A DNA stretch of 64,000 nt from Haliotis cracherodii (lineage: Eukaryota): contig NW_027266286.1 of NCBI RefSeq assembly GCF_022045235.1, positions 55,242,001 through 55,306,000 of the forward strand, in the 5' to 3' direction. Positions 1 to 64,000 of the stretch are shown here, piece after piece (positions within the stretch are counted from its first letter, which is position 1; each line of letters begins with the position of its first letter). The position numbers and the translations under genes are program-made. Below the pieces are notes generated by a model. The model was not told the origin of the DNA, did no database searches, and was given only the letters and a program-made list of their open reading frames with translations.

Positions 1-1163
1 ATAAACAGGTTCAGTTTGGTTTTTGCCGTATACATGTTCATGATCAAGACCAGGGTCTGTATTCATAAAGAACAATCTTAGAGTGCTTAGCAAGACTTAA
101 GTCAGAGAAATTCTGAAGAATAACAAAAGTTACTCTTACTCTACTTACTATCTAAGAATTTTCATATTCATAAAAACTTAGCACTTTCAAGTGTATAATG
201 TGACTGCGAGATACTTATTCATTTCCACACAGCCTGACAATGATTTCATGTTGAGCCATGGACTCACAAACAGAATATTAGAGTTGCGCCATGTTCATAG
301 CATCATTTATGTATATCAAATGGAAATGACAACATCACTGTATGACTTGAAACCAGATGCCCCCCCAAACAGTCAAATTATGCTTTAGACAATTTAAGTT
401 GTTGCTTCGTTGTAGCAAGAATCATATCTGGGCAAAATGCCACACTTTATTTCACGCTTTATTGAAACATTTATGTCTAAATCTGAATTTGTCCACATCG
501 TTTGACTTTGATTCTAAAACGATCATTTTACCACTGTCTATAATTAAGTGTTACAATGTTTGTTAATATGTGGTTCAGGTAATAAATTCACTTACAAGTG
601 TTGCTTAGCAAATATATTCACTTCTATTTGCAATGTGTTTTTAGCTTTGAACAATCGCAAAATAATCATTCCATATGGCGCAGCAGTTTGTGGCAGTGTG
701 CTGCAAGCACCACTCATCTCTTTGTCATGTTTCCATTTTGATTTGGGTTGATCCTATGTTCATACAGAAACATCACTGAAATATGGTTATTGTTTTCATA
801 AAACAAGGACAATGTTTGTAATGTTCTGTTTTGTTTCTTTTTAAAGAAATTACTTTGAGAGGATTAATCATCAGCGTTTGGAAAGTGTGAAGTGGAAAGT
901 GGTAAAAACTAATTTGGGACCATGTCCCCTCTTAACATGCTAAAGAAACTAGTGCTATTTACTTCTTTAGTATTGTGTAGAAGAATACTCTTGAATGTGA
1001 TCAAAATATATTACATATTAATATTGCTTATGAAATGAGGTTAATTTGAATCAATAAGTAAAGATAATGCGTCTATATTTGAAGTTATGTAAATGAAAAT
1101 AGACTGTTCATAGAACTGAAAATCATTGAAGATGAATACATAAATACAGATTGAACATAATAA

Positions 1164-1310
1164 CAATAAAGCGACAAAACCCTTTTCATATCCAATAGAA
1201 ATCTCTGCATAAAGCAGAGTCGATTGTATAATTCCGACTTTTCATGAGCATGTGTTTATGAATCACTATCAAATAGTGACTATACCAGGGGTTCGCGAAA
1301 ATGTGAGTGT
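1164..1310 (+). repeat. Dispersed repeat fragment with a second copy at ~11380-11530
   Basis: aataaagcgacaaaaccc...atccaatagaaa..ctctgca.aaagcagagtc...ttcgcgaaaa occurs at both sites. Confidence 0.8.
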
Positions 1311-1775
1311 ATCCTGCCCCACCGATGGCACCAGTCACAAAAAACATGCAGAGGCAAGTCAATTGTTTACCTGAAAAAAACACGTCAACATCTGGTATAG
1401 GTCAAAATAGGGAAGTGCATTTTTGTCACTGATGCGTCAAATATGGAAATGTCCACAAGAAATAAAGAAAGACATATTATTCCTATTTTCTCAGATATTC
1501 AGTGAGTTACAAAACTTAGCAGTCACCTTCATCACATAATTAGGAGTCAATTTTGAATAAATGGTAAGAAAACATTGATTTTTCACTACCCCATTCTTAT
1601 CAAATGTGCTCCATAGCTTAACAGTCAAATTAGTTAATATTCTTTTGAACACTCCTTTCCTTTAAAGGTACTTGTTATTGAGTTACATGACACATCATAT
1701 GATATGTAATGTGACCTTCAAAGTCAAAGAGTTCTAATTTTTCTATAATCAGCGCAGGGCTTACTTAGATACGGT

Positions 1776-1817
1776 GGAAATTCCCTCTCAGGGTTACTCT
1801 CAGAGTTTTCACTTTCC
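1776..1817 (-). promoter_or_regulatory. Adjacent NF-kB-like (GGGAATTTCC) and IRF-E/ISRE-like (GGAAAGTGAAAA) sites
   Basis: Consensus matches on the - strand at 1776-1785 and 1806-1817, ~2 kb upstream of the gene A ATG. No functional evidence. Confidence 0.3.
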
Positions 1818-2402
1818 TCCTAGTTGGATGCTACTCTAATTATAACTACAAAGTGTAACTCTCAGCTAAAAGTATTCTTAAGACAATTCGTAGAATGTTT
1901 ATCAATACGTCAAACTTCCATTCATTTGAAATGTTCTCAAAGAGGATAATTTCATCAACACCAAAAATGACTTTGTCACGAAGCACAGTCGCATCCATAA
2001 GAAACCACAATCATACAGATTCCACCAGGTAGTTTGATGTCACCAAGACACCTAGACCATGGCCTTGAGAGGGAGAAGAGACATCTTGCCAACCAGAAAG
2101 CAGTGAAGGATTATTATAAGGCTGTTTCACCTCTAGTTAGACGGGGAATTATGTATATGGAAATGCTAAATGCGAAATTGGAAAACAAGGACAATTTTTT
2201 GTACAGTGTTCAATCTTCTTATCTATTGGACTTCCACTTTAGTGCATATACTGATTCGTACTGTCAAAAACAAACAACGTGTTTTGCTTGAGCAATTCTT
2301 CTCGTAACGCCCGCTGCAATTTTGGTTGTTTCATTTCAACAGTCGCTGGTATCTGTGTCAGATAACTTTGTTTTTTTACATTATGTAAAGAACCTACTAT
2401 CA

Positions 2403-2571
2403 TGAGTGAGTGAATGAGTGAGGTTTTACGCCGCCTTTAGCAATATTCCGGCAATATCACGGCGGGGGACACCAGAAATGGGCCTCACACATTGTACCCA
2501 TGTCGGAATTAGAACCTAAGTTTTCGGCGTGATGAGTGAACACTTTAACCACTAGACTACCCGACCACCCC
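2403..2571 (-). mobile_element. tRNA-derived SINE, family 1
   Basis: A/B-box-like head, shared body (...ccccgccgtgatattgc...) and (ACTC)n tail. Confidence 0.9.
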
Positions 2572-2621
2572 TTACAATCATGTGCCTGAGGGGTGGATCT
2601 CTTCAAACTGTAAGGGGAGGG

Positions 2622-2790
2622 GGGAGGTGTAGCCGAGTGGATAAGGTGTCGACTCTTCACGCCAAAGACCCCGGTTAAATTCTTAACATTGGTACAATGT
2701 ATGTAACCTATTTTCTGGTGTATCCTGCCGTGATATTGCTTGAATATTGCTAAAAGAGAGTAAAACCATACTCACTTTCTCACTCACTCA
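2622..2790 (+). mobile_element. tRNA-derived SINE, family 1 (diverged)
   Basis: gtagccgagtggataagg...gtgatattgcttgaatattgctaaaag...actcactc. Confidence 0.85.
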
Positions 2791-3084
2791 AACTGTAGAA
2801 AATATATTTGAAGTATAATTATGAAAACGTCTTTGAATAGGGAGAAATAAGTATTTCTAAATGCTACTAAAACAGGATAACCCTATAACAATTAATGTCA
2901 AGAACATAGTGACTAATGAAAATACTCTAAGGCATTGTAAATTCAACAAGATCTCGATCAATACATAATACACTAATTTTGCATATATTTAGCTCAATGT
3001 TGAATTTAACAATGAGCCATCATGATTTGTTTTTAGTACTTATTGTGGATGCAGTAGTCCCAAGCATTCTGTGCTTGTCGTACC

Positions 3085-3600
3085 AGGTGACTAAATTGTT
3101 TGCCTGTGACAGACCCGATTGTTTACACACCGCTGTCATTTTGTTGAAATATAGATGACTAAACGATGACTAAAGATGACTAACTGGTTTGCCTGTGACA
3201 GACCCGATTGTTAACACACCGCTGTCATTTTGTTGAAACATAGATGACTAAACGATGACTAAAGATGACTAACTGGTTTGCCTGTGACAGACACGATTGT
3301 TTACACACCGCTGTCATTTTGTTGAAACATAGATGACTAAATGATGACTAAATATGACTAACTGGTTTGCCTGTGACAGACACGATTGTTTACACACCGC
3401 TGTCATTTTGTTGAAACATAGATGACTAAATGATGACTAAAGATGACTAACTGGTTTGCCTGTGACAGACACGATTGTTTACACACCGCTGTCATTTTGT
3501 TGAAATATAGATGACTAAATGATGACTTAAGATGACTAACTGGTTTGCCTGTGACAGATCCGATTATTTACACACCGCTGTCATTTTGTTGAAATATAGA
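3085..3600. repeat. Minisatellite, 89-bp unit, ~6 copies
   Basis: tgcctgtgac recurs at 3101, 3190, 3279, 3368, 3457 and 3546. Confidence 0.95.
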
Positions 3601-3754
3601 GTTAGACGTGGAAGAAGAAACAGGCAAAACTGCTTTTCTCCAAAGAGCCGAGATATTGTCTTTGCGAAAAATGGAGAAGGAATAACTTAAAAGACCTAAC
3701 AGAAAACAACAACTTATTCTTGTAACAAATTAAAGTTAGATTGTATATCATCAG

Positions 3755-4094
3755 GAAGTCCTTTCCATGGATCCTGAATGGTATGAAGACTCTGATGTCG
3801 TCCTATCAGAGGATGAAGAAGACGAAGATGATGATGAAACGGACGACAGTTATCTATTAGCAGAAAGTCAGCCTGAAAGTGGAGAAGTGTTGAGTGGCAA
3901 AAGAGTCCCTGTGAAGGATGATGAAACCTCCGTCTGTGAGACACGCAGTGACTCTGACAGTGGAGAAGCTGCAGTGTCTTCAGACATTGTTCATACTCCC
4001 CCCCGGAATCTGCCAACAGATCAACTATGTGAAGGTCGCAGGTTGTTGACAGATGGTGGTAATGCTCTTGATGGAAGAGTCTTGCACCCTGGAA
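3755..4094 (+). CDS. Gene A first coding exon, acidic and probably disordered (MDPEWYEDSDVVLSEDEEDEDDDE...)
   Basis: catcag| acceptor at 3754, ATG at 3767, strong donor a|gtaagt at 4095, phase 1, coding-like composition. Confidence 0.65.
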
Positions 4095-7000
4095 GTAAGT
4101 ACTCACAATGTCGCCAGGACCATAAAACTTAATAAAATCACAATGTATTTGTGGCACCGTATGTATAACAAAAATCTTTAAACAGGTTATCTCAAAATTA
4201 GAGATAAGGGGCTTTTATTGGAATTTGGTGAAAGAGTCGAAAGATGATCAATTTTATGGTTTCTGCTGACAGCTTGAAATAATACAAAAGTAAAGTCTGT
4301 GCGTATTTTACAGAATTTAATTGCTCGTAATTAAGGGTGCATATAACACATGAGTGCGTATTATACACGAATAAATGTACACGAATTGTGTACATTAATC
4401 AGTTGGAAGGGTGCTAATTTGGATTGTTCACAAGCAAATATATTGGCAAATATGGCCGTGGGCGTTTATTAGAGCGGGGTGCTTATTACGTCGAATACGG
4501 TATTCGGAAATGTGATTCATAATACAGAAAATCACTTCAGTTCTTGACAAGATGGTCATGTGGCAGTTGTATCTTAATTGTAAATAATATACCAATCAAG
4601 TAATCACTGTTTTTTTTACTTCCTCAAGAAGAGGATTGTGGTGTGCAGATTCCAGAGGACACTGTCTTTTACACCAGGGGAAGGAATTCTCACAATGTTT
4701 TCAATCTCAGTGGAAATACTGGCTGCGTGCATGTTACATTCAAGGAAAACAAAGAACAGCAAAAAAAATTTGAAATTATAATCCACGTTGGTATTTCTTA
4801 AGATCAGGTACATCCAAATTGTTATTAAGGTTCGAATAGGCTATTGCACATCATTTTGTTTTCAAAATGGAATAAACTTTGGCACATGTGTAGTTAGTAG
4901 TGGGGTATGATCTATGTGTTCTGTTTTTGCGATATTTTACGTTTTGAAATATACACAAAGAAAAAGGTTAAGCACATCCCTATTTCTGAACCATGACAAA
5001 TGGCAAAAATCATGGCATAGGATGACTGACCACAGGAGCTGGGCAATACCAGTGTTATCGGATAGAACAATCATTTGACAACAAATAAAGAAGATATTGG
5101 TGAGTTGTGATTGAAATTTACTGTCAAAAACATCATGGTAACACAGGTACTGTTTTTATACCTCAGACAGTATGTCAAAAAAGTATGGAGCTTCAAGTAA
5201 ACGAGTTACGTTTGATGTTTCATGTGAAAATGTTCCTTAAAGTTTCTACTTGACATGACACGTGAAACAGATCAGTAACGGGTATAACCGCCACGTGCCC
5301 GGATGACGCATTCCACCCTGCGTCTCATTCCTTCAGTCAGATGTAGGATCTGTTGATGGGTCAACAACAAAAACATTGTAGATATCGCTTCAATGAAATT
5401 GCATTACAATACTTTGCAGACCACTGTGACGTCATTGGTTACCATGACGACACAATCAAGTGACATCACAAATGGCTCTGCTACTGAAGCTTATTACTGT
5501 CTACAAACTAAAAAAGTTGGAAGAATTATGTTTGATGATAAATAATATCTCACCCTCTTGTCTTTTGATAACAAATATATCAACACTCATTGGTAAAAGT
5601 GGGACAACTACTCGGCAAGCTTCAGAGTTTTTCCACACGAGTTGATATGTTTGATATCAAAAGACGAGGTGAGATTCTCTATTCGTTGACATGTATACTG
5701 TTGACATATCCAGGTGAACTTCCGTGCCGTAGCATTATTGTTAACATATCTATTTGATTTTATATATTTCTAAATCCTGTATTTGCCTTGTGAATTGTGT
5801 GTGTTTCTTCCTTTCGTTTGTGAGTGAGGGAACTCATCACAATCTGTGTACGAATCTGAGTATGTTAATGTTTGATACATGATTTCTTACTTATTATTCA
5901 GGAGGGGACACATCTGTATTGGACTCAGGTGAGTTGTGTTCATATGATACTATTATTATCCCCCGCCACGAAGTGGAAGGGGCATATAGGAATGGGTGCC
6001 GTCCGTCCGTCCTTCCGTCGGCCGTCCTTCCGTCCGTCCGTCAGTCCGTCCGTCACATTTCGTTTCCTGAGCAGATTTTGAAAACCGTACTATATTTCTT
6101 CATCAAACTTGGCACATAGATAGGTCTAGTGGTGAACTGGTGCCTTTTGATAGTTTGGGATTTTAAAAAAATGATTTTTTGAGCTTCCATGGCAACGACT
6201 TTGATTTAGACTGAAAATGGCGGTATTCCTCGTTTCCGGAGCAGATCATAAAAAACGTACTATATTTCTTCATCAAACTTGGCACATAGATAGGTCTAGT
6301 GGTGAACTGGTGCCTTTTGAAAGTTTGGGATTTTAAAAAAAGTTATATTTTTAGTTTCCATGGCAACGACTTTGATTTAGACTGAAAATGGCGGTAGTCC
6401 TCGTTTCCGGAGCAGATCTTGAAAACCATACCATATTTCTTCACCAAACTTGGCACATAGATAGGTCTAGTGGTGAACTGGTGCCTTTTGATAGTTTGGG
6501 ATTTAAAAAAAAGTTATTTTTCAAGTTTCCATGGCAACGACTTTGATTTAGACTGAAAATGGCGGTATTCCTCGTTTCCGGAGCAGATCTTGAAAACCGT
6601 ACTATATTTCTTCACCAAACTTGGCACATAGATAGATCTAGTGGTGAACTGGTTCCTTTTGATAGTTTGGGATTTAAAAAAATAATATTTTTCAAGTTTC
6701 TATGGCAACGACTTCGATTTAGACTGAAAATGGCGGTAGTCCTCGTTTCCGGAGCAGATCTTGAAAACCGTACCATATTTCTTCACCAAACTTGGCACAT
6801 AGATAGATCTAGTGGTGAACTGGTTCCTTTTGATAGTTTGGGATTTAAAAAAAAGTTATTTTTCAAGTTTCCATGGCAACGACTTTGATTTAGACTGAAA
6901 ATGGCGGTAGTCCTCGTTTCCGGAGCAGATCTTGAAAACCGTACCATTTTTCTTTACCAAACTTGGCACATAATGTCATCTCACAGTATTGAATACATTT

Positions 7001-10000
7001 CCTTTCTTGTCGGTAAGTTCTGCATTGCTTGAGTCAATGTTCCTCCAAAAGTGTCATGGACACAGTTGTTGCAATCTCTGACTAACTTCTTTCAGAAACA
7101 CAACTCATTACAAATACAACAGTGTAACTGATCTTAAACCTACTCAACTGTATAAACAATATATATTCTTGTCAACCATAGTCTGTACTTCACTTGCTTG
7201 ATAATGGTGTTAGAACCTACACCGAAACCATCGCTCCTAATTGTAATGAAGAAGATGTTCGTCCATATGTCTCATCCTTCCTCATTACAAATTCAGTAAC
7301 ATATTCTATCATATACTGCAGATGGAAAAACAACACCAGCAATCATTTTTATTTAGTGCTGCAATTAGGCCATTTACAAAAAGGCCCAGTGAACATTGTT
7401 CACAGGAGCTAATGCATTGCACACACCCGACATGTCATATTGGCGGGGGATGTGAGTATTTCATGCTTGTTATTACTCACCTGTGGGGATTCCGGGTAAG
7501 GATAAAGGTCCCCGGCAACCTATACCTGTTGTAAAAGGTGACTAATTAAATGGATCGAATTGTGACAATGTTCATTCTATGTCATCGCACCCAAATTGTG
7601 TGGATCAATCCTCATGCTGTGAATCTCTGCACTGTTTGGTCCAGATTTGATTATTTACAATTTAGCTGGGATATACAAATAATTACAGAGGTATATCATT
7701 GTTGAACACTTTGAATAAAATATTCTCTACGATAATAGATAATCTTGTTAAAAGGTGGATATCCACACAAACTTTGTTGTCAGAATGTCAAGCAGGTATC
7801 AGATAAAATTATTCTACTATTGAACAGGCCTTTACTCTTTATTTATTGATTCAAAAGCATCTCAGGAAAAAAGGTTGACATGTTTACTGTATATTTGTAG
7901 ATTCAAAACAAAGCCTTTGACTCTTTGGATTGACTGAAGTTATTGTATTTATTGCTTAAATCTGGTATTCACGGAATCGATTATTATATAATAGGTACAG
8001 AAATGTCTAACCATCTGTACGAGTTAACAGGTATGTAAGGACTGATATGGTTACAACAGAAATAACCGTTAGGTTGCATATTGTCACCTGTTCTGTTCCT
8101 ATTGTATGAAGAATTAGTTAAAGAAATAATCTCAAACGACAGTATGGGAATCTCTATTGACGACACCATTCATAATTTATCAATACTGTTGTTTGCCGAC
8201 AATGTTGCTATCTTCGCTGACTCAGTTGTATTGTTGCAGAAGATAATTTGTAGGTGAATATTGCTTTAAATGGGGTTCATCCATTAATGTAAGTAAGACG
8301 AAAGTAGTAGTATTAAATGGCGCGAAAATGTCAAGAACTGAGAAACACATGAGAAATGGACGATTAATGGAAGCGCCATAGAGGTGATCTCATACCATAA
8401 ATATCTAGGTATTATCTTTTCATGCAGAGACCCCAGACGATCCTGTGTAGAATATGTCTTCAACAACCGATGCTTGCTGTAAAATGTGACTAACGGAATC
8501 GGGTGGTCAGGCTCGCTGACTTGGTTGATGCATGTCATCGTATTCGATGCTCATGCTGTTAATCGAAGGATTGTCTGTTCCAGACTCGATTATTTACAGA
8601 CTGCTGTCATATAGCTGAAATATTGTAGAGTGAGGCGTTAAACAACAAACAAACAAATAAGCAAACTTTTCATGCAGAAATATGTTTACAAAGGTACATG
8701 TATGTGAGACACTAGCTATCCGAGCGGAGAAAGCCTTGCATGTTATCAAGCGATTTATTATCAAATATGTAGACTTGCCACTTGATTCAGCATTTAGATT
8801 ATTTTAAGGGGAAAATTCAGCCAATCCTATGATATGGTATAGGGCTTTAGCGTATGAATATTCATAATTTTTCAGAAAAAGTTCATACTAAATTCTGCAA
8901 GCTTATATTAAATATTAGTCACAAGGCATCGAACAAAGTTATATTGGGAGAATGTCGTCGCTTTCCTCTATGGTTTTATGCCCGTTCTAGAGTTATAGCC
9001 TACTGGAAAAGAGTTACTAGATATCCCTCTAAAAGATATTCTAAATGCTGTCATGACTTAATAAGAAATAAGATGATGTTGGAGATATTAACTGCGTTTC
9101 ATTTCTGCGAACTACCCTTTTCCAGTCTGGTTTTGGACGTGTCTGGATTAAGCAAGGTGTCGGAAATAAAGATCTGTTCTTGTAGCTGTTTAAAAAGAGA
9201 AGCAAGGGCATCTACCAACAATACTACGATATCAAAGTGTCGAAATCCGTAACTTACTATTCAGATTTCAAGCTTCAAATCACGCCAGAAAGATATCTGG
9301 TAGCCATAAAAAAACATTAAACTTGAGCCGAGTATTAACAAAATGTAGATGTAATTGTCATGATTTGCATATCAGAGCCCCCAGATTTCCCCAAACTCCT
9401 GAAACAGAAAATACTACATATTTTTACTGCAACAATGGTACAGAAGATGAATAGCATGTGTTAATGATTTGCCCAGAACCAGTGACATAAGAATAAAATA
9501 TTACCTAACTATTTTGTAATCAGGCCCTTTAATGAAAGGTTTCTGATACTAATACAGTCTGGTGACGATAGTCTCTCAATTAAGCTATCTCTATTACTGC
9601 ATCATATATTTCGCAAGAGAACACTCCGTTTGTTAGCAAATGTACAGCATATATTAAGGCTCATTCGTTGTAACATTTACGCCTTAATTTAGACATATTG
9701 TACCATTAGTCTTCTCGGCACATACATGAATAAACTGTCTGTCTGTCACAGTGTTACTGTGTACGATATATTATTCAATGATGGATTTTGCTTAATGACT
9801 ATAAAACGTGTTTTATGGATTTTATTTACAGGCTCAACATCTGTCGGTGTCATTGGTCCATTTAACAGTATTGTGGACAGGAACATTACCATGGGCATAA
9901 ACTATGGGTCTGTTGTACAATCTGGCGGTAAGTCTGTTTAGTCAAGAAGAATGTAGGCCATCGGCCCATACTCACAGTGGTGGTTCATTATAATATGTTT

Positions 10001-13000
10001 GCAAAATTGATATACTGTGGTTGACAAAATACACTGTGTACACTATATTGTTTATTATGTGGGAATTAAATACTAAACCTAACAAGAGTCTCTCAAATGG
10101 TTTGCATGGTTGATAAACATGGTGAAGTGTTTTATGGTCTTAACAGGAGAATATTAAAATTATGAATAGACAGTTGCAGTATATATGTTTTAGCTATATT
10201 TTTCTTGAGGAGGAAATAATATTTTTCAGATCCTAATAAAATTATCTTCTTCATAATTACTTTTGCAATGTATACACCACCTTTATTCTCTATATATGTA
10301 TGTTGTAATAACAACCAGTCTCAACCTTAGACGTCACGCCGAAGACCCGGGTTCGATTCCCGACATGGGTACAATGTGTGAAGCCCATTTCTGCTGTCCC
10401 CCGCCGTGATATTGCTGGAATATTGCTAAAAGCGGCGTAAAACCAAACTCACTCACTCACTCACTCAACCTTAGATGGCATGAACTGCTACGAAATCTTG
10501 CTAGTACCAGTCTGAATTGAGAAAGAATGATTTATTTTGAGTAACCTTACCTCATTGCATCTTCACTTTTCTCTACCTTTGAACTCGTCACGACATGGCT
10601 GAAATATTGCTGATTTGACGTAAAGCATAAACTGACTCACTCACTCTACTTTTGAAAACTTTGACAGTAATGACCCAAAGACGAAATTCGAAATTCTTTC
10701 AAATGTATTTTTGGGAAACAAAACACTTCCTTTTTTTAGTAACAAACTACATTTGTACATGGATTCATAACTTGAATCTTCCAATATACCTAACTGTAAC
10801 AAGTATTTTTTTTCAGGCTGATAAAAAGTTCCCAGTACATAAATAACTCGTTTTCAAACAAACGCTTTTACCCACAGTCGCAAAAAAGAATAATCTTCAT
10901 TTGAAATTAGTCATACGACTAACCAATGAAATATGATCATGGTATCTTTGTATACTGTTATAGCGTTTCAATTACAGACATTTTACATGTTTTTGTTCAG
11001 TTACACAAAGTGGTTACACTGAAAACAAAGCTGTTGTCGGAACAAACAATGGAACTATCAATAAGATTTGAGCTAGTTGTTGTAAGTTTTATCAACTGTC
11101 AAATACGAACACTGTGTACAATGAAACTCCTTTGTTATTTTTTGTATGTAGCCTTCATGCAGAAATGTGAAAATCCTGACTACTTGTGTTACGTGTACAT
11201 TAAAGCCTGTGTACATCACGGAGTTTGACAAGCATCCAATGATGCGAATCCGCCCGATGAATTAATCTTATTCCCAAATTAACCTGATCGCCGTGATCTA
11301 ACTGAAATGTGTTCAAAGCGGCATTTAACCCACACTGATTCCCTCACGAACAGAGTGTCAAATCTCTTTTCATTACTTAAATAAAGCGACAAAACCCCTT
11401 CGATATCCAATAGAAACCTCTGCACAAAGCAGAGTCAATTTTAACGATTACAACTATATCATGAGCATCTGTTTTTCAATCACTCTATAATAGTAATGAT
11501 ACCAGGTGTTCGCGAAAAGGTGAGCGTAGTAAGGAAGTATCAATTAGTTATTCTATTATATATCATGTCTCGTGGATTGAAATTGTGGCAATGCCTGTAT
11601 ATATCCTCCAGTTACCTCCTTGGTGCAAGTCTTTCAAGTGTTGTTCTCTGAGGGTCTTCTTATGTTATCATTACTATCAACGGTTTTACGATTCGTTTCA
11701 GAAAATTCGATTTTGAGCAGCCTTCAGGGTGAGATGTTTTTCTCTGGTCAGTTATGCTCTCTCACAAAAATGTATAGTGATTTTCTTTGTGATTGGTAAG
11801 ATTGTTTTGTAAAAGGGCTAAATTAACGTCCAATTTCAAAAGGGCCAAAACACCACATTATTCAGGAAGGGACAAATCTGTGTTGGACTCAGTCATAGGT
11901 GTTTTCATATGATGCTATTATTAATAATAACAGGTGGGGGTTACGGGTAAGGATAAATGTCCCCAGCAAAATATTCCTGGCGTGAAAGATGACTAAATGG
12001 ATGGAATGGTCAAGCTCGGTGACATTGTTTATTGCATGTCATCGTTCCCAAATTGTGAGGACCAGTCCTCATGCTGTCAGATACTGAATTGTCTGGTCCA
12101 CACTTAATTCTTTACACTATAGCTGGGACATTGCTGAACATGTCGTTAAAGAACAAATAAATCATACCAAGACATATTAGATAACATATTATACATATAT
12201 TGTATTTTTGTAATTCGTCTATTCATTTAATTTGATTTTTTTTCAGACCAGAGCAAACTCAGACTTTTCGATATTGACGAGCGAGTACTTGTTAAAACTG
12301 ATGCAATCAGTCAGTTCGAAAATCACTTGTCGCATCATGGAATGATTATAATCACTGGACGATCCGGTGAAGGGAAGACAATGGCATCTCTGTTGCTGTT
12401 GAAGGTTTTTTTATCGAAACATTCCCACACACCATTGATATTGACGGACCCTCGTCAGTGGGATCTTATTCCTGCATCTCGTAAATCGAAACAGAAGTAT
12501 GTTGTACTCATTGATGACATATTTGGCCAGTCAAATCTGGTACAGGATCTTCAGACCAGGTGGGAGCAAAAGTTTCCAATGATGATGCCCCTGGTAAAAG
12601 CAAGAATTGTGTCTCTTATTATAGTTTCCAGAACAAATATCTTTCAATATAGTAAATCCAATCTCACAATGTTCGAGAACTCTTCAGCAAGAGAATTTAC
12701 CTTGGGGTTTTCGAAAGAAGAGAAGCTTCTTGTTTTAGAAAATCATATCAAAACCTTTGCAAAAGACCTGAAGCTTACTGCAGAACAGAAGATTCGGATC
12801 ATACAAACAGACCAACTGTTAGGATTTCCACAATGTTGCTATCTGTACGCCACCAGCAAACCGAAACATTCTGAAAGTGTTGCTTTCTTTACTGAACCAA
12901 TGAGGTACTTGGCAGACTCTATAAAGAACATGCGTGACAAAGACCCTCTGTCATACCTAGTGTTATTACTCGTGATGTTTCATGACGGGGTATTGCCAAA

Positions 13001-16000
13001 AAAAGTTTTTCAACCTTTTGAAGGGGAACCTGTAGATATACCCTTTCTAGATAATATTGTTCAAATATGCTCAGTGAAACAAAAACCAACCCTTTGCATC
13101 ATGAAAGACGTAGCAGACAGTTTGTTGACAGTATACCTATCCTTGAATGAAAGTAACTATACATTCCTACATCGCTGCATTTATGATGTCATATTCCTTG
13201 AATTTTGCAAAGGCAGTTTGTCAAAGGGAATTCAAATGTGTGCCATAAGTACTCTGCTTGAATATGTCAGAACAAAACCTGCAGCTGACAAAAGGTATGG
13301 TAGTGATTGGATTGTAATAGTTTCAGAAGATATGTTTGGTATTCTTGCTGAGAGGATTACAAAAGAACTTTTGTCTGACAACTGTCAGTTGGTAACTGCT
13401 CATCCATGTTTGAAGGATACGGACTTCATTTCCTTTCTGACAAAATCCTGGGATGTGAAAAAAAAAGCACAAATAGCAACACACCCAGTAGAGAAACAGG
13501 TAGTCAGTGCAACCATATACTTCACGGAAGAAGCAGTGGACGTCCTGACCAACATATTCACCCAGGACACCCAGGAGGCCTTACCATTGCAGCAAACCAC
13601 TTTGAAGTTATTTGAATATGAATCCATCACTTCATATCTCACTATGGCTGGAGCATATAATTTGGCACTTCATTTGCTCAATTCACAAAAGGCAACGGAC
13701 GCTGACCATTATGAAAAGACAAGAAATAGTATGTTTGTCTGTTCATTTTATAAATCAAACTCTGAAAAGGTGGCACTTCTATTTGAACAAGATGCTGAGC
13801 TAACAACAGAATGCGTTATAGCGGCATGTGCAGCTGAGAAAGCACATGAAGTACTCTTTGATATGGCTCTTGGTTGCATGGAGGAAACTGATTCAGACAT
13901 GGACACCCTGCAAAATATGTTATCACTGTGCATAGAACGCCAACAATTCCACTTTTTCAAGGGATTAATCAGTATGATATTGGAACCAAAAAGAATGCAA
14001 CGGACATTTAGACAAATACTGTTGCAATTTCATAATGCAATTCCTACATTTCTTCTAACAACAAATGGACAAGAAGAACAGTTCAATTTAAAGGATATAT
14101 TGACAGTGCTGAATGATGTGGAAATGGGAAATGTTACCGATGACTGTGTTCTCCTATCTGCAGGATGTAATGATACCTTAGCTTTGAAGGCTGCTATTCA
14201 CCATGGAGGTAACGCCCACTGCACAAATAAATGTCAGCAGACACCTGTTCATCTTGCAGCAAAGTATGGATCTGAGCAAACTTTGGATTTCCTTTATGGG
14301 CTTTGTGGAAATGCCTCTCCTGGAGATATATATGGCTTTACACCTCTGCATTATGCGGCACTATCCTCGTTTCATAGTTCCGAAAAAGTGTTCACTGCAC
14401 TGAAGTGGAAGTCAAAGATAACTGACAAAACGCTAACTGGAAAGACAGCCCTGACACTGGCTGTAGAAGAAGAAAATATTGGCTCTATAGACAGGTTAAT
14501 ACTGTCAATCAAAGAACAGGGTTTACATTGCGAATATCCCATGCACGTTGCCGTGTCTGCTCTGATCTGTACACTACAAAGATGTCATACCACCAGAGAT
14601 GTTGCCTTAGTGCAACGCAACAAAGCTAAGATGATAGCAGTGTTGCAGCACCATGGATATTCGTTACTGGATGTAAATAATAAAAACACAACCTCTCTAC
14701 AAATGATTGTGAAATCAGGCACCGTACATTTATTGACATATTTACTAAAATTTTCCAATGTAAACAAATGTGTTATTCGAGATACGGAAGTACATGTTAC
14801 CATTGACAGTTTGAAGTCCCTTATTTACTGTGCTGCTGAACATGGTCATCTGAACGTTTTCACATATTTCTTTGAAAACATGTCATTCCAAACTGATAAC
14901 CACGTAGAGGACTATGTGAAGTCCGCTCTGTGTAATGCAGCTGAGAAAGGTCACCTCAACATTGTCCAGTTCTTTGTGGAGAAGGGTGAGGATATGAATA
15001 TAAAATATGAAAGGGGTGTGTCGCCTCTGTGCATTGCAGCTAAAAATGGTCATTTGAAGATTGTCAGATATTTTTATCTTAAAGGTGCTGATATGAGTAT
15101 TACGCCAACATATTGGGATCCACTTCTGATCAGTGCAGCTAACAATGGCTACACTGAGATTGTTAAGTGTTTGGTAGAGGAAGATGCTGATGTGGATGTG
15201 ACAGATGAAAATAGACACTCACCCCTGTGCTGTGCTGCTCGAAATGGCCACACTGACATTGTCCAGTACTTGTCAGAGACAGGTGCTGATGTGACTATTA
15301 CAGATGAATATGGGAACTCACATACCTGCATTACAGCTGAAAATAGAGAGAATAAAAGTGAGAAGTCTTTGGGAGAGGAAGATGTTGATGTGAATATCAT
15401 AGATACATATGGGATCGAACCCCTCTGGTGTGCGTTTGGAAATGGTCACATTGGAATTGTTCGATACTTGGTAGAGCATGGTGCCAGTGTGCATAATGCA
15501 GATGCATATGGGAACCCATTCCTGTGTAAGGCAGTTGACAGTGGAAACACTGAGATCGTCAGACTCCTTGTGGATAAAGGTGTTGATGTAAACACACCAG
15601 ATACATTCTGGACATCAGTTTTGCGGAGGGCAGCTGAATGTGGTAACACAGAGATGGTCAGAATCCTTGTGGAGAAAGGTGTTGACGTAAACATAACAGA
15701 CACATGCTGGACATCACTTCTGCAGATTGCAGCTGAACGTGGTGACACTGAGATGGTCAGGGTCCTTGTGGAAAAAGCTGTTGATGTAAATATACCAGAT
15801 ACATTCTGGACATCATTTTTGCAGAGGGAAGCTGAAGGTGGTAACACTGAGATGATCAGACTCCTTGTGGAGAAAGGTGTTGATGTAAACACACCAGATA
15901 CATTCTGGACATCAGTCTTGCGGAAGGCAGCTGAGCTCGTCAGACTCCTTGTTGGGAAAGGTGTTGATGTAAACACGACAGATACATTCTGGACATCAGT

Positions 16001-19000
16001 TTTGTGGAGGGCAGCTGAACGTGGTAACACTGAGATGGTCAGACTCCTTGTGGAGAAAGGTGTTGATGTAAACACGACAGATACATTCTGGACATCAGTT
16101 TTGCAGAGGGAAGCTGAAGGTGGTAACACTGAGATGGTCAGACTCTTGGTGGACAAAGGAGTTGATGTAAATATACCAGATACATTCTGGACATCAGTCT
16201 TGCGGAGGGCAACTGAGATCGTCAGACTCCTTGTGGGGAAAGGTGTTGATGTAAACACGACAGATACATTCTGGACATCAGTTTTGGAGAGGGCAGCTGA
16301 ACGTGGTAACACAGAGATGGTCAGACTCCTTGTGGAGAAAGGTGTTGATATAAATATACCAGATACATTCTGGACATCAGTTCTGCAGAGGGCAGCTGAA
16401 CGTGGTAACACCGAGATGGTCAGACTCCTTGTGGAGAAAGGTGTTGATGTAAACACACCAGATACATTCTGGACATCTGTTTTGGAGGTGAACGCTGAAC
16501 TTGGTAACACTGAGATGGTCAGGCTCCTTGAGGAGAAAAGTGTTGATGTAAATATACCAGATACATTCTGGACATCATGTTTGCAGAGGGCAGCTGAACG
16601 TGGTAACACAGAGATGGTCAGACTCCTTGTGGAGAAAGGTGTTGATGTAAATATACCAGATACATTCTGGACATCAATTTTGTGGAGGGCAGCTGAATGT
16701 GGTAACACAGAGATGGTCAGGCTCCTTGTAGAGAAAGGTGTTGATGTAAATATACCAGATACATTTTGGATATCAATTTTGTGGAGGGCAGCTGAACGTG
16801 GTAACACAGAGATGGTCAGGCTCCTTGTGGAGAAAGGTGTTGATGTAAATATACCAGATACATTTTGGACATCAATTTTGTGGAGGGCAGCTGAACGTGG
16901 TAACACAGAGATGGTCATGCTCCTTGTGGAGAAAGGTATTGATGTAAATATACCAGATACATTTTGGACATCAATTTGGTGGAGGGCAGCTGAACGTGGT
17001 AACACAGAGATGGTCAGGCTCCTTGTGGAGAAAGGTGTTGATGTAAACATAACAGATACATTCTGGACATCATTTTTGCGGAGGGCAGCTAAACGTGGTG
17101 ACACTGAGATGGTCAGAATCCTTGTGGAGAAAGGTGTTGATGTAAATATAGATACATCCTTGACATCAGTTTTGTGGAGGGAAGCTGAACGTGGTAACAC
17201 TGAGGTCGTCAGACTCCTTCTGGAGAATGGTATTGATGTAAACACACCAGATACATTGTGGACATCACTTCTGCAGAGGGCAGCTGAACATGGTGACACA
17301 GAGATGGTCAGACTCCTTGTGGAGAAAGATGTTGATGTAACTATACCAGATACATTCTGGATATCAGTTCTGCAGAGGGCAGCTGAACGTGGTAACACTG
17401 AGATGGTCAGACTCCTTGTGGAGAAAGATGTTGATGGGAATTTACCAGATATATTCTGGACATCATTTTTGCAGAGGGTAGCTGAACGTGGTAACACTGA
17501 GATGGTCAGACTCCTTGTGGAGAAACGTGTTGATGTAAATATACCAGATACATTCTGGACATCAGTTTTGGAGGTTGAAGCTGAAGATGGTAACACTGAG
17601 ATGGTCAGACTCCTTGTGGAGAAAGGTGTTGATGTAAATATACCAGATACATTCTGGACATCAGTTCTGCAGAGGGCAACCGAACGTGCTAACACCGAGA
17701 TGGTCAGACTCCTTGTGGAGAAAGGTGTTGATGTAAATATACCAGATACATTCTGGACATCAGTTCTGCAGAGGGCAACCGAACGTGCTAACACCGAGAT
17801 GGTCAGACTCCTTGTGGAGAAAGGTGATGATGTAAATATACCAGATACATTCTGGACATCAGTTCTGCAGAGGGCAGCTGAACGTGGTAACACAGAGATG
17901 GTCAGACTCCTTGTGGAGAAAGGTGTTGATGTCAACACACCAGATACATTCTGGACATCTGTTTTGGAGGTGAACGCTGAACTTGGTAACTCTGAAATAG
18001 TCAGGTTCCTTGTGGAGAAAGGTGTTGATGTAAATATACCATATACATTCTGGACATCATGTTTGCAGAGGGCAGCTGAACGTGGTAATGCAGAGATGGT
18101 CAGACTCCTTGTAGAGAAAGGTGTTGGTGTAAATATACCATATACATTCTGGACATCATGTTTGCAGAGGGCAGCGGAACGTGGTAATGCAGAGATGTTC
18201 AGACTCCTTGCGGAGTATGGTGTTGATGTAAATATACCAGATATATTCTGGACATCAATTTGGTGGAGGGCAGCTGAACGTGGTAACACTGAGATGGTCA
18301 GGCTCCTTGTGGAGAAAGGTGTTGATGTAAATATACCAGATACATTTTGGACATCAATTTTGTGGAGGGCAGCTGAACGTGGTAACACAGAGATGTTCAG
18401 GCTCTTTGTGGAGAAAGGTGTTGATGTAAACATAACAGATACATTCTGGACATCATTTTTGCGGAGGGCAGCTAAACGTGGTGACACTGAGATGGTCAGA
18501 ATCCTTGTGGAGAAAGGTGTTGATGTAAATATAGATACATCCTTGACATCAGTTTTGTGGAGGGAAGCTGAACGTGGTAACACTGAGGTCGTCAGACTCC
18601 TTCTGGAGAATGGTATTGATGTAAACACACCAGATACATTGTGGACATCACTTCTGCAGAGGGCAGCTGAACGTGGTGACACAGAGATGGTCAGACTCCT
18701 TGTGGAGAAAGATGTTGATGTAAATATACCAGATACATTCTGGACATCAGTTCTGCAGAGGGCAGCTGAACGTGGTATCACAGAGATGGTCAGACTCCTT
18801 GTGGAGAAAGGTGTTGATGTAAATATACCAGATACATTCTGGACATCAGTTTTGGAGGTTGAAGCTGAAGATGGTAACACTGAGATGGTCAGACTCCTTG
18901 TGGAGAAAGGTGTTGATGTAAATATAACAGATACATTCTGGACATCATGTTTGCAGAGGGCAGCTAAATGTGGTAACACAGAGATGGTCAGACTCCTTGT

Positions 19001-20603
19001 AGAGAAAGGTGTTGATGTAAACATAACAGATACATTCTGGACATCATGTTTGGAGGTTGAAGCTGAAGATGGTAACACTGAGATGGTCAGACTCCTTGTG
19101 GAGAAAGGTGTTGATGTAAACATAACAGATACATTCTGGACATCATGTTTGCAGAGGGCAGCTGAATGTGGTAACACAGAGATGGTCAGACTCCTTGTAG
19201 AGAAAGGTGTTGATGTAAACATAACAGATACATTCTGGACATCATGTTTGCAGAGTGCAGCTGAATGTGGTAACACTGAGATGGTCAGACTCCTTGTGGA
19301 GAAAGGTGTTGATGTAAATATAACAGATACATTCTGGACATCATGTTTGCACAGGGCAGCTAAATGTGGTAACACAGAGATGGTCAGACTCCTTGTGGAG
19401 AAAGGTGTTGATGTAAACATAACAGATACATTCTGGACATCATGTTTGCAGAGTGCAGCTGAACGTGGTAACACTGATATGGTCAGGCTCCTTGTGGAGA
19501 AATGTGTTGATGTGAATACACCAGAAACATTCTGGACATCTGTTTTGGAGGTTGAAGCTGAACGTGGTAACACAGAGATGGTCAGACTCTTTGTGGAGAA
19601 AGGTGTTGATGTTAACATAACAGATTCCTTCTGGACATCAGTTCTGCAGAGGGCAGATGAACGTGGTGACACAGAGATGGTCAGACTCCTTGTGGAGAAA
19701 GGTGTTGATGTAAACACACCAGATACATTCTGGACATTAGCTTTGCGGAGGGCAGCCGAATGCTGTAACACTGAGATGGTCAGACTCCTTGTGGAGAAAG
19801 GTGTTGATTTAAATATACCAGATACATTCTGGACATCAGTTCTGCAGAGGGCAGATGCACGTAGTAACACTGAGATGGTCAGACTCCTTGTGGAGAAAGG
19901 TGTTGATGTAAACATAACAGACACATTCTGGACATCAGCTCTGCAGAGGGCAGCTGAATGTGGTAACACTGAGATGGTCAGACTCCTTGTGGAGAAAGGT
20001 GTTGATGTAAACATAACAGATACATTCTGGACATCATCTTTGCAGAGGGCAGCTGAATGTGGTAACACTGAGATGGTCAGACTCCTTGTGGAGAAAGGTG
20101 TTGATGTAAATACAGGTATACATGGGCACACACCTCTTTGCAGTGCATCCGTTAATGGACACATTGATATTGTCCGTTTTCTTGTTGAGATTCGGTATGC
20201 CCTTGTCCTTCTGCGCACTGCAGCAGAAAATGACAACATTGAGATAGTCAAGTATCTTTTAGACAATGGGGTTTATCTTTACATAATGAAAACATATGGT
20301 AATTTCCCTCTTTGCACAGAAGTTGCAAATCTACACCTTCAGATTCTTCAGTATCTCGCTAAAAGATGTGTTAATGTGAATATGAAAGATAGTTGCTGGA
20401 ATATACTTGTGTGCACTGTAGTTGCCAATGGACACTCTGAGGTTTTCAAGTATGTTGTTGAGAGTGGTGCTGATGTTAATATGACAGATAGCCATGGCAA
20501 ATCACTAATGTGCATTGCAGCTGAAAAAGGTCATATTGAGATTGTCAAGTATCTTCATCAAAAAGGTGTTCCTGTGAATATCACAAAGGACAATTTCAGA
20601 TAA
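3767..20603 (+). CDS. NLR-like nSTAND3 NTPase-ankyrin repeat protein (gene A). Spliced model: 3767-4094, 4629-4790, 5902-5928, 9832-9927, 11702-11728, 12247-20603
   Basis: The terminal exon follows tttcag| at 12246 and is in frame with the 2758-aa ORF. Walker A GRSGEGKT (12357-12380), Walker B VVLIDDIFG, and IIVSR, GFPQCC, FFTEP and YTFLH motifs are typical of nSTAND3, followed by >55 ankyrin repeats. All upstream exons have AG/GT ends and phase-1 junctions and splice without stops. The terminal exon is near certain; the 5' exon chain is inferred. Confidence 0.85.
4629..4790 (+). CDS. Gene A putative 162-nt exon (KEDCGVQIPEDTVFYTRGRNSHNVFNLSGNTGCVHVTFKENKEQQKKFEIIIHV)
   Basis: Polypyrimidine tract with caag| acceptor, open frame in phase 1-1, weaker donor g|gtattt. 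Confidence 0.5.
5902..5928 (+). CDS. Gene A 27-nt microexon (GDTSVLDS)
   Basis: ttattcag|...cag|gtgagt, phase 1-1, frame-preserving. Confidence 0.6.
5953..7472 (+). mobile_element. DINE-1/HINE-like non-autonomous Helentron-type element with an internal 171-bp tandem array
   Basis: Subterminal inverted repeat atcccccgcca (5958) / tggcgggggat (7441), (GTCC)n microsatellite at 6000-6053, ~5.5 repeats of 171 bp (6060-6972). The element is absent from the duplicate copy of its flanks near 11920. Confidence 0.75.
7700..9748 (+). mobile_element. Decayed CR1/L2-group LINE, 3' part
   Basis: RT remnants (LLFADN at ~8187, KYLGI at ~8399, KFCKLILNIS...ILGECRRFPL) and an aataaa(ctgt)n tail at 9728-9748. 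Confidence 0.8.
8428..8665 (+). mobile_element. SINE family 2 (long central domain) inserted in the LINE
   Basis: cgggtggtcaggctcgctgacttggttg core, (AAAC)n tail, flanked by the direct repeat ttttcatgcaga (~8417 and ~8667). Confidence 0.85.
9832..9927 (+). CDS. Gene A 96-nt exon with RHIM/amyloid-like motif (STSVGVIGPFNSIVDRNITMGINYGSVVQSG)
   Basis: tttacag|...ggcg|gtaagt, phase 1-1. A paralogous exon with the same donor lies at 58516-58602 (-). Confidence 0.75.
10330..10466 (+). mobile_element. 5'-truncated SINE family 1
   Basis: Family-1 body with (ACTC)n tail, flanked by ctcaaccttaga repeats. Absent from the paralogous gene B intron near 58125. Confidence 0.9.
11702..11728 (+). CDS. Gene A 27-nt microexon (ENSILSSLQ)
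   Basis: tttcag|...cagg|gtgaga, phase 1-1. Length and both splice sites are conserved in the paralog at 51424-51450 (-). Confidence 0.75.
11866..11892 (+). pseudogene. Degenerate duplicate of the 5902-5928 microexon
   Basis: ttattcag|gaagggacaaatctgtgttggactca... matches 5894-5928, but the gtgag donor is replaced (cagtcatagg). Confidence 0.6.
15581..20115 (+). repeat. Coding tandem array of ~46 ankyrin units of 99 bp (VDVNIPDTFWTSVLQRAAERGNTEMVRLLVEKG)
   Basis: 99-bp period is directly visible. Two units lack 5 aa and two lack 1 aa. Confidence 0.97.
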
Positions 20604-21019
20604 CTTGGCCACGTCTACATTGTCAGTTATCTGACTGAAAAACAGACAAGTCACATCGGACACCAAAAACAGTTATATCTTTGAAATAGAATCGAAGGTG
20701 GTGTGAAAATGCAAAGAACATCGGTCAAAATATTTTGATGAAACTATATACCCAGGACAGAGCAATGTAAACATTTAACATCACATCAGCATTATTTCAG
20801 CCATATGGCGACAACACATGGGATCCAAAGGCACTTTCAAACAGTCAGTAGCGAGTGTGCCCACCTTGTGTTTGTTTCAGGCCCTCATTGGGGCAGTACA
20901 CGTTAAAGATGTTGAAGGCCTGGAAAATGGCATTCCATATCTGAGGAAGGATAAGCTACAGTTTCGGCAACGTTATTGTCATCCCAGACATGATCAAAAG
21001 CTCCGATTGTACTTAAACC

Positions 21020-21292
21020 TGCGACCCGTGAAGATCCGAGGTAAGATAGGTCTTCAGCAACCCATGCTTGCCGTTAAAGGCGACTATGCTTGCCGTAAGA
21101 GGCATATAACGGGATCGGGTGGTCAGACTCGCTGACTTGGTTGATACACGTCATCGTATCCAAATTGCGTGGATCGATGCTCAGTCATGTCAATCACTGG
21201 ATTGTTTTAGCCAGACTCGATTATTTACAGACCGCCGCCATATAGCTGGAATATTGCTGAGTGCAGCGTTAAACAACAAACAAGCAAGCAAG
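21020..21292 (+). mobile_element. SINE family 2
   Basis: Same core as 8428-8665. Further decayed copies lie near 7480-7670, 11930-12150, 29215-29420 (-), 35330-35480 and 37990-38090 (-). Confidence 0.9.
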
Positions 21293-21569
21293 TACTTAAT
21301 ACTGCCATAAAATATACTTTTTAGGTACGTCATAATGATCTGACGTAATGGTGCTGTTCAAATTATCATCATTTCTGCACTAAACACACCTTAGAGTGGT
21401 TTTCGTTAATAAACACATCCTCTGAATATAACCCTTTATATCCCTAATTAGGTAATTATAGTAAGAGAATATCTTTGTTGCAAATACATTATTATTATTG
21501 CCACATTTATTGCACCTGATAATATCTTTATGTGTCATTCATTACTTTAATTTCCTCTTATGCTGTATG

Positions 21570-24500
21570 TAGTTGATAGTAAATATGTGTGTACATTATT
21601 AAAACAAAACATAGCATAATGTTGATGATAAATATGTGTGTACATTATAAAAACAAACATAGTATATGGTTCATAGTAAATATGTGTGTACATTATAAAA
21701 ACAAAACATAGCATACAGTTCATAGTAAATATGTCTGTACATTATTTCAGCAAAACATAGTATATAGTTCATAGTAAATTTGTATGTACATTATTAAAAC
21801 AAAAAATAGTATACAGTTTATATTAAATATGCGTGTACATTATAAATACAAAACATAGGATGTAGTTCACAGTAAATATGTGTGTACATTATTAAAACAA
21901 AACATAGTTTACAGTTCATAATATATATGCGTGTACATTATCAAAACAAAACATAGCATACAGTTCATAGTAATTATGTGTGTACTTTATTAAAACACAA
22001 TTTAGTATATAGTTCAAAGTAAATATGTGTGTACATTATTAAAACAAAGCGTAAACTATAGTTAATAGTAAATAAGTGTGTACATTATTAAAACAAAGCA
22101 TGATATATAGTTCATAGTAAATATGTCTGTACATTATTAAAACAAAACATGGTATACAGTTCATTGTAATATGTGTGTACATTATAAAAAACAAAACATA
22201 GTATATACTTCATATTACATATGTGTGTACATTATTAAAGCAAAACATGGTATATAGTTCATAGTAAATATATGTGTACAATATCAAAACAAAACATAAT
22301 ATACAGTTCATAGTAAATATGTGTGTACATTCTTAAAGAAAAACATAGTAAACAGTTCATAGTAAATATGTATGTACATTATTAAAACGAAACATAGCAT
22401 ACAGTTCATAGTAAATATGTCTGTACATTATTTAAGCAAAACATTGTATACAGTTCATAGTAAATATGTATGTTCATTATTAAAACAAAACATGGTATAC
22501 AGTTCATTGTAAATATGTGTGTACAGTATAAAAACAAGACATAGTATATAGTCCATTGTAAAAATTGGTGTACATTATTAAAGCAAAACATGGTATATAG
22601 TTCATAGTAAATATGTGTGTACATTATGAAAACAAAACATAGCATAGTTCATAATTAATATATGTGTACATTATTAAAACAAAAAATAGTATACAGTTTA
22701 TATTAAATATGCGTGTACATTATAAATACAAAACATAGGATGTAGTTCACAGTAAATATGTGTGTACATTATTAAAACAAAACATAGTTTACAGTTCATA
22801 ATATATATGCGTGTACATTATCAAAACAAAACATAGCATACAGTTCATAGTAATTATTTGTGTACTTTATTAAAACACAATTTAGTATATAGTTCAAAGT
22901 AAATATGTGTGTACATTATTAAAACAAAGCATAAACTATAGTTAATAGTAAATAAGTGTGTACATTATTAAAACAAAGCATGATATATAGTTCATAGTAA
23001 ATATGTGTGTACATTATTAAAACAAAGCATGGTATATAGTCCATAGTAAATATGTGTGTTCATTATTAAAACAAAGCATGGTATATAGTTCATACTAAAT
23101 ATGTGTGTACATTATTAAAACAAAACACAGCATATAGTTTATAGTAAATATATGTGTACAGTATCAAAACAAAGCATGGCATATAGTTCATAGTAATTAT
23201 GTGTATACATTATTAAAACTAAACATGGTACATAGTTCATAGTAAATATGTTTGTTCATTATCAAAACAAAACATAGTATATAGTCCATAATATATATGT
23301 GTTTACATTCGTAAAACAGAACATGGCATGTTGTTCAAAGGTAATATGTGTGTGCCTTATTAAAACAAAACATGGTTTATAGTTAACAGAAATATATGTG
23401 TATATTAGTAAAACAAAACACAGCATATAGTCCATAGTAAATATGTGTGTACATAATTAAAACAGAACATAGCATCTTATTCATAGTTAATATGTGTGTA
23501 CATTATCAAAACAAAATATAGTATATAGTTCATAGTAAATATGTGTTGACATTATTAAAACAAAGCATGGTACGTACTTCATAGTGAATATGTGTGTACA
23601 TTATCAAAACAAAATATCGTATATAGCTCATAGTTAATATGTGTGTACATTATTAAAACAAAACATGGTATATAGTTCATACTAAATATCTGTACATTTT
23701 AAAAACAGAACATAGCATCTTGTTCATAGTTGATATGTGTGGACATTATCAAAAAATGTATAGTATATAGTTCATAGTAAATATGTTTGTTCATTATTAA
23801 AACAAAAATAGTATACTGTTCATAATTAATATGTATGTACATTATTAAACCCAAACATAGTATATAGTTCATAGTAAACATGTATGAAAATTATTAAAAC
23901 AAAACATTGTATACAGTTTATATTAAATATGTGTGTACGTTATAAAAACAAACCATAGTATATATCTCATAGTAAATATGTGTATACATTATGAAAACAA
24001 AACATAGTATACAGTTCATAGTAAATATATCTGGATACTCTTAAAACAAAACAAAGCATATAGTTCATAGTAAATATTTGTGTACATTATTAAAACAAAA
24101 CATAGTAAACGGTTCATAGTAAAATATGTGTACATTATTAAGACAAAACATAATATACAGTTTATATTAAATATGTGTGTACGTTATAAAAACAAAGCAT
24201 AGTAAATATTTCATAGTAAATATGTGTGTACATTATGAAAAAAAAACATACCATAGAGTTTATAGTAAATATGTCTTAACATTATTTAAGCAAAACATAG
24301 TATACAGTTCATTGTAAATATGTGTGTACACTATTAAAACAAAACATGACATTTAGTTCATAGTAAATATGTGTGTACAGTAATAAAACAAAACTATAGC
24401 ATATAGTCCATAGTAAATATGTGTGTACATTATTAAAACCAAATATAGTATATAGTTCAAAGTAAATATGTGTGTGCATTATTAAAACAAAACATAGTAT

Positions 24501-25028
24501 ACAGTTCATAGTAAATATGTCTGTACATTATAAAAACAAAACATAGTATATAGTTCATGGTAAATATGTGTGTTCATTATTAAAACAAAACATAGCATAT
24601 AGTTCATAGTAAATATGTGTGTACATTATTAAATAAAAACATAGTATGCAGTTCATAGTAAAATGGATGTACATTATTAAAACAAAACGTAATATACAGT
24701 TTCTATTAAATATGTATGTACGTTATATAAACAAAGCATAGTTAATAATTCATAGTAGAAATTTGTGTACATTATTAAAACAAAACATAGTATACAGTTC
24801 ATAGTAAATATGTCTGTACATTATAAAAACAAAACATAGTATGTGTGTACTTTATCCAAACAAAATATATTATATAGCTCATAGTAAATATGTGTGTACA
24901 TTATTAAAACAAAACATAGTATGTAGTTCATAGTAAACACGTGTGTACATTGTTCAAACAAAACATGGTACATAGTTCATAGAAAATATGTGTGTACATT
25001 ATTAAAACAAAACAGGATGTAGTTCATA
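21570..25028. repeat. Satellite array, 49-bp unit (atagtaaatatgtgtgtacattattaaaacaaaacatagtatatagttc), ~70 copies
   Basis: Directly visible tandem array with an 880-bp internal block duplication (21841 vs 22721). Confidence 0.97.
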
Positions 25029-26348
25029 CAGACAGACAGATTTATTCGGTAATGTGGGCCATATAGCCTTGGTTACAATGTCAGTACAATATAAATTTAG
25101 TCATGTTTTTCTAAATTTAAATATCTTATACAGGTATACAGAAGTCAGTTTTATTACATTGACATGTTTGCAGTTAAGAATATTTGGAAGTGACAGGTAA
25201 CAGTCATACATATCCTGTAGTTGAGTAATATAATGATTCCGTAAAGTCTGGTAATAATCACAAGTGAAAAAGACATGATCTTCATTTTCAATACAACCCT
25301 TGTTACAGTATCTACATACACTATGTAAAATTATGTAAGCTAATCCTAAATTTACAAAAGGTTCTTCTGAGAGATTTATCCTGCAAAGAATCAATATATT
25401 TTTCTACATTCAGCAAAGATTTAACATTTGAATAATGAGATAAATATTTGGAAGCAGACAATTTTGCAAACCAATTTTGAGAGGCAACATCTTTTAGTCT
25501 TTCCTGAAATTGATACAAAAAAATATTTACATCACCAACATTTTGGTAATCCCAGACATATGAAAAACCATTAACATATAAACAATTTTTAAGATCTGTC
25601 ACCCTACTGTGCTTACCTTTCTCGTCTAGCTTTTTAAGGAATTAATAACATTGTAAAGGATATCTATTTGATCTCATGTGCAATAATTTCAACCAATATT
25701 TTATAGCTCTGATCTGACTCTGGACAAACATATAGTGGCGGCATGTTTCCCCTAAGATAGCTGTGTTTGAGGTATATTTACCTACACCAAGAAAATATTT
25801 AAAATATGAAGTTTGAACTTTCTCTATACTTGCAAAATACCTTAGCCCCAAAATTTCTGCACCATATAAAAGTATAGGACTTATTTTACAATCAAATATG
25901 TTACAAGCTGTGGAGAATGATAAGAATGAATTTTTTGGGAATAATTTATAAACCGGGATGCATGTCTTAACAGCCTGAGCTGCCAGGTTCTCACATGATT
26001 TCGTCCAAATCAGTCTAGAAGAAAATATTACCCCCAGATATTTATAATATAATATAACTGTTTTTAATAAACGGCCATTTTATTACCATTTTTCAAAGCC
26101 ATTTAAAATACCCCCATTTCTAAAAACTACAATTTCTGATTTTTTAAAGTTTATCTGGAAACCCCACTTTAAATAAAAACTTTCTAAAATATCTAATTGC
26201 CTCTGAAAACTTACAACATTATAAGCAAAGAGAACAACATCATCAGCAAAAAGCAACAGCATCAAATCCTCAATATCTTGAGAAATAAATATACCATTTT
26301 GACAATTTTTGTACATTTCAGTGACAAGATCATCTATAAAGAAAATGA
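25029..26348 (-). mobile_element. 5'-truncated, decayed CR1/L2-group LINE
   Basis: ORF pieces LLLFADDVVL, FKYFLGVGKYTSNTAILGE, FCKFRISLHN and CRYCNKGCIENEDHVFFTC, plus an aataaa(tctg)n tail. Confidence 0.88.
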
Positions 26349-28029
26349 ATAGTAAATATGTGTGTACATTATTAAAACATAACAGACTCAAATTATATAA
26401 TCCAAATGTGATAACCATGTACACATTATGGTGTAGAAAAAGCATCTTATATATATATATACTTGTCCTTCCTATTCAGGTTGACAGGCATCAAAAGTCA
26501 GTATCCACGTACTCAAAACACAGAGTAGAAGTTTCCTAGGATCATCTCCGACTACACTAATTTGATACTTATAGTCAGAGAATATCTTCGTTACAAATAC
26601 TTAAATTATGCTTATAGATATACATTGCACCTGATTAGTTATTGAAATGACATTCACACGCTTGAGTGTTTTCATATTATATATTGTTCATCCGATATGT
26701 CTACATTTTTTTACAAACACAACATAGAGTCCCGAGTGGTACATGATCCAAATGTGACAGACATGTGTAACAAATATCGTGCATACGAGTCTCCACACAA
26801 GCAAGAAACGGCTTAGGTTCACAATACTTAGTATACATGACATCACATTTGGATTATCTATGGATCGGGACTCTATGTTATGCATACTTTGCCCTAGGCA
26901 TATGTTCTAAGTTAATCTGGTGATATATATGTAAAGATCATATGAAAAGTGACTCGATTTGGTTAGGGTGGTATACGAAGATGAATATCACATTTTGTTT
27001 GTTTATCATTCATGCAATGTATTTATTATAACTGACAGTGGGGTTATTATAAGAAATCTTCACGTGTACACTATGTAGGAACTTTTGGGATATAGATGAA
27101 GTCTTGATCACGTGTCTAACTGTGTGTAGTGTATGTCAATTGGACACCCTCTACAGCATGTAACTAGTTTGTGTATTATAAGGTTATCGACTTCTTGGTA
27201 ACATGAATGAAACAGTGTATGTACATGTAGGAATGAATACCATGTATTCAATCTTCCAGACTTACATGGCACGTATTGTCGAGAAGTAACAGTTAGTTTG
27301 TGTTTGGGATATTTTTGGATGTCATTTTAAAACTCTTTGCAACATGTCTACAGAAGTCTACAGAGTATATATTTTTCAATGTTATGTTAAAATGTAAAGA
27401 GCTATCACACATTTCAAGATTATTTTTTATATATATAATTCTATCCTACGCCTTTTGTGGCAAGTTTACACTGACTTTCTAGGCTCCAATGTTGGTAGTT
27501 TTGTCATACAAGTGTTTATCCATTCGTAGATTATGTGCATTTACACCATGGTAAATAATGTTAAGAATCCCTTCTGGACACACTGATTTTACTCGTTATT
27601 GTCAGAAGCAACTGAGTAGGGACACTGTCTTATTTGTGAACATTTTATGTTGCGCACCGGTAAAAGCAAGCTCCAAGCACAAGGTCGCCCAAGTGGCGTG
27701 GCTGTTTTGGATGCGGAGCAAGTTTGATTGGCCTTTTGCTTTACCCTTTGAAAGAAGGGTCTTCATTCATAACTTTATCATTATGTTCAAAAATATACAT
27801 TTTCCCTGTTGTCCAAAGACAATTAATTTCGATTTGAAAGTATAATTCTACAGTAACAATAATCAGTTGTTGTTTTCAAATTCGAACAACTACTTGGTTT
27901 GTAATAGTTGGTCATTTCATTATGCATAAGTGTCATAATAGCTCTGTATCTTGTTCTCTATGTACAATAAAAGTAAAACCATTTGTACGGATCAGTGTTA
28001 ATAGTTTCATTTGCAGTATTTGAAACACG

Positions 28030-29200
28030 TGCACATATAATTAAAGGCTAGCCTATCCTTAAAGTGCGCTCTACCACATGTATGTACATTCTTTGAATCC
28101 GAAATGGATTTGTAGACTTAGATGCTGTCTGGTATCACAGTTAATATCAAATCAGTTAAAGGAGCTAGGCTAGAGGGGTATTTTTGTTACAAAGAACACT
28201 AATAAGATTTTATCATTTTTGTTTGCTGATGATATATCATTTTTTGATGGTTGTGTTATTGGCTTGCAAAGAAAGCTAGATGTGTTTTGTAATAACTAGG
28301 GCTATATAGGAATACATCTAATATTTTAAAAAATCAGAAATTGTGGTTACTTAAAGAAAACTAAGAAGTGGCGCTATAGAGGTTCGCAAATGCAAACTGT
28401 AACATGTTATAAACATTTAGGTCTTTTCGTCTGGATTTGTTTGGTCTGGCAGAAAGCAGCGTTTCATGTGTATTCTCTACTTAAAAGATATCAATCACTG
28501 TTGTGACTATCTTTGAGACTAAGATAGCTCCTATTTTAATGTATGGCTCCGAGACACGAGGTTTCCTATTTTAAACGTCATTTTTGTGTATCTGAAAGGT
28601 TGGAAGGCATTATTTGTGTGAAATATAATTTACACGTTGTATCAAGTATTGGTGTATATCGAAAACGATATTCCCGTGCGTGTTATGAAACGCTGAAAAT
28701 ATTGGATGAAAATGGTTAAATAACAAAATTCTATGTTACTTTTTCAAACTGGGTTCCCCTATGTTTTGATTGCCCAGGATTGTGGAAATGTAGACCTTTT
28801 TATTCATCAATTTGTACAGTCCGAAGTACCAGATTTGGCATGACAAAGTTATTTACTCAACGTATCTAAATACGTACTCCTGTAATATAACAATTATTGA
28901 ACCTGGAAGATATGCATTACATCTTGCAAATAGATAGGAACTTGTCTGAATGATATGTAACTTTCGTTGATTGTCACACAAATTGAAAATTCAACAATGT
29001 TGCTATCGTTTCTCAAATGACATTGATGCACTTATTTGTAGAATGTGAAATTTGCAGCGCATAGCAAATGAATATCACTTTTTCTTGTTTGTCCTTTTTA
29101 TCAAGTATCAAGTGATGTTGCTGCGCACATTACTTTTAGTCTCATTGAATTACGTACTATGGACCATGAGGCTGAAATATTGAATAAATTATGTCATTTG
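28030..29200 (+). mobile_element. Highly decayed CR1/L2-group LINE
   Basis: FLFADDI at ~28217, PILMYGSE at ~28530 and NEYHF near 29068. Many stops and frameshifts. Confidence 0.7.
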
Positions 29201-31656
29201 TCATTTATCTTATTATTGTTGTTTAACACTCAGTCATATTACAGCTATATGACGGACGTCGGTAAATAATCGGTCATGGATCAGACAATCGAGTGATTGA
29301 CATCATAAATCATCGCCCTACAGAACTTGGCGAGAACCAAGTCAGCGATTCGCACTCGATTTCTTTGTCATCTAAAGCATAACGATATCATGGGTTGATG
29401 AAAACTACTTCTCTACCGGATCATAATGGAGCACATTTATTTAAGGGAAAATGCAGCACGCACAGTCGGATACAAGCTACCGAAAGGAGGCCACAGGATA
29501 GTCGCAATTAGATGTCCGTTAAACTCATTTTTTCAAAGAATCCTTTGGACATAACTTTGTCTTGGACCTTGGATGATTGCCGACCGAAGAGCAATATATC
29601 GCCTACATCGAAAATGTTGTAGAGTACAAATAGCTACAAAATCAGAATATAGGATCGTCGGGTTTTTTGTTTTTTTTCTTCGAGCCGTTCTAGAAGCCAG
29701 AGGTCAAAAGATCGTTACGCAAGTGCACAGTTGGCAACACGTGCAACGAATAAATTCTACGGGCACAAGTCACTGACACTGTTGGGATGTTGGGGTGTTG
29801 GGGTATTAAATATAAGGTTGTTCGGGTGCTCATAATATGGTCGGAATCGTACAATCGACTCTGTTTTGGTGGAAATGTCTTGTGAACATGTAAACGGTTT
29901 TGTCGGTTTTGTTCATCAAAGCAACTTCAGACTGCCTGGTTTACGGGAGTAGTTCTGTATCTTTTCTATAATAAAGCTTGTACACTCCGAGCAAGTGACT
30001 TTTTGTATTAATAGATTGCGTGACACATATAAAAGTATGATCTCAATATGAACGAGTCTTTGTCTAAACGACTGTTTTATTCCTCCACATGTAGTTTGGA
30101 CAGACCAGTTCGTCTGCCACATCTGGTTCATCTGGTCCAAATATGATTAGGATATGATACTCCGACCCACCCCCTAACCACCACCACCCACCCCACCCAT
30201 CCCCTAACCACCATCCCCCACAACACCCCCAACCCCCACCCCGACACACCCCATGACTCTTTCACTCATGTAACTGAACATCAATATCGTTCAAAATTGT
30301 CATAATTTCCGACATCTTGTTGCAATTACATTTGCTTTTTCTCCTAATTAATGAAATAATCAACAAATACGTTAATGAAACAATAAATACTTTATTCAAA
30401 CCACTTCATCACAAGCTGAAAATGTGTCATGATAAACTGCACGTCGACTCATAAAAATGTGAGCGCTGAATTTTATCTTTGGACGTGAGCCGACTTGATC
30501 GAGTGTGTGATAACAAAACAGTGGGTATAATCCATAAGTCGCATCGAAGGTAGAAAAGGATGACGTCATCAGTGGACGGAGTGATTGACATGAGGCCTGG
30601 TGTTTGACAGACGAGGAAGACACTTATTGTCGGGACATCGCCTGTTGTTGGTTTCCACGATCCAGCGCGTCTACTTCCTATAAAGGGGAGATTTGAAGTT
30701 GTTTAAACAAACACATACATGCCATGAATAAAGAGTCAATCCAAGTTTCCGATTGTCTGATCTCGTCACGATATAGCTGAAATATTGCCGATGTGACGTA
30801 AAGCATAAACTCACTCATTCACTTATGTCTGATATTTTGTTGGTGATATGTCATAACGCCAAAGCAGATCCATTCAAAGAGAAATGCACATGGTCAAACA
30901 ATAACTAGCGACACGTTTTTGAGGTCATCGAATACCCAATCGATCAATCCGTAGATCGACACAAGTGCTGATAAACTGTTGTACGTGGAATTTAAGCACT
31001 TCTTAGTATACTTTAATATGAAACAAACAGCTGCTTGGTTGTGCCTGAAAGAAACACTCATTCCACGGCCAAAACTCCACTGCATCAAATAAAAGTAGTG
31101 CATCAACGTAATCCCCTCCTCATGAGATTTTCATGTTTTTAATAACCCTTTTTATTACAATATAGACCTTGACTATCGATCAGTCAGTCTTGACTGGGCG
31201 CCGCCATTTTATTTGAAGTAAATGCACAAGGGACATAGAAGGGACATAAATCGTAATAACCACTAGTGGCGCTAAGATAGAACCTTGAAATCCCACCTAT
31301 TTCGGCAAGGTTGGAAACTGAACATTTATAGTCAGTTAACGCCCTTGCCTCGGGAAGATGCAAGTTATTGTGGATATGCCTCTATTGCATCATGGAATGT
31401 CCATAACACAATACTTCACTATTACGCATCTTATCAACTCATCTATCAACCCTCGTCTTGGGGCGGCTTGGGCTACGGAAGACCTACATTGAAATTTCGC
31501 CCAAATGCAACGGCATGGTATGGTATGGCATGTGGGTTTTAGTGGGACTTTGGCCATTAAAGTTCTATTTGTGCCCAACACATCGAATGTCTGAATAAAC
31601 CCAAAGTGAGTAATGGAAATGAGATAATAATTATAACCAATATGCTTCAGGATGTA

Positions 31657-33182
31657 TACTCTTAAAAAAAAGAAACCTGACACTGACTTTCAAAATGTAT
31701 TATAATGCGATTGTTTCAAAATAGGACACAGAAACCATAATTGAAACACTGTTTGAAGATCAATGTACACAATGTTCAAAACATTAATCGTGTCACCTAG
31801 ACAGACACACGTACACGATACAGTTAATGTCACAGCGGTACAGAAAATGTCAGTATCGGTTGTGCTCACCACGTGCATCAATCACCGCTTGACACCGACG
31901 ACCCATAGATGCAATCAAGTTGCAAATAACAATGTTGGATGTGCTGCCATTCATGCTGAAGTGCATCAAGAAGCGCCGGAAGTGTTTGGGGCGGTGGATT
32001 CCTTCTGCGACCACGTCGATCCAAATCGTCCCACAGATACTCAATCGGGGACAAATCTGGTGACCGGGCTGGCCAAGGTAATGTCTGGATGTTGTTGTGG
32101 TGTAAGAAGTCCTGACAAACACGTGCAATATGCGGTCGAGCGTTGTCCTGCTGGAACTGCCCGCCATGAACGTTGACGTGAGGAAGAACGCAAGGCTGTA
32201 GGATCAAGTCTCTGTAACGCACACCACCTGTCAATGAACCTGCCACATGCACGAGAGGCGTCCTACCACCGTGATGAATTCCTGCCCATACCATGACACT
32301 ACCGCCGCCAAATGGGACAGCCTGCTGCACACAGTTGGGGACGTAACGTTCACCCCGACGTCTGTAGACACGTGCGCGCCTATCAGCACGTGTGAGTAGG
32401 AAACGGGACTCGACAGTAAACAGTACATTTCTCCACCTTGCACTTGCCCATCTAACCCTCTGTTGGCACCAAAGCAGATGGTCGCCAGATGACTTGGGGT
32501 CAATACCTGACGTCGAACAGGTCTTCGTGCAAAACGTCCAGCCTTCCCCAGTCTGTTGCGTACCGTTTGATCTGATATTCTGCGTACCCCAGGGATCTGT
32601 GTGGTTGTAGACGTGGCTGTGGTAGTGCGGTCTCGGAGGTGTCACAGCCGGATGTATCGATCTTGTGCTTGGGTTGTCACCCCTGGTCTTCCTGACCTTG
32701 GTCTGTCGTCAACTCTGTTGGTGTTGTTGTATCGGGTCCACAGTGCGGATATTGTCTGTCTGGATACACCAAAGTGCCTGGCCACTTCTTTCTGAGTTGC
32801 TCCAGCTTGTAATCTCCCAATGGCGTTGTTCCGTTGAGCTGCATTCAATTTTGACAGTCTGTCACCGCATCTACTGCCGTTATAAGGACTGTATGAACAG
32901 CCGTTAATGTGGATTTTTTTTCCCATTCAGCAGGGGGGCCTGCATGCCTAAATGCAGGATCCTGTGCTTTGCACGTTTTTTACAGGCGGTTGCGTTTGGA
33001 TGAAGCTGTAAAATTGATCCCCAAACCCTACGTTTATGTGCTCTGCATGTGTTTTCGCGAATTATAGAGACATCATCTTTCTGTTTGACTTATTTGGTTC
33101 TCATTTAATGTAATTATTTTAGATATTTGACAAAAAGTGGTTTAACATCTATGTCAAGTTTCTTTTTCTTTTTTGAAGAGTA
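31657..33182 (-). mobile_element. Tc1-family DNA transposon, full length, defective transposase
   Basis: TIRs tactctt(c)aaaaaaagaaac..tgac, TA at the left end, HTH (RPRSGRP), FT[V]ES / QQDNARPH / SPDLSPIE (DD34E type). Frameshifts present and the first D is mutated to V. Confidence 0.95.
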
Positions 33183-33269
33183 TGGTTTATATGCTAAAAC
33201 TGATGCTGTTTCTAAAAAGCTAGAATTCATTTCATAAAAAGTAGATCAGACAAAAGAGGAAACACCGCT

Positions 33270-34310
33270 AACATGGTTTACAAATCAATACTAATCTATG
33301 TACTACTAACCGATGAAGTCAAGTATAGTACTGCCCCCTGAATCGAACCATAAAAGATGTTTGGATCCAAAAGTGTAATTAGAAAAAAATAAGCTTTCTT
33401 TCTCAAGTACTGCACCTATAAAATATATTCTACAGTGGCACATACTCGACACTTGTGAGATAATATTTCACTGTATGCCTCTCTATTTTGCCAGATACTT
33501 TCCGTTTCAAATTGGCATACCACGTGTGACCAGAATTACTACCAGATCAGTGCCCTGGCAATCGACAGGTTTGAGATTTTATCCGATGATTGAGCTTTGA
33601 TAGATTGAGCCAGATATAATATACAGGCATACAGTGAAAAATGATCTCACCAGTGGTGGGTATGGGCCACCGTAATATTCTGATATGATTGTGGTCTGGG
33701 CATTTAATTAAATGTTTCACTTGTCTCAGAAGTATTTTCATCACTGAGCTTACATACAAGGGAGATGTCTTTATCAATGACACTGCGGTAAGCATTTCGT
33801 CGACTAACTGTCCAATTTGATTTTTGACAAACTGTGTTCATGTGTCGGCCAGCAGTCCCAGCATTCCACAACTGTTGTAACCCTAAGGTAGAAGATTTTA
33901 CTAAAATGGAGTCGAAATCGTTTGCTTGGAGTTTGAATTCTGATATCGTCACCTCAAGATTTTGCAAGCCAGATGTCGCAAGTTGGTCTGCTGTCTCATT
34001 TGCATGCAGCCCAAAAAATGTTGGAATCCACACAATGTCACACGTAATATACTTTGAATTCAAACATGTATCCAAGTTTAATATTTCATAAACAATGTCA
34101 GGTCGTGAACCATTGATGCCAGATTTGATTTCCTTAACAACCTCCATAGAATCAGTAAATATACCTGCTTAATGATCATATTCATTGACCCACCTCAGGG
34201 CTAGAAGAATGGCTATAAGTTCAGCTGCAAATACTGAGAGATGGTCATTTAGCCTGCACTTCAACAACACAAAAGAGAATGAGTTATCTCCCTTTGAGTA
34301 AAAGTCAAGC
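33270..34310 (-). mobile_element. Decayed non-LTR retrotransposon 3' end with RNase H domain (I-group-like)
   Basis: SVFAAELIAILLALRWV...IFTDS...VWIPTFFGLHANETADQLA matches non-LTR RNase H motifs. Confidence 0.8.
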
Positions 34311-35156
34311 AAGTGAAGCCTGTTTGACAACTGCAGTAACACTGAACTCACTGGGAGTCCCAACACCCTACCCAATTCAGGAAGTGTAGGTCCCCAACCT
34401 TGTCGCCCTTGACGACGAGCAGTGGGGTGCTGGGGTCACACTCTACCCAGGGTGTGACTATTATGTTACAAATTTGATACTGTTTACCCTCATGTTTAAG
34501 TTGTCACTTCATCTCAAATTCAGCAACGTTGTCAAACAAGGAAGTAGCGGTGATGTATTTATATCGGGGATTATGAACTGACCTGTTATAGTAGTGTTGA
34601 ATATGTGTACACGCTGCGTAACATCTAAGTTTATTATCTCAGGAAAACTGAACCAGATACTCCCCTCATGCCGACATTTGAGAGGTAACTGAGCCCTGTT
34701 TGACAAACACTGACAACAGTACTAAAGCTACTCTGGGGGGTCCAGGTTAGTAAACGCCCTTGCACTGGTGAGATGTGACTACATTGCCAGGCTCCGTGAC
34801 AGGTGATTACAAGGTGGAGGTGTTGTTTAATTGGTATGTAACTATTTGTTGGATTGTTCATGAAACACAGTATACTCAAGACAAAGTGGTTGTTTGTATG
34901 TCAGATATGTAATGATCGTTCAATCCGCCATTCAGCTGGGATATTGTTGCGAGCCTGTCAACCATTTAGCTTGTCGTTCTCTGGTAAGGCGAGTTGTATT
35001 ACTTACTTAGTGTACTGGTCTGTTGACTTAAAATATTCGTATCTAGAATACAATTACATTTTGTGGAACAGTTTTGTATCTCCCTGTCTGTTCACTAATT
35101 TTACTGTAAGTACCATTGTCGTTCATAACACTTGCTACTGTCACTGGTCATAGGTT

Positions 35157-35318
35157 GATTGATTGATTATGATTTTACGCCGCCTTTAGCCATATCCCAG
35201 TAATATCACAGCGGGGGACTCCTGAAATAGGCTACACACATTGCACCCATGTGGAAATTGAACCCTGGTCTTCGGCGTGACGAGCGAACGCGTTAAACAC
35301 GAGGCTACCCCACCGCCA
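35157..35318 (-). mobile_element. SINE family 1
   Basis: Matches the family-1 sequence. Confidence 0.9.
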
Positions 35319-35758
35319 CTTCATAGGTTCAAGGCTCGTGGGGAATCAGCGTGACTGAATAGGTCCTGTAATCTAAGGTGGTCGTAATAAACAGGTAAAT
35401 GGGTCGTCAGGCTCAGTGACTTGTTGACTGTATGTCATCGTAACCCGGTGGCGTGGATCGATGTCTATCATGTCATGCATTAATATAGCGGACTTGCGTG
35501 AACAGGTAGCTTGTGCAACAATGTTAATATTGTATCTATATAAAGCAAGGTATTCAGACATGTCACCTGTATATAAATACATATTGATGTTGGTTACAGT
35601 CAACAAGCTGAAACCTTTGAATACCGTCTCGGATTGGTTACAAGTAATAGATAACTAAGTATGTATCTGCGTGTTGTGTCTGTTTTACTTACAACACACC
35701 ACAGCATATCTACCCACAGCAATGTAGCTACCAGTTTCTGTCATCCTAGAATACAAAC

Positions 35759-38700
35759 ATGACCAGTGCCCAAAATGGAAACGACGGTTACGGTCCGCCA
35801 GGTGAAGATGGGGACTTCAGCACGGTGTCTAGTCCCTCAAAAGGACCAAGGAATGATGAAACGGACAGTACAGTACCAAAGGAAGTAGCCGATGGTCAGG
35901 ATGAAGGTCCAAGGTCAGATAGAGGTACTTCCAGCATCAATGAAGACAGCTGGATTCAGTTCAATGTGTCTGGCCACCAGTGTGCACACAGCGACGGAGA
36001 TACTGGCGAAATACAGCTACATTGTTCGAAACAGTATGTAATTCTTTATCATTATAGAAGGCAACAAATATAGCTGAATATTTAACTACTCAACTGAAAG
36101 ACTCAATCAAGTATCAGGATCGTGTATAATTCTTTTCTTTAAACTGTTTTTGGAGACAAGCGGTCTGAGGTGCCTCTTTTCGCAGTGCGGAGTTTCGTCC
36201 CTTGGACACGCCAAAGTGCATGTTTCTAGGTTTGACAGCACCATACCCGTGCTCGTGGTTTCACCAAAGTGGTAAACGTCTGAGGTCTGCATCACTTCGG
36301 GTTTCACATTAAGGTGACAGGCAGTGATATAAATGGATTACTGTTCAAAGCGGCGGTAACGACGTTTGTGGGTGTTCTGTCCAGAAACATACTGATGGCA
36401 TTTTGCGCGCTGTACGAGTGTTTTGTTTCATGTGAGACACACTAACCGAAGACACTATGTGGATCTGTATTTCAGGGTTGAGGATGCGAGACAGAGACCG
36501 CCTATCCAGAGTTCAGACAGCCTGGAGGAGACAAACTCCCATCATGAAGCCTGGAGTGGCATCTGCAGTCGGAGCTGGTCCTTGACATCAAGTCTTTCTA
36601 CAGAGAGCTCTGGCTTTCAGATGTGTAAGTGTAATAACCTTCTTGCATAAGGGTCGATATTATTATATATTGGTCGATGTCACTTTAATTAATATACGCA
36701 ATATATTCCCGCTGCAGGTGACGCATGTAAAGCTGCCGATGGGCTTTTTCTGTGCAGCAGCAGCAAGGCATTCTGGGACAGTATTGAAAGTTCATCGTGC
36801 TGTACGCGGGTAAAGATACTGAAATTTCAGCGTTGATATAAAAGTGTTTCTAACAAAGGATCATTAGTAGTATGGTCGTTACAAACCCATAAATATATGT
36901 GTCCCTGTACAGATGTGTTCGACCGCCTCCGCGGTCTATGGAAAGAGTAGGTGACAGGAGCGCCAGGAAAGGCCGGTGGTTCGATCAAACGGCGTTAAAA
37001 ATGCTATTTGCTGTTACCCTGCCTGGAGCTATGTACTAAGGGGATAAAAAAAGATCTGATCGGCTCGGAGACACGCGTACATGCATGTCTTTGTCTTTGT
37101 ATAAGTGCAATAATCTTGAACGTGATGGTCAACCCATTTCACCTCACTTCACCTGTGTTCACTGTTGCTGCAGGTGTGGAAAAACTTCCATGACAAACTG
37201 CTTGAGGTGTATCCCGATGACAATGCTATCAAGAAGGCGCGGGTGCTGAATCTGCTGAAGTCTGTTCTCCGTGTCAGTGGTAGGCCGAGTTTAAAGTCTA
37301 CAGTCATATTGAACGTTTAGTGAGTGTACATGGTTTCTTTACGACTGTATACATGTTACGATGAGCGTCGTTACCATATTAGGGGCGGCCGGGTAGCCTA
37401 GTGGTTAAAGCGTTCGCTCATCACGCCGAAGACCCGGGTTCGATTCCAAACATTGGTACAATGTGTGAAGCCCACTTCAGGTGTCCCCCGCCGTGATATT
37501 GGTGGAATATTGCTAAAAGCGGCGTAAAACCATACTCACTCACTCACTTTACCATTTTATAACATATATATGACGTAGAGAGAGAAAACTGGCGCAATAA
37601 TCTTTCAATGACGCCAAGTTGAACCCAATTTCACCTAATCTTTCCCTAAAGATGTGTTCGAAGTTTGCTTTCGCCACGATCTTTAATCAAGGGACTGTTC
37701 ATATTTCTAAACGATAAACAATGACTGATCATGGAGTCCTTGTTTTATAGTATGCCGTAATCATACGTTGATAAATGGTGGTCGAAGCTCGGATATACAC
37801 TTAACCTTAGAAATACGTTTCTTCTTGAACGTTGTATCTGTTATGTATTACGTTTAATTATATATCTGATTCAGAAAACAATTGTTGCTAACGATTGCGG
37901 ATTCAAATGTCATAGAAGCATACTGCGTCATCCAGTATACCATAACGTCATAGCATACCACAGTGACGTCATGTAAATTCTATAGCTGTTTGTTATTGGT
38001 CAGCAATATTCCAGCTATATGTTGGTTAGTGTGTAAAAAATCGAGTCTTGCCCCGGCAGTCTAGTGATTGACATCACGAGCATCGGACCACCAAATTGGC
38101 ATACACTGTCCAGAGTGATAGAAGAGGTGGAATCTGATTGGCTAATAGGAGAGACAGAGTGCATGAATGCGTGTGCTATTGCTATTGTCGGATAAAACCC
38201 GAGCTGCACGTCAGGTTGTAGATAAGATAGTAATTTGTGATTAATGATTATACTGAAAATTTCAGATGTGGACTAATAAGACAAAAGTATATATCAATAT
38301 TTTCCTTTTATTAAGGAACACTTACTTATTTATAATCCTAGAGTCTCTGGATACTGTAAACGTACAAAAGTTTCTTGATGTTCTGAGATTCTTCGGTCCT
38401 TTCAAGTCAGAGGAGAATCCCTCTACCTCGTCTGGGAAGCAATGCATCGTTCTCCAAGAGGTATATGTGAACTTGAAACTTTACCTTTCAACTCATCAAT
38501 TAAGACAAACTATTAGTCATACATTTCAAGACTTTCAATACATTATCATTAACAGAGTAAACCAAAAGCCATTAAAATAAGTCAGTTCATGTCATGGGAT
38601 AGTATACTACCATCTTCCCGAGGCAATGGAGTTAACTTACTATAAAAGGCCCAGTTTCCACCCTTGCCGAACTAGGCTGGAATTATGGAGCTAATTTTTG

Positions 38701-40882
38701 GCTGTACCAACATGTCAATGCTTAGTCCAATCAAAATCGCGTAACGAAATCGACATCCGGTTCGTAAACTGCCGTGTAGATTTTGGTCGATTGCAGGATT
38801 TGCAAAGCCTTCGAACGGTCAACTTGGCGTCAACAGATATTTCCAAATCTGTTCATGTTTTTAATAAAGATGCTTACGCGATTTGATGCACTTCGCGAGG
38901 TTAGACCTGTTGTATTACAATATAGATCTTGATTATTGGGTCAGATCGTCTTGACTAGGCGCCGCTATTTTGCTTGAAGCAAATGCAAGTGATATGAGAG
39001 GTGGCATCTTATTGGCCATTAGGAGGGACATAGAAGGGACGTAACTCGTAATAGCCACTGGTGGCGCTACGACCGAGCCCAGAAATCCAAGCCTAGTTCG
39101 GTAGGGGTGATACTGGACTTCAATAGTCAGTTAATTCCCTTGCCACGGGAAGATGGTATACTACTCACATGAAGTTAATGAACACTAAACAAGGCATGAC
39201 AATATGAGTAACATGAAAGAATCGGGCTCTTTAATTTTGTGTCAGTAGGATATATAAAACATTCTCTCTTTTTTTATTTGTGCACGCAGATATATTTACA
39301 GTCTTTGTTTAATTATCCAGGTTAAGTATGCATGTACATGATTTCTAATGTTGCAGATGGACAGACTGGTAGCTAACTCGTTTTGGAAGAATCCTAAAAG
39401 ATCAACGAAGAAATTGTGGTGAGAAGTAACATGCTTATAGATTCCAAATACCTACAAAAACATTATGTGAAACATCACAATATAATAAAACAACAGAGTA
39501 CAAAAAATATCAGGAGGTTAAGAGAAGAGAAACAAGTACACAATGTAGACTTATTCGTACTAATAAAACCATTTGATTGTAAGATGGAGACACAACCATA
39601 ATCATATACATGTATTATAAATGCAGCTGGTTCGCTGGAGAAATGTCACGAGATGAGGCAGAAAGAAAGTTGGATGGGAAAGTACCAGGAACATTCATGA
39701 TCAGGTACTTCAAAAACAGTATTTCTTCAAAGCAGCATTGTTAAACCTGTGGTAAATGTCTCGTGAGTGAGTGAGTGAGGTTGTACGCCGCTTTTAGCAA
39801 TATTCCAGCAATATCACGGCGGGGTACACAAGAAATGGGCTTCACACATTGTATCCATGTCGGGAATCGAACCCGGGTCTTCGGCGTGACGAACGAACGC
39901 TTTAACCACTAGGCTACCCGACCGCCCCTGTAAATGTCACGTACGAAAGGAAGCACCTAAATATTTGTCAAAACGAATTGCGCATTTAGTTACAGTTTAT
40001 TTGCAAATAGTTCAAATGACACAATATGGCCGACCATCAAATCGTTGATCGCCATGTTTCAGCAGATATTTACCTTTTATTTCACAGAATGAGCGCGACT
40101 CATAGGGAAGAAGGAAGTTTTGTGCTGTCACTGGTCATGGCTGATGAAACCATCGAACATTTCCTCATCGAGGTAAGACTGGATGGCGTGTTCATAACAT
40201 CCTCGTATGATATGCTCTAGTAGTTGAAGGTCGTTCTGACATGACCTACAATAGGATGTTCTATGGTCTTTGTATAGTGATAGCGAGCACTAGGATCTGA
40301 TTGTAATGCGATTGCACTACACGATCCTTTTCATCGCCTAATACGTTTTCGGTTTCGTTGATGAGGACCTTTATTCTTACACAGAAATCACGAAGGGTCT
40401 CTTCGACTGTTTGAATACGCCCAGAACGAAATTGTTACGAAAAAGTACCTGTATCGTTTTGTATTTAAATTCTGCAATGTCGATAAATATTACCTGTTTT
40501 CAGTTTTGCGATTGTTATTGTGTGTGCGCGCGAAAATTTTAACATTTGAAACCTCTAATTTACGCCATTTGTTCCAAAGAGACTTTCGGGGCATACAAGA
40601 CTCATTAACTCCCGCAAATCATGTTTATCACCGTATTGTAATCACACTGTATTTACACCGTTCATGTTTTTGCAGGGACATCCATCACAAGCAGTACAAT
40701 CCAATCCTTTCAGTCTGTGTTTGACGTTCCAAGGTCACACATTTTCTGGTTTACCAGATTTAGTGAACGAATACCTTGTACGTACAGATATATCGGATGG
40801 TGACCCCGACAATGGGACAAGGTGTCAGAGAGTGTGCTTGGACCTTCCGTACAACAAGATTCTGTCCAGTTACAAGAAATAA
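35759..40882 (+). CDS. Cbl-TKB-like EF-hand + SH2 domain protein, 390 aa. Exons: 35759-36033, 36476-36624, 36718-36809, 37174-37279, 38342-38460, 39357-39418, 39627-39704, 40088-40172, 40676-40882
   Basis: Nine GT-AG exons join with compatible phases (2,1,0,1,0,2,2,0) into 1173 nt with no internal stop. SH2 signature WFAGEMSRDEAERKLDGKVPGTFMIRMS...FVLSLV...HFLIE...FSGLPDLVNEY. The upstream AFWDS...VWKNFHDKLLEVYP...LLKSVL...KFLDVLRFFGPF resembles the Cbl EF-hand subdomain. Confidence 0.88.
37381..37548 (+). mobile_element. SINE family 1, full length, intronic
   Basis: ggggcggccgggtagcctagtggttaaagcg...ggttcgattcc...(actc)n, flanked by ttaccat repeats. Confidence 0.92.
38600..39164. mobile_element. 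MITE with ~85-bp terminal inverted repeats, in an intron of the SH2 gene
   Basis: tagtatactaccatcttcccgaggcaa...gccgaactaggc pairs with gcctagttcgg...ttgccacgggaagatggtatacta. A partial copy lies at ~31150-31362. Confidence 0.85.
39763..39928 (-). mobile_element. SINE family 1, full length, intronic
   Basis: Family-1 sequence flanked by gtaaatgtc repeats. Confidence 0.92.
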
Positions 40883-41984
40883 CTTAGTCAGACAGTATTA
40901 TCAGCGCATGATCCCTTTCAGATCTAAACACAGGAGCATGCCTGGTCGTGATACGTTTTCTACATGCATAGGCGTTACCTGACATGCATTACAATATGTA
41001 CATTTCACTGTATGTTATGCATAGATTAAGCAGCTCCTTGTAAATGGGGAAGAGATTGTTAATATTGAATTTCAAGCTGGAGACATGATATTTATTTTTT
41101 ATGCTGGACAGGCCTTTGGAATGCTCTTGAAATACAATTAACATTGGAGGTTGTGTACACTGTAGTTGGGCGCAATTTGGTAATGTGCCCCGAAGGGTAA
41201 TTCTTAAGGTAAATAATTCTTTGTGTACTGAAGCAACCCCTGTGTTTATATGACATGTTTGTAAGAACAAATGCAACTGGAAATAATACAATCAAGTGAA
41301 AATGAAGTCAAGGTCTTATTATACATGCATGAGACTTTCTGTTTTTAGGTTGTCTTGCATTGCACACGTGTTTTCCAAAACCGGGAGTAATGTCATTAAA
41401 CGGAAGTGCATGTTTTAGGGTCGCTAGAGGCAGAGAATTAGTTGTACTGCATTTGGTAGCATAAGGGTATCAAAGATGATAGTAGATAAATATTGTTGAG
41501 GTGGGCTGTCACCTGATTAGGTGAATTCCAAATGGTTCATGATACGTGGTACTCGTGGGAAGTTCAGGAAAAGGTGGGTTTAGGGATGCTTCGGAATTTG
41601 CATATGATACAAACACTTTTCTAATTACTTATTTTGTCTCACGTTTTTCATATTTCGTCGAAGTTGTATAGTTGATACACAACCAAATCGTGAAAAATGA
41701 GTATTCTTTATGATACCAATATAGATATTATTAATTATTACAGACGACATCCATTGCATGTATGCTGTCTAATTACTAATCTTTGATACATAAATTAACC
41801 TTCACAACCTCATCATGTCTTTTGTTGAAAACCAAGGTTGCCCCCACACATAATATACGTACGTGAAGCTCATATGGAAGGCATCGCTCATGTATTGAAC
41901 GCCCAGTACACTTTCATTAGCTGACACATATTATGATTCATAATACCAGCACTTTGTCTACAGCCTCATTGCACAAGTAAGTGT

Positions 41985-42516
41985 GCACGGGTGGCAAAGT
42001 ATTCTGAGGCGCCGCAATTATCTGTGAAGAGTTAAGTCCCTTGGGCCCGCACGGCTTATATCCCAATCCCGGTTCACCAAACCGGTAAACGTTTAAGACC
42101 TAAATCACCAGGCCCTTTCCTCTCACATTAAGCTGACATGCCGTGGTACAACTGGAATATTGTTAAAAGCAGCGATAAATCAAACTCACTCACTCAGTAT
42201 GACAGGGTAAACAGAATGCATAGAGATCCTATGGCTTGCCATACATTGTTGAGTGAGTGAGTGAGTTGGATTTAACGCCGCTTTTAATAGTATTCCAGTT
42301 ATATCGCGGCGTGTCAGCTGAATGTGGGAGGAAAGCCCGAAGTGATGCATGTCTCACACGTTTAGCACCTCGGTGAAACCCACAGGCACGGGTAAGGTGC
42401 TAACAAACCTAGAAACACAATCGGGGCGAACCCCGAATCATAGGTTTCTGGCCTCCCCAAGGGACGCAACTTTGCACAGCGAATCGCGGCGCCGAAGACG
42501 ACTGGGCCACCCGTGT
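41985..42516. mobile_element. Two SINE family 3 copies in tail-to-tail inverted orientation (41985-42196 +, 42250-42516 -)
   Basis: Mutually complementary bodies and (ACTC)n/(GAGT)n tails separated by ~55 bp. Confidence 0.8.
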
Positions 42517-44199
42517 CCCCACACTGTAAAGTGGTAAATAGACTTAGGGATGGCCTAAATGACGAATCGACATAAAATATTCCATCATTCTTCTTTCTGA
42601 CATATGGTGGTTAATTTTAAAGTGATGCATTTTATCAGTTTTTGTATCACATTTTTAACTGTGCCACCCAAATTTGAAGCAACGGTTGACCAACAAACAC
42701 GATACGCCTTGTGGAAGGGTGAGTGAGTGAGTGGCCATGATAAAGTGAACTAGTCCATGTAGTACATTGTTTGAGTAGTTCATTGCGAGTGTATTTGGTC
42801 TGTTGAGTCCCTTTGTAAAGTAGTCACAGCCAGTTGAACATGATAGGGGTCCAACTGGACACAGAAATGGAATAGAACGAGTAGCGAGCAGTCATCACTG
42901 TCACGGAGCTGTGCTCTAATGATGAAGTGTGTCATTAAACACGAATAAAGTAATAATGAAAAGGTGGTAATACGTTCACTGGTTTATTTATAACAGCTAA
43001 TTGTACTAATAGATGACAATAAAGGGTCAAATAAACCCAATCTGCGCTGACAAGGATAACTGATTAATTACATGGGAGCAAATACACAAGCGGCTTATAT
43101 TAGCTAAGCAAATGCATCACAGTAATAAAATGAAAGTAGCTAAAACAACACTTTGACAAGATACAGACAAGATGCATCGGCTGCGGCGGTTAACACCAGA
43201 GATAATTAAATCATCACTCGTATGGGTGAATAACTTCGGCTGGGTTAAATAACGTGAAATAAACACAGGGGACCAGTCTCTAACTTATGACACTTGGACT
43301 ATAAAATAGACGAGCACGTCTGAATATCAAACTAGTCTCATCGATTAAAGATTCAGTCACTTTGACTGAGCAATGAAATACTAAAATTCCCCAAACGCTA
43401 GACTATCACAGGAAGGTTGGTTATCCATGGATTACTGGATAAACTAAGTATTGGAAATCCTGTTTACTAAGTAGCTAGAAATACAACCAGAGTAACTCAG
43501 TCATAGATGAAACGTGTCCCGTAATCACTTACTAACCAATCGTGAATTTCGAAGACATCACCCAGTAACAAGACAATCGTAAACGATCTGACGCCGCCTT
43601 GGGGGCAAGACACTAGGTCGAGAAAAAGTAGATATATACAGCGCGCGGACCTCAGAGAGGACTGCCGGGGAATAGGATAGTCTGGGGCGGTTAGCCCAGG
43701 TGTGCTTCAAAACATAGGGAAAACAAGGATAGCAAACTAACTACGACATCCATAATGAAGATGTAAGTATCAAAATAACGTGCTGAACATAAGCTATTCA
43801 ACGGTATCACTAACGATTTACAACAAGCTATGTACAATTAATCAGAAGGCAAAAATGATCCTAAATACATGAGAAATATCAACCCCATTATTTTAGATAA
43901 AATGATGACACAAGAATAAAATAACTACTTTTTACCTTGTAAATGACATCGATAATTAAGATGTAAGTATCAAACGACAAAAATGTATTACTGTTTGACA
44001 GAGGATAACATGATGTTAAAGAACAATAAAAACGTAAAACATTCCAAACTTCTCCGACTCAAAACAACAGGACACTCCTCCAAACATAATGGAGTTTCCT
44101 GTGTGGCAACACATTGCAATACATTGTTTGATAGGCATTACTTAGAAGTTGGCGGATGACAAAGTAGATACAATTTATCGATAACACTTCTTTAATTAC

Positions 44200-44695
44200 T
44201 GTAAAGGCGACATTTCGGTATAGACCCTTATACCGTTGTCAAGCGTGAGTGAGTATTATTTTACGTCGCTTTTAGCAATATTACAGCAGGCAAGATTGAA
44301 TGAACATGGTACAGAATAATATACAGTAGGTAGAGGATTAACAGTAACACCTATTGCATACAAGAGGGATTAACATGAGGAGGCTAAGTAATGACAACAG
44401 AAGGGTAATACTGTAACAACATGATGGATAGAGAACACATGAGGTGGAAGCCAATAAGACAAAACGCCAATTATACAGGATAAGTATACATAGACGGAGT
44501 GGTTATTGCTTTTTGAGTTTATAGTAGGCGTATGGGATGAAATAGCCATGATCCATGTTGATTGATTGACAACATCTTAACAAACAGCACCCCCGAGAGG
44601 AGCTCACCATCGAAATAGAAAAGAACAGTCAACTACCCTTCCTAGATGTCCTCGTCTCCAGAACCCCAACTAAAAGAATCCCAACCAGTGTATTA
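44200..44695. mobile_element. Penelope-like element fragments
   Basis: ELTIEIEKNSQLPFLDVLVSR (44620-44665 +) matches the PLE RT motif. A hammerhead-like terminal motif lies at 44206-44243 (-). Confidence 0.6.
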
Positions 44696-45798
44696 AAGAA
44701 GGTGTGATCCATGAAATGTGGCTACTTTGTCAAGACATTAAAATGGCATGTCAAAAACACTATGATATACTGACTATTGGTTTACACACTGTATAATGAC
44801 TTTCGGATCTCATACAAGGTGAAGTTCAGCAATTATTAGGCTGATCATTCATCAGACAAAATGGCTTATTTCAGTGACGTGCATGCTGACCCTCCTTCTT
44901 TTATTTTTCATCTGAAGGGGCAATATGGTAATACAAACTAAGAATACGTTAGAACTCAAAATAATAGATAAGATAGTTCTGGCCAATGAAGAGATATATT
45001 ACCACGACCTCACTTAAGTTTATAACCTAAATAATTCATTCTCTCAGGGGGGATTTTCCATAGAGCTTCGTGTCTTTCTTTTAACAAAATCGGATGCAAT
45101 AAAGGGGGAACAACGATGACCAATATATGTTTGTAAAGTATTGGGTTTCAGTTTTGACCATCATTTCTACAGCACAATGTATGATAAGGCATGTTTTGGC
45201 CCACGGTTGTGCATTAGTTAAGAAAACATCATCTTTCTGTCACGGACATGGATCGGAATATGGTGAAAGAAATTGATTTGATTACATTTAGATCTGGTTC
45301 GACATTGTGATTTCAGTGGAAATATTTGGTAGATTGCACAAGAGAAGTCTATATTAACATGTAAAACTTTAAAACAAAACGACAAATTATTGTAATCATT
45401 TTCAAAAGATGCTTTTTTTACTCATTTTGATTCTATAAAGACTTTTGTAAATCCTTTCCTAAACGTGTTTCGGTATATTTTCATAAACAGTGAGAGAAGT
45501 GTAATATCAACGGTTATCATGGATGAAATATGCCTATATCAATAACAATTTACTTGCTTTTTAGTTAGGAACCTGTCCGAGTTGGAGTTACAGAGTTACC
45601 ATTATAAGCATCACAAATCACTTCTTACATTTCTTCACACATGTACACTATGTATAGGTCTTTTATTCGTACATTCTGCCGAAATGTACACTCAAAAGTG
45701 TTATTTTGAAAACATAGCTTCTAATGTCACTGTGACAGTTCACTGTCATCTTCATATTCAAAGAAATCATCATCATCAAAGAAGACAACCGTCCACAA

Positions 45799-48700
45799 TT
45801 AATTGTCTGTACTCATGTCAGAAAATCTTCCGATAAGTTCAATCAGTTCACGATCACTGGCACCAAGTTCATCAACATTGAAAAACCTCACGAGTTTCTC
45901 TGCAACAACCTGATGACCTCCACCACTAGCTGCATGTAAGCATGTACCTCCATAGTCATCCTTGCACAGGACATCAGCGCCACATGACAGCAAATGATCA
46001 ACAATATCTGTGTATCCACGGTAACAGGCTATCATTAATGGGGTGGCATTTTTCGGTCCACGCTTATTGATGTAAGATGGTTCATCACCTCCAACAGATG
46101 TAAGAAATTTCACAATGTTGTACCAACCATTGTTGCAGGCCACATATAGACAACCGCCGCCAAGATTGATATCTGCTCCCTTTTTTACTAGTTCCTCTAC
46201 AATGTCCATGTGCCCTTGTTGACAGGCAACCATGATTGGAGTCCAGCCATCTTTAGTGAGAGAATCGATGTTGTGATCAACGCCAAGACAAAGTTGAACC
46301 AAATGGAAAATACCAGATTTTGCTGCAACGTGCAGACTTGTTCTTCTTTTGTTGTCCACCATCTGTATGTCAGCGCCATTGTTCATCAAGAATGTTACCA
46401 TATCAGTATGACTGTTCTGAATAGCATACATTAAGGGTGTTTTCAATAGTGAATTTACACAATTCACAGTGGCTCCTGTTTGTAGAAGCCACTCAGCTGT
46501 TGGAACGTGCCCTTTCATTGCTGCCAAGTGTAGACATGAATTGTTCTCTTGATCGACGGCATCTAAAACAGCATGTCTACGTTTTAGTTCCTTTGCTGTT
46601 TCCAACTTCCCATGCCTGCAAGCACACATTAATGGCGTTCTTCTGAACTTACTACCAACATCTTCAATGTTCATTCCATGATCAAGAAGTATCTTTACAA
46701 TATTGGTTTCTCCCTTCATACATGCAAGATGTAGACATTTGTTTGTAACAGAGACAGAATCTGAGGTGTGTGCTCCATTCTCTAAGAGCAACTTCACGAT
46801 ATCTGAAGCGTAAATCAAAGGTGTTCTTCCATATTCACCACCTTGGTTCAAATCCATAGATTGTCTGAGCAGCAATTCAGCAACGTCAAGGCACCCTCCT
46901 CTGCACGTGAGATGAAGACAGTTGTCACTCTCTTCATCTAATAGTCCTGGAGCTGCTCCCCTGTCAAGTAGCATCTGGGCCAAATCAGCGTGTCCCCGAT
47001 AGCAAGCATGCATGAGAGCTGTCATACCATTTCCCCCAAGAACATCAATTGCAGTGTTGACAGGGTCAAGCAGTATACGCACACATTCTGTAAACCCATT
47101 GGCAGCAGCCACGTGGATTAACATATCTCTGTTGTCACCATATTCTCGAGGGCAGTCTTTGTCTGAGGGCACTGCAGGAGAGGCAATACTTTTTGCTGTA
47201 GAAAGAGATTGAAGATACGGTCTGGTTTTATCTTTGTTATGCAGGATATCCCCGACAGTTGTAGTGGCTATTTTGTCAAACCAAGAGGCAGATTGACCAA
47301 CGAGTTCTTTTAAGTAGCTCAAGTGCAAGTAGCTCAAGTGCCCATGCATGCAGCACCCAAGATAACATTCAAGGATGTCTGATTCACATAGCTGCATTCG
47401 TGGAATGTATTTGCAAAATGCACCTGTGTCCAAATATGATGACCAGAATAAGAATCCTCGATCCTTGTCACGTTGAAACGAAATATTATCTGCTGGAAAG
47501 TAGGAGAAGAGTTTGTCAACCAGGTCCTCAAAGGTAAAACATTGATGTGATAATGAGAGGGACAAATTACCATTAGTAATTTCTCTTCCAAGTCGTCTCA
47601 CAAGATTCTCCGTTAAATCATCTTCAATATTAATAAGGAACGTATTCATATGACCATCTTTTGAGATGCCTGTATTCTTGGTTTCTGAAATCCAAATTCT
47701 GTCAACTATGAACTTTAGACTGCAGTTCTCTAAGGCGACAACAGGGTGTAAATCAATCACAACGCATGCCACAACATCATGAATAGCTGGGTGACTAAAT
47801 TTTGCGCAATTGTTCTTTAATAGCACAATCAGTGTATCTTTTTCGTTTCTTGCAGATTTCCTGATTTCAGCAGGATTGTTAGCGTCTGGCATGATTTCCC
47901 CCATCTGTGATATCTTTTTGTCCAATCCGGAATCCCTTCGCCGTTGAGGATCTAAGAGATCATTTAAGTGTAGACCACCTTCATTGAGTATCATAAGCAG
48001 GAGAACTGCAGCCCTGTACCTTTCTTCATAGCGTGAAAAGATAACAGCTACTACATCATGCAAGTAGATCCACGGTTTCTTAAAAAAATCCAAGGCATTT
48101 CTTTCTAGAGAAGAATTCTTCACAAACAGTTGGCATATGTAAGGAAATCCCAGTGTCGTGTACTCCAGTCTTGCAACTGCTAACATTTCATCATGCGTTA
48201 GATGGAATTGCGATCCTTCCAAATGTTTTTTTAAAATCTGTTCTTTTTCAGTATCACCAAGAGGAGTAGATGTAGTCAGATTTATGACAGGTGACAGCAA
48301 TGAATTTTGGTATTTAATTACCATTTGAGAGACACTATTCCAGACGTTTGTCCGACTGGTCATAATGACCTTCAAAGGCATCACGTCCTTTTCCATTTCC
48401 AAAAGTTGGAAATGATGTTCTAAATATTCAAACATAGCGTCACAACTCTTCACAACATCGGCTGATGATGCAAAAGTACCAAACACATTATCACAAACCA
48501 GTAACGTTTGAGTGGGTGTGTTGTACTTAAAGTTCTCCCATTTATCTACACAAATCACGCGGTGTCCCTCTGCTCTGTATTTTCCTGAGATGTAGCGGGC
48601 CATTGTTGTTTTTCCTGATCCAGGCGAACCACAAATAAATACATGGTCCTTGGTTTGCAGGGCATTCCAGACTTCACGATAAGCCCCAGTTTCTATAAAT

Positions 48701-49549
48701 ATTGTCTCTGCGTATAGCTCCTCAGTTTCATCTGTGATTTAATAGAATGTATGTATTATTAATAAATTTCAGCCAGTAGCAAAGATGCTTCTACAATGGT
48801 ATTGAATTACCATTTTTATTAATGAGTGAGTCAGGTTTTACGCCGCTGTTAGCAATATTCAAGCAATATCACGGCGGGGGACACCACAAATGGACTTCAC
48901 ACATCGTACCCATGTCGGGAATCGAACCCGGGTCTTCGGCGTGACGAGCGAACGTTTTAACCACTAGGCTACCGGACCGCCCCTACCATTTTTATTACCT
49001 TCGAGGGCAAACATATCGGGGTTCATAAAAATCATAGGTGCTCTAGGGTCGCATCACGTCACCAGACAACGCTGTACTGTTTCCGTCATCTGGGCGGCAT
49101 TGTTGACATCATTCGAATATTATTATGACGTCAGATCGGAATGACGTTACTTTAGAAACGGCGTCATAGCTGAGGATTGTTGACGTCATTCGACAAATTG
49201 TGGTTTCGCTGCTGTTGCGACTTGCTGTTCTTGTAGGTACACACTACAATTCGTCTCTGTATCTAGACATCATCTTCGGTAATAAATAGAACATTATATT
49301 CGTGTTCAGGTCATACTATGTTTACGACACTCGTGCCTGAATTCCAGTATTGCTCTCGCTCGGAAATACCGTAATTTAGACACTAAACATAGTATGAAAT
49401 TAACACTCATATAATATCCTCTATATACATGTTTATAAATATATACCAGCTGACAAACATTCCTGTGCATCACTGACAATCATGGGTTATATTAAATATA
49501 CGCAAACAAAGGACGATCTTTCTACTGATTAATATATTGATGTCCATGA

Positions 49550-49607
<58 letters not shown>

Positions 49608-52600
49608 TGAACCGCAAAAGAAACATCACCATAGATAGATATATGAGAAACCTTATTTGTCCAAACACTGTAAACATACTCTGAGACATATTAAAAAGAT
49701 CAAACTGATCAACAAGGTTTAAATTAAAGTGTCAAACACTAGTCTCTGAGAAAATGGCATCACAAATCAGTATCTCGTATGTCCGCCCTGTGCATTGATG
49801 ATTGCCGTGCAACGTCGATACATTGAATTGATGAGGCGGTTGATGAAGGGCCATGGGCACTGGAGCCCACACTCTGAGGAACGCCTGACGCAGTTCAGCT
49901 GCAGTTGTCGGCCTTGGTCGGACGTCATTCAGCTGTCTTTGAATCTCGTCCCACAGGTGCTCAATGGGATTTAAATCAGGACTGAGGGCAGGCCACTGCA
50001 TGGTTCTGATGCCATTCTGCTGGAGGAAGTCTCTTGTTGTACTCGCACTGTGGGCACGGGCGTTATCATGCTGAAACTCGTGGTTGCGGCGACGTGCCAA
50101 ATGAGGTATGGCGTGTGGTCTCAAGACTTGATCAATGTACCGAGCTGCTGTAACAACATTGCCTCTCCTTGGACCTATGTTCGGGGAGACCACAGGGCCG
50201 AGCCTCTGTGCAAGATCAATTCCACCCCACACCATGATGCTGGGACCACCCCACGGGTCTCTCTCAACAACACAAGCATCCGAATATCGTTCCCCACGGC
50301 GTCGCCGACTCTCGTCGGAGAAGAGGGTTCTTCTCCACTGCTAGTTGCGCTGATGGTGGTGCTGTGTTGCCCACTGATGACGGTCCCGGTGATGACGTGG
50401 TGTCAGAATGCGTCCTCGATGTGGCCTGTGACAGTGGAGGGGTCTGCTTGTCAATCGTCGAAGCACAGTGTCCACACTGATGTGTCGCTGGTGTGTCCCC
50501 ATGGTCTGTCGAACAGTTTCCGCAGCAGTAACAAAGCGATCTCGAAGATGTTGTCGCACAATCTGACGATCTTGACGTCGGGTGGTGACCCTTGGTCTAC
50601 CACAACGTGGTCGGTCATCTATAGTGTTGGTGGTCTGGAACTGTTGCTGGAACCTGTTTATGGTCTTTACGTGGACTTGAAATGCATTGGCTACTTGCCG
50701 GGCGGTTTGTCCAGCTTGCAATCGCCCAAGGGCTTGGTGTCGCTGATTTCTTGTCAATCTTGGCATGTGGTAGCAATTCAATAACGAATGAATGTTATCC
50801 GATCTGGGTGGATTTTTACAGGGCAAGAAATGGGGGAATTTGCACGGAACTCACATGCATCGGGTTACCATGGCCGTTGCCGTGATGCGTTTGGGCGATC
50901 GGTTTTATTCTCATCTGCTTTGTTTTTTTATCATCAAATTTCCGGACAAGGTAATGTTAAATTTTAGAAACTTGGAAAAAAATAACCCAGACATTTAAAT
51001 GACAACTATTCATGCAATGTTACTTGGGGTGGCGTTTCTTTTGCGGTTCAATATATACATACATCCTAATTTTATATATCCACACACATATTTTACATCA
51101 TTTACACATATATTACATTATACATATCCACACACACCAAATAATTCACACGAAAGTAAAATAACATTTGTCAATAATTAATAAATTACGCATGTGCATA
51201 CATATGCATCAATTTTCTATGCATCGTTTTTTATCAGTATTATTTTCGTATTCCAAATTATGAAACACTGAATTTAACGACTACATTCTCCAATTCATGG
51301 TTTTGGTCCTTTGGGAATTGGACTCAAACTTGGCACTTGTACAAAATCTTCATTCCCAATTTATAAGAAAATCACTATACATTTTTGTGAGAGAGTACAA
51401 CTGACCAGAGAAAACCATCTCACCCTGAAGGCTGCTTGAAGCTGAATCTTCTGAAACGAATCATAAAAATGTTGACAGTAATGATAGCATATGAAAACTT
51501 TCGAAGATAACACTTGCACCAGGGAGAAGACGGGAGGATAAATATACAGGCATCGGCACTATTTCAATCCAGAAGACATGATATATAATAGAATGAGGAA
51601 TTAATGCTTTATACTAACGTCATTAAGAATGATAGATAACTAATTCGTGAGGGAGTGAGTGCGGTAGGTGGTAGTGGCGCGTAACAGTATTCCAGTACTA
51701 TCAAGGTGGCAGTTGAATGTTGGAAGAAGTTTCATACTATTTTATTCATCGTATGAATTGACATCATTGGATGCTTGTCAAACTCCGTGATGTACACAGA
51801 GACATTGATATGTACACGTAACACTTTCAGCCTCAATACAGATCAAGAGACACCCCGTTGATCAGGAAGGAAATGTTTCCACTGAAGTAGTCAGGATTTT
51901 CAAATTTCTGAACGATGGCAAGATACCAAATAGTAACAAATGGGTTTCATTGTTCAGTGTTCGTATTTGACAGTTTAAAAAACTTACAACAACTATACAT
52001 AAATCTTATTCACATCTCCTTACCTTACGACATCAAAAAGACAGCGCTCCGCGAGGGTCTTGGATGAAGAAAGTTGTTTCACATTCCACTCCCTGGCTTT
52101 TATAAGGTCCATCACCGCTGTCATGTGACCTTGATGACAAGTCACCTTCCTCACATCACTGCCTGTCGATCGAGCTTAAAAAACATACTTTTGAGGTTTC
52201 TGAAGCCTACGTGGGGAGGCAAGTCTGCGGTCGGTGGGTCCTTAAACGTAGTAATGCAGGATAAGTATACACATGTAAAACATATTTAGAATTTACTAAT
52301 TTTTACTTATCCTGCATTACTCCTTTATGCATCTGTATCGGACAGTTTGGAGGCAGGAAACCTTCCGAAAGTCCGAAACCTTATAATTCACACCCCAAAC
52401 AATGACACATGTTTGTCATTAATCCGTGAGGCAGAAATAGCTTAGGAAAAACGATAGGGTCGTTCAATCTTCTTACAGAAGGAACGTAAGAATAAGAGGG
52501 TAGATCCCTATACATATTCAGTAATAAAGAAATACTAGCTAAACAGGTAATTCTTTACCAAAGAGCCTGGTAGAATAGATTGTCTAATTTTCTTCCACTG

Positions 52601-55600
52601 GCCGAGTCTCGGCGACCTGCATGGGAAGTAGACTGGCTCTGTATAGGGTGAGTTCATTATTTGCGTCGAGGGTTGGTTACCTACTGGGCTCCTACCAGAG
52701 GGCCGAAATCTCGCTCGCCTTCGACGTCCTCGAGAACCACAGCGTGAAGATAATGACAAGCGAAAACTGTGTCGGACCTCCAAAAACATCCTTCCATGAT
52801 AGTTTTAATAGAGCAGATACTATGTAACGCCATGGTCGAGGCTTACGCCCTCATAAGACTCGCGAGGATTATTCGCTCTCGGCGGATCAAGTTTGGCCAT
52901 ATCATAAGCCTGAAGGATGACTGCACGTAACCATAGAGATATGGTGTTGCGACTAACTTCGATCGTGGACGTAGGAGATAAAATAACCGTTTCCTCGAGC
53001 CACGCCTAGTTTTGGAACGGGGGATGAAAAATCGAAGTGCTCGCGCCGGGCACAAGAGAAGTTCACCCTCATCTTCGACTCCCACAATCTTCGATATAGG
53101 TGGGATGGTGAAGGAACGATCGGGTTGACCTGGTAATTGATATTTTGCTATAAAATCCCAGGTCAACCTGAGATGTACCGCTCAGTGCGTCCCATGCTCA
53201 AAACGGACCCGGGTGACGTCGATCGCATGTAGCTACCTCACCGTTGCCTCCGTGGCTAATGCCATGAGAAAAAATGTTGTCATGGTGAGGTCATAAAATG
53301 AAGATGCATTGAAGGGGGTCCTCACAAACCTCGAAGTACCACGTTCAATTCCCAAGCAGGGAACTTGGCCTTCTGATCCTCAAGCCTAAATAAGTGTAGT
53401 AGGGCCTGGAGTTCCGGCACCTTGGTCAGTCTTACTAGTTTCTGGAACAGCCAACACTGAGTGAAGTGCAACCAAATCCGTAGTAATTGTGCTACCTTTC
53501 AAGTGTTTCTTGGTACGCAAATGTAGGAGGTATTCGGTTAAGAATTGTTGTGACGCAGTCATGAGATCTTGTTTTTTGCCTTGCAAAGAGTCTCAAATGA
53601 TCACCACTTGTCATTGTATAATCCTCTGGTAGGAGGACGATGGGCTCAAACTATAGCTTTAGCTGCCCGTGCCGAATAGCCCTTCGCACTTAACGCCTTT
53701 TAAGACAAACCAAGTGTGCAGATGAAACCTGTCTGGCATTGGGTGAGGCAATTTGCTGTGAGGGTTGATGAGTAGGTTGGACAACTGTGGGAGGGGTAGT
53801 GGATCGTCTTCTGCTAGACTTCTGAGCTCAACGAACCACCCTCTCGCCGGCCACTAGGGCACAATCTCTTGTCTCTTTGATCTTTTGTATCACCTTGGGA
53901 AGTAGAACAAATGGCGGTAAGGCGTACGCTTTTAGGCCGTCCCAAGGGATGCTGAATGCATCCACTGCCCAAGCCTGCGGATCCGATAAGGGGGGAGACA
54001 TGCTTCATAAGTTGGTGGTTTTGGCACGTAGAAAACAAGTCGATGGCACGGTGACCGAACTTCTAAAGCAGTAACTGAAATGCTTCTGTGTGAAGTTTCT
54101 ACTAGTGCAGGTGACAAGAGGCATAAAATCTTTAGCCATCTGTACCTTGGTACTGATAGGAGATCCTGGTCTGTCTGGAATAGGCCTCCTATCAACTGGA
54201 ACTGATAACAAGGAGTTAACTCCGACTTCGCCTCGTTGATTATCTATCCCAGTTGATAAAGTAGCCTTCTGGTAAATTCCCGATGGCGTACTAACTTTGG
54301 TACGTCTGGATGACACAGGAGACAGTCATCTGTATACGACTCGAACCAAATGTTCCTCAGGTGTAAAATCGCAGTTATTGACTTCATTATGCGTGTATAG
54401 AGCCACGGGGCCACTGAAATGCCAAATGGGTGAACGCTCCATTGGTAGTGAACTCCATTGAACTGGAACCTGTGGAACCTGCGGTCGGAGGGATGGATGG
54501 GTATATGCAAGTGGAGACTGATAAAGGATTCGAACGCCTTTCTGCTGGTTCTGGCTCAACGTGGTAAGGTGGAAAAAAGGTGGACGCTTCAGGTAACGTT
54601 CTTGAGAGATTGTTGATCATACTCATCTTGTCTGAGTCCTTCTTGGGTACCAGGCAGATGTGAGGATAAAACCACGGTGTTAACTCTGCGGTGTAAACAA
54701 TCTATAGAGCTCCATTTACCAACAGTATGTCTTATTGGCTTTTAATAGCAGATGTTGCTTTCTTGGATATTTCCAAGGCAGGGGAGCTGCAGTCAACGAT
54801 GCGGTTACCTTTACGTCTCCTCGTCTAGATGTAGTACGTTGAGTACGTAATCGTCCTTGAGAATCGTCAAATTTTTCCAAAACAGATTCAGTCTCCCGCT
54901 GAAGGAAATCGACAATTGGTCCGCCTGGGGGCGGGAGTTCCCAGACGTGACTGTACAACACTTCAGTGTTTACCCCTCTTATCATCTCTTTTTATAATTG
55001 CCTGACCTGCCAGCCTGCTAGACTATGAGAGACATGCTCTGGAGCCTTGAGCGCTGTCTCATCCCTAGCGTAATTGGAAACTTTGGCGTGCGTGTCTGTG
55101 ATTTGTTAATGGAACAGAGAAGTAGATGACCAAGGTTGAGGTAGCAGCCTGCGCTTGAACTCAGAGTCCCAGTTGGAAAGCGCTAAATAACCAAGTCTGC
55201 GTGTGACGGTAATCTGATGCTGTTGGAAATCCACCATAGTTTGGAAATGATCTAATCAGATAGGGTTATCCTCTGATAGATCCTGATCCACTGCACGCGT
55301 TGAACGCTAGTGCTGACAAAGGTTTCAGTTCCCGCCTGATTTCCGTTTCTGTGAACGCAGCAAATCTGGTATCTTGTACCTTAAGGGTGGTTTGCCTTGA
55401 CGAGCCTGCCATCCTTTGTATGTCCTCACTAAACTATGAGCTTGGAGGGCGCCTCTGACACGAGACGGTTCTTGCCCTAAGCCGAGATGCATATTCCATT
55501 CCACAGAGAAATCGCCATACTCGCCATTTGATAAGTCCGACGAGTCATAGCGATGTTGACACACTCGCCCGGACGGCAATCAGGTTTTGCTCCGGCGCAT

Positions 55601-58600
55601 AGCGCCTCCTCTATGAGAAGGCTTTGATGATCTGCTTTGTAGTAAGAAGTCATGTGCCGATTTCCACGTACGCGCTTGCGTACTAGCGCTGCCCAACGAT
55701 GTATGCGCTGTACCAGTACAGGCCTGCTGCAAAATACGTTTGTGAATGACCTGTCTATAATTTGCAAAACTCGCTGGAGAGAGAGGTGCACAAATATTAC
55801 ATTTAAAGTTTGGAGAGCAAATCTGCGAGCATGCCAAACAACGTAGATGAGGATCCTTGGAATATTTTTTCCACGACAATTAGTACAACGCGCAAGCATA
55901 AGTTACGCAAAATAGAGAATTGTTGATGAGATTGAGTTGGAAGATTGTCATAGAATTAAACAATATTTTATCGGCAGATATTCTTACGAGTTGAAAGTGT
56001 ATACAAATATTGATACACGCAAACTCTATGTAACACAAAAGCTACTAGTATTTACAAACATATGAATATGTTATACATACCTAGCTGAGAATTGTAAACA
56101 ATTTGACTACCCTTGCAGGCAAACAATTGTAACACAAATCAAAATTGAGATATACAACGAACACGTGGAGGGAAAGAAAACAAACTACACACTAGTGAAA
56201 GTAATATGAAGAGAGTACATCTCCTATCGCAAATAAAATTTAGAATTATACTCTTCAAAAAAAGAAACTTGAAAAAGATGTAAAACCACTTTTTGACAAA
56301 TATCTAAAATAATTACATTAAATGAGAACCAAATAAGTCAAACAGAAAGATGATGTGTCTATAATTCGTGAAAACACATGCAAATCACATAAACGTAGTG
56401 TTTGGGGATCAATTTTACAGCTTCATCCAATCGCAACCAGCTGTAAAAAACATGCAGCACAGGATCCTGCATTTAGGCATGTAGGCCCCTCTGCTGAATG
56501 GGTATAAAAATCCACATCAACGACTGTTTATACAGTCCTTATAACGGCAGTAGAGGCGGTGACAGAATGCCAAGACTGAATGCAGCTCAACGGAACAACG
56601 CCATTAAGAGATTACAAGCTGGAGCAACTTAGCAAGAAGTGGCCAGGCACTTTGGTGTATCCAGACAGACAATCTCCGCACTGTGGACCCGATACAACAA
56701 CACCAACAGAGTTGACGACAGACCAAGGTCAGGAAGACCAAGGGTGACAACCCAAGCACAAGATCGATACATCTGGCTGCAACACCTCCGAGACCGCACT
56801 ACCACAGCCACGTCTACAACCACACAGATCCCTGGGGTACGCAGAATATCAGATCAAACGGTATGCAACAGGGACTTTTTGCACGAAGACCTGTTCGACG
56901 TCATGTGTTGACCCCACGTCATCTGGCGGACAGTCTGCTTTGGTGCCAACAGAGGGTTAGATGGGCACGTGCAAGGTGGAGAAATGTACTGTTTACTGAC
57001 GAGTCACGTTTCCTACACACACATGCTGATGGGCACGCACGTGTCTACAGACGTCAGGATGAAGGTTACGCCACCAACTGTGTGCAGCAGGTTGTCCCAT
57101 TTGGCGGTGGGAGTGTCATGGTATGGGCCGGAATTCATCACGGTGGTAGGACACCTCTCGTGCATGTGGCAGGTGCATTGACAGGTGTGCGTTACAGAGA
57201 CTTGATCCTACAGCCTTACGTTCTTCCTCACATCAACGTTCATGCCGGACAGTTCCAGCAGGACAACGCTCGACCGCATATTGCAAGTGTTTGTCAGGAC
57301 TTCTTACAGAACAACAACATCCAGACATTACCTTGGCCAGCCCGGTCACCAGATTTGTCGCAGAAGGAATCCACCGCCCCAAACACTTCCGATGCAAGTG
57401 GTGGGCACAACCGAAACTGACATTTTCTGTACCCCTGTGACATTAACTGTATCGTGTACGTGTGTCTGTCTAGGTGACACGATTAATGTTTTGAACATTG
57501 TGTACATTGATCTTCAAACATTGTTTCAATTATGGTTTCTGTGTCCTATTTTGAAACAATCGCATTATATTACATTTTGAAAATCAGTGTCAAGTTTCTT
57601 TTTTTGAAGAGTATATATCTGAAGCTGAAAGTCTAAAATTATCCAATCTATAGAGCTCCGCTGAGACATGTCCTTGCTGGATCGCGACAGACAGTGATCA
57701 GAGGAAGGTGACTTGTCATCAAGGTCACATGACAGCGCCGATGGTCCGTATTAAAGCAAGGGAGTGGAATGTGAAACAAATTTCTTCACCCAAAACCGTC
57801 GCGGTGCACTGTCTTTTTGTTGTCGAAAGGTAAGCAGTGAATGCATTAAGGAGTAATGCAGGATAAGTAAAAAATATTCCAATTAGGTTTATTGGAAGAT
57901 TCAACTTATGGAATCCATGTACATATGTAGTTACAAAACTGTTTTGTTTCCCCAAAAAGACATATGAAAGGATCGATTTCTCATTTCGTCTTTTGGTCAT
58001 TACTGTCAAAGTTTATAGGTATAGAAAAGTGAAGATACAATGAGGTCAGGTTACTCCAAATAAATCATTCTTTCTCAATTCAGACTGGCACTAGCAAGAT
58101 TTTGTAGCAGTTCATGCCATCAAAAGTTGAGACTGGTTGTTATTACAACATACATAGAGAATAAAGGTGGTGTATACATTGCAAAAATAATTATGAAGAA
58201 GATTAATACTATATTTTATTAGTATCTGAAAAATATAATTTTCTTCATAAAAAAATGTTAATATTCTCCTATCAACATCAAATGTATAAAGCCATCAAAC
58301 ACTCTGCCATGTTTGTCTACTATGCAAACCATTTGAGAGAGTCGTGTTAGTTTCAGGTTTAATAATACAGTACCTAGTGTGCATGGTTTATCTTGGCAAC
58401 CACAATATATCAATGTTTCAAACATATGATAATGAACCACCACTGTGAATATGGGCCGATGACCTACATTCTTCTTGACTAAAAAGACTTACAGACATGT
58501 GCTAAGCGAACTTACCGCCATATTGTACAACAGACCCATAGTTCATGCCAATGACAATGCTCTGGTTCACATTACTGTGAGATGCCCCACTGACATTGAG

Positions 58601-59063
58601 AGCTGTGAATGTAAATAAAATCCATAAAATATGTTTCATAATTATTAAGTAAAATCCTTGATTGAATAATATATCGTAACAGTAACAGTGTAACCACTAT
58701 TGATTACAATAGCAAACTTAAACCCATCAATATGATCAAGATGTATATGGCCACGTGTAGCACACGTACAAACCGTGTATAAAACATAAAGGTTTAATTC
58801 CTTGAATAATACGTATGACTTAAGTAAATTCCCACTACATCGTTGATATATCTTATGTCATTTTTGTTGATAAGTTACTAGCAGCAAATGTGGAGATGCA
58901 GGGTCAAGGTAGTAGTTCCACTTCTAACATGCTTACCTGCAGATGCATCCGACTGTCTCAACGAATCTCCTCCTGTAGCGTCTGTTGGTATGCTGTCCTC
59001 ACATTCCCCATGTGCCGTACTCGTACATCCAGCAGGTTGCAGTGTACCGTCTGGCGCATCCAT
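45799..59063 (-). CDS. NLR-like nSTAND3 NTPase-ankyrin repeat protein (gene B). Spliced model: 59063-58937, 58602-58516, 51450-51424, 48731-45799
   Basis: Acceptor cacag| at 48732 (-) extends the 934-aa ORF in frame with (D)ETEELYAETIFIETGAYREVWNALQTKDHVFICGSPGSGKTT, containing Walker A. LLVCDNVFG, VIMTSR, GFPYIC, FFKKP and KFSHP motifs follow, then ~13 canonical ankyrin repeats. All junctions are phase 1. Confidence 0.85.
48823..48984 (-). mobile_element. SINE family 1
   Basis: Family-1 sequence flanked by taccatttttatta repeats. Confidence 0.92.
49552..49604. repeat. (TA)n microsatellite
   Basis: Directly visible; abuts a Tc1 terminus. Confidence 0.97.
49605..51053 (-). mobile_element. 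Tc1-family transposon (second family), defective, in a gene B intron
   Basis: TIRs tactgaaccgcaaaagaaac / gtttcttttgcggttcaata with TA flanks. MPRLTRNQRHQALG...RPRCGRPRVTT, QHDNARAH and SPDLNPIEHLW motifs. Stop codon and frameshifts present. Confidence 0.95.
51424..51450 (-). CDS. Gene B 27-nt microexon (EDSASSSLQ)
   Basis: tttcag|...cagg|gtgaga on the - strand. Paralog of 11702-11728. Confidence 0.75.
52012..57874 (-). mobile_element. DIRS1-type tyrosine-recombinase retrotransposon, decayed, in a gene B intron
   Basis: Gag-like Cys/His motif DPHLRCLACSQICSPNFKCNIC (55580-55879), RT HIPIHP...PFGISVAP...YTDD (54244-54510), recombinase LLCPARALRFF (52843-53166). Inverted terminal repeats at ~52020-52175 and ~57680-57833; internal complementary region at 52300-52332. 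Confidence 0.9.
56249..57613 (+). mobile_element. Tc1-family transposon nested in DIRS1; same family as 31657-33182
   Basis: TA-flanked TIRs tactcttcaaaaaaagaaacttga, FTDES and QQDNARPH motifs, in-frame stop at 56630 and deletions near 57360-57395. Confidence 0.95.
58516..58602 (-). CDS. Gene B 87-nt exon with RHIM/amyloid-like motif (LNVSGASHSNVNQSIVIGMNYGSVVQYG)
   Basis: ttcacag|...ggcg|gtaagt, phase 1-1. Paralog of 9832-9927. Confidence 0.75.
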
Positions 59064-59086
59064 TCTGAGGCCATACTATCCCTCTC
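58937..59086 (-). CDS. Gene B putative first coding exon (MDAPDGTLQPAGCTSTAHGECEDSIPTDATGGDSLRQSDASA)
   Basis: tgtag| acceptor, in-frame TAG before the ATG at 59063, donor gcag|gtaagc in phase 1. Confidence 0.55.
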
Positions 59087-60964
59087 CTACATTTAATACA
59101 TTTCATGGTTAGGGGCCCAACAAATGATATTATGATGATTTAATCTGTTCCCGAAAATGGTAGTAAACACAATTTGACATTCTGGATGTTCTTAAACATC
59201 ATGTGGTTTTGTGTCCCCAAAATGGTTTAGACTGTCCATTCAGAGAAAGCAAAAAACAAATGTATATCTTGAAACGCTGATTGAAAACAATATTCTGCCT
59301 AATTAACAAAATCATTTTTTTACATTACTTTATGCTATTGTAACAGCAACGACAATGTTTACAAATATTTTTAAAAAACAGGTTCGTTAAGAAAAACGAA
59401 CTACCTTAAGGCTAAATGCCTAGTCACCCCACACAATTACTGGCATGAATCATGGACATTGCTTAATGGTAAATACAGGCAGGCACCTGCAGTCCCCGTA
59501 CATTAAATATTTTGGGTTGTTATATACTTCAAACGAAGAAGACACTCCTAACAACTTTGAAAAAAAGATAGAAAATATTATTCAAGTAAACATTTCAATC
59601 ACAATCAAAGCACAGTGTTAATGGTTACTTTGAAAGTTAGTTCCAGACCACTTTCATTGCAAGCTCATTGCATGATCATTATGTTCAACATTCAGAGCAA
59701 CCGAAACAAAGAATTTACATCTTTTGTTTAATACATGAACGTAATGAACATCAAACGTGATAATAAGAAACAAATGTATTTTCAAATCAAGAATTATTCT
59801 GTTCTGTTTCCATTATCAAAACAGGTAGGGTAGCCTAGAGATTGAAGTGTTCGCACGTCACGCTGAAGGTCCGGGTGTGAGGCCCTTCCGTGGTGCACCC
59901 CCCCCCCCCCCCCCCCCCCCCCCGACATGATATTGCATTATCGAACTGCTGCACGAAACATGAACACGCAATGCATTTAGATATCGTATCAATTCGTCTC
60001 TGCTCGTAACTACGTTTCACAAATCAGAATGGCTAATCAATCACATCTAAATGTGATTACAATCTGAGGATACAATTTAAGTAAACAAACGTGGAAAATA
60101 ATGACAACAGATGCAAGTGACCAGCGTGAAGCCAATATGTGAAAGTATCTTGTTTCCATACCCACCCTATCCTGGTTGTAGCTTCAACCCGTATGTTTAT
60201 TTTTGTAACAACAACCTCAAGCAAAATTCAGTCCACTCCGCCTAGCAACCAACAATATATTGAAAGTAGGAAAAGCCTCCCATTTTTAAAAAGGAGAGCA
60301 ACAATTGACTTTATGAATAGCGATTTCGAAAACACGATACTATTCATGCGCAATATCTCGCAGCATTGTATTAACAACATTCAAAGCGACAATGGGTGTG
60401 GCTACTGGGCTTCAGTTAGTTAATATTTTGTCATATTCGTAAATATTACTCAAACAAGTCTTCATTACGTTAGACAATACACAAAGACCCGTATGTATAT
60501 CAACAACACATACCTGACATGGTGTCATACTCCATTATATATAAGAATAGAACACACAGCCCTTCTGTAGTTACCTCCCTTTTGACACCTGAGTTTTGCT
60601 TGTAATAATATATGTACACGTTCTTATGTAACAGCCGAGAATGTACATTTACACTAAAAAACATATTAAAATGTTGTTAAACCCGAAACGGTCTAAGATG
60701 AAATATAGGGCAACCAGTATCATTGGGAGATTAAATATAGGGCAACATGAGACAAATGAATATACATTTCACTCATTTATGGATGTTAGGTAATCACATG
60801 TTAATATGGTGTCATGTTGTGGGTTAGAATCCTACGTTTGTCTGAATAATATATATAGCGCTATATAAATTTGTATTCGCTTAGGTCCTAAGCGGTGTAA
60901 AACACAACTCACTCAGTCACAAATAGATATTTTGGTAACTCGATTATTGAAATGTCAAACTTCA

Positions 60965-61410
60965 TCAAATCACCATGTAAATTATTAACAGTGTTGTGGC
61001 CAGTGGAATGGAGCATTCCAAACCAGCATGGAGTACCTGCCAATACAGTTTCCTGTCAGGGATGGCAGGGGAAGTATTTAAACTACCTTTACTTTTCACT
61101 TTTCTGTTGTTGCATTCACGGCCTTTATCCCCCCATATGATCTTGGGCAGAGGTGCGGTTGCAAATATTTTCCTCATGGTTTTGACCACAGAGTCTGGGG
61201 TCTTGTTTTTCATGGGTTCCACCCATACATATCTTGAAAAAATATTGATTGCTATTAACAAGTACGTGACACCATCATTGTCCGAAGCTATGTTAGACAC
61301 GTCTGCTAAGTCTATATCCCACCGAGCATTCAAACATGTAGCCACTACTCTGTTGTGCTTGAACTTACACCTCAAAGGCAACTGAAGCGAATAGGCGTCT
61401 TGTGGTGTAA
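60965..61410 (-). mobile_element. Polinton/Maverick-like retroviral-type integrase fragment
   Basis: DAYSL...WDIDLADVSNIASDNDGVTYLLIAINIFSRYVWVEPMKNK...GDKGRE resembles the Polinton rve integrase N-core. Frameshifted and truncated. Confidence 0.7.
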
Positions 61411-61766
61411 TCCGATATCAAATTTGTCCTCCTTTTTACCAGCTGACATGTATTGCACCACTGCTTGAAATATTACACGACAAGGCTGCCTCCTTTTTTA
61501 ACTCCTACCGACGCGCTCTTTTCTTAGCCAATGGTTAATCTCCATTTCACAATGATAAAAGTTGCCAGGAAGCTTCGCGTGTTTATGACCTCAATATACC
61601 AAGATTAGTTTCAAGTAGTTTACACTCTAACGATCAGTACAAGCTGCACTGAAAGGGACTTTGGTGACATTTCTTTGCTGGGGAATGCATTGTCTGCTAA
61701 CGACGACCTCCAGTATGTACAGACCAAAGGCTAAACTTCCGCTTCCATGAGGTCGGCTTCAACAAA

Positions 61767-61931
61767 GTGAGTGAGTGAGTATGCTTTTACGCCGCTTTTA
61801 GCAATATTCCAGCAATATCACGGCGGGGGACACCAGAAATTGGCTTCACACATTGTACCCATGTCGGGAATCGAACCCGGGTTTTCGGCTTGACGAGCGA
61901 ACGCTTTAACCACTAGGCTACCGGACCGCCC
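61767..61931 (-). mobile_element. SINE family 1
   Basis: Family-1 sequence flanked by the ggcttcaacaaag target-site duplication. Confidence 0.93.
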
Positions 61932-62344
61932 AGGCTTCAACAAAGACAATCCTACATGTACCTGTATATAGAGTAATGGTCTACCTGATGTATGGTCAAC
62001 ACGTTTGTCTACTGAAATTGACAGTACTTTCCTTGAAGTTTTAGATTGATATTTTTAGAATTTGGTAGTTTATGACGACCTCAAACTTTGAATGTGTATG
62101 TATTTATTTCAGTTGAGAACTGTCACTGAAATAATAAAATCTTAATGAATTTATAAATAAACATACTTAAAGGCAAAGTAATTGAGATTGTGTTCTTATT
62201 TATCCGTCCGAAAGTTAAAAGCACAGACCTTAAAAGTTCAATTTGTTCCTTAGAGTTTTTAAGCTGTATGTTCGGGTTGACTGAATTTTAAAAAGACTCG
62301 AAACTCATAATTTAATTTTTTTTTCCCAGCAATTGTCCACTAAA

Positions 62345-62672
62345 TAGGGATCCGGGGTTCGTTCCCCGCCCGCGTCATACCAGCAGACATTAAAAGACGA
62401 TACTTGCTGTTTCCCTGCCTTCCGCTCGGCATTAAGGTGCTGGAAGAAGGGCTGGTCGGCTCGGAGTCAGTATACTGTGTTTGAGTGGGGTATTCATGTT
62501 AAACTGCGGCATGGTATCTCAGTGTGCTAGCACTATAAAATCGGCATCAGTCCAGACTAGTACAAGCACACACACACACACACACACATGCATGCATGCA
62601 TGCATGTCGCTGTATAAGTGCAATAATCTTGAATACAGCGTTAAACCCCATTTCACCTCACCTCACCTCACC
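62345..62672 (+). mobile_element. SINE family 4 with (CA)n/(CATG)n insert and (CACCT)n tail
   Basis: B-box-like ggttcgttccc head. A related decayed copy lies at ~36920-37155. Confidence 0.65.
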
Positions 62673-62804
62673 CTAAACGTTTACGACTCGCGTCACGCTC
62701 TGTATACATGTACACATGATTTAAACACCTTCCTTATCAACACGTGGTTAACCCAGATTTATTGTTTTATGTTGCCCTATCTTTCATCTCTGAAAACACT
62801 GAAA

Positions 62805-63238
62805 TATATGTGACCCACCACTAGAAAGGGGGCCTTATGGGTGCTAGGATACAAGTGTGCTGTGACGTCATAAAGGAAGACATTTGACCTCAACTTAATT
62901 CCGTAAAAATGGCCATGCGTTCAGACTGTACAAATATCTTATTTTTCTCCCGTTCGTAATGAAATAGAAACATTATTTCAATACAAGTCAGCATTCATGT
63001 CGACGTTCAGTTAATCCGACATAATAATTAAAACTGCTATTATTACATAAAATGGGACTTTGCAAAAAATGAGTCCAAATGTTTGATGATATGTAATTCT
63101 GTAATAAGTATGAATTGAAGCTTGTGAATTTTACTTTTGTGTTCCCGAGCTCGAAGTACTGTAGTTTAAAATAGAATGAAAAGTCAAAAAGTTACTTTTC
63201 ACCCATGAGGCCCCTCATCTCATGGTTGGTCACATATA
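62805..63238. mobile_element. MITE with ~40-bp terminal inverted repeats
   Basis: atatatgtgacccaccac...ggggccttatgggtg pairs with cacccatgaggcccc...ggttggtcacatatat. Confidence 0.8.
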
Positions 63239-64000
63239 TTACAATGCATTAAATGCTCCGCTCATAACCTATAACTTGTATATGGTGGGCGGCTGACAAA
63301 ATACAATAATAACCTCCAAGTCACTGTGACCGACGTTTCAAAACGAACAATACTCTGGCCAGTTTAGCTACTGATAAACTTTGAACAGTCAGCGTTGAGA
63401 TAACCTAAAATTCGGTCAGTTGGAGTTGTGAAGATTAGGACAACCTGAATAACACATTTCATATTTTCAATGGACACATATTTTCGAAGTTCAAAACACA
63501 CTTTATAATGAAACACTGTAACAGTTTGTAAATTTAAATGTAAATTCTCGTCTGTTGTTAATATAATTGTGTATATGTACTATATGTTATATAATAGTGT
63601 GTAAGTATATTACAAAGAGCTAAATTCAGGTATCAAAGGGCGGTAACACTCTGGGCTGATTTCTTTTTCCTATAATATGGCTGCTGTATATCTGTCGTCG
63701 AACTAGGCTCACACTGTTGAGCACGGAGGTAAGCGTTGTTATAAACTTGGTTCTCTGTGTTTTGTCTAAAGGTAATGAAGATTTTGTGTGGTGATTTTTA
63801 CAAATATGACCAGAGACCATATCGGTCATATGGTCTCTGATAGCCGATATGGTCTCTGATAGGACCAAAAATAACTAACTCAAACACCCGCTAAGGGACT
63901 AAACACTACACCTGAGTGAAATGGACACGATCACATGTATGACATTGTGTATTACTACAAGCTAAATTACGATATCGAAGGGCTGACTTCTTTCCTACAA

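What the first reader, a model, noticed from the sequence alone, without database searches (positions are those of the whole stretch)
5890..12130. The amyloid-exon cassette in gene A lies between direct repeats, a possible footprint of module capture
Seen: 5890-5955 plus 7470-7670 (contiguous once the HINE insert is removed) is repeated at 11856-12130, including a dead copy of the 27-nt exon. The segment homologous to gene B (9750-11850) lies between the two copies, and homology to gene B stops where the second copy begins. Inference: gene A is a chimera that gained the 96-nt and 27-nt exon cassette by unequal or ectopic recombination between paralogs.
Basis: partly seen in the sequence, partly recalled or inferred. 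Interest (0 to 1): 0.7.

Follow-up and report, generated by a model that had tools for sequence, protein, structure and literature searches.

The report
Abalone immune sensor with borrowed exons
An abalone gene for a likely immune sensor carries two small exons, with their introns, that match a distant neighbouring sensor gene, and it likely gained them by DNA break repair, so short signalling motifs predicted to be amyloid-like can move between very different sensor bodies.

Summary
Gene A (nSTAND3-ankyrin) equals its paralog D, 7 kb beyond the window, plus a 4.2-kb insert. Half of the insert is an old LINE. The other half is a cassette about 86% identical, introns included, to genes B and C, whose NTPases are only 21% identical to A's. 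The repeats are not a fresh target duplication: copy 1 is 7.5% from D, copy 2 is 18.6%, and the older tract runs to about 12340. Neither cassette border has B-D homology. Most likely an older B-head/D-tail chimera donated the module by one-sided repair; the main rival is one old capture followed by loss in D. Contigs from other species bridge the 3' junction and splice exon Y to the A-type NTPase, skipping the second X exon (33 nt, in frame, weak splice sites). A red abalone model joins an A-type head, the cassette and a B-type NTPase. 'Amyloid' is untested: no RHIM or other Pfam hit. The scan noted a related exon array in another snail.

The parts
3767..4094 (+). Gene A exon a (ATG, acidic N-terminus)
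   Evidence: Sequence; same exon in NCBI models of D (P0001) and red abalone P0016
4629..4790 (+). Gene A exon b with the native A/D-clade N/G-rich motif; the donor used in D is lost here, so the 3' end at 4790 is inferred
5893..5959 (+). Repeat copy 1, left piece, with exon X1 (5902-5928, 27 nt, 6-bp deletion against D)
5960..7471 (.). HINE-like insert: subterminal inverted repeats, (CCGT)n and a 171-bp array; absent from D
7472..7674 (+). Repeat copy 1, right piece (intron plus SINE fragment), D-like to its last base
7675..9744 (+). 5'-truncated LINE with a (CTGT)n tail and a nested SINE at about 8426-8660; blunt 5' junction to copy 1
   Evidence: RVT_1 E 0.005, below the Pfam cut-off
9745..11851 (+). 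B/C-derived cassette, introns included (14.0% from C, 14.6% from B)
9832..9927 (+). 96-nt phase 1-1 exon, putative amyloid-like motif
   Evidence: spliced to Y in a B/C-type RNA? contig
10300..10570 (+). Tract identical to gene C over 139 aligned columns, split by a young SINE (10332-10463); likely recent A-C gene conversion; limits approximate
   Evidence: 0 of 5000 permutations reach this run
11702..11728 (+). Exon Y, 27 nt, phase 1-1 (alternative donor at 11746)
11852..11856 (+). 3' junction, 5 filler bases, no B/D homology
11857..12344 (+). Older D-family segment: repeat copy 2 (to 12131) with exon X2 (11866-11898, 33 nt), intron end and the first 90 or so bases of the NTPase exon; 16.6% from D
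12247..20603 (+). nSTAND3 NTPase plus ankyrin exon of gene A, open frame
58516..58602 (-). Gene B motif exon (87 nt); B exon 1 is 59063-58937
   Evidence: P0015
51424..51450 (-). Gene B exon Y; homology to A ends at 51300
45799..48731 (-). Gene B nSTAND3 plus ankyrin exon, 21% identical to A's NTPase region

Best explanation
Gene A is a D-type nSTAND3-ankyrin gene carrying a 4.2-kb insert with two in-frame exons from the distant B/C lineage, and it likely gained them in two steps, through an older chimeric donor gene and one-sided break repair. Step 1 (inferred, about 14-19% divergence ago): a B-type 5' half (intron with a LINE, 96-nt exon, exon Y) was fused without homology to a D-family exon X-SINE-NTPase tail at 11851|11857. 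Step 2 (inferred, about 10% ago or less): a D-like gene broke in its SINE, copied the donor from homology in the NTPase exon (about 12340) back into the LINE, and rejoined bluntly at 7674|7675. The direct repeats are then the recipient's own X-SINE (copy 1) and the donor's (copy 2). All small exons are phase 1-1, so the frame is kept (shown). The predicted protein has two different N/G-rich motifs in tandem ahead of the NTPase; they would act as amyloid-type signalling motifs (untested). The shared cassette now likely serves as a homology hub for further exchange between two NTPase clades.
For: D equals A without 7675-11856 (P0001). Tree of 71 NTPase rows: A+D (SH-aLRT 99) and B+C+P0016+P0017 (100) lie on opposite sides (quick tree). 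Cassette A-C 226/1620, A-B 202/1382, C-B 85/1536 differences. Direction: A's 96-nt peptide aligns in one register to 4 of 4 B-clade outgroups (10-21 of 1000 shuffles each); D's exon b matches 2 of 3 A/D-clade outgroups (0 of 1000). Copy 1-D 20/268, copy 2-D 50/269, copy 1-copy 2 55/268. Change point at 12344: 75/453 against 40/657, 0 of 500 permutations; within the exon 14/90 against 41/664, p 0.004. Six of six other LINE copies inspected continue 5' of 7675 with no shared bases at the join. LINE terminal branch about 8.5-9.5%, older than the A-D head split (107/1003 pairwise). One DNA? contig of organism C bridges cassette and tail (92 and 229 letters); one RNA? contig of organism B joins 11728 to the NTPase exon. 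P0016 has head a-b-X, cassette and a B-type body. Open 1050 codons: 9 of 2000 neutral simulations.
Against: The donor gene is not in this assembly: the 96-nt exon was found only in A, B and C (3 of 3 candidates). Copy 1-copy 2 distance exceeds cassette A-C distance (p 0.007), so clocks are loose. The 12344 change point mixes intron and exon sites and was chosen after the fact; strict synonymous third positions show little there (2/22 against 18/320). The splice and bridge evidence is one contig each, from other species, with run type guessed. The 5' junction was not bridged by any laid contig. No A protein came back from two protein searches that found D, and A lost D's exon b donor. The direction test is weak: C's and B's own peptides reach p<0.05 in only 1 of 8 comparisons with B-clade outgroups, and A's peptide also scores 13/1000 against A/D outgroup P0002, in another register. 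P0016 is a gene model whose DNA was not seen.
Confidence: 0.55

Rival explanations
1. One old capture event put the cassette into a D-type gene with a longer flanking duplication; A and D then duplicated, D lost the cassette by recombination between the copies, and a later deletion trimmed copy 1 to 7674.
For: LINE age, cassette divergence and copy divergence (non-SINE part 17/107) are all about 14-19% pairwise-equivalent. D is copy-1-like then A-like, as a pop-out would give. No lost donor gene is needed.
Against: Needs an unobserved extension of copy 1 beyond the 12340 equivalent, a crossover at its far end and a further deletion. D shows no copy-2-like patch inside the shared repeat.
Confidence: 0.25
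2. A D-type gene and an older B-head/D-tail chimera lay in tandem; a deletion fused the first one's head to the second one's LINE, and the tail from 12340 was later replaced from D.
For: A's head is further from D (107/1003) than the 3' flank is (139/2547; p 1.4e-7), so the tail has been exchanged or homogenised at least once.
Against: Needs an extra long replacement ending at 12340. A second change point in the exon that would separate the models was not significant (607 of 1000 permutations).
Confidence: 0.12
3. The direct repeats were the homologous substrate for unequal or ectopic crossover between A and B paralogs.
For: Repeats flank the cassette and B homology ends 5 bases before copy 2.
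Against: B and C lack the repeat; both borders are non-homologous; a LINE lies between copy 1 and the cassette; the copies differ in age.
Confidence: 0.04
4. The arrangement is an assembly error or a chance pairing of SINE copies.
For: About 60% of the repeat is a common SINE; the 5' junction was not bridged independently.
Confidence: 0.02

Closest known systems
Fungal NLR/STAND receptors with shuffled N-terminal modules and amyloid signalling motifs (NWD2/HET-s type; PMC13449251, passages read; PMC4262963, passages read)
   Same: Short N-terminal region, STAND NTPase, C-terminal repeats; N-terminal parts discordant with the NTPase tree; near-identical ankyrin repeats in A; ectopic conversion between family members
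   Different: Animal genes with an nSTAND3 domain, not NACHT or NB-ARC; the module moved as intron-bearing phase 1-1 exons and both DNA junctions are readable; no motif family match and no partner effector found
RHIM-NACHT-repeat protein of amphioxus, BF82280 (PMC4262963, passages read)
   Same: Invertebrate STAND sensor with a short motif where a death-fold domain usually sits; tandem motifs occur
   Different: No RHIM Pfam hit on the 96-nt peptide or on the B-type and D proteins scanned; the core is I/M-G-I/M-N-Y-G, not the recalled RHIM tetrad
Exon shuffling in brown algal NB-ARC-TPR and ROCO candidate receptors (PMC3341825, PMC11378527; search listing and abstract start only)
   Same: In-frame cassette exons moving among candidate immune receptors
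   Different: There the sensor repeats shuffle, per the titles, abstract starts and recall; here the N-terminal motif exon crosses between NTPase clades 21% identical
Chimeric genes by illegitimate recombination or one-sided repair (PMC1463047, listing only; one-sided invasion recalled)
   Same: Non-homologous junctions with short filler; one homologous and one blunt end
   Different: Repeated use of one cassette across species gives at least four architectures (D, B/C, A, P0016)

Membership tests
nSTAND3-ankyrin STAND receptor | nSTAND3 domain above the Pfam cut-off | tested here: met
   A 81.2 bits, B 73.8, cut-off 27.2; P0016, C and D also pass
nSTAND3-ankyrin STAND receptor | C-terminal ankyrin repeats | tested here: met
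nSTAND3-ankyrin STAND receptor | Immune sensing and oligomerisation | not testable with these tools
   Inferred from architecture only
RHIM or fungal amyloid signalling motif | Match to a curated motif family | tested here: not met
   0 Pfam families at E<=1 for the 31-aa peptide; none in P0016, P0018, P0001 at E<=0.05; no ESM Atlas look-alike
RHIM or fungal amyloid signalling motif | Short, uncharged, N/Q/S/G/T- and beta-residue-rich segment N-terminal to the NTPase | tested here: met
   52-58% NQSGT, 32-39% VILMFY, 0-6% charged in A, B and C
RHIM or fungal amyloid signalling motif | A partner effector with the same motif | tested here: inconclusive
   Peptide search found only A, B, C; the degenerate pattern gave 30 matches against 57 for its control, contexts not inspected
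RHIM or fungal amyloid signalling motif | Forms seeded amyloid fibrils | not testable with these tools
   Needs experiment
Chimeric gene by exon capture | Module and NTPase histories discordant | tested here: met
Chimeric gene by exon capture | Closest NTPase homolog lacks the module | tested here: met
   Gene D, 85% identical NTPase
Chimeric gene by exon capture | Captured exons spliced into the host transcript | tested here: inconclusive
   Y to A-type NTPase joint in one RNA? contig of another species; X to 96-nt only in model P0016; no RNA of this species listed
Unequal crossover between direct repeats (NAHR) | Donor and recipient share the repeat at both junctions | tested here: not met
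Target-site duplication | Both copies equally related to the empty allele | tested here: not met
   20/268 against 50/269 differences from D

The most novel reading that the evidence does not exclude
Abalone nSTAND3-ankyrin sensors mix and match amyloid-type signalling motifs as phase 1-1 exons. One captured cassette now links two NTPase clades on opposite strands, drives conversion and tail-swapping inversions between them, and rewires which death effector each sensor triggers: gene A stacks two motifs, and the red abalone model has lost the native motif and kept the borrowed one.
Probability: 0.3. Interest if true: 0.8.

Novelty: new variant of a known kind. Interest (0 to 1): 0.57.

Why it matters
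N-terminal shuffling in NLR-like receptors is usually inferred from discordant protein trees. Here the empty paralog, the donor lineage, both DNA junctions, relative ages and a further recombinant in a sister species are all visible, so the mechanism can be tested directly with abalone pangenomes. If the motif proves amyloid, this is a natural motif-swap experiment in mollusc innate immunity. I found no paper on these genes: 'nSTAND3'+'ankyrin' gave 2 fungal papers; the Haliotis/NLR/STAND/expansion/ankyrin search listed 12 of 51 papers, none naming Haliotis; searches listed nothing on them. Subscription journals are mostly outside the library.

Tried and rejected
RNA runs laid on 7000-13500 were swamped by SINE copies and gave no usable splice joints. 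No RNA holder was listed for this species; this is no evidence on expression. A second divergence tier at about 13500 looked plausible but failed the permutation test. DNA homology of the cassette or B head to the 44-48% relatives at C23:50.77-50.86 Mb: none beyond repeats. Pattern search for motif partners: below its control. ESM Atlas: no hit. The 33-nt X to NTPase joint in run X16 is read as D-type (no Y joint, D letter at 12293), so it does not show X2 use in A. Organism B's two DNA contigs end on either side of X2 and do not count as bridging. The careful tree did not finish and test_one_clade was not run; the quick tree is used. No fold or complex prediction was run for the motif, as it would not test amyloid formation. 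LINE-mediated transduction was rejected: introns are kept and the LINE tail lies upstream of the cassette. No supplementary files were read.
Full report
Setting. The window is G000:C23:55242001-55306000. Source labels on matching proteins name black abalone, Haliotis cracherodii. Gene A (+) has small exons and one long exon, 12247-20603, with nSTAND3 and ankyrin repeats; gene B (-) has the same domains. Genome searches and 200 kb of flanks show two more members: C (-), about 40 kb upstream and close to B, and D (+), 7 kb past the window end, with an NTPase region 85% identical to A's; B's and C's are 21%. The order C(-), A(+), B(-), D(+) looks like a duplicated head-to-head pair; B-C non-coding DNA differs by 4-5.5% and the A-D 3' flank by about 5.5%.

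Observation. Self-BLAST confirms both repeat pieces and the B-like stretch 9745-11851 between them. The insert at 5960-7471 has HINE-like ends and arrays and is absent from D. Between copy 1 and the cassette lies a LINE, 7675-9744: copies elsewhere extend further 5' and end in the same (CTGT)n tail, and one open piece hits RVT_1 weakly (E 0.005). The right 60% of the repeat is a common SINE, but it sits at the same place behind exon X in D, so the repeat is shared by descent.

Exons. A's model is a (3767-4094), b (4629-4790), X1 (27 nt), the 96-nt exon, Y (27 nt), optionally X2 (33 nt), then the NTPase exon; all joins are phase 1 and the model is open with or without X2. The NCBI model of D has a-b-X(33 nt)-NTPase; those of B and C have exon 1-motif exon-Y-NTPase. 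X2 keeps the ancestral length and a GT, but its donor is weaker and the junction lies 9 bases above it, removing most of its pyrimidine tract. A has lost the exon b donor that D uses, so its b end is inferred.

D is A without 7675-11856. In a quick ML tree of 71 NTPase rows (the 30 best loci from each of two searches plus 11 proteins; about 100-150 matches per search existed) A+D and B+C+P0016+P0017 are far apart, while A's cassette differs from C at 226 of 1620 and from B at 202 of 1382 aligned bases, mostly intron. A's 96-nt peptide aligns in one register to the pre-NTPase segment of 4 of 4 B-clade outgroups, and exon b to 2 of 3 A/D-clade outgroups. These scores are modest and the outgroups are related, but they point from B to A. 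So A is a chimera with its native motif and a borrowed one.

Mechanism. Copy 1 differs from D at 20 of 268 sites, copy 2 at 50 of 269; in the non-SINE part 5 of 107 and 17 of 109. The older tract continues to about 12344 (75/453 against 40/657; 0 of 500 permutations). At the 3' border B/C sequence stops, five filler bases follow, and D-family sequence starts, with no homology between the parents. At the 5' border D-like SINE sequence meets the LINE interior bluntly. The LINE's terminal branch, 8.5-9.5%, is older than the A-D head split (10.7% pairwise). The simplest reading is that LINE, cassette, X2 and NTPase start existed together in an older chimera and were copied into a D-like gene with one homologous and one blunt end (one-sided repair, mechanism recalled from general knowledge). 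That donor is absent from this assembly (searches scored 40 of 1423 and 107 of 251 candidates). The main rival is one old capture with a longer duplication, loss in D and later trimming in A; my data do not exclude it.

Other species. On 11535-12480: one DNA? contig of organism C aligns 11758-11849 then 12049-12278 at about 96%, so the cassette-tail fusion exists there with X2 deleted; one RNA? contig of organism B (depth 7.3, 29 letters on the short side) joins 11728 to the NTPase exon, skipping X2; a loose end in organism F shows the motif exon spliced to Y with B/C-type letters; a 547-letter contig in F joins a 33-nt X to the NTPase exon and is likely D-type. Run types are guesses and each item is a single contig. 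The red abalone model XP_046345060.2 (P0016) has an A-like exon a (96 of 108 residues against 85 of 100 for D), exon b lacking the 25 residues that hold the native motif, X, a B/C-type cassette and a B-type NTPase. It shows the head-cassette join in another species and a fourth architecture, if the model is right.

Continuing exchange and selection. A and C are identical over 139 aligned columns in the cassette intron, where B differs by about 3% (0 of 5000 permutations); recent conversion is the likely cause, a conserved element the alternative. In the 96-nt exon A and C differ at 17 of the first 62 and 0 of the last 34 bases; pN 0.21 against pS 0.06 on few sites. This hints at a fixed core and a diversifying flank, but conversion could give the same. 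A's first 1050 codons stay open in only 9 of 2000 neutral simulations. Against function, no A protein was returned by two searches that found D.

Amyloid label. The peptide is short, uncharged and N/G/S/V/I-rich and lies where fungal and amphioxus sensors carry amyloid motifs (PMC4262963 passages). It matches no Pfam family and no Atlas cluster, and no partner was found. It looks like such a motif but is not shown to be one.

Known context. N-terminal shuffling and ectopic conversion are described for fungal NLRs (PMC13449251 passages), and architecture turnover for marine invertebrate immune proteins (PMC8195603 passages). Seven literature searches listed nothing on abalone nSTAND3-ankyrin genes.

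Verdict. The chimera is real (about 0.95). The repeats are a by-product of joining two D-family segments of different age, not a crossover substrate. Two-step capture 0.55, single capture with loss in D 0.25. New variant of a known kind; interest 0.57.

Noticed in passing
window 11001-11071; gene C at about G000:C23:55197160-55197075 (-): A decayed second motif exon in the cassette: good acceptor, an N/G-rich peptide resembling the 96-nt motif, then a stop in both A and C; mostly missing in B. RNA in organism F skips it.
   Followed up: partly
window 15400-20110: About 47 near-identical 33-residue ankyrin repeats (99-bp period, about 86% alike); D's exon is about 1100 codons shorter. Resembles the highly conserved repeat arrays of fungal NLRs.
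   Followed up: no
P0016 (XP_046345060.2), residues 118-126: The red abalone model lacks the 25 residues of exon b holding the native motif while carrying the B-type motif, a possible motif replacement.
   Followed up: partly
window 52016-57869: A large nested insertion splits gene B's cassette intron; it is shared in part with C and holds a Tc1-like copy about 92% identical to 31644-33183. The rest looks like a tyrosine-recombinase retroelement (by eye, untested).
   Followed up: no
window 21564-25028 and L030: AT-rich tandem array of about 49 bp behind gene A, also behind D.
   Followed up: no
window 3085-3600: An 89-bp tandem array upstream of gene A, 5.8 copies, absent from D.
   Followed up: no
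G000 genome-wide: Large nSTAND3-ankyrin family: 99 and 154 matches from two NTPase searches, many in clusters; N-termini of annotated members often hold short N/V/I/T-rich segments.
   Followed up: partly

Follow-up and report, generated by a model that had tools for sequence, protein, structure and literature searches.

A short peptide rich in glycine, asparagine and valine, encoded on its own mini-exon ahead of the NTPase in nSTAND3-ankyrin receptors of the abalone Haliotis cracherodii, appears to be a genuine, selectively maintained motif of the receptor tail, and the sequence comparisons described here support this view. We analysed a genomic stretch of 64,000 nucleotides (the window) that holds two such receptor genes, A and B, and followed the exon into a third gene, C, and through the whole genome. 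The explanation we favour, tentatively and at a little under even confidence, is that the peptide would serve as an assembly or adaptor-docking motif in the tails of abalone-specific NLR-like receptors. What comes into view is an animal STAND family of more than 100 genes in which the head is a predicted disordered tail, with subfamily-specific, beta-prone motifs on shuffled mini-exons. Being peptides of about 30 residues, these motifs offer a concrete and cheap test case for NLR amyloid-type signalling logic in Metazoa.

Exon structure of the receptor genes

The motif exon occurs in gene B within the following chain, and a third copy lies in gene C:

58937..59063, minus strand: gene B exon 1, MDAPDGT...SDASA, 42 codons plus 1 nt, placed by tblastn of P0006 and by splice sites
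58516-58602, minus strand: gene B motif exon, peptide (A)LNVSGASHSNVNQSIVIGMNYGSVVQYG, also given as ALNVSGASHSNVNQSIVIGMNYGSVVQYG
51406-51450, minus strand: gene B mini-exon EDSASSSLQGEMVFS, 45 nt, phase 1
45799..48731, minus strand: gene B large exon, nSTAND3 NTPase and ankyrin repeats
C23:55202157-55202246, about 50 kb to the left of the window: gene C motif exon, the third copy

RefSeq proteins of both genes, XP_071114827.1 (P0006) for B and XP_071115437.1 for C, contain the motif exon. Over the NTPase query P0006 matches gene B with 100% identity, and its exon chain is the same. In the H. rufescens orthologue LOC124125780, all four of four isoforms keep the motif exon.

Gene A is more complex, and no protein model for it was found in a protein database search. 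It is listed exon by exon, as it was analysed; full-length analyses used database proteins:

3767..4094, plus strand: exon 1, starting with ATG, acidic, 109 codons plus 1 nt, ending in phase 1 at donor GGAA/gtaagt
4629..4754, plus strand: exon 2, a different tail motif (GRNSHNVFNLSGNTGCVHVTF) of a class shared with P0001-P0003
5902..5928, plus strand: exon 3', GGDTSVLDS, phase 1/1, strong donor CAG/gtgagt
9745..11851, plus strand: captured 5' cassette (2.1 kb), homologous to the 5' region of B/C-type genes
9832-9927, plus strand: exon A, the 96-nt mini-exon that is the motif exon of gene A, phase 1/1, AG/GT sites
11702-11746, plus strand: mini-exon ENSILSSLQGEMFFS, 45 nt, phase 1/1, belonging to the captured cassette
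11866..11898, plus strand: exon 3'', a second copy of exon 3, GRDKSVLDSVI, phase 1/1, weaker donor
12247..20603, plus strand: giant exon, nSTAND3 P-loop NTPase, then ankyrin repeats over most of the remaining length

Exon A is bounded by the acceptor tttacag/GC at 9831/9832 and the donor G/gtaagt at 9927/9928. Its frame at 9834-9926 translates to STSVGVIGPFNSIVDRNITMGINYGSVVQSG, and the exon peptide ends ...NITMGINYGSVVQSG, also written ...VGVIGPFNSIVDRNITMGINYGSVVQSG. A first-pass annotation had placed a short peptide exon just N-terminal of the NTPase in both STAND genes, continuing into ENS in gene A and EDS in gene B. Both exons proved real, with splice sites and frame, and the two continuations are real 45-nt phase-1 mini-exons whose frame continues into the nSTAND3 P-loop exons at 12247 (gene A) and 48731 (gene B). 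The giant exon, entered at the acceptor ttttcag/AC, matches Pfam nSTAND3 (E 3e-19) and Ank families. Against the nSTAND3 profile PF20720 (cut-off 27.2 bits) the gene A large exon, with its Walker A loop, scores 69.6 bits, the gene B ORF 28.1 bits and full P0006 73.6 bits. The same annotation saw no death-fold, TIR or enzymatic N-terminal domain in either gene, and Pfam likewise places no domain N-terminal of the NTPase.

Homology indicates that exon A sits in a cassette captured by gene A from a B/C-type gene. When the 5' region of gene A is compared by blastn with a 264 kb region, the cassette falls in the last intron of a D-type gene, and the larger insertion around it is flanked by direct repeats (5893-5958 = 11857-11923 and 7467-7674 = 11918-12131). 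Exon 1 of gene A, located by tblastn with the N-termini of P0001 and P0007, has no Pfam domain. The donor of exon 2 reads AAAG/AA versus AAAG/GT in gene D, the ancestral GT being AA here. As a separate observation, the upstream exons 1-3 of gene A are acidic and domain-free, with a second, different N/G/V motif.

Read depth hints that exon A, a predicted exon, may be included in gene A mRNA. In three runs that are presumed to be RNA, no run being on record as such, depth was 1.5-15.7 in the exon A bin and 2.8-9.4 in the mini-exon bin, and the intron bin behind exon A (10000-10199) had no depth in two of the three. Reads over 6400-12399 gave contigs dominated by repeats at 8400-8800 and 10200-10600, and the joint from 9927 to 11702 was absent among the joints listed. 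The exon A signal possibly arises because a 34-nt stretch is identical to gene C.

A fixed exon end and a diversifying start

Whole-genome pattern and profile searches found the motif exon only in A, B and C (C23:55251834, 55300517 and 55202157) in the 1.18 Gb Haliotis cracherodii genome, all three within 100 kb. Three weak genome matches (L037-L039) were discarded as noise, having stop codons or microsatellite flanks. The exon peptides are 28-31 residues long; charged residues are absent from the B and C copies, and the gene A copy contains a single D, a single R and a single P. All follow the pattern phi-x-V-[T/I/S]-G ... phi-x-phi-G-x-N-Y-G-S-V-V-Q-x-G over roughly 25-30 residues, with the core G-S-V-V-Q-S-G in A and C and G-S-V-V-Q-Y-G in B. 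Open frame and splice sites are intact in three of three copies, including the one captured by gene A.

Genes B and C share 96% identity in their introns and 85% in the motif exon (Fisher p = 2e-4); exon divergence is 3.7 times that of the flanking introns, which exceeds what neutral drift gives. Its dN/dS is 1.3-3.8, versus 0.59 for the large exon, and 16.5 of the 18 changes between the gene A copy and B are non-synonymous; dN/dS is at or above 1 for exon 1 as well. The exon as a whole is thus not under purifying selection. Change is unevenly distributed along it: the first two thirds diversify faster than the flanking introns and the last nine codons are fixed, in agreement with the first reading of a conserved NYGSVVQxG end behind a differing start. 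The last 28 nt of the exon are identical in A and C, whose introns differ by 12-17%. Because this conservation of the exon end continues about 80 nt into the downstream intron, a splicing element or a gene-conversion tract, and not protein constraint, could account for part of it.

More distant copies of the motif were reached from an H. rubra protein, P0099. A jackhmmer search from it recovered exon A, P0006-P0009, P0064, P0148, P0129, P0019, P0021 and P0078, and its alignment converged on three conserved glycines. These proteins belong to four Haliotis species, and the pattern recurs in paralogues with an NTPase identity of only 22-30%. The link to paralogues depends on this single iterative search, for which the database was small. 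When profiles were made from the motif itself they failed to reach the other subfamilies, iteration from the three exons led only to P0006-P0009, and a homologue search with residues 1-70 of P0099 returned the query alone. The motif begins at residues 2-7 of the protein in P0099 and P0171, and P0099 has tandem copies of it. In other subfamilies at least six more tail motifs, each specific to its subfamily, are found at the position of this one, and the Haliotis cracherodii genome has at least 118 matches to the nSTAND3 NTPase exon. A home-made EM motif finder was overfitted and served as a lead only.

The conservation had been suspected of merely reflecting recent duplication. Duplication alone does not explain the motif, because the exon differs more than the introns do, the terminal 9-mer is invariant and the motif recurs in distant paralogues. 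The same comparisons bear on a second reading, a fast-evolving disordered linker that has no specific signalling role and was spread by tandem or inverted duplication and exon shuffling, with its invariant end owed to splice-site or enhancer constraint or to a gene-conversion tract. Such a linker fits the small number and close spacing of the copies, the passage of the conserved block into the intron, the dN/dS values of the motif exon and exon 1, and a motif-built profile that reaches close relatives only. However, the excess of exon over intron divergence between B and C, the three intact frames with their splice sites, the predominance of non-synonymous changes between A and B and the recurrence of the pattern across four species argue against it, and we regard a mere linker as unlikely.

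The tail in protein models

In P0006 the motif occupies residues 43-71, about 50 residues ahead of the Walker A loop, and nSTAND3 residues 98-258; Pfam is blank over 1-97. By AlphaFold2, the N-terminal tail is predicted to be intrinsically disordered: residues 1-87 have pLDDT 22-30 and no secondary structure, and the fold begins at residue 88. Four copies of residues 38-92 gave a multimer prediction score of 0.03, which is evidence neither way. A protein atlas search with the tail produced no usable match, and when PDB sequences were searched by phmmer with the exon peptide there was no match at E <= 10.

A disordered N-terminal exon that changes faster than its introns is what host-pathogen conflict surfaces would lead one to expect, and the tail might accordingly be a regulatory bait: a pathogen-targeted tripwire or decoy activated by modification or cleavage, or else an autoinhibitory strand on the receptor's own ankyrin or NTPase domain. 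The invariant ...VVQ-S/Y-G, which we take to resemble a glutamine-type protease site, also counts for it. Yet the variable part lies upstream of a fixed Q-x-G, whereas mimic sites usually vary themselves; Y follows Q in the B copy; and AlphaFold2 leaves the tail undocked from the folded domains. A bait of either kind seems to us quite unlikely.

Comparison with RHIM and search for partners

The motif had been likened to RHIM, but by its sequence the motif exon is not one. A six-frame genome search with the RHIM profile PF12721 (cut-off 20 bits) found five other loci above the cut-off and none of exons A, B and C, and hmmscan of the three exon peptides gave no Pfam family even at E <= 10. In place of a G-phi-Q-phi-G or (I/V)-Q-(I/V)-G core the exons have V-V-Q-S/Y-G; G-phi-Q-phi-G is the signature common to RHIM, PP and BASS3 (Dyrka et al. 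2020). The likeness to canonical RHIM (PF12721; RIPK1/RIPK3/TRIF/ZBP1) lies in V-Q-x-G, N/G-rich flanks and a nearby N-Y pair, and the difference in S or Y after Q and V replacing the first G. Canonical RHIM proteins are encoded elsewhere in the Haliotis cracherodii genome, as is a TICAM-like TIR adaptor whose tail is RHIM-like (...GATVVQIGNDN...). To our knowledge, the RHIM and cRHIM motifs of animals are carried by kinases, adaptors and PGRPs and not by STAND receptors.

An effector with a matching motif, as the first-pass annotation envisaged, did not emerge from the searches. A six-frame whole-genome profile search for a second motif protein returned the three STAND exons only, at a sensitivity that a partner below about 50% identity could escape. 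A lax hmmsearch of six-frame ORFs in the 264 kb around the cluster gave nothing further for this motif or six other classes, and the motif family profile scored neither the RHIM loci nor the TICAM-like tail.

These results weigh on the idea of an amyloid-forming signalling motif (RHIM/PP/HRAM-like) that is nucleated by STAND oligomerisation and templates a separate effector with a matching motif. Much about the receptors suits it: the architecture fits the fungal and bacterial paradigm of a short N-terminal motif on an NLR that has no effector domain, the tail is predicted to be disordered, the composition is the typical G/N/Q/S plus V/I, P0099 has tandem copies, and the canonical RHIM proteins and the TICAM-like adaptor are possible partners. 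The RHIM profile that finds other loci and passes over these exons, the replaced core, the negative genome-wide, local and family-profile searches and the exon dN/dS above 1 stand against it, and we consider it distinctly unlikely. We give an equally low probability to the broader proposal that the nSTAND3-ankyrin receptors of abalone would be the first NLR-like proteins in animals to signal via N-terminal amyloid or prion-like motifs, with seven or more classes acting as orthogonal templating 'barcodes', shuffled as phase-1 mini-exons, and with partners, be they RHIM-type adaptors or the tails of other STAND proteins, that have diverged too far for profile searches to find.

A candidate output element

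Fungi, bacteria and archaea are known to have NLR-associated amyloid signalling motifs, and none has been described in Metazoa. The layout of P0006 supports the view that the abalone motif tail holds the same position as those of fungal and bacterial NLRs (HRAM/HET-s, sigma, PP, BASS1-10), upstream of the NOD in an effector-less STAND/NLR. Further points of likeness are the many motif classes among paralogues, the G/N/Q and V/I-rich composition and some tandem pseudo-repeats. Unlike the abalone tail, for which no adjacent effector was found at the sensitivity reached, those motifs pair with an effector next door (43-56% identity); nor do their Pfam models match the abalone exon peptides.

The tail also resembles cRHIM (insect PGRP-LC/LE and IMD, crustacean SRB2) in being a short, loosely conserved, beta-prone motif in the N-terminal tail of an immune receptor. 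The cRHIM is about 25 residues long with a V/I-x-x-G core in a cytoplasmic N-terminal receptor tail (PMC9387487). The abalone peptides contain such cores (IVIG, VSIG, ITMG), although the definition is easily satisfied by chance and too loose for sequence-based membership, and in abalone the motif belongs to a cytosolic STAND NTPase instead of a PGRP or scavenger receptor. At the level of whole genes, a close parallel is with lineage-specific STAND/ankyrin immune-type expansions in marine invertebrates (Kaur et al. 2021, PMC8195603), which share the nSTAND3-type NTPase, the fast-evolving ankyrin repeats and the large lineage-specific expansion. Unlike described metazoan STAND architectures with Death-like or TRADD-N heads, the abalone genes have a short, predicted disordered motif tail only.

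We infer an assembly or docking role for the tail motif. Triggering of the ankyrin sensor would lead the NTPase domains to oligomerise and so bring the tails together. The motif could then provide the output of the receptor, whether through homotypic beta-sheet assembly or through the docking of a putative adaptor. This logic would resemble that of insect cRHIM and the way in which fungal and bacterial NLRs use their N-terminal amyloid motifs. Even without amyloid, the family shows ways in which invertebrate NLR-like receptors that lack a head may vary their output end: exon capture, symmetric phase-1 cassettes and exon change that outpaces the neighbouring introns. The cRHIM can sit on an alternatively used exon (PMC9387487; review PMC13506858). 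In H. rubra, alternative splicing adds or removes a similar tail-motif mini-exon in a paralogue that belongs to a different motif class.

Motif exons precede the NTPase in three STAND genes

Both short exons that the first-pass annotation placed ahead of the NTPase in genes A and B, the two nSTAND3-ankyrin (NLR-like) genes of the window, are borne out by their splice sites, reading frames and in-frame joins to the NTPase exons, and the gene B chain is present in RefSeq. The window, C23:55242001-55306000, contains no N bases, and the exons lie as follows.

9832-9927 (+): gene A motif exon (exon A), 96 nt, acceptor tttacag/GC, donor G/gtaagt; frame 9834-9926, STSVGVIGPFNSIVDRNITMGINYGSVVQSG
11702-11746 (+): gene A mini-exon, 45 nt, ENSILSSLQGEMFFS, in frame with the last G of exon A
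from 12247 (+): gene A giant exon, nSTAND3 P-loop NTPase (Pfam E 3e-19), then ankyrin repeats over most of the rest
58516-58602 (-): gene B motif exon, frame (A)LNVSGASHSNVNQSIVIGMNYGSVVQYG
51450-51406 (-): gene B mini-exon, EDSASSSLQGEMVFS, after the motif exon
48731-45799 (-): gene B NTPase-ankyrin exon, after the mini-exon

Exon A is in phase 1 at both ends, and its last G fits the giant exon at 12247 (ttttcag/AC) just as well as the mini-exon. For gene B, the RefSeq protein XP_071114827.1 (P0006) is 100% identical across the NTPase query and has exactly the gene B chain: exon 1 (42 aa), motif exon, mini-exon and NTPase. A third motif copy, TSITVTGASHSNVYQNVSIGINYGSVVQSG, lies ~50 kb to the left in the neighbouring gene C (XP_071115437.1, P0009). 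Across the 1.18 Gb Haliotis cracherodii genome, only these three copies were recovered, both with a profile of the exons and with a degenerate DNA search for NYGSVVQxG. The H. rufescens orthologue LOC124125780 keeps the motif exon in 4/4 RefSeq isoforms, which vary solely at the mini-exon borders.

No sequencing run is registered as RNA; contigs from three runs presumed to be RNA, plus one DNA-like run, were placed on 6400-12399. Depth was low in the bins of exon A (1.5-15.7) and the gene A mini-exon (2.8-9.4) across these four runs, and zero in the intron bin after exon A (10000-10199) in two of the three runs presumed to be RNA. This may hint at use of exon A in gene A mRNA, but the signal could also stem from 34 nt that gene C shares without a mismatch, and the 9927-to-11702 joint was absent among the joints listed for the four runs.

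Diverse tail motifs and no conventional head

The earlier observation that these receptors have no conventional N-terminal domain holds. Pfam has no match in P0006 residues 1-97 (nSTAND3 begins at residue 98), in gene A exons 1 and 2, or at the N-terminal end of any of six distant paralogues. AlphaFold2, given a 26-sequence alignment, predicts P0006 residues 1-87 without secondary structure (pLDDT 22-30) and a fold starting at residue 88. Together these results argue against an effector domain upstream of the NTPase. Marine-invertebrate STAND/ankyrin expansions described by Kaur et al. 2021 have Death or TRADD-N heads, and RHIM is unmentioned there (PMC8195603); our literature search found no paper on such tail motifs in animal STAND receptors.

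Tail motifs recur across the family. In a full HMMER search, the B-type NTPase had 532 relatives among 1.84 billion representatives, many with a short segment of G/N/Q/S plus V/I 45-70 residues ahead of the Walker A loop; the motif-bearing relatives that we looked up are all Haliotis (H. cracherodii, H. rufescens, H. rubra, H. asinina). The profile of the three exons found nothing past close relatives. A jackhmmer search seeded with the tail of P0099, a related H. rubra protein, converges, and its alignment unites exon A, P0006-P0009, P0064, P0148, P0129, P0019, P0021 and P0078 around a common pattern: phi-x-V-[T/I/S]-G, then x-[S/A]-G/H-[G/S], then phi-x-phi-G-x-N-x-G. The motif starts at residue 2 in P0099, which has two copies, and at residue 7 in P0171. 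The same position is taken by at least six more motifs, each specific to a subfamily (e.g. NLNIGGTQNIG, NVSVGGQQVIQ, VNVVNFIQNVNVSQGTSHGAV, SNSSNVAMGD). In H. rubra, the RefSeq isoforms P0166 and P0141 are set apart by a 29-aa cassette that brings in an additional NVCVGGTQVINKY tail motif, from another class. Genome-wide, nSTAND3 NTPase exons give at least 118 matches, clustered on many chromosomes (C6, C13, C23, C26, C67, C78 and others), a large lineage-specific expansion.

RefSeq isoforms of paralogous STAND genes (P0087 with P0161-P0165, P0175-P0177; H. rufescens) also vary: some by entire tail mini-exons, others because NAGNAG sites or alternative donors shift the mini-exon that follows the motif exon. 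The P0172 isoform fits an EGF-TM-STAND-ankyrin receptor layout. The tails of P0018 and P0036 have three or four tandem SSDVVLQQTGHDAGV units and then an SS-x-V-x-LSLGGQNAGIM unit adjoining the NTPase, which makes them a reiterated form of another tail-motif class.

A fixed motif in a fast-evolving exon

Genes B and C agree at 96.5% and 95.9% of intron positions on the two sides of the exon, against 84.9% in the exon itself (14/93 differences versus 19/480 in introns; Fisher p = 2e-4). Comparing A with B or C, introns are 83-88% identical and the first half of the exon 71-73%; over the last 28 nt, A equals C, and B departs from them by a single base. Nei-Gojobori dN/dS is 1.3 (B-C) to 3.8 (A-B, A-C) for the motif exon and 0.59 for the large exon, and changes in the first two thirds of the motif exon are nearly all amino-acid replacements. 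These values indicate that the first two thirds outpace their neutral flanks, with NYGSVVQxG held fixed. Recent duplication alone, raised earlier as a caution, does not account for the conservation, since the B-C introns are more alike than the exon; constraint is seen in the invariant NYGSVVQxG but not in dN/dS over the whole exon. The conserved block does not stop at the exon but covers ~80 nt of the intron downstream, so some of the conservation may be due to conversion or to constraint on splicing.

We consider a functionless, fast-evolving linker unlikely. To a putative regulatory bait or autoinhibitory strand we give still less weight.

The tail motif is distinct from RHIM

G-phi-Q-phi-G is the signature common to RHIM, PP and BASS3 (Dyrka et al. 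2020); the exon has V-V-Q-S/Y-G in its place. The exon peptides match no Pfam family at E <= 10. On the whole genome, the Pfam RHIM model misses the motif exons and places five other loci above its cut-off, with sequences such as LINIVNSQNVQIGHYNRMYF and CSGVQIGPNNS; RHIM membership of the exon fails.

C16:3934639-3934698 (L028): canonical RHIM
C16:3881628 (L029): canonical RHIM
C14:4411996 (L030): canonical RHIM
C16:6210105 (L031): canonical RHIM
C56:12715589 (L032): canonical RHIM

The family profile gives these loci no score. An acidic tract follows the LINIVNSQNVQIGHYNRMYF RHIM. A sub-threshold RHIM match (17 bits) at C1:17258885-17258938 lies at the C-terminal end of a 554-aa open frame (L034:1-1662) with the tail PVNIVGATVVQIGNDNTVKLLGGQVVSG; residues 59-211 match the TICAM2 TIR domain (E 2e-4, PDB sequences), a TRIF-like layout in a mollusc. 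Its ...GATVVQIGNDN... is slightly like ...GSVVQSGEDS..., with no statistical link.

Amyloid signalling motifs pair an NLR N-terminus with an effector C-terminus, usually in adjacent genes and at 43-56% identity; fungi, bacteria and archaea are the groups in which such motifs are known to date. The predicted effector with a matching motif was not found by whole-genome profile search or among six-frame ORFs of 264 kb (the window plus 100 kb each side), where a lax search with this and six class profiles matched only STAND tail exons. True amyloid templating to a putative effector, as originally proposed, would share the N-terminal placement of the known pairs, but with neither RHIM membership nor a partner found it seems improbable. 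The proposal is partly supported: the architecture, like the selective maintenance, is in keeping with an output motif carried by a head-less NLR-like receptor. We tentatively favour a putative assembly or adaptor-docking motif in the tail.

The nearest functional analogy is the cRHIM of insects and crustaceans, a loosely conserved ~25-aa element with a V/I-x-x-G core in the receptor N-terminal tail, sometimes carried on an alternative exon (PMC9387487, PMC13506858). The exon fits this description through IVIG, VSIG and ITMG; membership cannot be established from so permissive a description.

Gene A as a rebuilt gene

By its exon make-up, gene A is a rebuilt gene. The 264 kb contain four STAND genes. 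C and B lie on the minus strand and have NTPases with 90% identity; the plus-strand pair, A and D, has 85%, and D (XP_071114828.1) lies directly right of the window. The A/D and B/C NTPase types share only ~20% identity. Gene A has exons 1, 2 and a small exon 3 in common with D, and a segment homologous to the B/C 5' region, not to D.

3767-4094: gene A acidic exon 1
4629-4754: gene A exon 2, coding for a different N/G/V motif, GRNSHNVFNLSGNTGCVHVTF
4753-4756: gene A exon 2 donor, AAAG/AA (AAAG/GT in D)
9745-11851: 2.1-kb segment holding exon A and its mini-exon
5893-5958 = 11857-11923: direct repeat flanking the larger insertion around this segment
7467-7674 = 11918-12131: second such direct repeat

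The repeat-bounded insertion leaves exon 3 twice in gene A. With AA for GT at the exon 2 donor, the ancestral splice donor is lost from the exon carrying gene A's original tail motif. At ~40 nt 3' of the exon 2 end, GTTG/gtattt may offer a cryptic donor that would preserve the phase. The small exons are all phase 1/phase 1, so every combination is in frame. The exons of gene A were each searched singly, and no protein model for the gene turned up. A comparable hybrid, P0007 (H. rufescens XP_046345060.2), combines A/D-type exons 1-3, the motif exon and a B-type NTPase. This suggests either a read-through model or that exons were shuffled from one receptor type to the other in the sister species. 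Exon 2 of P0007 is without the stretch bearing the A/D-type motif.

Transposon remains (DDE_3 and rve fragments) and other repeats in the window are listed here.

31881-32645 (-): transposon remains
49735-50235 (-): transposon remains
56863-57417 (+): transposon remains
60968-61381 (-): transposon remains
10332-10465 and 8430-8660: two short interspersed elements, of which the 264 kb hold dozens of copies
3085-3600: tandem array, period ~89 bp, upstream of gene A exon 1
6060-6972: tandem array, period ~171 bp, inside the insertion of the gene A intron

Two of the DDE_3 (Tc1/mariner-type) transposase fragments sit in gene B's long intron; the remains also include a retroviral-type integrase (rve) fragment. 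Both interspersed elements show very high contig depth in all four runs. The element at 10332-10465 breaks up the captured cassette of gene A, and a loose-end consensus beside it (GGGTAGCCTAGTGGTTAAAGCG...) looks tRNA-derived.

Follow-up and report, generated by a model that had tools for sequence, protein, structure and literature searches.

A 46-unit array of ankyrin-derived repeats in a black abalone STAND-type NTPase as a probable germline-diversified sensor surface

What function could be served by an animal gene that strings together dozens of nearly identical ankyrin units differing from each other at a handful of neighbouring codons? This question is raised by a stretch of 64,000 nucleotides from the black abalone Haliotis cracherodii (GCF_022045235.1, NW_027266286.1, 55,242,001-55,306,000 of the forward strand), which is referred to as the window. 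An initial annotation had proposed that the units form a recombination-diversified recognition surface in a sensor-type protein and that they are contained in a single 8.36-kb exon. The features on which our analysis is based are collected in Table 1.

The assignment to a single exon is borne out by the sequence, as the frame following the acceptor AG is open through to the stop codon at 20604-20606, and its 8360 nucleotides, including that codon, are free of internal stops and frameshifts. The acceptor is used in RNA-like assemblies of two related species, where RNA-like refers to a tool's guess of the run type and the runs come from other species at about 93-95% identity. Their contigs extend over 12255-15609 and break off at the acceptor, with the intron match ending at 12245 and 12249 and unlike letters beyond; DNA contig X2, by contrast, runs on past this site with intron-like letters. 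Further upstream, tblastn searches with the annotated neighbouring paralog P0001 as query locate small exons encoding an N-terminal tail of about 150 residues. The candidate for the first of them (67% identity, with the first 185 residues of P0001 compared to the window) has an approximate end placed at a GTAAGT donor, and the peptide of the mini-exon is also encoded by loose letters of RNA-like contig X15 upstream of 12245.

The architecture of the encoded protein supports the suggested sensor, with a STAND-type NTPase domain preceding the ankyrin repeats. The match to nSTAND3 scores 80.9 bits compared to a cut-off of 27.2 and covers profile positions 2-154 of 155, and the translation contains an intact Walker A motif (GRSGEGKT at 12357-12380, pattern GxxxxGK[ST]) and an intact Walker B-like motif (YVVLIDDIFG, pattern hhhhDD). 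Membership in the ankyrin family is evident from matches over 15402-20600 to Ank_2 (1109.5 bits, with a cut-off of 27.3) and to Ank (867 bits). In the 12240 frame, Ank and Ank_2 also match the divergent repeats preceding the array (residues 849-1027). At an E-value of 0.01 or better, the Pfam matches are confined to nSTAND3 and ankyrin families and include neither NACHT or NB-ARC domains nor leucine-rich repeats. We have thus rejected a classification as NLR in the strict sense and regard the protein as NLR-like by architecture.

Table 1. Position and evidence of features in the window (all on the + strand; positions count from the first letter of the window).
Feature	Position	Strand	Evidence or remark
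Probable coding exon 1 (MDPEWYED..., acidic, low complexity)	3767..4094	+	tblastn and ORF list
Probable coding exon 2, N/G/V-rich, NVFNLSGNTG motif	4628..4753	+	tblastn, P0001 residues 102-142, 83% identity
Candidate mini-exon GGDTSVLDS	5901..5927	+	tblastn, 9/9 identical
Diverged second copy of the mini-exon GGDTSVLDS	11865-11897	+	tblastn, 8/11 identical
Splice acceptor AG preceded by T-rich tract	12245..12246	+	sequence; exon begins at 12247, phase 1
Giant coding exon (NTPase, helical linker, ankyrin domain)	12247..20606	+	stop-free open frame
nSTAND3 P-loop NTPase domain	12291..12752	+	Pfam PF20720, E 1.1e-22
Divergent ankyrin repeats 5' of the array, low internal conservation	14784..15599	+	Pfam Ank/Ank_2 and translation
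Array of ankyrin-derived repeats, 46 near-identical units with consensus DTFWTSVLQRAAERGNTEMVRLLVEKGVDVNIP	15600..20114	+	TRF, unit alignment, diversity counts
Unit 4, 28 residues, in-frame 15-nt deletion at the helix 1-helix 2 turn	15897..15980	+	unit cutting, nearest-neighbour table
Unit 7, 28 residues, deletion similar to unit 4	16179-16262	+	nearest relative of unit 4 (96.2%)
Units 15-19, arm of a block duplication comprising several units	16956..17447	+	nearest-neighbour table, identity bump at lag 14
Units 29-33, partner arm of units 15-19	18339-18830	+	identities 97.0, 100, 100, 98.0, 92.9%
C-terminal divergent ankyrin repeats (GIHGHTPLC...)	20115..20603	+	translation; 94.2% nucleotide identity to neighbouring paralog

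By cutting the translated frame at the anchor D-T-F-W-T-S, we obtained 46 units, in line with the number estimated previously, and Tandem Repeats Finder detects a period of 99 nucleotides (as well as 198 and 297) over 15530-20112 with 87% matches. Most units (41) contain 33 residues, two contain 28 (units 4 and 7) and three contain 32 (units 16, 30 and the last one), with the four length changes within units, two of 15 and two of 3 nucleotides, all preserving the frame. At the nucleotide level 44 of the 46 units are distinct, at the protein level 43. Their identity to the consensus averages 0.87 with a minimum of 0.73, a Psim-like measure of our own that is distinct from T-REKS, and this mean lies above the T-REKS Psim threshold of 0.7-0.85 that characterizes repeats of high internal conservation (HIC). 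The scaffold, which had been described as almost invariant in its DNA, is near-invariant in protein, but at the nucleotide level the description was overstated: pairwise identity between units averages 87.7% (range 75-100%) and synonymous scaffold variants are common, with ACT found 22 and ACA 17 times at codon 17, AAT 26 and AAC 19 times at codon 31 and TTG 32 and CTG 12 times at codon 8.

The variation between units is neither uniform nor dominated by synonymous changes. Amino-acid entropy peaks at positions 7 (2.24), 9 (1.88), 14 (1.69), 10 (1.10) and 11 (1.06), followed by 0.93-0.94 at positions 27, 32 and 33 and values of at most 0.73 in every other column, which defines codons 7, 9, 10, 11 and 14 as hypervariable and codons 32 and 33 as moderately variable. 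Five random columns out of 33 would fall within eight residues with a chance of 0.0039. All residues initially listed for the toggling sites were recovered, with additional I and K (position 10), V (11) and A (13). The five codons account for 46.5% of the nonsynonymous and 7.3% of the synonymous pairwise diversity, and their pN/pS of 0.353/0.072 compares to 0.072/0.167 in the other 28 codons; across the whole array pS is 0.153. In a minimum spanning tree these sites undergo 41 nonsynonymous and 3 synonymous codon changes, compared to 93 and 57 in the rest of the unit (Fisher odds ratio of 8.4, p 3e-5). The corresponding omega, expressed as nucleotide steps relative to the array-wide synonymous rate, is 1.69 (Poisson P 2e-4) if the tree is built from all codons and 5.2 if it is built from the other 28 only. 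Values above 1 depend on the genealogy, with the conservative estimate being just 1.69, and counts of this kind can be inflated where units recombine with each other. The scaffold, with an omega of about 0.4-0.5 (0.47-0.49 on spanning trees), is under purifying selection. Many of the toggles involve two to three nucleotide steps (GTT/TGT, CAG/TGG, AGG/GTT, GCA/AAC). Along the closest edges of the tree (up to 4% nucleotide difference) the excess is weak, with 6 of 18 nonsynonymous changes located at the five codons (P 0.04), so a large part of the diversity must be old.

The distribution of variants along the array is consistent with the proposed diversification by recombination. All four gametes are found in 120 of 210 informative site pairs, even at a spacing of 1-3 nucleotides, which fits shuffling or conversion between units, the 46 units display 30 different six-residue signatures and the nearest relative of a unit is often located at a distant position of the array. 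The array also contains multi-unit block duplications, and besides the pair of arms listed in Table 1, units 9-10 pair with 24-25 and unit 21 with 34. Variable sites form linked cassettes (including EVE-ED, EVN-EL and WRA-ER), pointing to fewer independent events. A neighbouring paralog contains 12 units of the same type, a type that is private to these two genes, and its non-repeat flanks are 92.7 and 94.2% identical to those of the window gene. For 56 of the 58 units of the pair the nearest relative resides in the same gene. Still, there is weak evidence for a concerted evolution that would homogenise the units of one gene, as units are 86.6% identical between the two paralogs and 87.7% within one gene, both values below those of the flanks. 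Turnover is also apparent in the paralog L019, whose N-terminal part shares 824 of 853 residues (96.6%) with an orthologous Haliotis protein of another assembly, while the arrays of the two proteins are not colinear.

Taken together, we consider it probable that the array provides a STAND receptor from the nSTAND3 clade with a sensor surface that is diversified in the germline, resembling fungal NLRs with HIC repeats, where the diversity at the five codons would be selected rather than merely tolerated. The strongest competing explanation, to which we assign a low but appreciable probability, assumes neutral variation at exposed and unconstrained sites, with old subtypes amplified in blocks, perhaps in a structural or scaffold protein of the ANKRD50/TANC kind. 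Such a scenario would be compatible with the recurrence of linked cassettes (VEVEED, VEVNEL, FRRAKR, IWRAER), a block duplication of about 13 units, the weak excess on the youngest edges, the low conservative omega and the names ANKRD50-like and TANC2 among the look-alikes found in the ESM Atlas. Conversely, relaxed constraint predicts an omega of about 1 instead of 1.7-5.2, and it does not predict that pN at the five codons exceeds the array-wide pS (0.353 compared to 0.153). Synonymous variants, which the same duplications amplify, lack comparable diversity at these codons. The number of signatures and the pervasive four-gamete pairs imply many independent combinations, the same excess recurs at canonical binding positions in paralogs built from other unit types, and the TANC winged-helix family PF25521 is missing from the Pfam matches with an E-value of up to 0.01.

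The diversified sensor surface also has to be weighed against an assembly artefact, where the number and order of units or a part such as the block of units 15-19 and 29-33 would originate from mis-assembly of a shorter array or from merged neighbouring paralogs. Although the contigs placed on the array are short and none spans it, 62 of the 210 placed contigs of X1 have two fitting places in the stretch and two adjacent units are 100% identical to partners at a distance of 1383 nucleotides, we regard this possibility as very improbable, in light of the 44 units with distinct nucleotide sequence in 4.5 kb of intact frame, the divergence of the outer units of the duplicated arms (97.0, 98.0 and 92.9%), the diagnostic variants that the neighbouring paralog carries in its own 12-unit array and the recovery of units of this type in 28-30 of 30 bins among contigs of independent runs; the 76.8 Mb contig in an assembly of 80 contigs further suggests the use of long-read data. 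Least credible is a decaying, disused gene whose frame would be open merely through youth, a view with which the origin of the listed RNA runs in other species, the 15-nucleotide deletions in the inter-helix turn of two units and many rare nonsynonymous scaffold variants would agree, but which is at odds with an inter-unit synonymous diversity of 0.15-0.19, which shows that the units are not young although the 8.36 kb are devoid of stops and frameshifts, with the constrained scaffold and with RNA-like contigs of two related species that include the exon of an ortholog or paralog, spliced at its acceptor.

Returning to the units as part of a sensor surface, we examined where the variable residues are located in the ankyrin fold. 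A canonical ankyrin repeat contains a G at position 4, TPLH at positions 6-9 and a beta-hairpin or finger loop between repeats, and its turn positions normally contribute half of the binding face. Alignment to solved ankyrin proteins, which is free of gaps for repeats of DARPins and ankyrin-1, and the secondary structure of a model place the variable sites on helix 1. The previous assignment of variation to the helix-1 and turn positions that usually form the binding face consequently holds for the helix, whereas the turn positions (DTFWTS) are invariant. The consensus deviates from the canonical motifs, with W at position 4 and SVLQ in place of TPLH, and in an AlphaFold2 model of moderate confidence (pLDDT 77) positions 1-13/14 form one helix and the hairpin is absent. 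The same procedure applied to paralog L015 places helix 1 at positions 7-14 (pLDDT 92). The window gene and its neighbour may contain a hairpin-less ankyrin derivative, in which the aromatic, invariant DTFWTS segment would extend helix 1.

Both genes belong to a family of giant exons combining nSTAND3 and ankyrin regions; within this genome, the NTPase part has 58 or more matches. A P-loop pattern is found in 27 of 40 giant ORFs examined, and 14 of these 40 contain arrays of at least five highly similar units, each with its own unit type. In the paralogs L015, L017 and L019 the variable sites coincide with the classical ankyrin binding positions 2, 3, 5, 13, 14 and 33, a set fixed a priori for which pN/pS(all) amounts to 2.1-2.75.

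In the mechanism that we envision, the sensor domain would be an extended alpha-solenoid made of a single, private type of ankyrin-derived unit. Purifying selection holds the scaffold while in every unit five helix-1 residues, arranged as a stripe, would be kept diverse, and the 46 units would generate a long patchwork recognition surface. Point changes at the five codons would supply the diversity, which would be distributed and reassorted as single units or blocks of several units are duplicated, as deletions occur and as units exchange short segments. By analogy to other STAND proteins, the binding of a ligand to the repeats might free the NTPase to oligomerise in a nucleotide-dependent manner and to signal via the N-terminal tail. 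On a more tentative and rather doubtful reading, continual rebuilding of the arrays in the germline, with units duplicated, deleted and exchanged, would create receptor alleles that differ between individuals and that could serve in the recognition of pathogens or non-self, and the variable stripe on a 14-residue inner helix would constitute a geometry that is not known from natural or designed ankyrin proteins. Somatic reshuffling of the array finds no support in our data.

Comparison with known systems puts this proposal into context. ANKRD50 and TANC1-2 of vertebrates are single-copy scaffold proteins with diverged repeats and not immune receptors. They share with the window gene the sequential arrangement of an NTPase and ankyrin repeats in an animal protein, and clusters of ANKRD50-like proteins and TANC2 are found with scores of 0.90-0.91 among the ESM Atlas neighbours of the N-terminal 817 residues, which ranks them with the nearest named animal look-alikes. 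We have nevertheless rejected membership in this group, as Pfam, with E-values of up to 0.01 considered, gives no match to the TANC winged-helix domain PF25521 and the resemblance stems from language-model features only; the lineage-specific expansion with near-identical arrays sets the abalone genes further apart. A second relationship concerns DARPins, which with ankyrin-1 provide the best sequence matches in the PDB (E 1e-64 to 1e-61) and similarly consist of a head-to-tail consensus scaffold with few variable surface positions. In their DARPin libraries, Binz et al. 2003 reportedly randomised positions 2, 3, 5, 13, 14 and 33, which are exactly the positions that vary in L015, L017 and L019. 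The window gene, in contrast, varies only at 14 and 33 of this set with T, F and T fixed at 2, 3 and 5, and its altered motifs and hairpin-less model are accompanied by a poor superposition (TM 0.35-0.57).

The closest parallels are found in fungi. In the HNWD proteins of Podospora (HET-E, HET-D and HET-R), repeats are described to shuffle within and between genes and to be subject to diversifying selection (PMC4986451). Repeat shuffling and the restriction of diversity to few positions per repeat are shared with the abalone gene, whereas HNWD repeats are blades of a WD40 beta-propeller instead of units of an alpha-solenoid, and the documented exchange between paralogs differs from the private unit type described here. 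For fungal NLRs with ANK, TPR and WD repeats in general, the same source reports HIC, polymorphism in repeat number and a concave face under positive selection (PMC4986451). HIC-type NLRs have already been reported in animals by a survey that counts nSTAND3 among its ATPases (Ament-Velasquez and Saupe 2026, PMC13449251). We would extend this with the tentative and rather doubtful proposal that an animal HIC-NLR system operates in abalone and perhaps in other molluscs, in which the gene pair employs a hairpin-less ankyrin derivative. As in the fungal proteins, the STAND NTPase precedes an extended series of near-identical 33-residue ankyrin units with few hypervariable codons, nonsynonymous excess and a conserved scaffold, close relatives differ in unit number and arrays are confined to part of the family, with the 14 of 40 ORFs comparing to 15 of 41 Podospora NACHT genes. 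The abalone system differs by its gastropod host, by an NTPase of the nSTAND3 instead of the NACHT clade and by the apparent lack of a recognised N-terminal death or effector domain. Polymorphism in repeat number and allorecognition are shown in fungi and putative in the abalone. Finally, fungal variable sites occupy inner helices as well as the beta-hairpin or loop, in contrast to the invariant hairpin segment of the abalone gene, whose 46 units compare to 21 in the largest fungal case quoted in the literature consulted, although both systems would follow the same evolutionary regime.

Within the giant-exon gene, Tandem Repeats Finder detects a 99-nt period over 15530-20112 with 87% matches. 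When cut at the DTFWTS anchor, the region 15600-20114 resolves into 46 ankyrin-derived units, of which 41 encompass 33 residues, two are shortened to 28 residues by in-frame 15-nt deletions and three contain 32. The units share the consensus DTFWTSVLQRAAERGNTEMVRLLVEKGVDVNIP with a mean identity of 0.87, and 43 of the 46 are distinct in their protein and 44 in their DNA sequence. Unit cutting and per-column entropy thus confirm the near-identical ankyrin array with focused variation described in the initial annotation, but not its view of a scaffold that is almost invariant at the DNA level: since pairwise nucleotide identity averages 87.7% (range 75-100%) and synonymous variants are common at codons 8, 17, 21 and 31, the near-invariance is confined to the protein. 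In phmmer searches against solved structures, the units align gap-free to DARPin and ankyrin-1 repeats, which fixes the register by placing W4 on the canonical G4 and S6-V7-L8-Q9 on T-P-L-H. The matches also include 6ne1_B, the ankyrin domain of a 'Pfs, NACHT and Ankyrin domain protein', which could be used as modelling template, and the repeat-protein-derived designed binders 6ndz, 6ne2 and 6ne4.

Variation is concentrated at five codons, where the amino-acid entropy reaches 2.24 (position 7), 1.88 (9), 1.69 (14), 1.10 (10) and 1.06 (11), followed by 0.93-0.94 at positions 27, 32 and 33 and values of at most 0.73 at all remaining positions. The probability that five random columns span only eight residues is 0.0039. 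These codons account for 46.5% of the nonsynonymous pairwise diversity, compared to 53.5% for the other 28, whereas their share of synonymous diversity is 7.3% compared to 92.7%. Accordingly, pN and pS are 0.353 and 0.072 at the five codons and 0.072 and 0.167 at the other 28. The classical binder positions (2, 3, 5, 13, 14 and 33), the ones randomised in DARPin libraries, fail as an a-priori hypervariable set in this gene, with a pN/pS(all) of 0.89 against 2.31 for the five codons (both relative to the array-wide pS of 0.153). The five-codon set was for that reason picked from the data, which renders its pairwise pN/pS partly circular. Because of this choice, and because the units share ancestry, we added tree-based counts, including those on a tree built without the five codons. 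A minimum spanning tree carries 41 nonsynonymous and 3 synonymous codon changes in the set compared to 93 and 57 in the other 28 codons (Fisher odds ratio 8.4, p = 3e-5). Counted in nucleotide steps, omega is 1.69 (Poisson P = 2e-4) at the five codons and 0.49 elsewhere on the all-codon tree, and 5.2 and 0.47 on the tree lacking the five codons, and the true five-codon value is bracketed by the two estimates. The excess is weak among the youngest edges, where the five codons carry 6 of 18 nonsynonymous changes (P = 0.04), indicating that much of the unit diversity is old. A count of distinct states by hand gives the five codons 22 nonsynonymous and 3 synonymous extra states compared to 55 and 24 elsewhere, a contrast that is only weak because of the many rare variants in the scaffold. 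The five-codon signal is one of frequency and recurrence and not of the number of states. Diversity shares, pN/pS, spanning-tree counts and omega all show the proposed focus of variation and its nonsynonymous excess.

In a single-sequence AlphaFold2 model of eight units of the gene (pLDDT 77.3), positions 1-13/14 form one helix and positions 17-25 a second with no hairpin, compared to helices at 7-14 and 17-25 in eight canonical units of the paralog L015 predicted by the same method (pLDDT 92.0). In the model, the invariant DTFWTS would therefore extend helix 1, and the variable residues 7, 10, 11 and 14, with their i, i+3/4, i+7 spacing, are predicted to share one helical face. We draw no claim on the fold from this model, which superimposes poorly on experimental structures of ankyrin and TPR/PPR solenoids (TM 0.29-0.57).

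Several features of the array are signals of the shuffling between units suggested in the initial annotation. Among the 210 pairs formed by 21 informative sites, 120 show all four gametes, some of them with sites only 1-3 nt apart, the 46 units display 30 distinct six-residue signatures, and nearest-relative units are often distant along the array. Units 15-19 and 29-33 are 97.0, 100, 100, 98.0 and 92.9% identical, and units 9, 10 and 21 partner with 24, 25 and 34. We do not observe a decay of identity with distance, which is nearly flat (0.887 at lag 1 with a baseline of about 0.872) except for a bump at lag 14 caused by the block duplication of units 15-19 and 29-33. The neighbouring paralog, located about 59 kb downstream with 86% protein identity and flanks of 92.7% and 94.2% DNA identity, has an array of this unit type with just 12 units compared to 46. 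Strict concerted evolution, where units of one gene would resemble each other more than those of its paralog, is not seen, with 87.7% identity within and 86.6% between the two genes. The nearest relative is found inside the own gene for 56 of the 58 units. The pattern fits birth-and-death, with duplications being local and exchanges short, better than strong homogenisation. Genome-wide, the unit type was found only in these two frames: four units used as queries gave 135 scored matches, of which the 23 with at least 61% identity all reside there and the next best shows 43%. In the divergent repeats preceding the array (15057-15157), one contig each in X1, a sequencing run with the species label of the genome that best matches the window, and X15, a run from a related species, skips exactly 99 nt, the length of one ankyrin unit, which may reflect an allele or paralog with one unit fewer.

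The distinctness of 44 of the 46 units and the intact reading frame argue against collapse or duplication artefacts of the assembly. Each of the four runs contains units of the array (28-30 of 30 bins). All four consist of short contigs that do not span the array and that in many cases fit two places, with contig depth not equating to copy number. Loose contig ends entering the C-terminal cap, considered as sign of shorter alleles, arise because the last unit of either the window gene or the neighbouring paralog maps to several places, and are therefore uninformative in this respect. The runs listed include no RNA run of Haliotis cracherodii. Contigs presumed to be RNA (their type being guessed) from two related species cover 12255-15609 with roughly 93-95% identity and lose the match at 12245/12249, where one continues to encode the upstream mini-exon peptide of P0001, the annotated neighbouring paralog. 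A DNA contig instead runs on with intron-like letters at the same boundary. This pattern supports the putative acceptor and the transcription of the window gene or its closest relative in the two related species.

Features of the window gene and its surroundings
Feature	Position	Strand	Evidence
Probable first upstream exon	3767 to ~4094		tblastn with P0001
Probable second upstream exon	4628-4753		tblastn with P0001
Candidate mini-exon GGDTSVLDS, first copy	5901-5927		tblastn, 9/9 residues as in P0001
Candidate mini-exon GGDTSVLDS, second copy	11865-11897		tblastn, 8/11 residues
Splice acceptor AG after T-rich tract	12245-12246	+	sequence
Giant open frame, stop-free	up to 20603	+	translation
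Stop codon	20604-20606	+	translation
Antisense open frame, 1606 aa	15446-20266	-	
AT-rich 49-bp satellite	21565-25028		
Second family member, 934-aa open frame	45802-48603	-	

The window corresponds to G000:C23:55242001-55306000. The frame starting at 12240 encodes an nSTAND3 STAND NTPase (PF20720) at residues 18-171 (Pfam, 80.9 bits with a cut-off of 27.2), with the Walker A motif GRSGEGKT and the Walker B-like motif VVLIDDIFG read in the translation, and ankyrin families fill the remainder (Ank_2, 1109.5 bits, 15402-20600). Upstream, the giant exon would be joined to one of the two candidate copies of the mini-exon. In NCBI, P0001 is annotated as an uncharacterized Haliotis cracherodii protein. 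The query of the protein searches was the giant exon, whole or in part, and the search for homologous proteins returned only three, with the gene's own product not among them. Rather than a gene, the frame antisense to the array is most likely a side effect of the repeat unit, which is stop-free in one antisense frame. The satellite, with about 67 copies, 81% matches and a GC content of about 0.23-0.27, starts less than 1 kb past the stop codon. The second family member contains ankyrin repeats and matches nSTAND3 in part (profile positions 33-154, E = 1.9e-6), with its P-loop part probably located on another exon or lost.

The NTPase part has at least 58 matches in the genome (from 599 first-look candidates), mostly within giant open frames of 1000-2500 residues. 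Arrays, defined as at least five units with at least 60% identity at the repeat lag, are found in 14 of 40 frames examined (the window gene and 39 others), each with its own consensus, and the rest contain diverged repeats. In the canonical register, the most variable columns of the paralogs L015 and L019 are 2, 3, 5, 13, 14 and 33, and those of L017 are 1-5 and 13. At the classical positions, pN/pS(all) is 2.75 in L015, 2.71 in L017, 2.08 in L019, 1.25 in L018 and 0.83 in L020. The neighbouring paralog tends, like the window gene, towards codons 7, 9, 10, 11 and 14 instead (1.45). L019 (G000:C34:54679000-54685000) and P0002, a Haliotis protein of a different assembly, agree at 824 of 853 aligned residues in the N-terminal part preceding the array (96.6%), and both contain 24 units in arrays that are not colinear. 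In this ortholog pair, hairpin cassettes of the AEDNNQV and ARGRFGV types alternate and are mixed differently per assembly. In L014 (G000:C78:29416500-29426000) and L016 (G000:C23:26189800-26197200), each of the near-identical units consists of two ankyrin repeats, measures about 68-75 residues and carries an inserted variable loop (e.g. LHYLIHNESYHYGRNECLDHETYQLFLD), which is a different route to a variable surface within the nSTAND3-ankyrin family.

Repeat arrays of high internal conservation (HIC) are the best-understood route to quick new specificities in fungal NLRs, and to our knowledge HIC arrays in animals are known only from database surveys. The locus offers a concrete and well-resolved animal case, with 46 units, five hypervariable codons and a 12-unit neighbour of the same type. 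Together with a family containing at least 14 such genes among 40, it makes directly testable whether invertebrates diversify intracellular receptors by repeat reshuffling. Since black abalone is an endangered species that was hit by infectious disease, a polymorphic family of receptors would have practical relevance as well. If the model holds, having the variable surface on an extended helix 1 instead of the hairpin would constitute a natural experiment in ankyrin binder design. The diversified recognition surface proposed at the outset is supported in part, namely by the architecture, by the way variation is focused on few codons with an excess of nonsynonymous changes, and by the signals of shuffling.

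In fungal NLRs, ANK, TPR and WD repeats were described as HIC, polymorphic in repeat number and under positive selection at sites on the concave face, inner helices and the hairpin or loop; among metazoan repeat proteins, HIC repeats were put at 0.8% (Dyrka et al., 2014; PMC4986451). A survey using SMART and T-REKS reports HIC NLRs also in animals, plants and bacteria and counts nSTAND3 among the ATPases, with 'mollus' not occurring in its main text (Ament-Velasquez and Saupe, 2026; PMC13449251). In marine invertebrates, STAND, death-fold and ankyrin architectures were described to have expanded in a lineage-specific manner (Kaur et al., 2021; PMC8195603). In the literature searched, we found neither this abalone family nor any molluscan STAND protein with a near-identical ankyrin array described; the supplementary tables of PMC4986451 and PMC13449251 may list metazoan HIC NLRs. 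We group the gene with the HIC NLRs, a kind already reported in animals, from which it departs in one feature: its hairpin segment is aromatic and invariant, and the variable stripe lies on helix 1.

What the first reader, a model, noticed from the sequence alone, without database searches (positions are those of the whole stretch)
51298..58692. Introns conserved, giant coding exons not: shared 5' cassette on unrelated sensor exons
Seen: gene A 9750-10800, 11060-11250 and 11545-11850 align by eye with the reverse complement of 57880-58692, 51765-52012 and 51298-51595, at high identity in non-coding DNA. The adjacent NTPase exons share only family motifs, and the first coding exons are unrelated. 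This is the reverse of normal paralog decay. Inference: the amyloid-like exon plus microexon block was recently transferred between anciently diverged nSTAND3-ANK subfamilies, giving combinatorial assembly of signalling module and sensor exon.
Basis: partly seen in the sequence, partly recalled or inferred. Interest (0 to 1): 0.8.

Follow-up and report, generated by a model that had tools for sequence, protein, structure and literature searches.

The report
Mini-exon cassette copied between abalone receptor genes
In black abalone, a 2.1-kb piece of intron carrying two tiny coding exons was copied from one NLR-like immune-type receptor gene into the last intron of a distantly related neighbour, a clear but not unprecedented case of exon shuffling.

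Summary
A 9748-11851 (+) aligns with B 58691-57877 plus 52012-51300 (-) at 83% identity (K2P 0.19; BLAST E to 1e-67). The adjoining giant exons are both nSTAND3 + ankyrin but share only about 20% of residues. The first coding exons are unrelated.

- 5.9 kb of the 7.4-kb B interval (52013-57876) is a nested transposon inside an intron.
- Only two stretches of the block are exons in NCBI models: e1 (87-96 nt) and e3 (27/45 nt), both phase 1-1.
- The block is not a transposon. The genome holds three copies (A, B, and C about 97 kb left of B), all in this cluster.

The cluster is two head-to-head gene pairs, (C,A) and (B,A2), made by one tandem duplication (dS about 0.07-0.08). The cassette copy in A is older (K 0.18).

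In A the cassette sits next to a LINE-like element, between two diverged copies of the A-type's own last microexon unit. A2 lacks it. More distant relatives of the A type also go straight from microexon to giant exon, so the transfer ran from B-type to A-type.

A 155-nt tract identical between A and C suggests later gene conversion. Splicing of the cassette in gene A could not be tested. An amyloid role is unsupported. The kind of event is known; this is a new example.

The parts
9748..11851 (+). Cassette copy in gene A (block A). It is intron, e1, intron, e3 and 123 nt of the next intron. Two later repeat insertions interrupt it.
   Evidence: BLASTN against B and C. Three-way alignment. Only three copies in the genome.
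9832..9927 (+). e1 in A: 96 nt, phase 1-1, with AG acceptor and GTAAGT donor. It encodes STSVGVIGPFNSIVDRNITMGINYGSVVQSG.
   Evidence: Read from the sequence. Homologous to the e1 of NCBI models P0001, P0004, P0003 and P0002. The last 37 nt plus donor are identical to C.
11702..11746 (+). e3 in A: 27 nt (to 11728, donor GTGAGA) or 45 nt (to 11746, donor GTCAGT). Phase 1-1 either way.
   Evidence: Sequence. Both lengths appear in NCBI models: P0002 has the 27-nt form, and P0001, P0003 and P0004 have the 45-nt form.
10332..10463 (.). Young SINE-like insertion in A only. It lies between two copies of a 12-bp stretch that occurs once in B (58120-58131), which looks like a target-site duplication.
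   Evidence: Genome copies at 97-99% identity, out of 4508 first-look candidates. Absent from B and C. The A matches on either side of the insertion overlap on B 58120-58131.
10261..10547 (+). Tract in which A and C are identical over 155 aligned nt (10261-10331 plus 10464-10547), while B has private changes. This is a candidate A-C gene-conversion tract.
   Evidence: Measured over the wider interval 10240-10570, A-unique sites are 3/183 inside against 170/1216 outside (Fisher p 5e-8), and B has 6 private changes. No Rfam hit and no fold signal.
7675..9747 (+). LINE-like dispersed repeat 'TE-L', with a nested repeat at about 8428-8666. It exactly fills the space between X1 and the cassette.
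   Evidence: Five other copies start at the base equivalent to 7675. Ten or more copies end at 9746-9749 with variable 5' truncation. Homology to B and C starts at 9745-9748.
5893..7674 (+). X1, the upstream copy of the A-type's last-intron unit (5893-5958 plus 7472-7674). It is split by later insertions, including the 171-bp tandem repeat at 6060-6972. It holds microexon 5902-5928 (GDTSVLDS).
11857..12128 (+). X', the downstream diverged copy of unit X. It holds a 33-nt microexon at 11866-11898 whose donor is weakened from GTGAGT to GTGTTT.
   Evidence: Alignment of X1, X' and the A2 unit. Site patterns: X1=A2, X' differs, 57 sites; X'=A2, X1 differs, 28; X1=X', A2 differs, 13.
12247..20603 (+). 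Giant exon of gene A: nSTAND3 NTPase, linker and about 46 ankyrin repeats. The acceptor is in phase 1.
   Evidence: ORF, Pfam, acceptor sequence.
57877..58691 (-). Cassette copy in gene B, upstream part. It holds e1 at 58602-58516 (87 nt). The ancestral acceptor AG has become AT, and the NCBI model uses an in-frame AG 9 nt downstream.
51300..52012 (-). Cassette copy in gene B, downstream part. It holds e3 at 51450-51424 (27 nt) or to 51406 (45 nt).
52013..57876 (.). Transposon nest inside the e1-e3 intron of B, shared with C and absent from A. It is a degraded element bearing a reverse transcriptase, with 153-nt inverted ends (52016-52168 and 57685-57837). A Tc1/mariner-like copy is nested in it at 56259-57625. 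B has also lost about 310 bp at the left junction that C keeps.
   Evidence: Inverted repeats. Pfam RVT_1, DDE_3 and HTH hits. Dozens of copies genome-wide at 75-83%. Shared with C. The nested copy is 92-95% identical to 31644-33167.
58937..59063 (-). E0, the first coding exon of B (MDAPDG...DASA), with its donor in phase 1. It is unrelated to A's exon 1.
   Evidence: NCBI model P0001. Sequence.
45799..48731 (-). Giant exon of gene B (nSTAND3 + ankyrin), with its acceptor in phase 1. The e3-to-giant intron holds a Tc1-like element (about 49600-50900) and a SINE (48823-48984).
   Evidence: P0001 is 100% identical.
3767..4754 (+). Native 5' coding exons of gene A: exon 1 (3767-4094) and exon 2 (4629-4754), which carries the A-type motif GRNSHNVFNLSGNTG. 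The exon 2 donor is AA where A2 has GT.
   Evidence: tblastn of P0013 and P0002. Comparison of splice sites between A and A2.

Best explanation
The pattern 'similar introns, dissimilar exons' is a mosaic of segments of different ages. It is not reversed decay.

Shown:
- The locus (Haliotis cracherodii, contig C23) holds four nSTAND3-ankyrin genes in two head-to-head pairs, C(-)/A(+) and B(-)/A2(+).
- B/C-type genes are built E0, e1, e3, giant exon.
- A-type genes are natively built exon 1, exon 2, X microexon, giant exon.
- All of these introns are in phase 1.

Inferred history:
1. A 2.1-kb stretch of a B/C-type ancestor was copied at the DNA level into the last intron of the neighbouring A-type gene. 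The stretch ran from 84 bp upstream of e1 to 123 bp downstream of e3. In A it now lies directly after a LINE-like element and between two copies of the roughly 270-bp X unit.
2. The whole gene pair was then tandemly duplicated.
3. The A2 copy lost the cassette, probably by recombination between X1 and X'.
4. B and C had meanwhile gained a transposon nest in the e1-e3 intron.
5. A short tract was later homogenised between A and C.

Because e1 and e3 are symmetric phase-1 exons dropped into a phase-1 intron, gene A can in principle add the B-type N-terminal peptide to its own N-terminal motif without breaking the reading frame.
For: Identity and breakpoints:
- Block identity, K2P distances and alignment.
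- The left breakpoint coincides with the 3' end of TE-L. The right breakpoint lies 5 nt before X'.

Not a transposon: three copies only.

The exons are real. NCBI models P0001 (B) and P0004 (C), and H. rufescens P0003 and P0002, contain e1 and e3 joined to the giant exon. Phases were read from the sequence.

Depth of the subfamily split: 20% amino-acid identity. The nearest other paralogue is 37% identical to A and 47% identical to B.

Polarity:
- A2 lacks the block although it is 91% identical to A at the nucleotide level.
- Distant A-type relatives P0014, P0015 and P0016 also run from an X-like microexon straight into the giant exon.
- B-type relatives P0005-8 have an N/V-rich motif at the e1 position.

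Order of events:
- The block tree is (A,(B,C)), with K 0.18-0.19 against 0.068.
- dS is 0.083 for A-A2 and 0.06-0.08 for the B-C NTPase part.
- The duplicons are syntenic: 33181-61091 matches -69648..-36976, and 2828-31122 matches 67364-87391.
- X' is the outlier among X1, X' and the A2 unit.

Later exchange: a 155-nt tract is identical in A and C (p 5e-8).

Constraint on A's copy: the e1 core and its donor are identical between A and C, and the AG/GT sites are intact.
Against: - No read evidence shows that gene A includes e1 and e3. The only runs available were short contigs of uncertain kind, and no e1/e3/giant-exon joint was among the rows shown.
- No NCBI protein for gene A turned up in either search.
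- A's exon 2 donor is lost and the X' donor is weakened.
- The mechanism of insertion is unresolved. A 270-bp flanking duplication and an abutting LINE 3' end fit no single textbook mechanism.
- If A2 lost the cassette by X1/X' recombination, the crossover must lie in the last 20 bp or so of X, which is somewhat unlikely.
- The A=C tract could instead be a constrained element that decays only in B.
Confidence: 0.72

Rival explanations
1. The cassette is ancestral to both subfamilies. Recurrent interlocus gene conversion confined to this segment keeps it similar (concerted evolution of the 5' module) while the giant exons diverge freely. No insertion event is needed.
For: A tract identical between A and C shows that exchange between the inverted copies may occur. 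Identity along the block is very uneven, from 63% to 100%. Gene conversion acting on one module but not another is documented for zebrafish NLR-B30.2 genes (PMC4852459).
Against: A2 and the distant A-type relatives P0014-16 have no cassette and join the X-type microexon directly to the giant exon. In A the block sits between duplicated X units and abuts a LINE end, which are signatures of insertion. The e1 peptide and the block DNA occur only three times in the genome, although it holds about 100 or more nSTAND3 exons.
Confidence: 0.1
2. The A copy is a silent passenger. The DNA was duplicated into A's intron but e1 and e3 are not spliced into A's mRNA, or gene A is itself decaying. In that case there is no combinatorial protein.
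For: No NCBI protein model for gene A was found. The exon 2 donor GT has become AA, and the X' donor is weakened. A2 lost the cassette and still has a full model, P0013. e1 divergence between A and B/C is not significantly different from that of the flanking intron (Fisher p 0.2-0.4).
Against: e1 and e3 in A keep open frames and canonical AG/GT sites. The e1 core (INYGSVVQSG) and its donor are identical to C over 37 nt, against a background divergence of about 16%. The giant ORF of 2,785 codons is intact. An in-phase GT lies 36 nt downstream of the lost exon 2 donor and is absent in A2.
Confidence: 0.3
3. The block is part of a transposable element, or was carried by LINE 3' transduction. On the second view, TE-L read through into the flanking e1-e3 DNA at a donor locus and retrotransposed it into gene A.
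For: The TE-L 3' end (9746-9749) abuts the first base of the block exactly, and TE-L is in the same orientation. The whole insert lies between direct repeats.
Against: The block itself has only three copies, all in this gene cluster. There is no poly(A) or other tail at its 3' end, and the homology to B runs through CCAAAAC. The flanking duplication is about 270 bp, far longer than typical target-site duplications. B and C have no TE-L upstream of the block. The e1-e3 intron is retained.
Confidence: 0.08

Closest known systems
Zebrafish NLR-B30.2 (NLR-C) family: gene conversion acting differently on separate exons (Howe et al. 2016, Open Biol 6:160009; PMC4852459)
   Same: Large clustered NLR-type family with one giant NTPase exon and small single-domain exons. 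One module is shared across groups whose NTPase domains are deeply diverged. Exchange between physically close genes. Positive selection on a small module.
   Different: There the shared module is the C-terminal B30.2 sensor, and the evidence is statistical over hundreds of genes. Here it is an N-terminal two-exon cassette with still-alignable introns, a defined insertion site, an 'empty' sister gene, and nSTAND3 rather than NACHT NTPases.
Classical intron-mediated exon shuffling of symmetric phase 1-1 exons (Gilbert/Patthy model; recalled from general knowledge, not from a paper read here)
   Same: The transferred exons are symmetric phase 1-1, they landed in a phase-1 intron, and the breakpoints are intronic.
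   Different: Classical cases are ancient and inferred from the phase statistics of folded domains. Here the event is young enough that 83% of intron bases still match, and the exons encode short low-complexity peptides, not a folded domain.
Exon shuffling in brown-algal ROCO candidate immune receptors (PMC11378527; title and abstract only)
   Same: Phase-compatible small exons give combinatorial variety in STAND/ROCO-type candidate immune receptors.
   Different: There the LRR sensor exons are shuffled or alternatively spliced. Here an N-terminal cassette moved between subfamilies.
L1-mediated 3' transduction as a route to exon shuffling (Moran et al. 1999; recalled from general knowledge)
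   Same: A LINE 3' end directly abuts foreign exon-bearing DNA, and the whole is flanked by direct repeats.
   Different: No poly(A), a 270-bp flanking duplication, the intron retained, and no LINE at the presumed donor. These defining features were tested and not met.

Membership tests
nSTAND3 NTPase-ankyrin receptors (Pfam PF20720 + Ank) | Match to the PF20720 HMM above the gathering score at the start of the giant exon | tested here: met
   A scores 80.8 bits and B 71.3 bits against a cut-off of 27.2.
nSTAND3 NTPase-ankyrin receptors (Pfam PF20720 + Ank) | Walker A P-loop, and C-terminal ankyrin repeats as the presumed sensor | tested here: met
   GRSGEGKT in A and GSPGSGKT in B. Ank, Ank_2 and related Pfam hits.
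Intron-mediated exon shuffling | Homology between donor and recipient starts and ends inside introns | tested here: met
   The left end is 84 bp upstream of e1 and the right end 123 nt downstream of e3. The flanking sequence is unrelated.
Intron-mediated exon shuffling | The transferred exons are symmetric and match the phase of the recipient intron | tested here: met
   e1 is 96 nt (87 nt in B) and e3 is 27 or 45 nt, all phase 1-1. The X microexons and both giant-exon acceptors are in phase 1.
Intron-mediated exon shuffling | Donor and recipient genes are otherwise not close paralogues | tested here: met
   20% amino-acid identity in the NTPase region and no BLASTN hit. A sister gene, A2, lacks the insert.
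Intron-mediated exon shuffling | The shuffled exons are included in the recipient's mRNA | tested here: inconclusive
   Read laying returned only short contigs of uncertain kind, and no listed joints at e1, e3 or the giant exon. No NCBI protein for gene A was found.
Dispersed transposable element | Many copies, mostly outside the gene family | tested here: not met
   Only A, B and C hold the block. The only dispersed hits are the nested SINE, a 150-bp repeat and TE-L outside the block.
LINE 3' transduction | Poly(A) or another tail at the end of the transduced DNA, a short target-site duplication, and a LINE upstream of the donor copy | tested here: not met
   No tail at 11851. The flanking duplication is about 270 bp. 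B and C have no TE-L. Only the LINE-end adjacency is met.
Interlocus gene conversion | A bounded tract with identity far above the background between two non-allelic copies, while a third copy evolves at the background rate | tested here: met
   A and C are identical over 155 nt (10261-10547). Over the wider interval 10240-10570, A-unique sites are 3/183 against 170/1216 elsewhere (p 5e-8), and B has 6 private changes.
RHIM / amyloid signalling motif | Match to a known amyloid-motif family, and a partner protein carrying the same motif | tested here: not met
   No Pfam family at E up to 10 for the e1 of A or B. The e1 peptide was found only in A, B and C. Earlier follow-up s1-845429 reports failure of RHIM tests, which I did not repeat.

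The most novel reading that the evidence does not exclude
The two cassette copies lie as inverted repeats inside head-to-head receptor genes. They may act as a recombination switch: crossing-over between them would invert the intervening DNA and swap the whole 5' (promoter plus N-terminal) halves between an A-type and a B-type receptor.

The H. rufescens model P0002 is exactly the predicted product. It combines A-type exon 1, exon 2 and X microexon with B-type e1, e3 and giant exon.

Together with the fast-evolving e1 (dN above dS) and a gene A that could carry two different N-terminal motifs, this would be a germline mix-and-match system for the effector-side tails of invertebrate NLR-like receptors.
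Probability: 0.2. Interest if true: 0.65.

Novelty: new member of a known kind. Interest (0 to 1): 0.42.

Why it matters
Lineage-specific NLR-like (STAND) repertoires in invertebrates are thought to diversify by domain and exon shuffling. That is usually inferred from domain architectures, not from events in which breakpoints, donor, recipient and an empty sister site are all still readable.

This locus supplies such a case in a mollusc. It shows that the short N-terminal tail exons of nSTAND3-ankyrin receptors behave as movable, frame-neutral cassettes. It also gives concrete junctions to test by RNA sequencing.

It does not change the general picture. Module-specific exchange among clustered immune receptor genes is already documented in fish and plants, and the proposed signalling role of the peptide remains unsupported.

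Tried and rejected
- **Reads for splicing of gene A.** The look-up of sequencing runs found no run on record as RNA. The single read-laying run on 7000-12999 was dominated by repeat contigs and showed no informative joints. Nothing can be concluded from it.
- **Structured RNA in the ultra-similar intronic tract.** Rfam gave nothing (one chance hit, E 0.99). The fold z-score was +0.72. Rejected.
- **'Giant exon' inside 52013-57876.** Rejected. It holds only broken ORFs with RVT_1, DDE_3 and HTH matches, and belongs to a dispersed family.
Not present in any NCBI model.
- **A-type orthologues in other abalone proteomes.** None above 33% identity within the two length ranges searched. This is limited by the tool's length filter.
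- **e1 peptide elsewhere in the genome.** Only A, B and C were found, but a 31-residue query has low sensitivity.
Full report
**Observation**

A 9748-10331, 10464-10585 and 10656-10799 match the reverse complement of B 58691-57877. A 11060-11265 matches 52010-51741, and A 11550-11851 matches 51594-51300. Identities run from 76% to 92%, with E-values down to 1e-67.

In a three-way alignment with a third copy (see below), the block is 83.3% identical A-B (K2P 0.189), 84.0% A-C (0.180) and 93.5% B-C (0.068).

The giant exons next to the block give no nucleotide match and share 81/406 residues over the NTPase region. Both match Pfam nSTAND3 well above threshold and carry ankyrin repeats.

**Organism and gene models**

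NCBI names on identical or near-identical proteins identify the genome as Haliotis cracherodii. This agrees with an earlier scan note.

The NCBI model of gene B (P0001, 100% identical over the giant exon) reads:
- E0: MDAPDG...DASA
- e1: ALNVSGASHSNVNQSIVIGMNYGSVVQYG
- e3: EDSASSSLQ(GEMVFS)
- giant exon: DETEELY...

The model of copy C (P0004) and the H. rufescens orthologue P0003 have the same structure.

Mapped to the window, B's exons are:
- E0 59063-58937
- e1 58602-58516
- e3 51450-51424, or to 51406
- giant exon 48731-45799

The homologous positions in A are:
- e1 9832-9927
- e3 11702-11728, or to 11746
- giant exon 12247-20603

All have canonical AG/GT sites and all are in phase 1.

I translated and searched exons one at a time.

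**What fills the B interval**

Between the two halves of block B lies 52013-57876. It has 153-nt inverted ends, only broken ORFs, a reverse-transcriptase match, and a nested Tc1/mariner-like copy. It belongs to a family with dozens of copies at 75-83% identity.

The e3-to-giant intron of B holds another Tc1-like element and a SINE. A carries its own young SINE (10332-10463) and a 150-bp repeat.

**Not a dispersed repeat**

Whole-genome searches with the full block, its left part and its right part find it only three times. These are A, B, and a copy C at C23:55196355-55202334, which is window coordinates -45645 to -39666. The e1 peptide is likewise found only there.

**Cluster structure**

B and C are about 93% identical over more than 16 kb, including the giant exon and the transposon nest. 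Gene A has a sister, A2, whose giant exon starts at window 71536. A2 is 86% identical to A in protein and about 91% in nucleotides, and its NCBI model is P0013.

The order along the contig is C(-), A(+), B(-), A2(+), which makes two head-to-head pairs. The duplicons are syntenic: 33181-61091 matches -69648 to -36976, and 2828-31122 matches 67364-87391.

Synonymous divergence is 0.083 for A-A2 and 0.06-0.08 for the NTPase part of B-C. One tandem duplication of the pair explains both.

**Insertion site in A**

A2 has no block. Relative to A2, gene A carries an extra 5.9 kb (5957-11856) between two copies of a roughly 270-bp unit X. The unit contains the A-type's last microexon (GDTSVLDS...):
- X1 is 5893-5958 plus 7472-7674.
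- X' is 11857-12128.

The extra DNA is made of three parts:
- later repeat insertions within X1
- one complete copy of a LINE-like repeat, TE-L (7675-9747), with its canonical 5' end and the 3' end shared by the family
- the block

TE-L ends at 9746-9749 and homology to B and C begins at 9745-9748. The block ends 5 nt before X'.

**Polarity**

A2 joins an X-type microexon directly to the giant exon, and so do distant A-type relatives in other abalones (P0014, P0015, P0016, about 33% identity). All of these carry the A-type's own motif (GRN..N..N..NTGV) in an upstream exon. B-type relatives (P0005-8, 46-48% identity) have an N/V-rich motif at the e1 position. The cassette is therefore native to the B-type and foreign to the A-type.

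**Order of events**

Block A is equidistant from B and C and 2.5 times more distant than B is from C. The copy in A therefore predates the pair duplication, and A2 must have lost it.

The three-way X comparison agrees, because X' is the long branch. X1 and the A2 unit agree against X' at 57 sites. X' and the A2 unit agree against X1 at 28 sites. X1 and X' agree against the A2 unit at 13 sites.

There is one weakness. Loss by X1/X' recombination needs a crossover in the last 20 bp or so of X. An alternative is conversion of A2's 5' region by A up to the TE-L breakpoint.

**Later exchange and selection**

Between 10261 and 10547, leaving out the SINE, A and C are identical over 155 nt. In the wider interval 10240-10570 B has six private changes. 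A-unique sites there are 3/183, against 170/1216 elsewhere (p 5e-8). No Rfam family or stable fold explains the tract. Gene conversion between the inverted A and C copies is the simplest reading.

e1 evolves fast. B and C differ at 14/93 sites in e1 against 11/298 in the flanking intron (p 3e-4). dN/dS is 1.5 for B-C and 4.2 for A against B or C. The numbers are small. The last third of e1 (INYGSVVQSG) is invariant.

**A second combination in another species**

The H. rufescens model P0002 starts with exon 1, which is 87% identical to A's exon 1 (77% to A2's). It continues with exon 2 and the X microexon, and then with B/C-type e1, e3 and a B-type giant exon.

If the model is right, 5' and 3' halves have been recombined differently in the two species. 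An inversion by crossing-over between the inverted cassette copies would produce exactly this.

**What remains open**

Whether gene A expresses the cassette is unknown:
- No RNA run was on record.
No informative joints were among the rows shown.
- No NCBI protein for gene A was found.
- A's exon 2 donor is AA where A2 has GT, although an in-phase GT that A2 lacks lies 36 nt downstream.

The 'amyloid' label has no support. e1 has no Pfam match.

**Comparison with what is known**

Module-specific exchange among clustered NLR genes is documented in zebrafish (PMC4852459). Phase-compatible exon shuffling is a classical model. This locus is a clean, datable molluscan example with nSTAND3 receptors, not a new kind of system.

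**Verdict**

- Observation: confirmed.
- Interpretation: partly supported.
- Novelty: new member of a known kind.
- Interest: about 0.4.

Noticed in passing
window 4744-4797 (compare A2 at C23:55310478-55310560): The donor of gene A's exon 2 is AA (4755-4756) where A2 has GT. A has a GT at 4791, 36 nt downstream and in phase 1, where A2 has AGTA. This may be a compensatory shift of the splice site that would add 12 residues.
   Followed up: partly
window 9832-9927, 58516-58602, and copy C: The first two-thirds of mini-exon e1 change faster than the surrounding intron. Nearly all changes are non-synonymous. The last third (INYGSVVQSG) is invariant, which looks like diversifying selection on a short peptide.
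   Followed up: partly
window 33181-61091 against C23:55172353-55205025: A segmental duplication of about 30 kb at 92-97% identity. It carries gene B/C and also the neighbouring region that another first-stage note (35759-40882) calls a Cbl-like EF-hand-SH2 gene. That gene therefore has a near-identical copy about 97 kb to the left.
   Followed up: no
window 21565-25028 and C23:55320643-55323278: An AT-rich 49-bp satellite (GC about 0.23-0.27) lies directly downstream of gene A. A homologous array follows A2. The arrays are about 80% identical to each other and internally.
   Followed up: no
window 10332-10463 and 2405-2570, 37381-37548, 39763-39929, 48823-48984, 61766-61931: A very young SINE-like family, with genome copies at 97-99% identity out of 4508 first-look candidates for the block query. 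Loose ends of contigs show that full copies continue upstream with a tRNA-like head (GGGTAGCCTAGTGGTTAAAGCG...), so A's copy is truncated at its 5' end.
   Followed up: partly
window 31644-33167 against 56259-57625; also 49600-50900: Three Tc1/mariner-like copies (DDE_3 and HTH matches). Two of them are 92-95% identical, which suggests fairly recent activity of this family in the cluster.
   Followed up: partly
proteins P0001, P0004, P0002, P0003: B is closer to both H. rufescens copies (94%) than to its own paralogue C (91%). The two H. rufescens copies are 96.7% identical to each other. Either the B/C duplication predates the species split with loss or conversion in H. rufescens, or C evolves faster.
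   Followed up: partly
(protein database): No annotated protein of H. rufescens, H. rubra or H. asinina is more than 33% identical to the A-type giant exon. B-type orthologues are 87-94% identical. The A-type lineage may be missing, unannotated or very fast-evolving in the other species.
   Followed up: partly
window 3085-3600 and 6060-6972: Tandem repeats of 89 bp and 171 bp (91-96% identity between copies). The first lies upstream of gene A's first coding exon. The second lies in the intron after the X1 microexon and splits unit X1.
   Followed up: no
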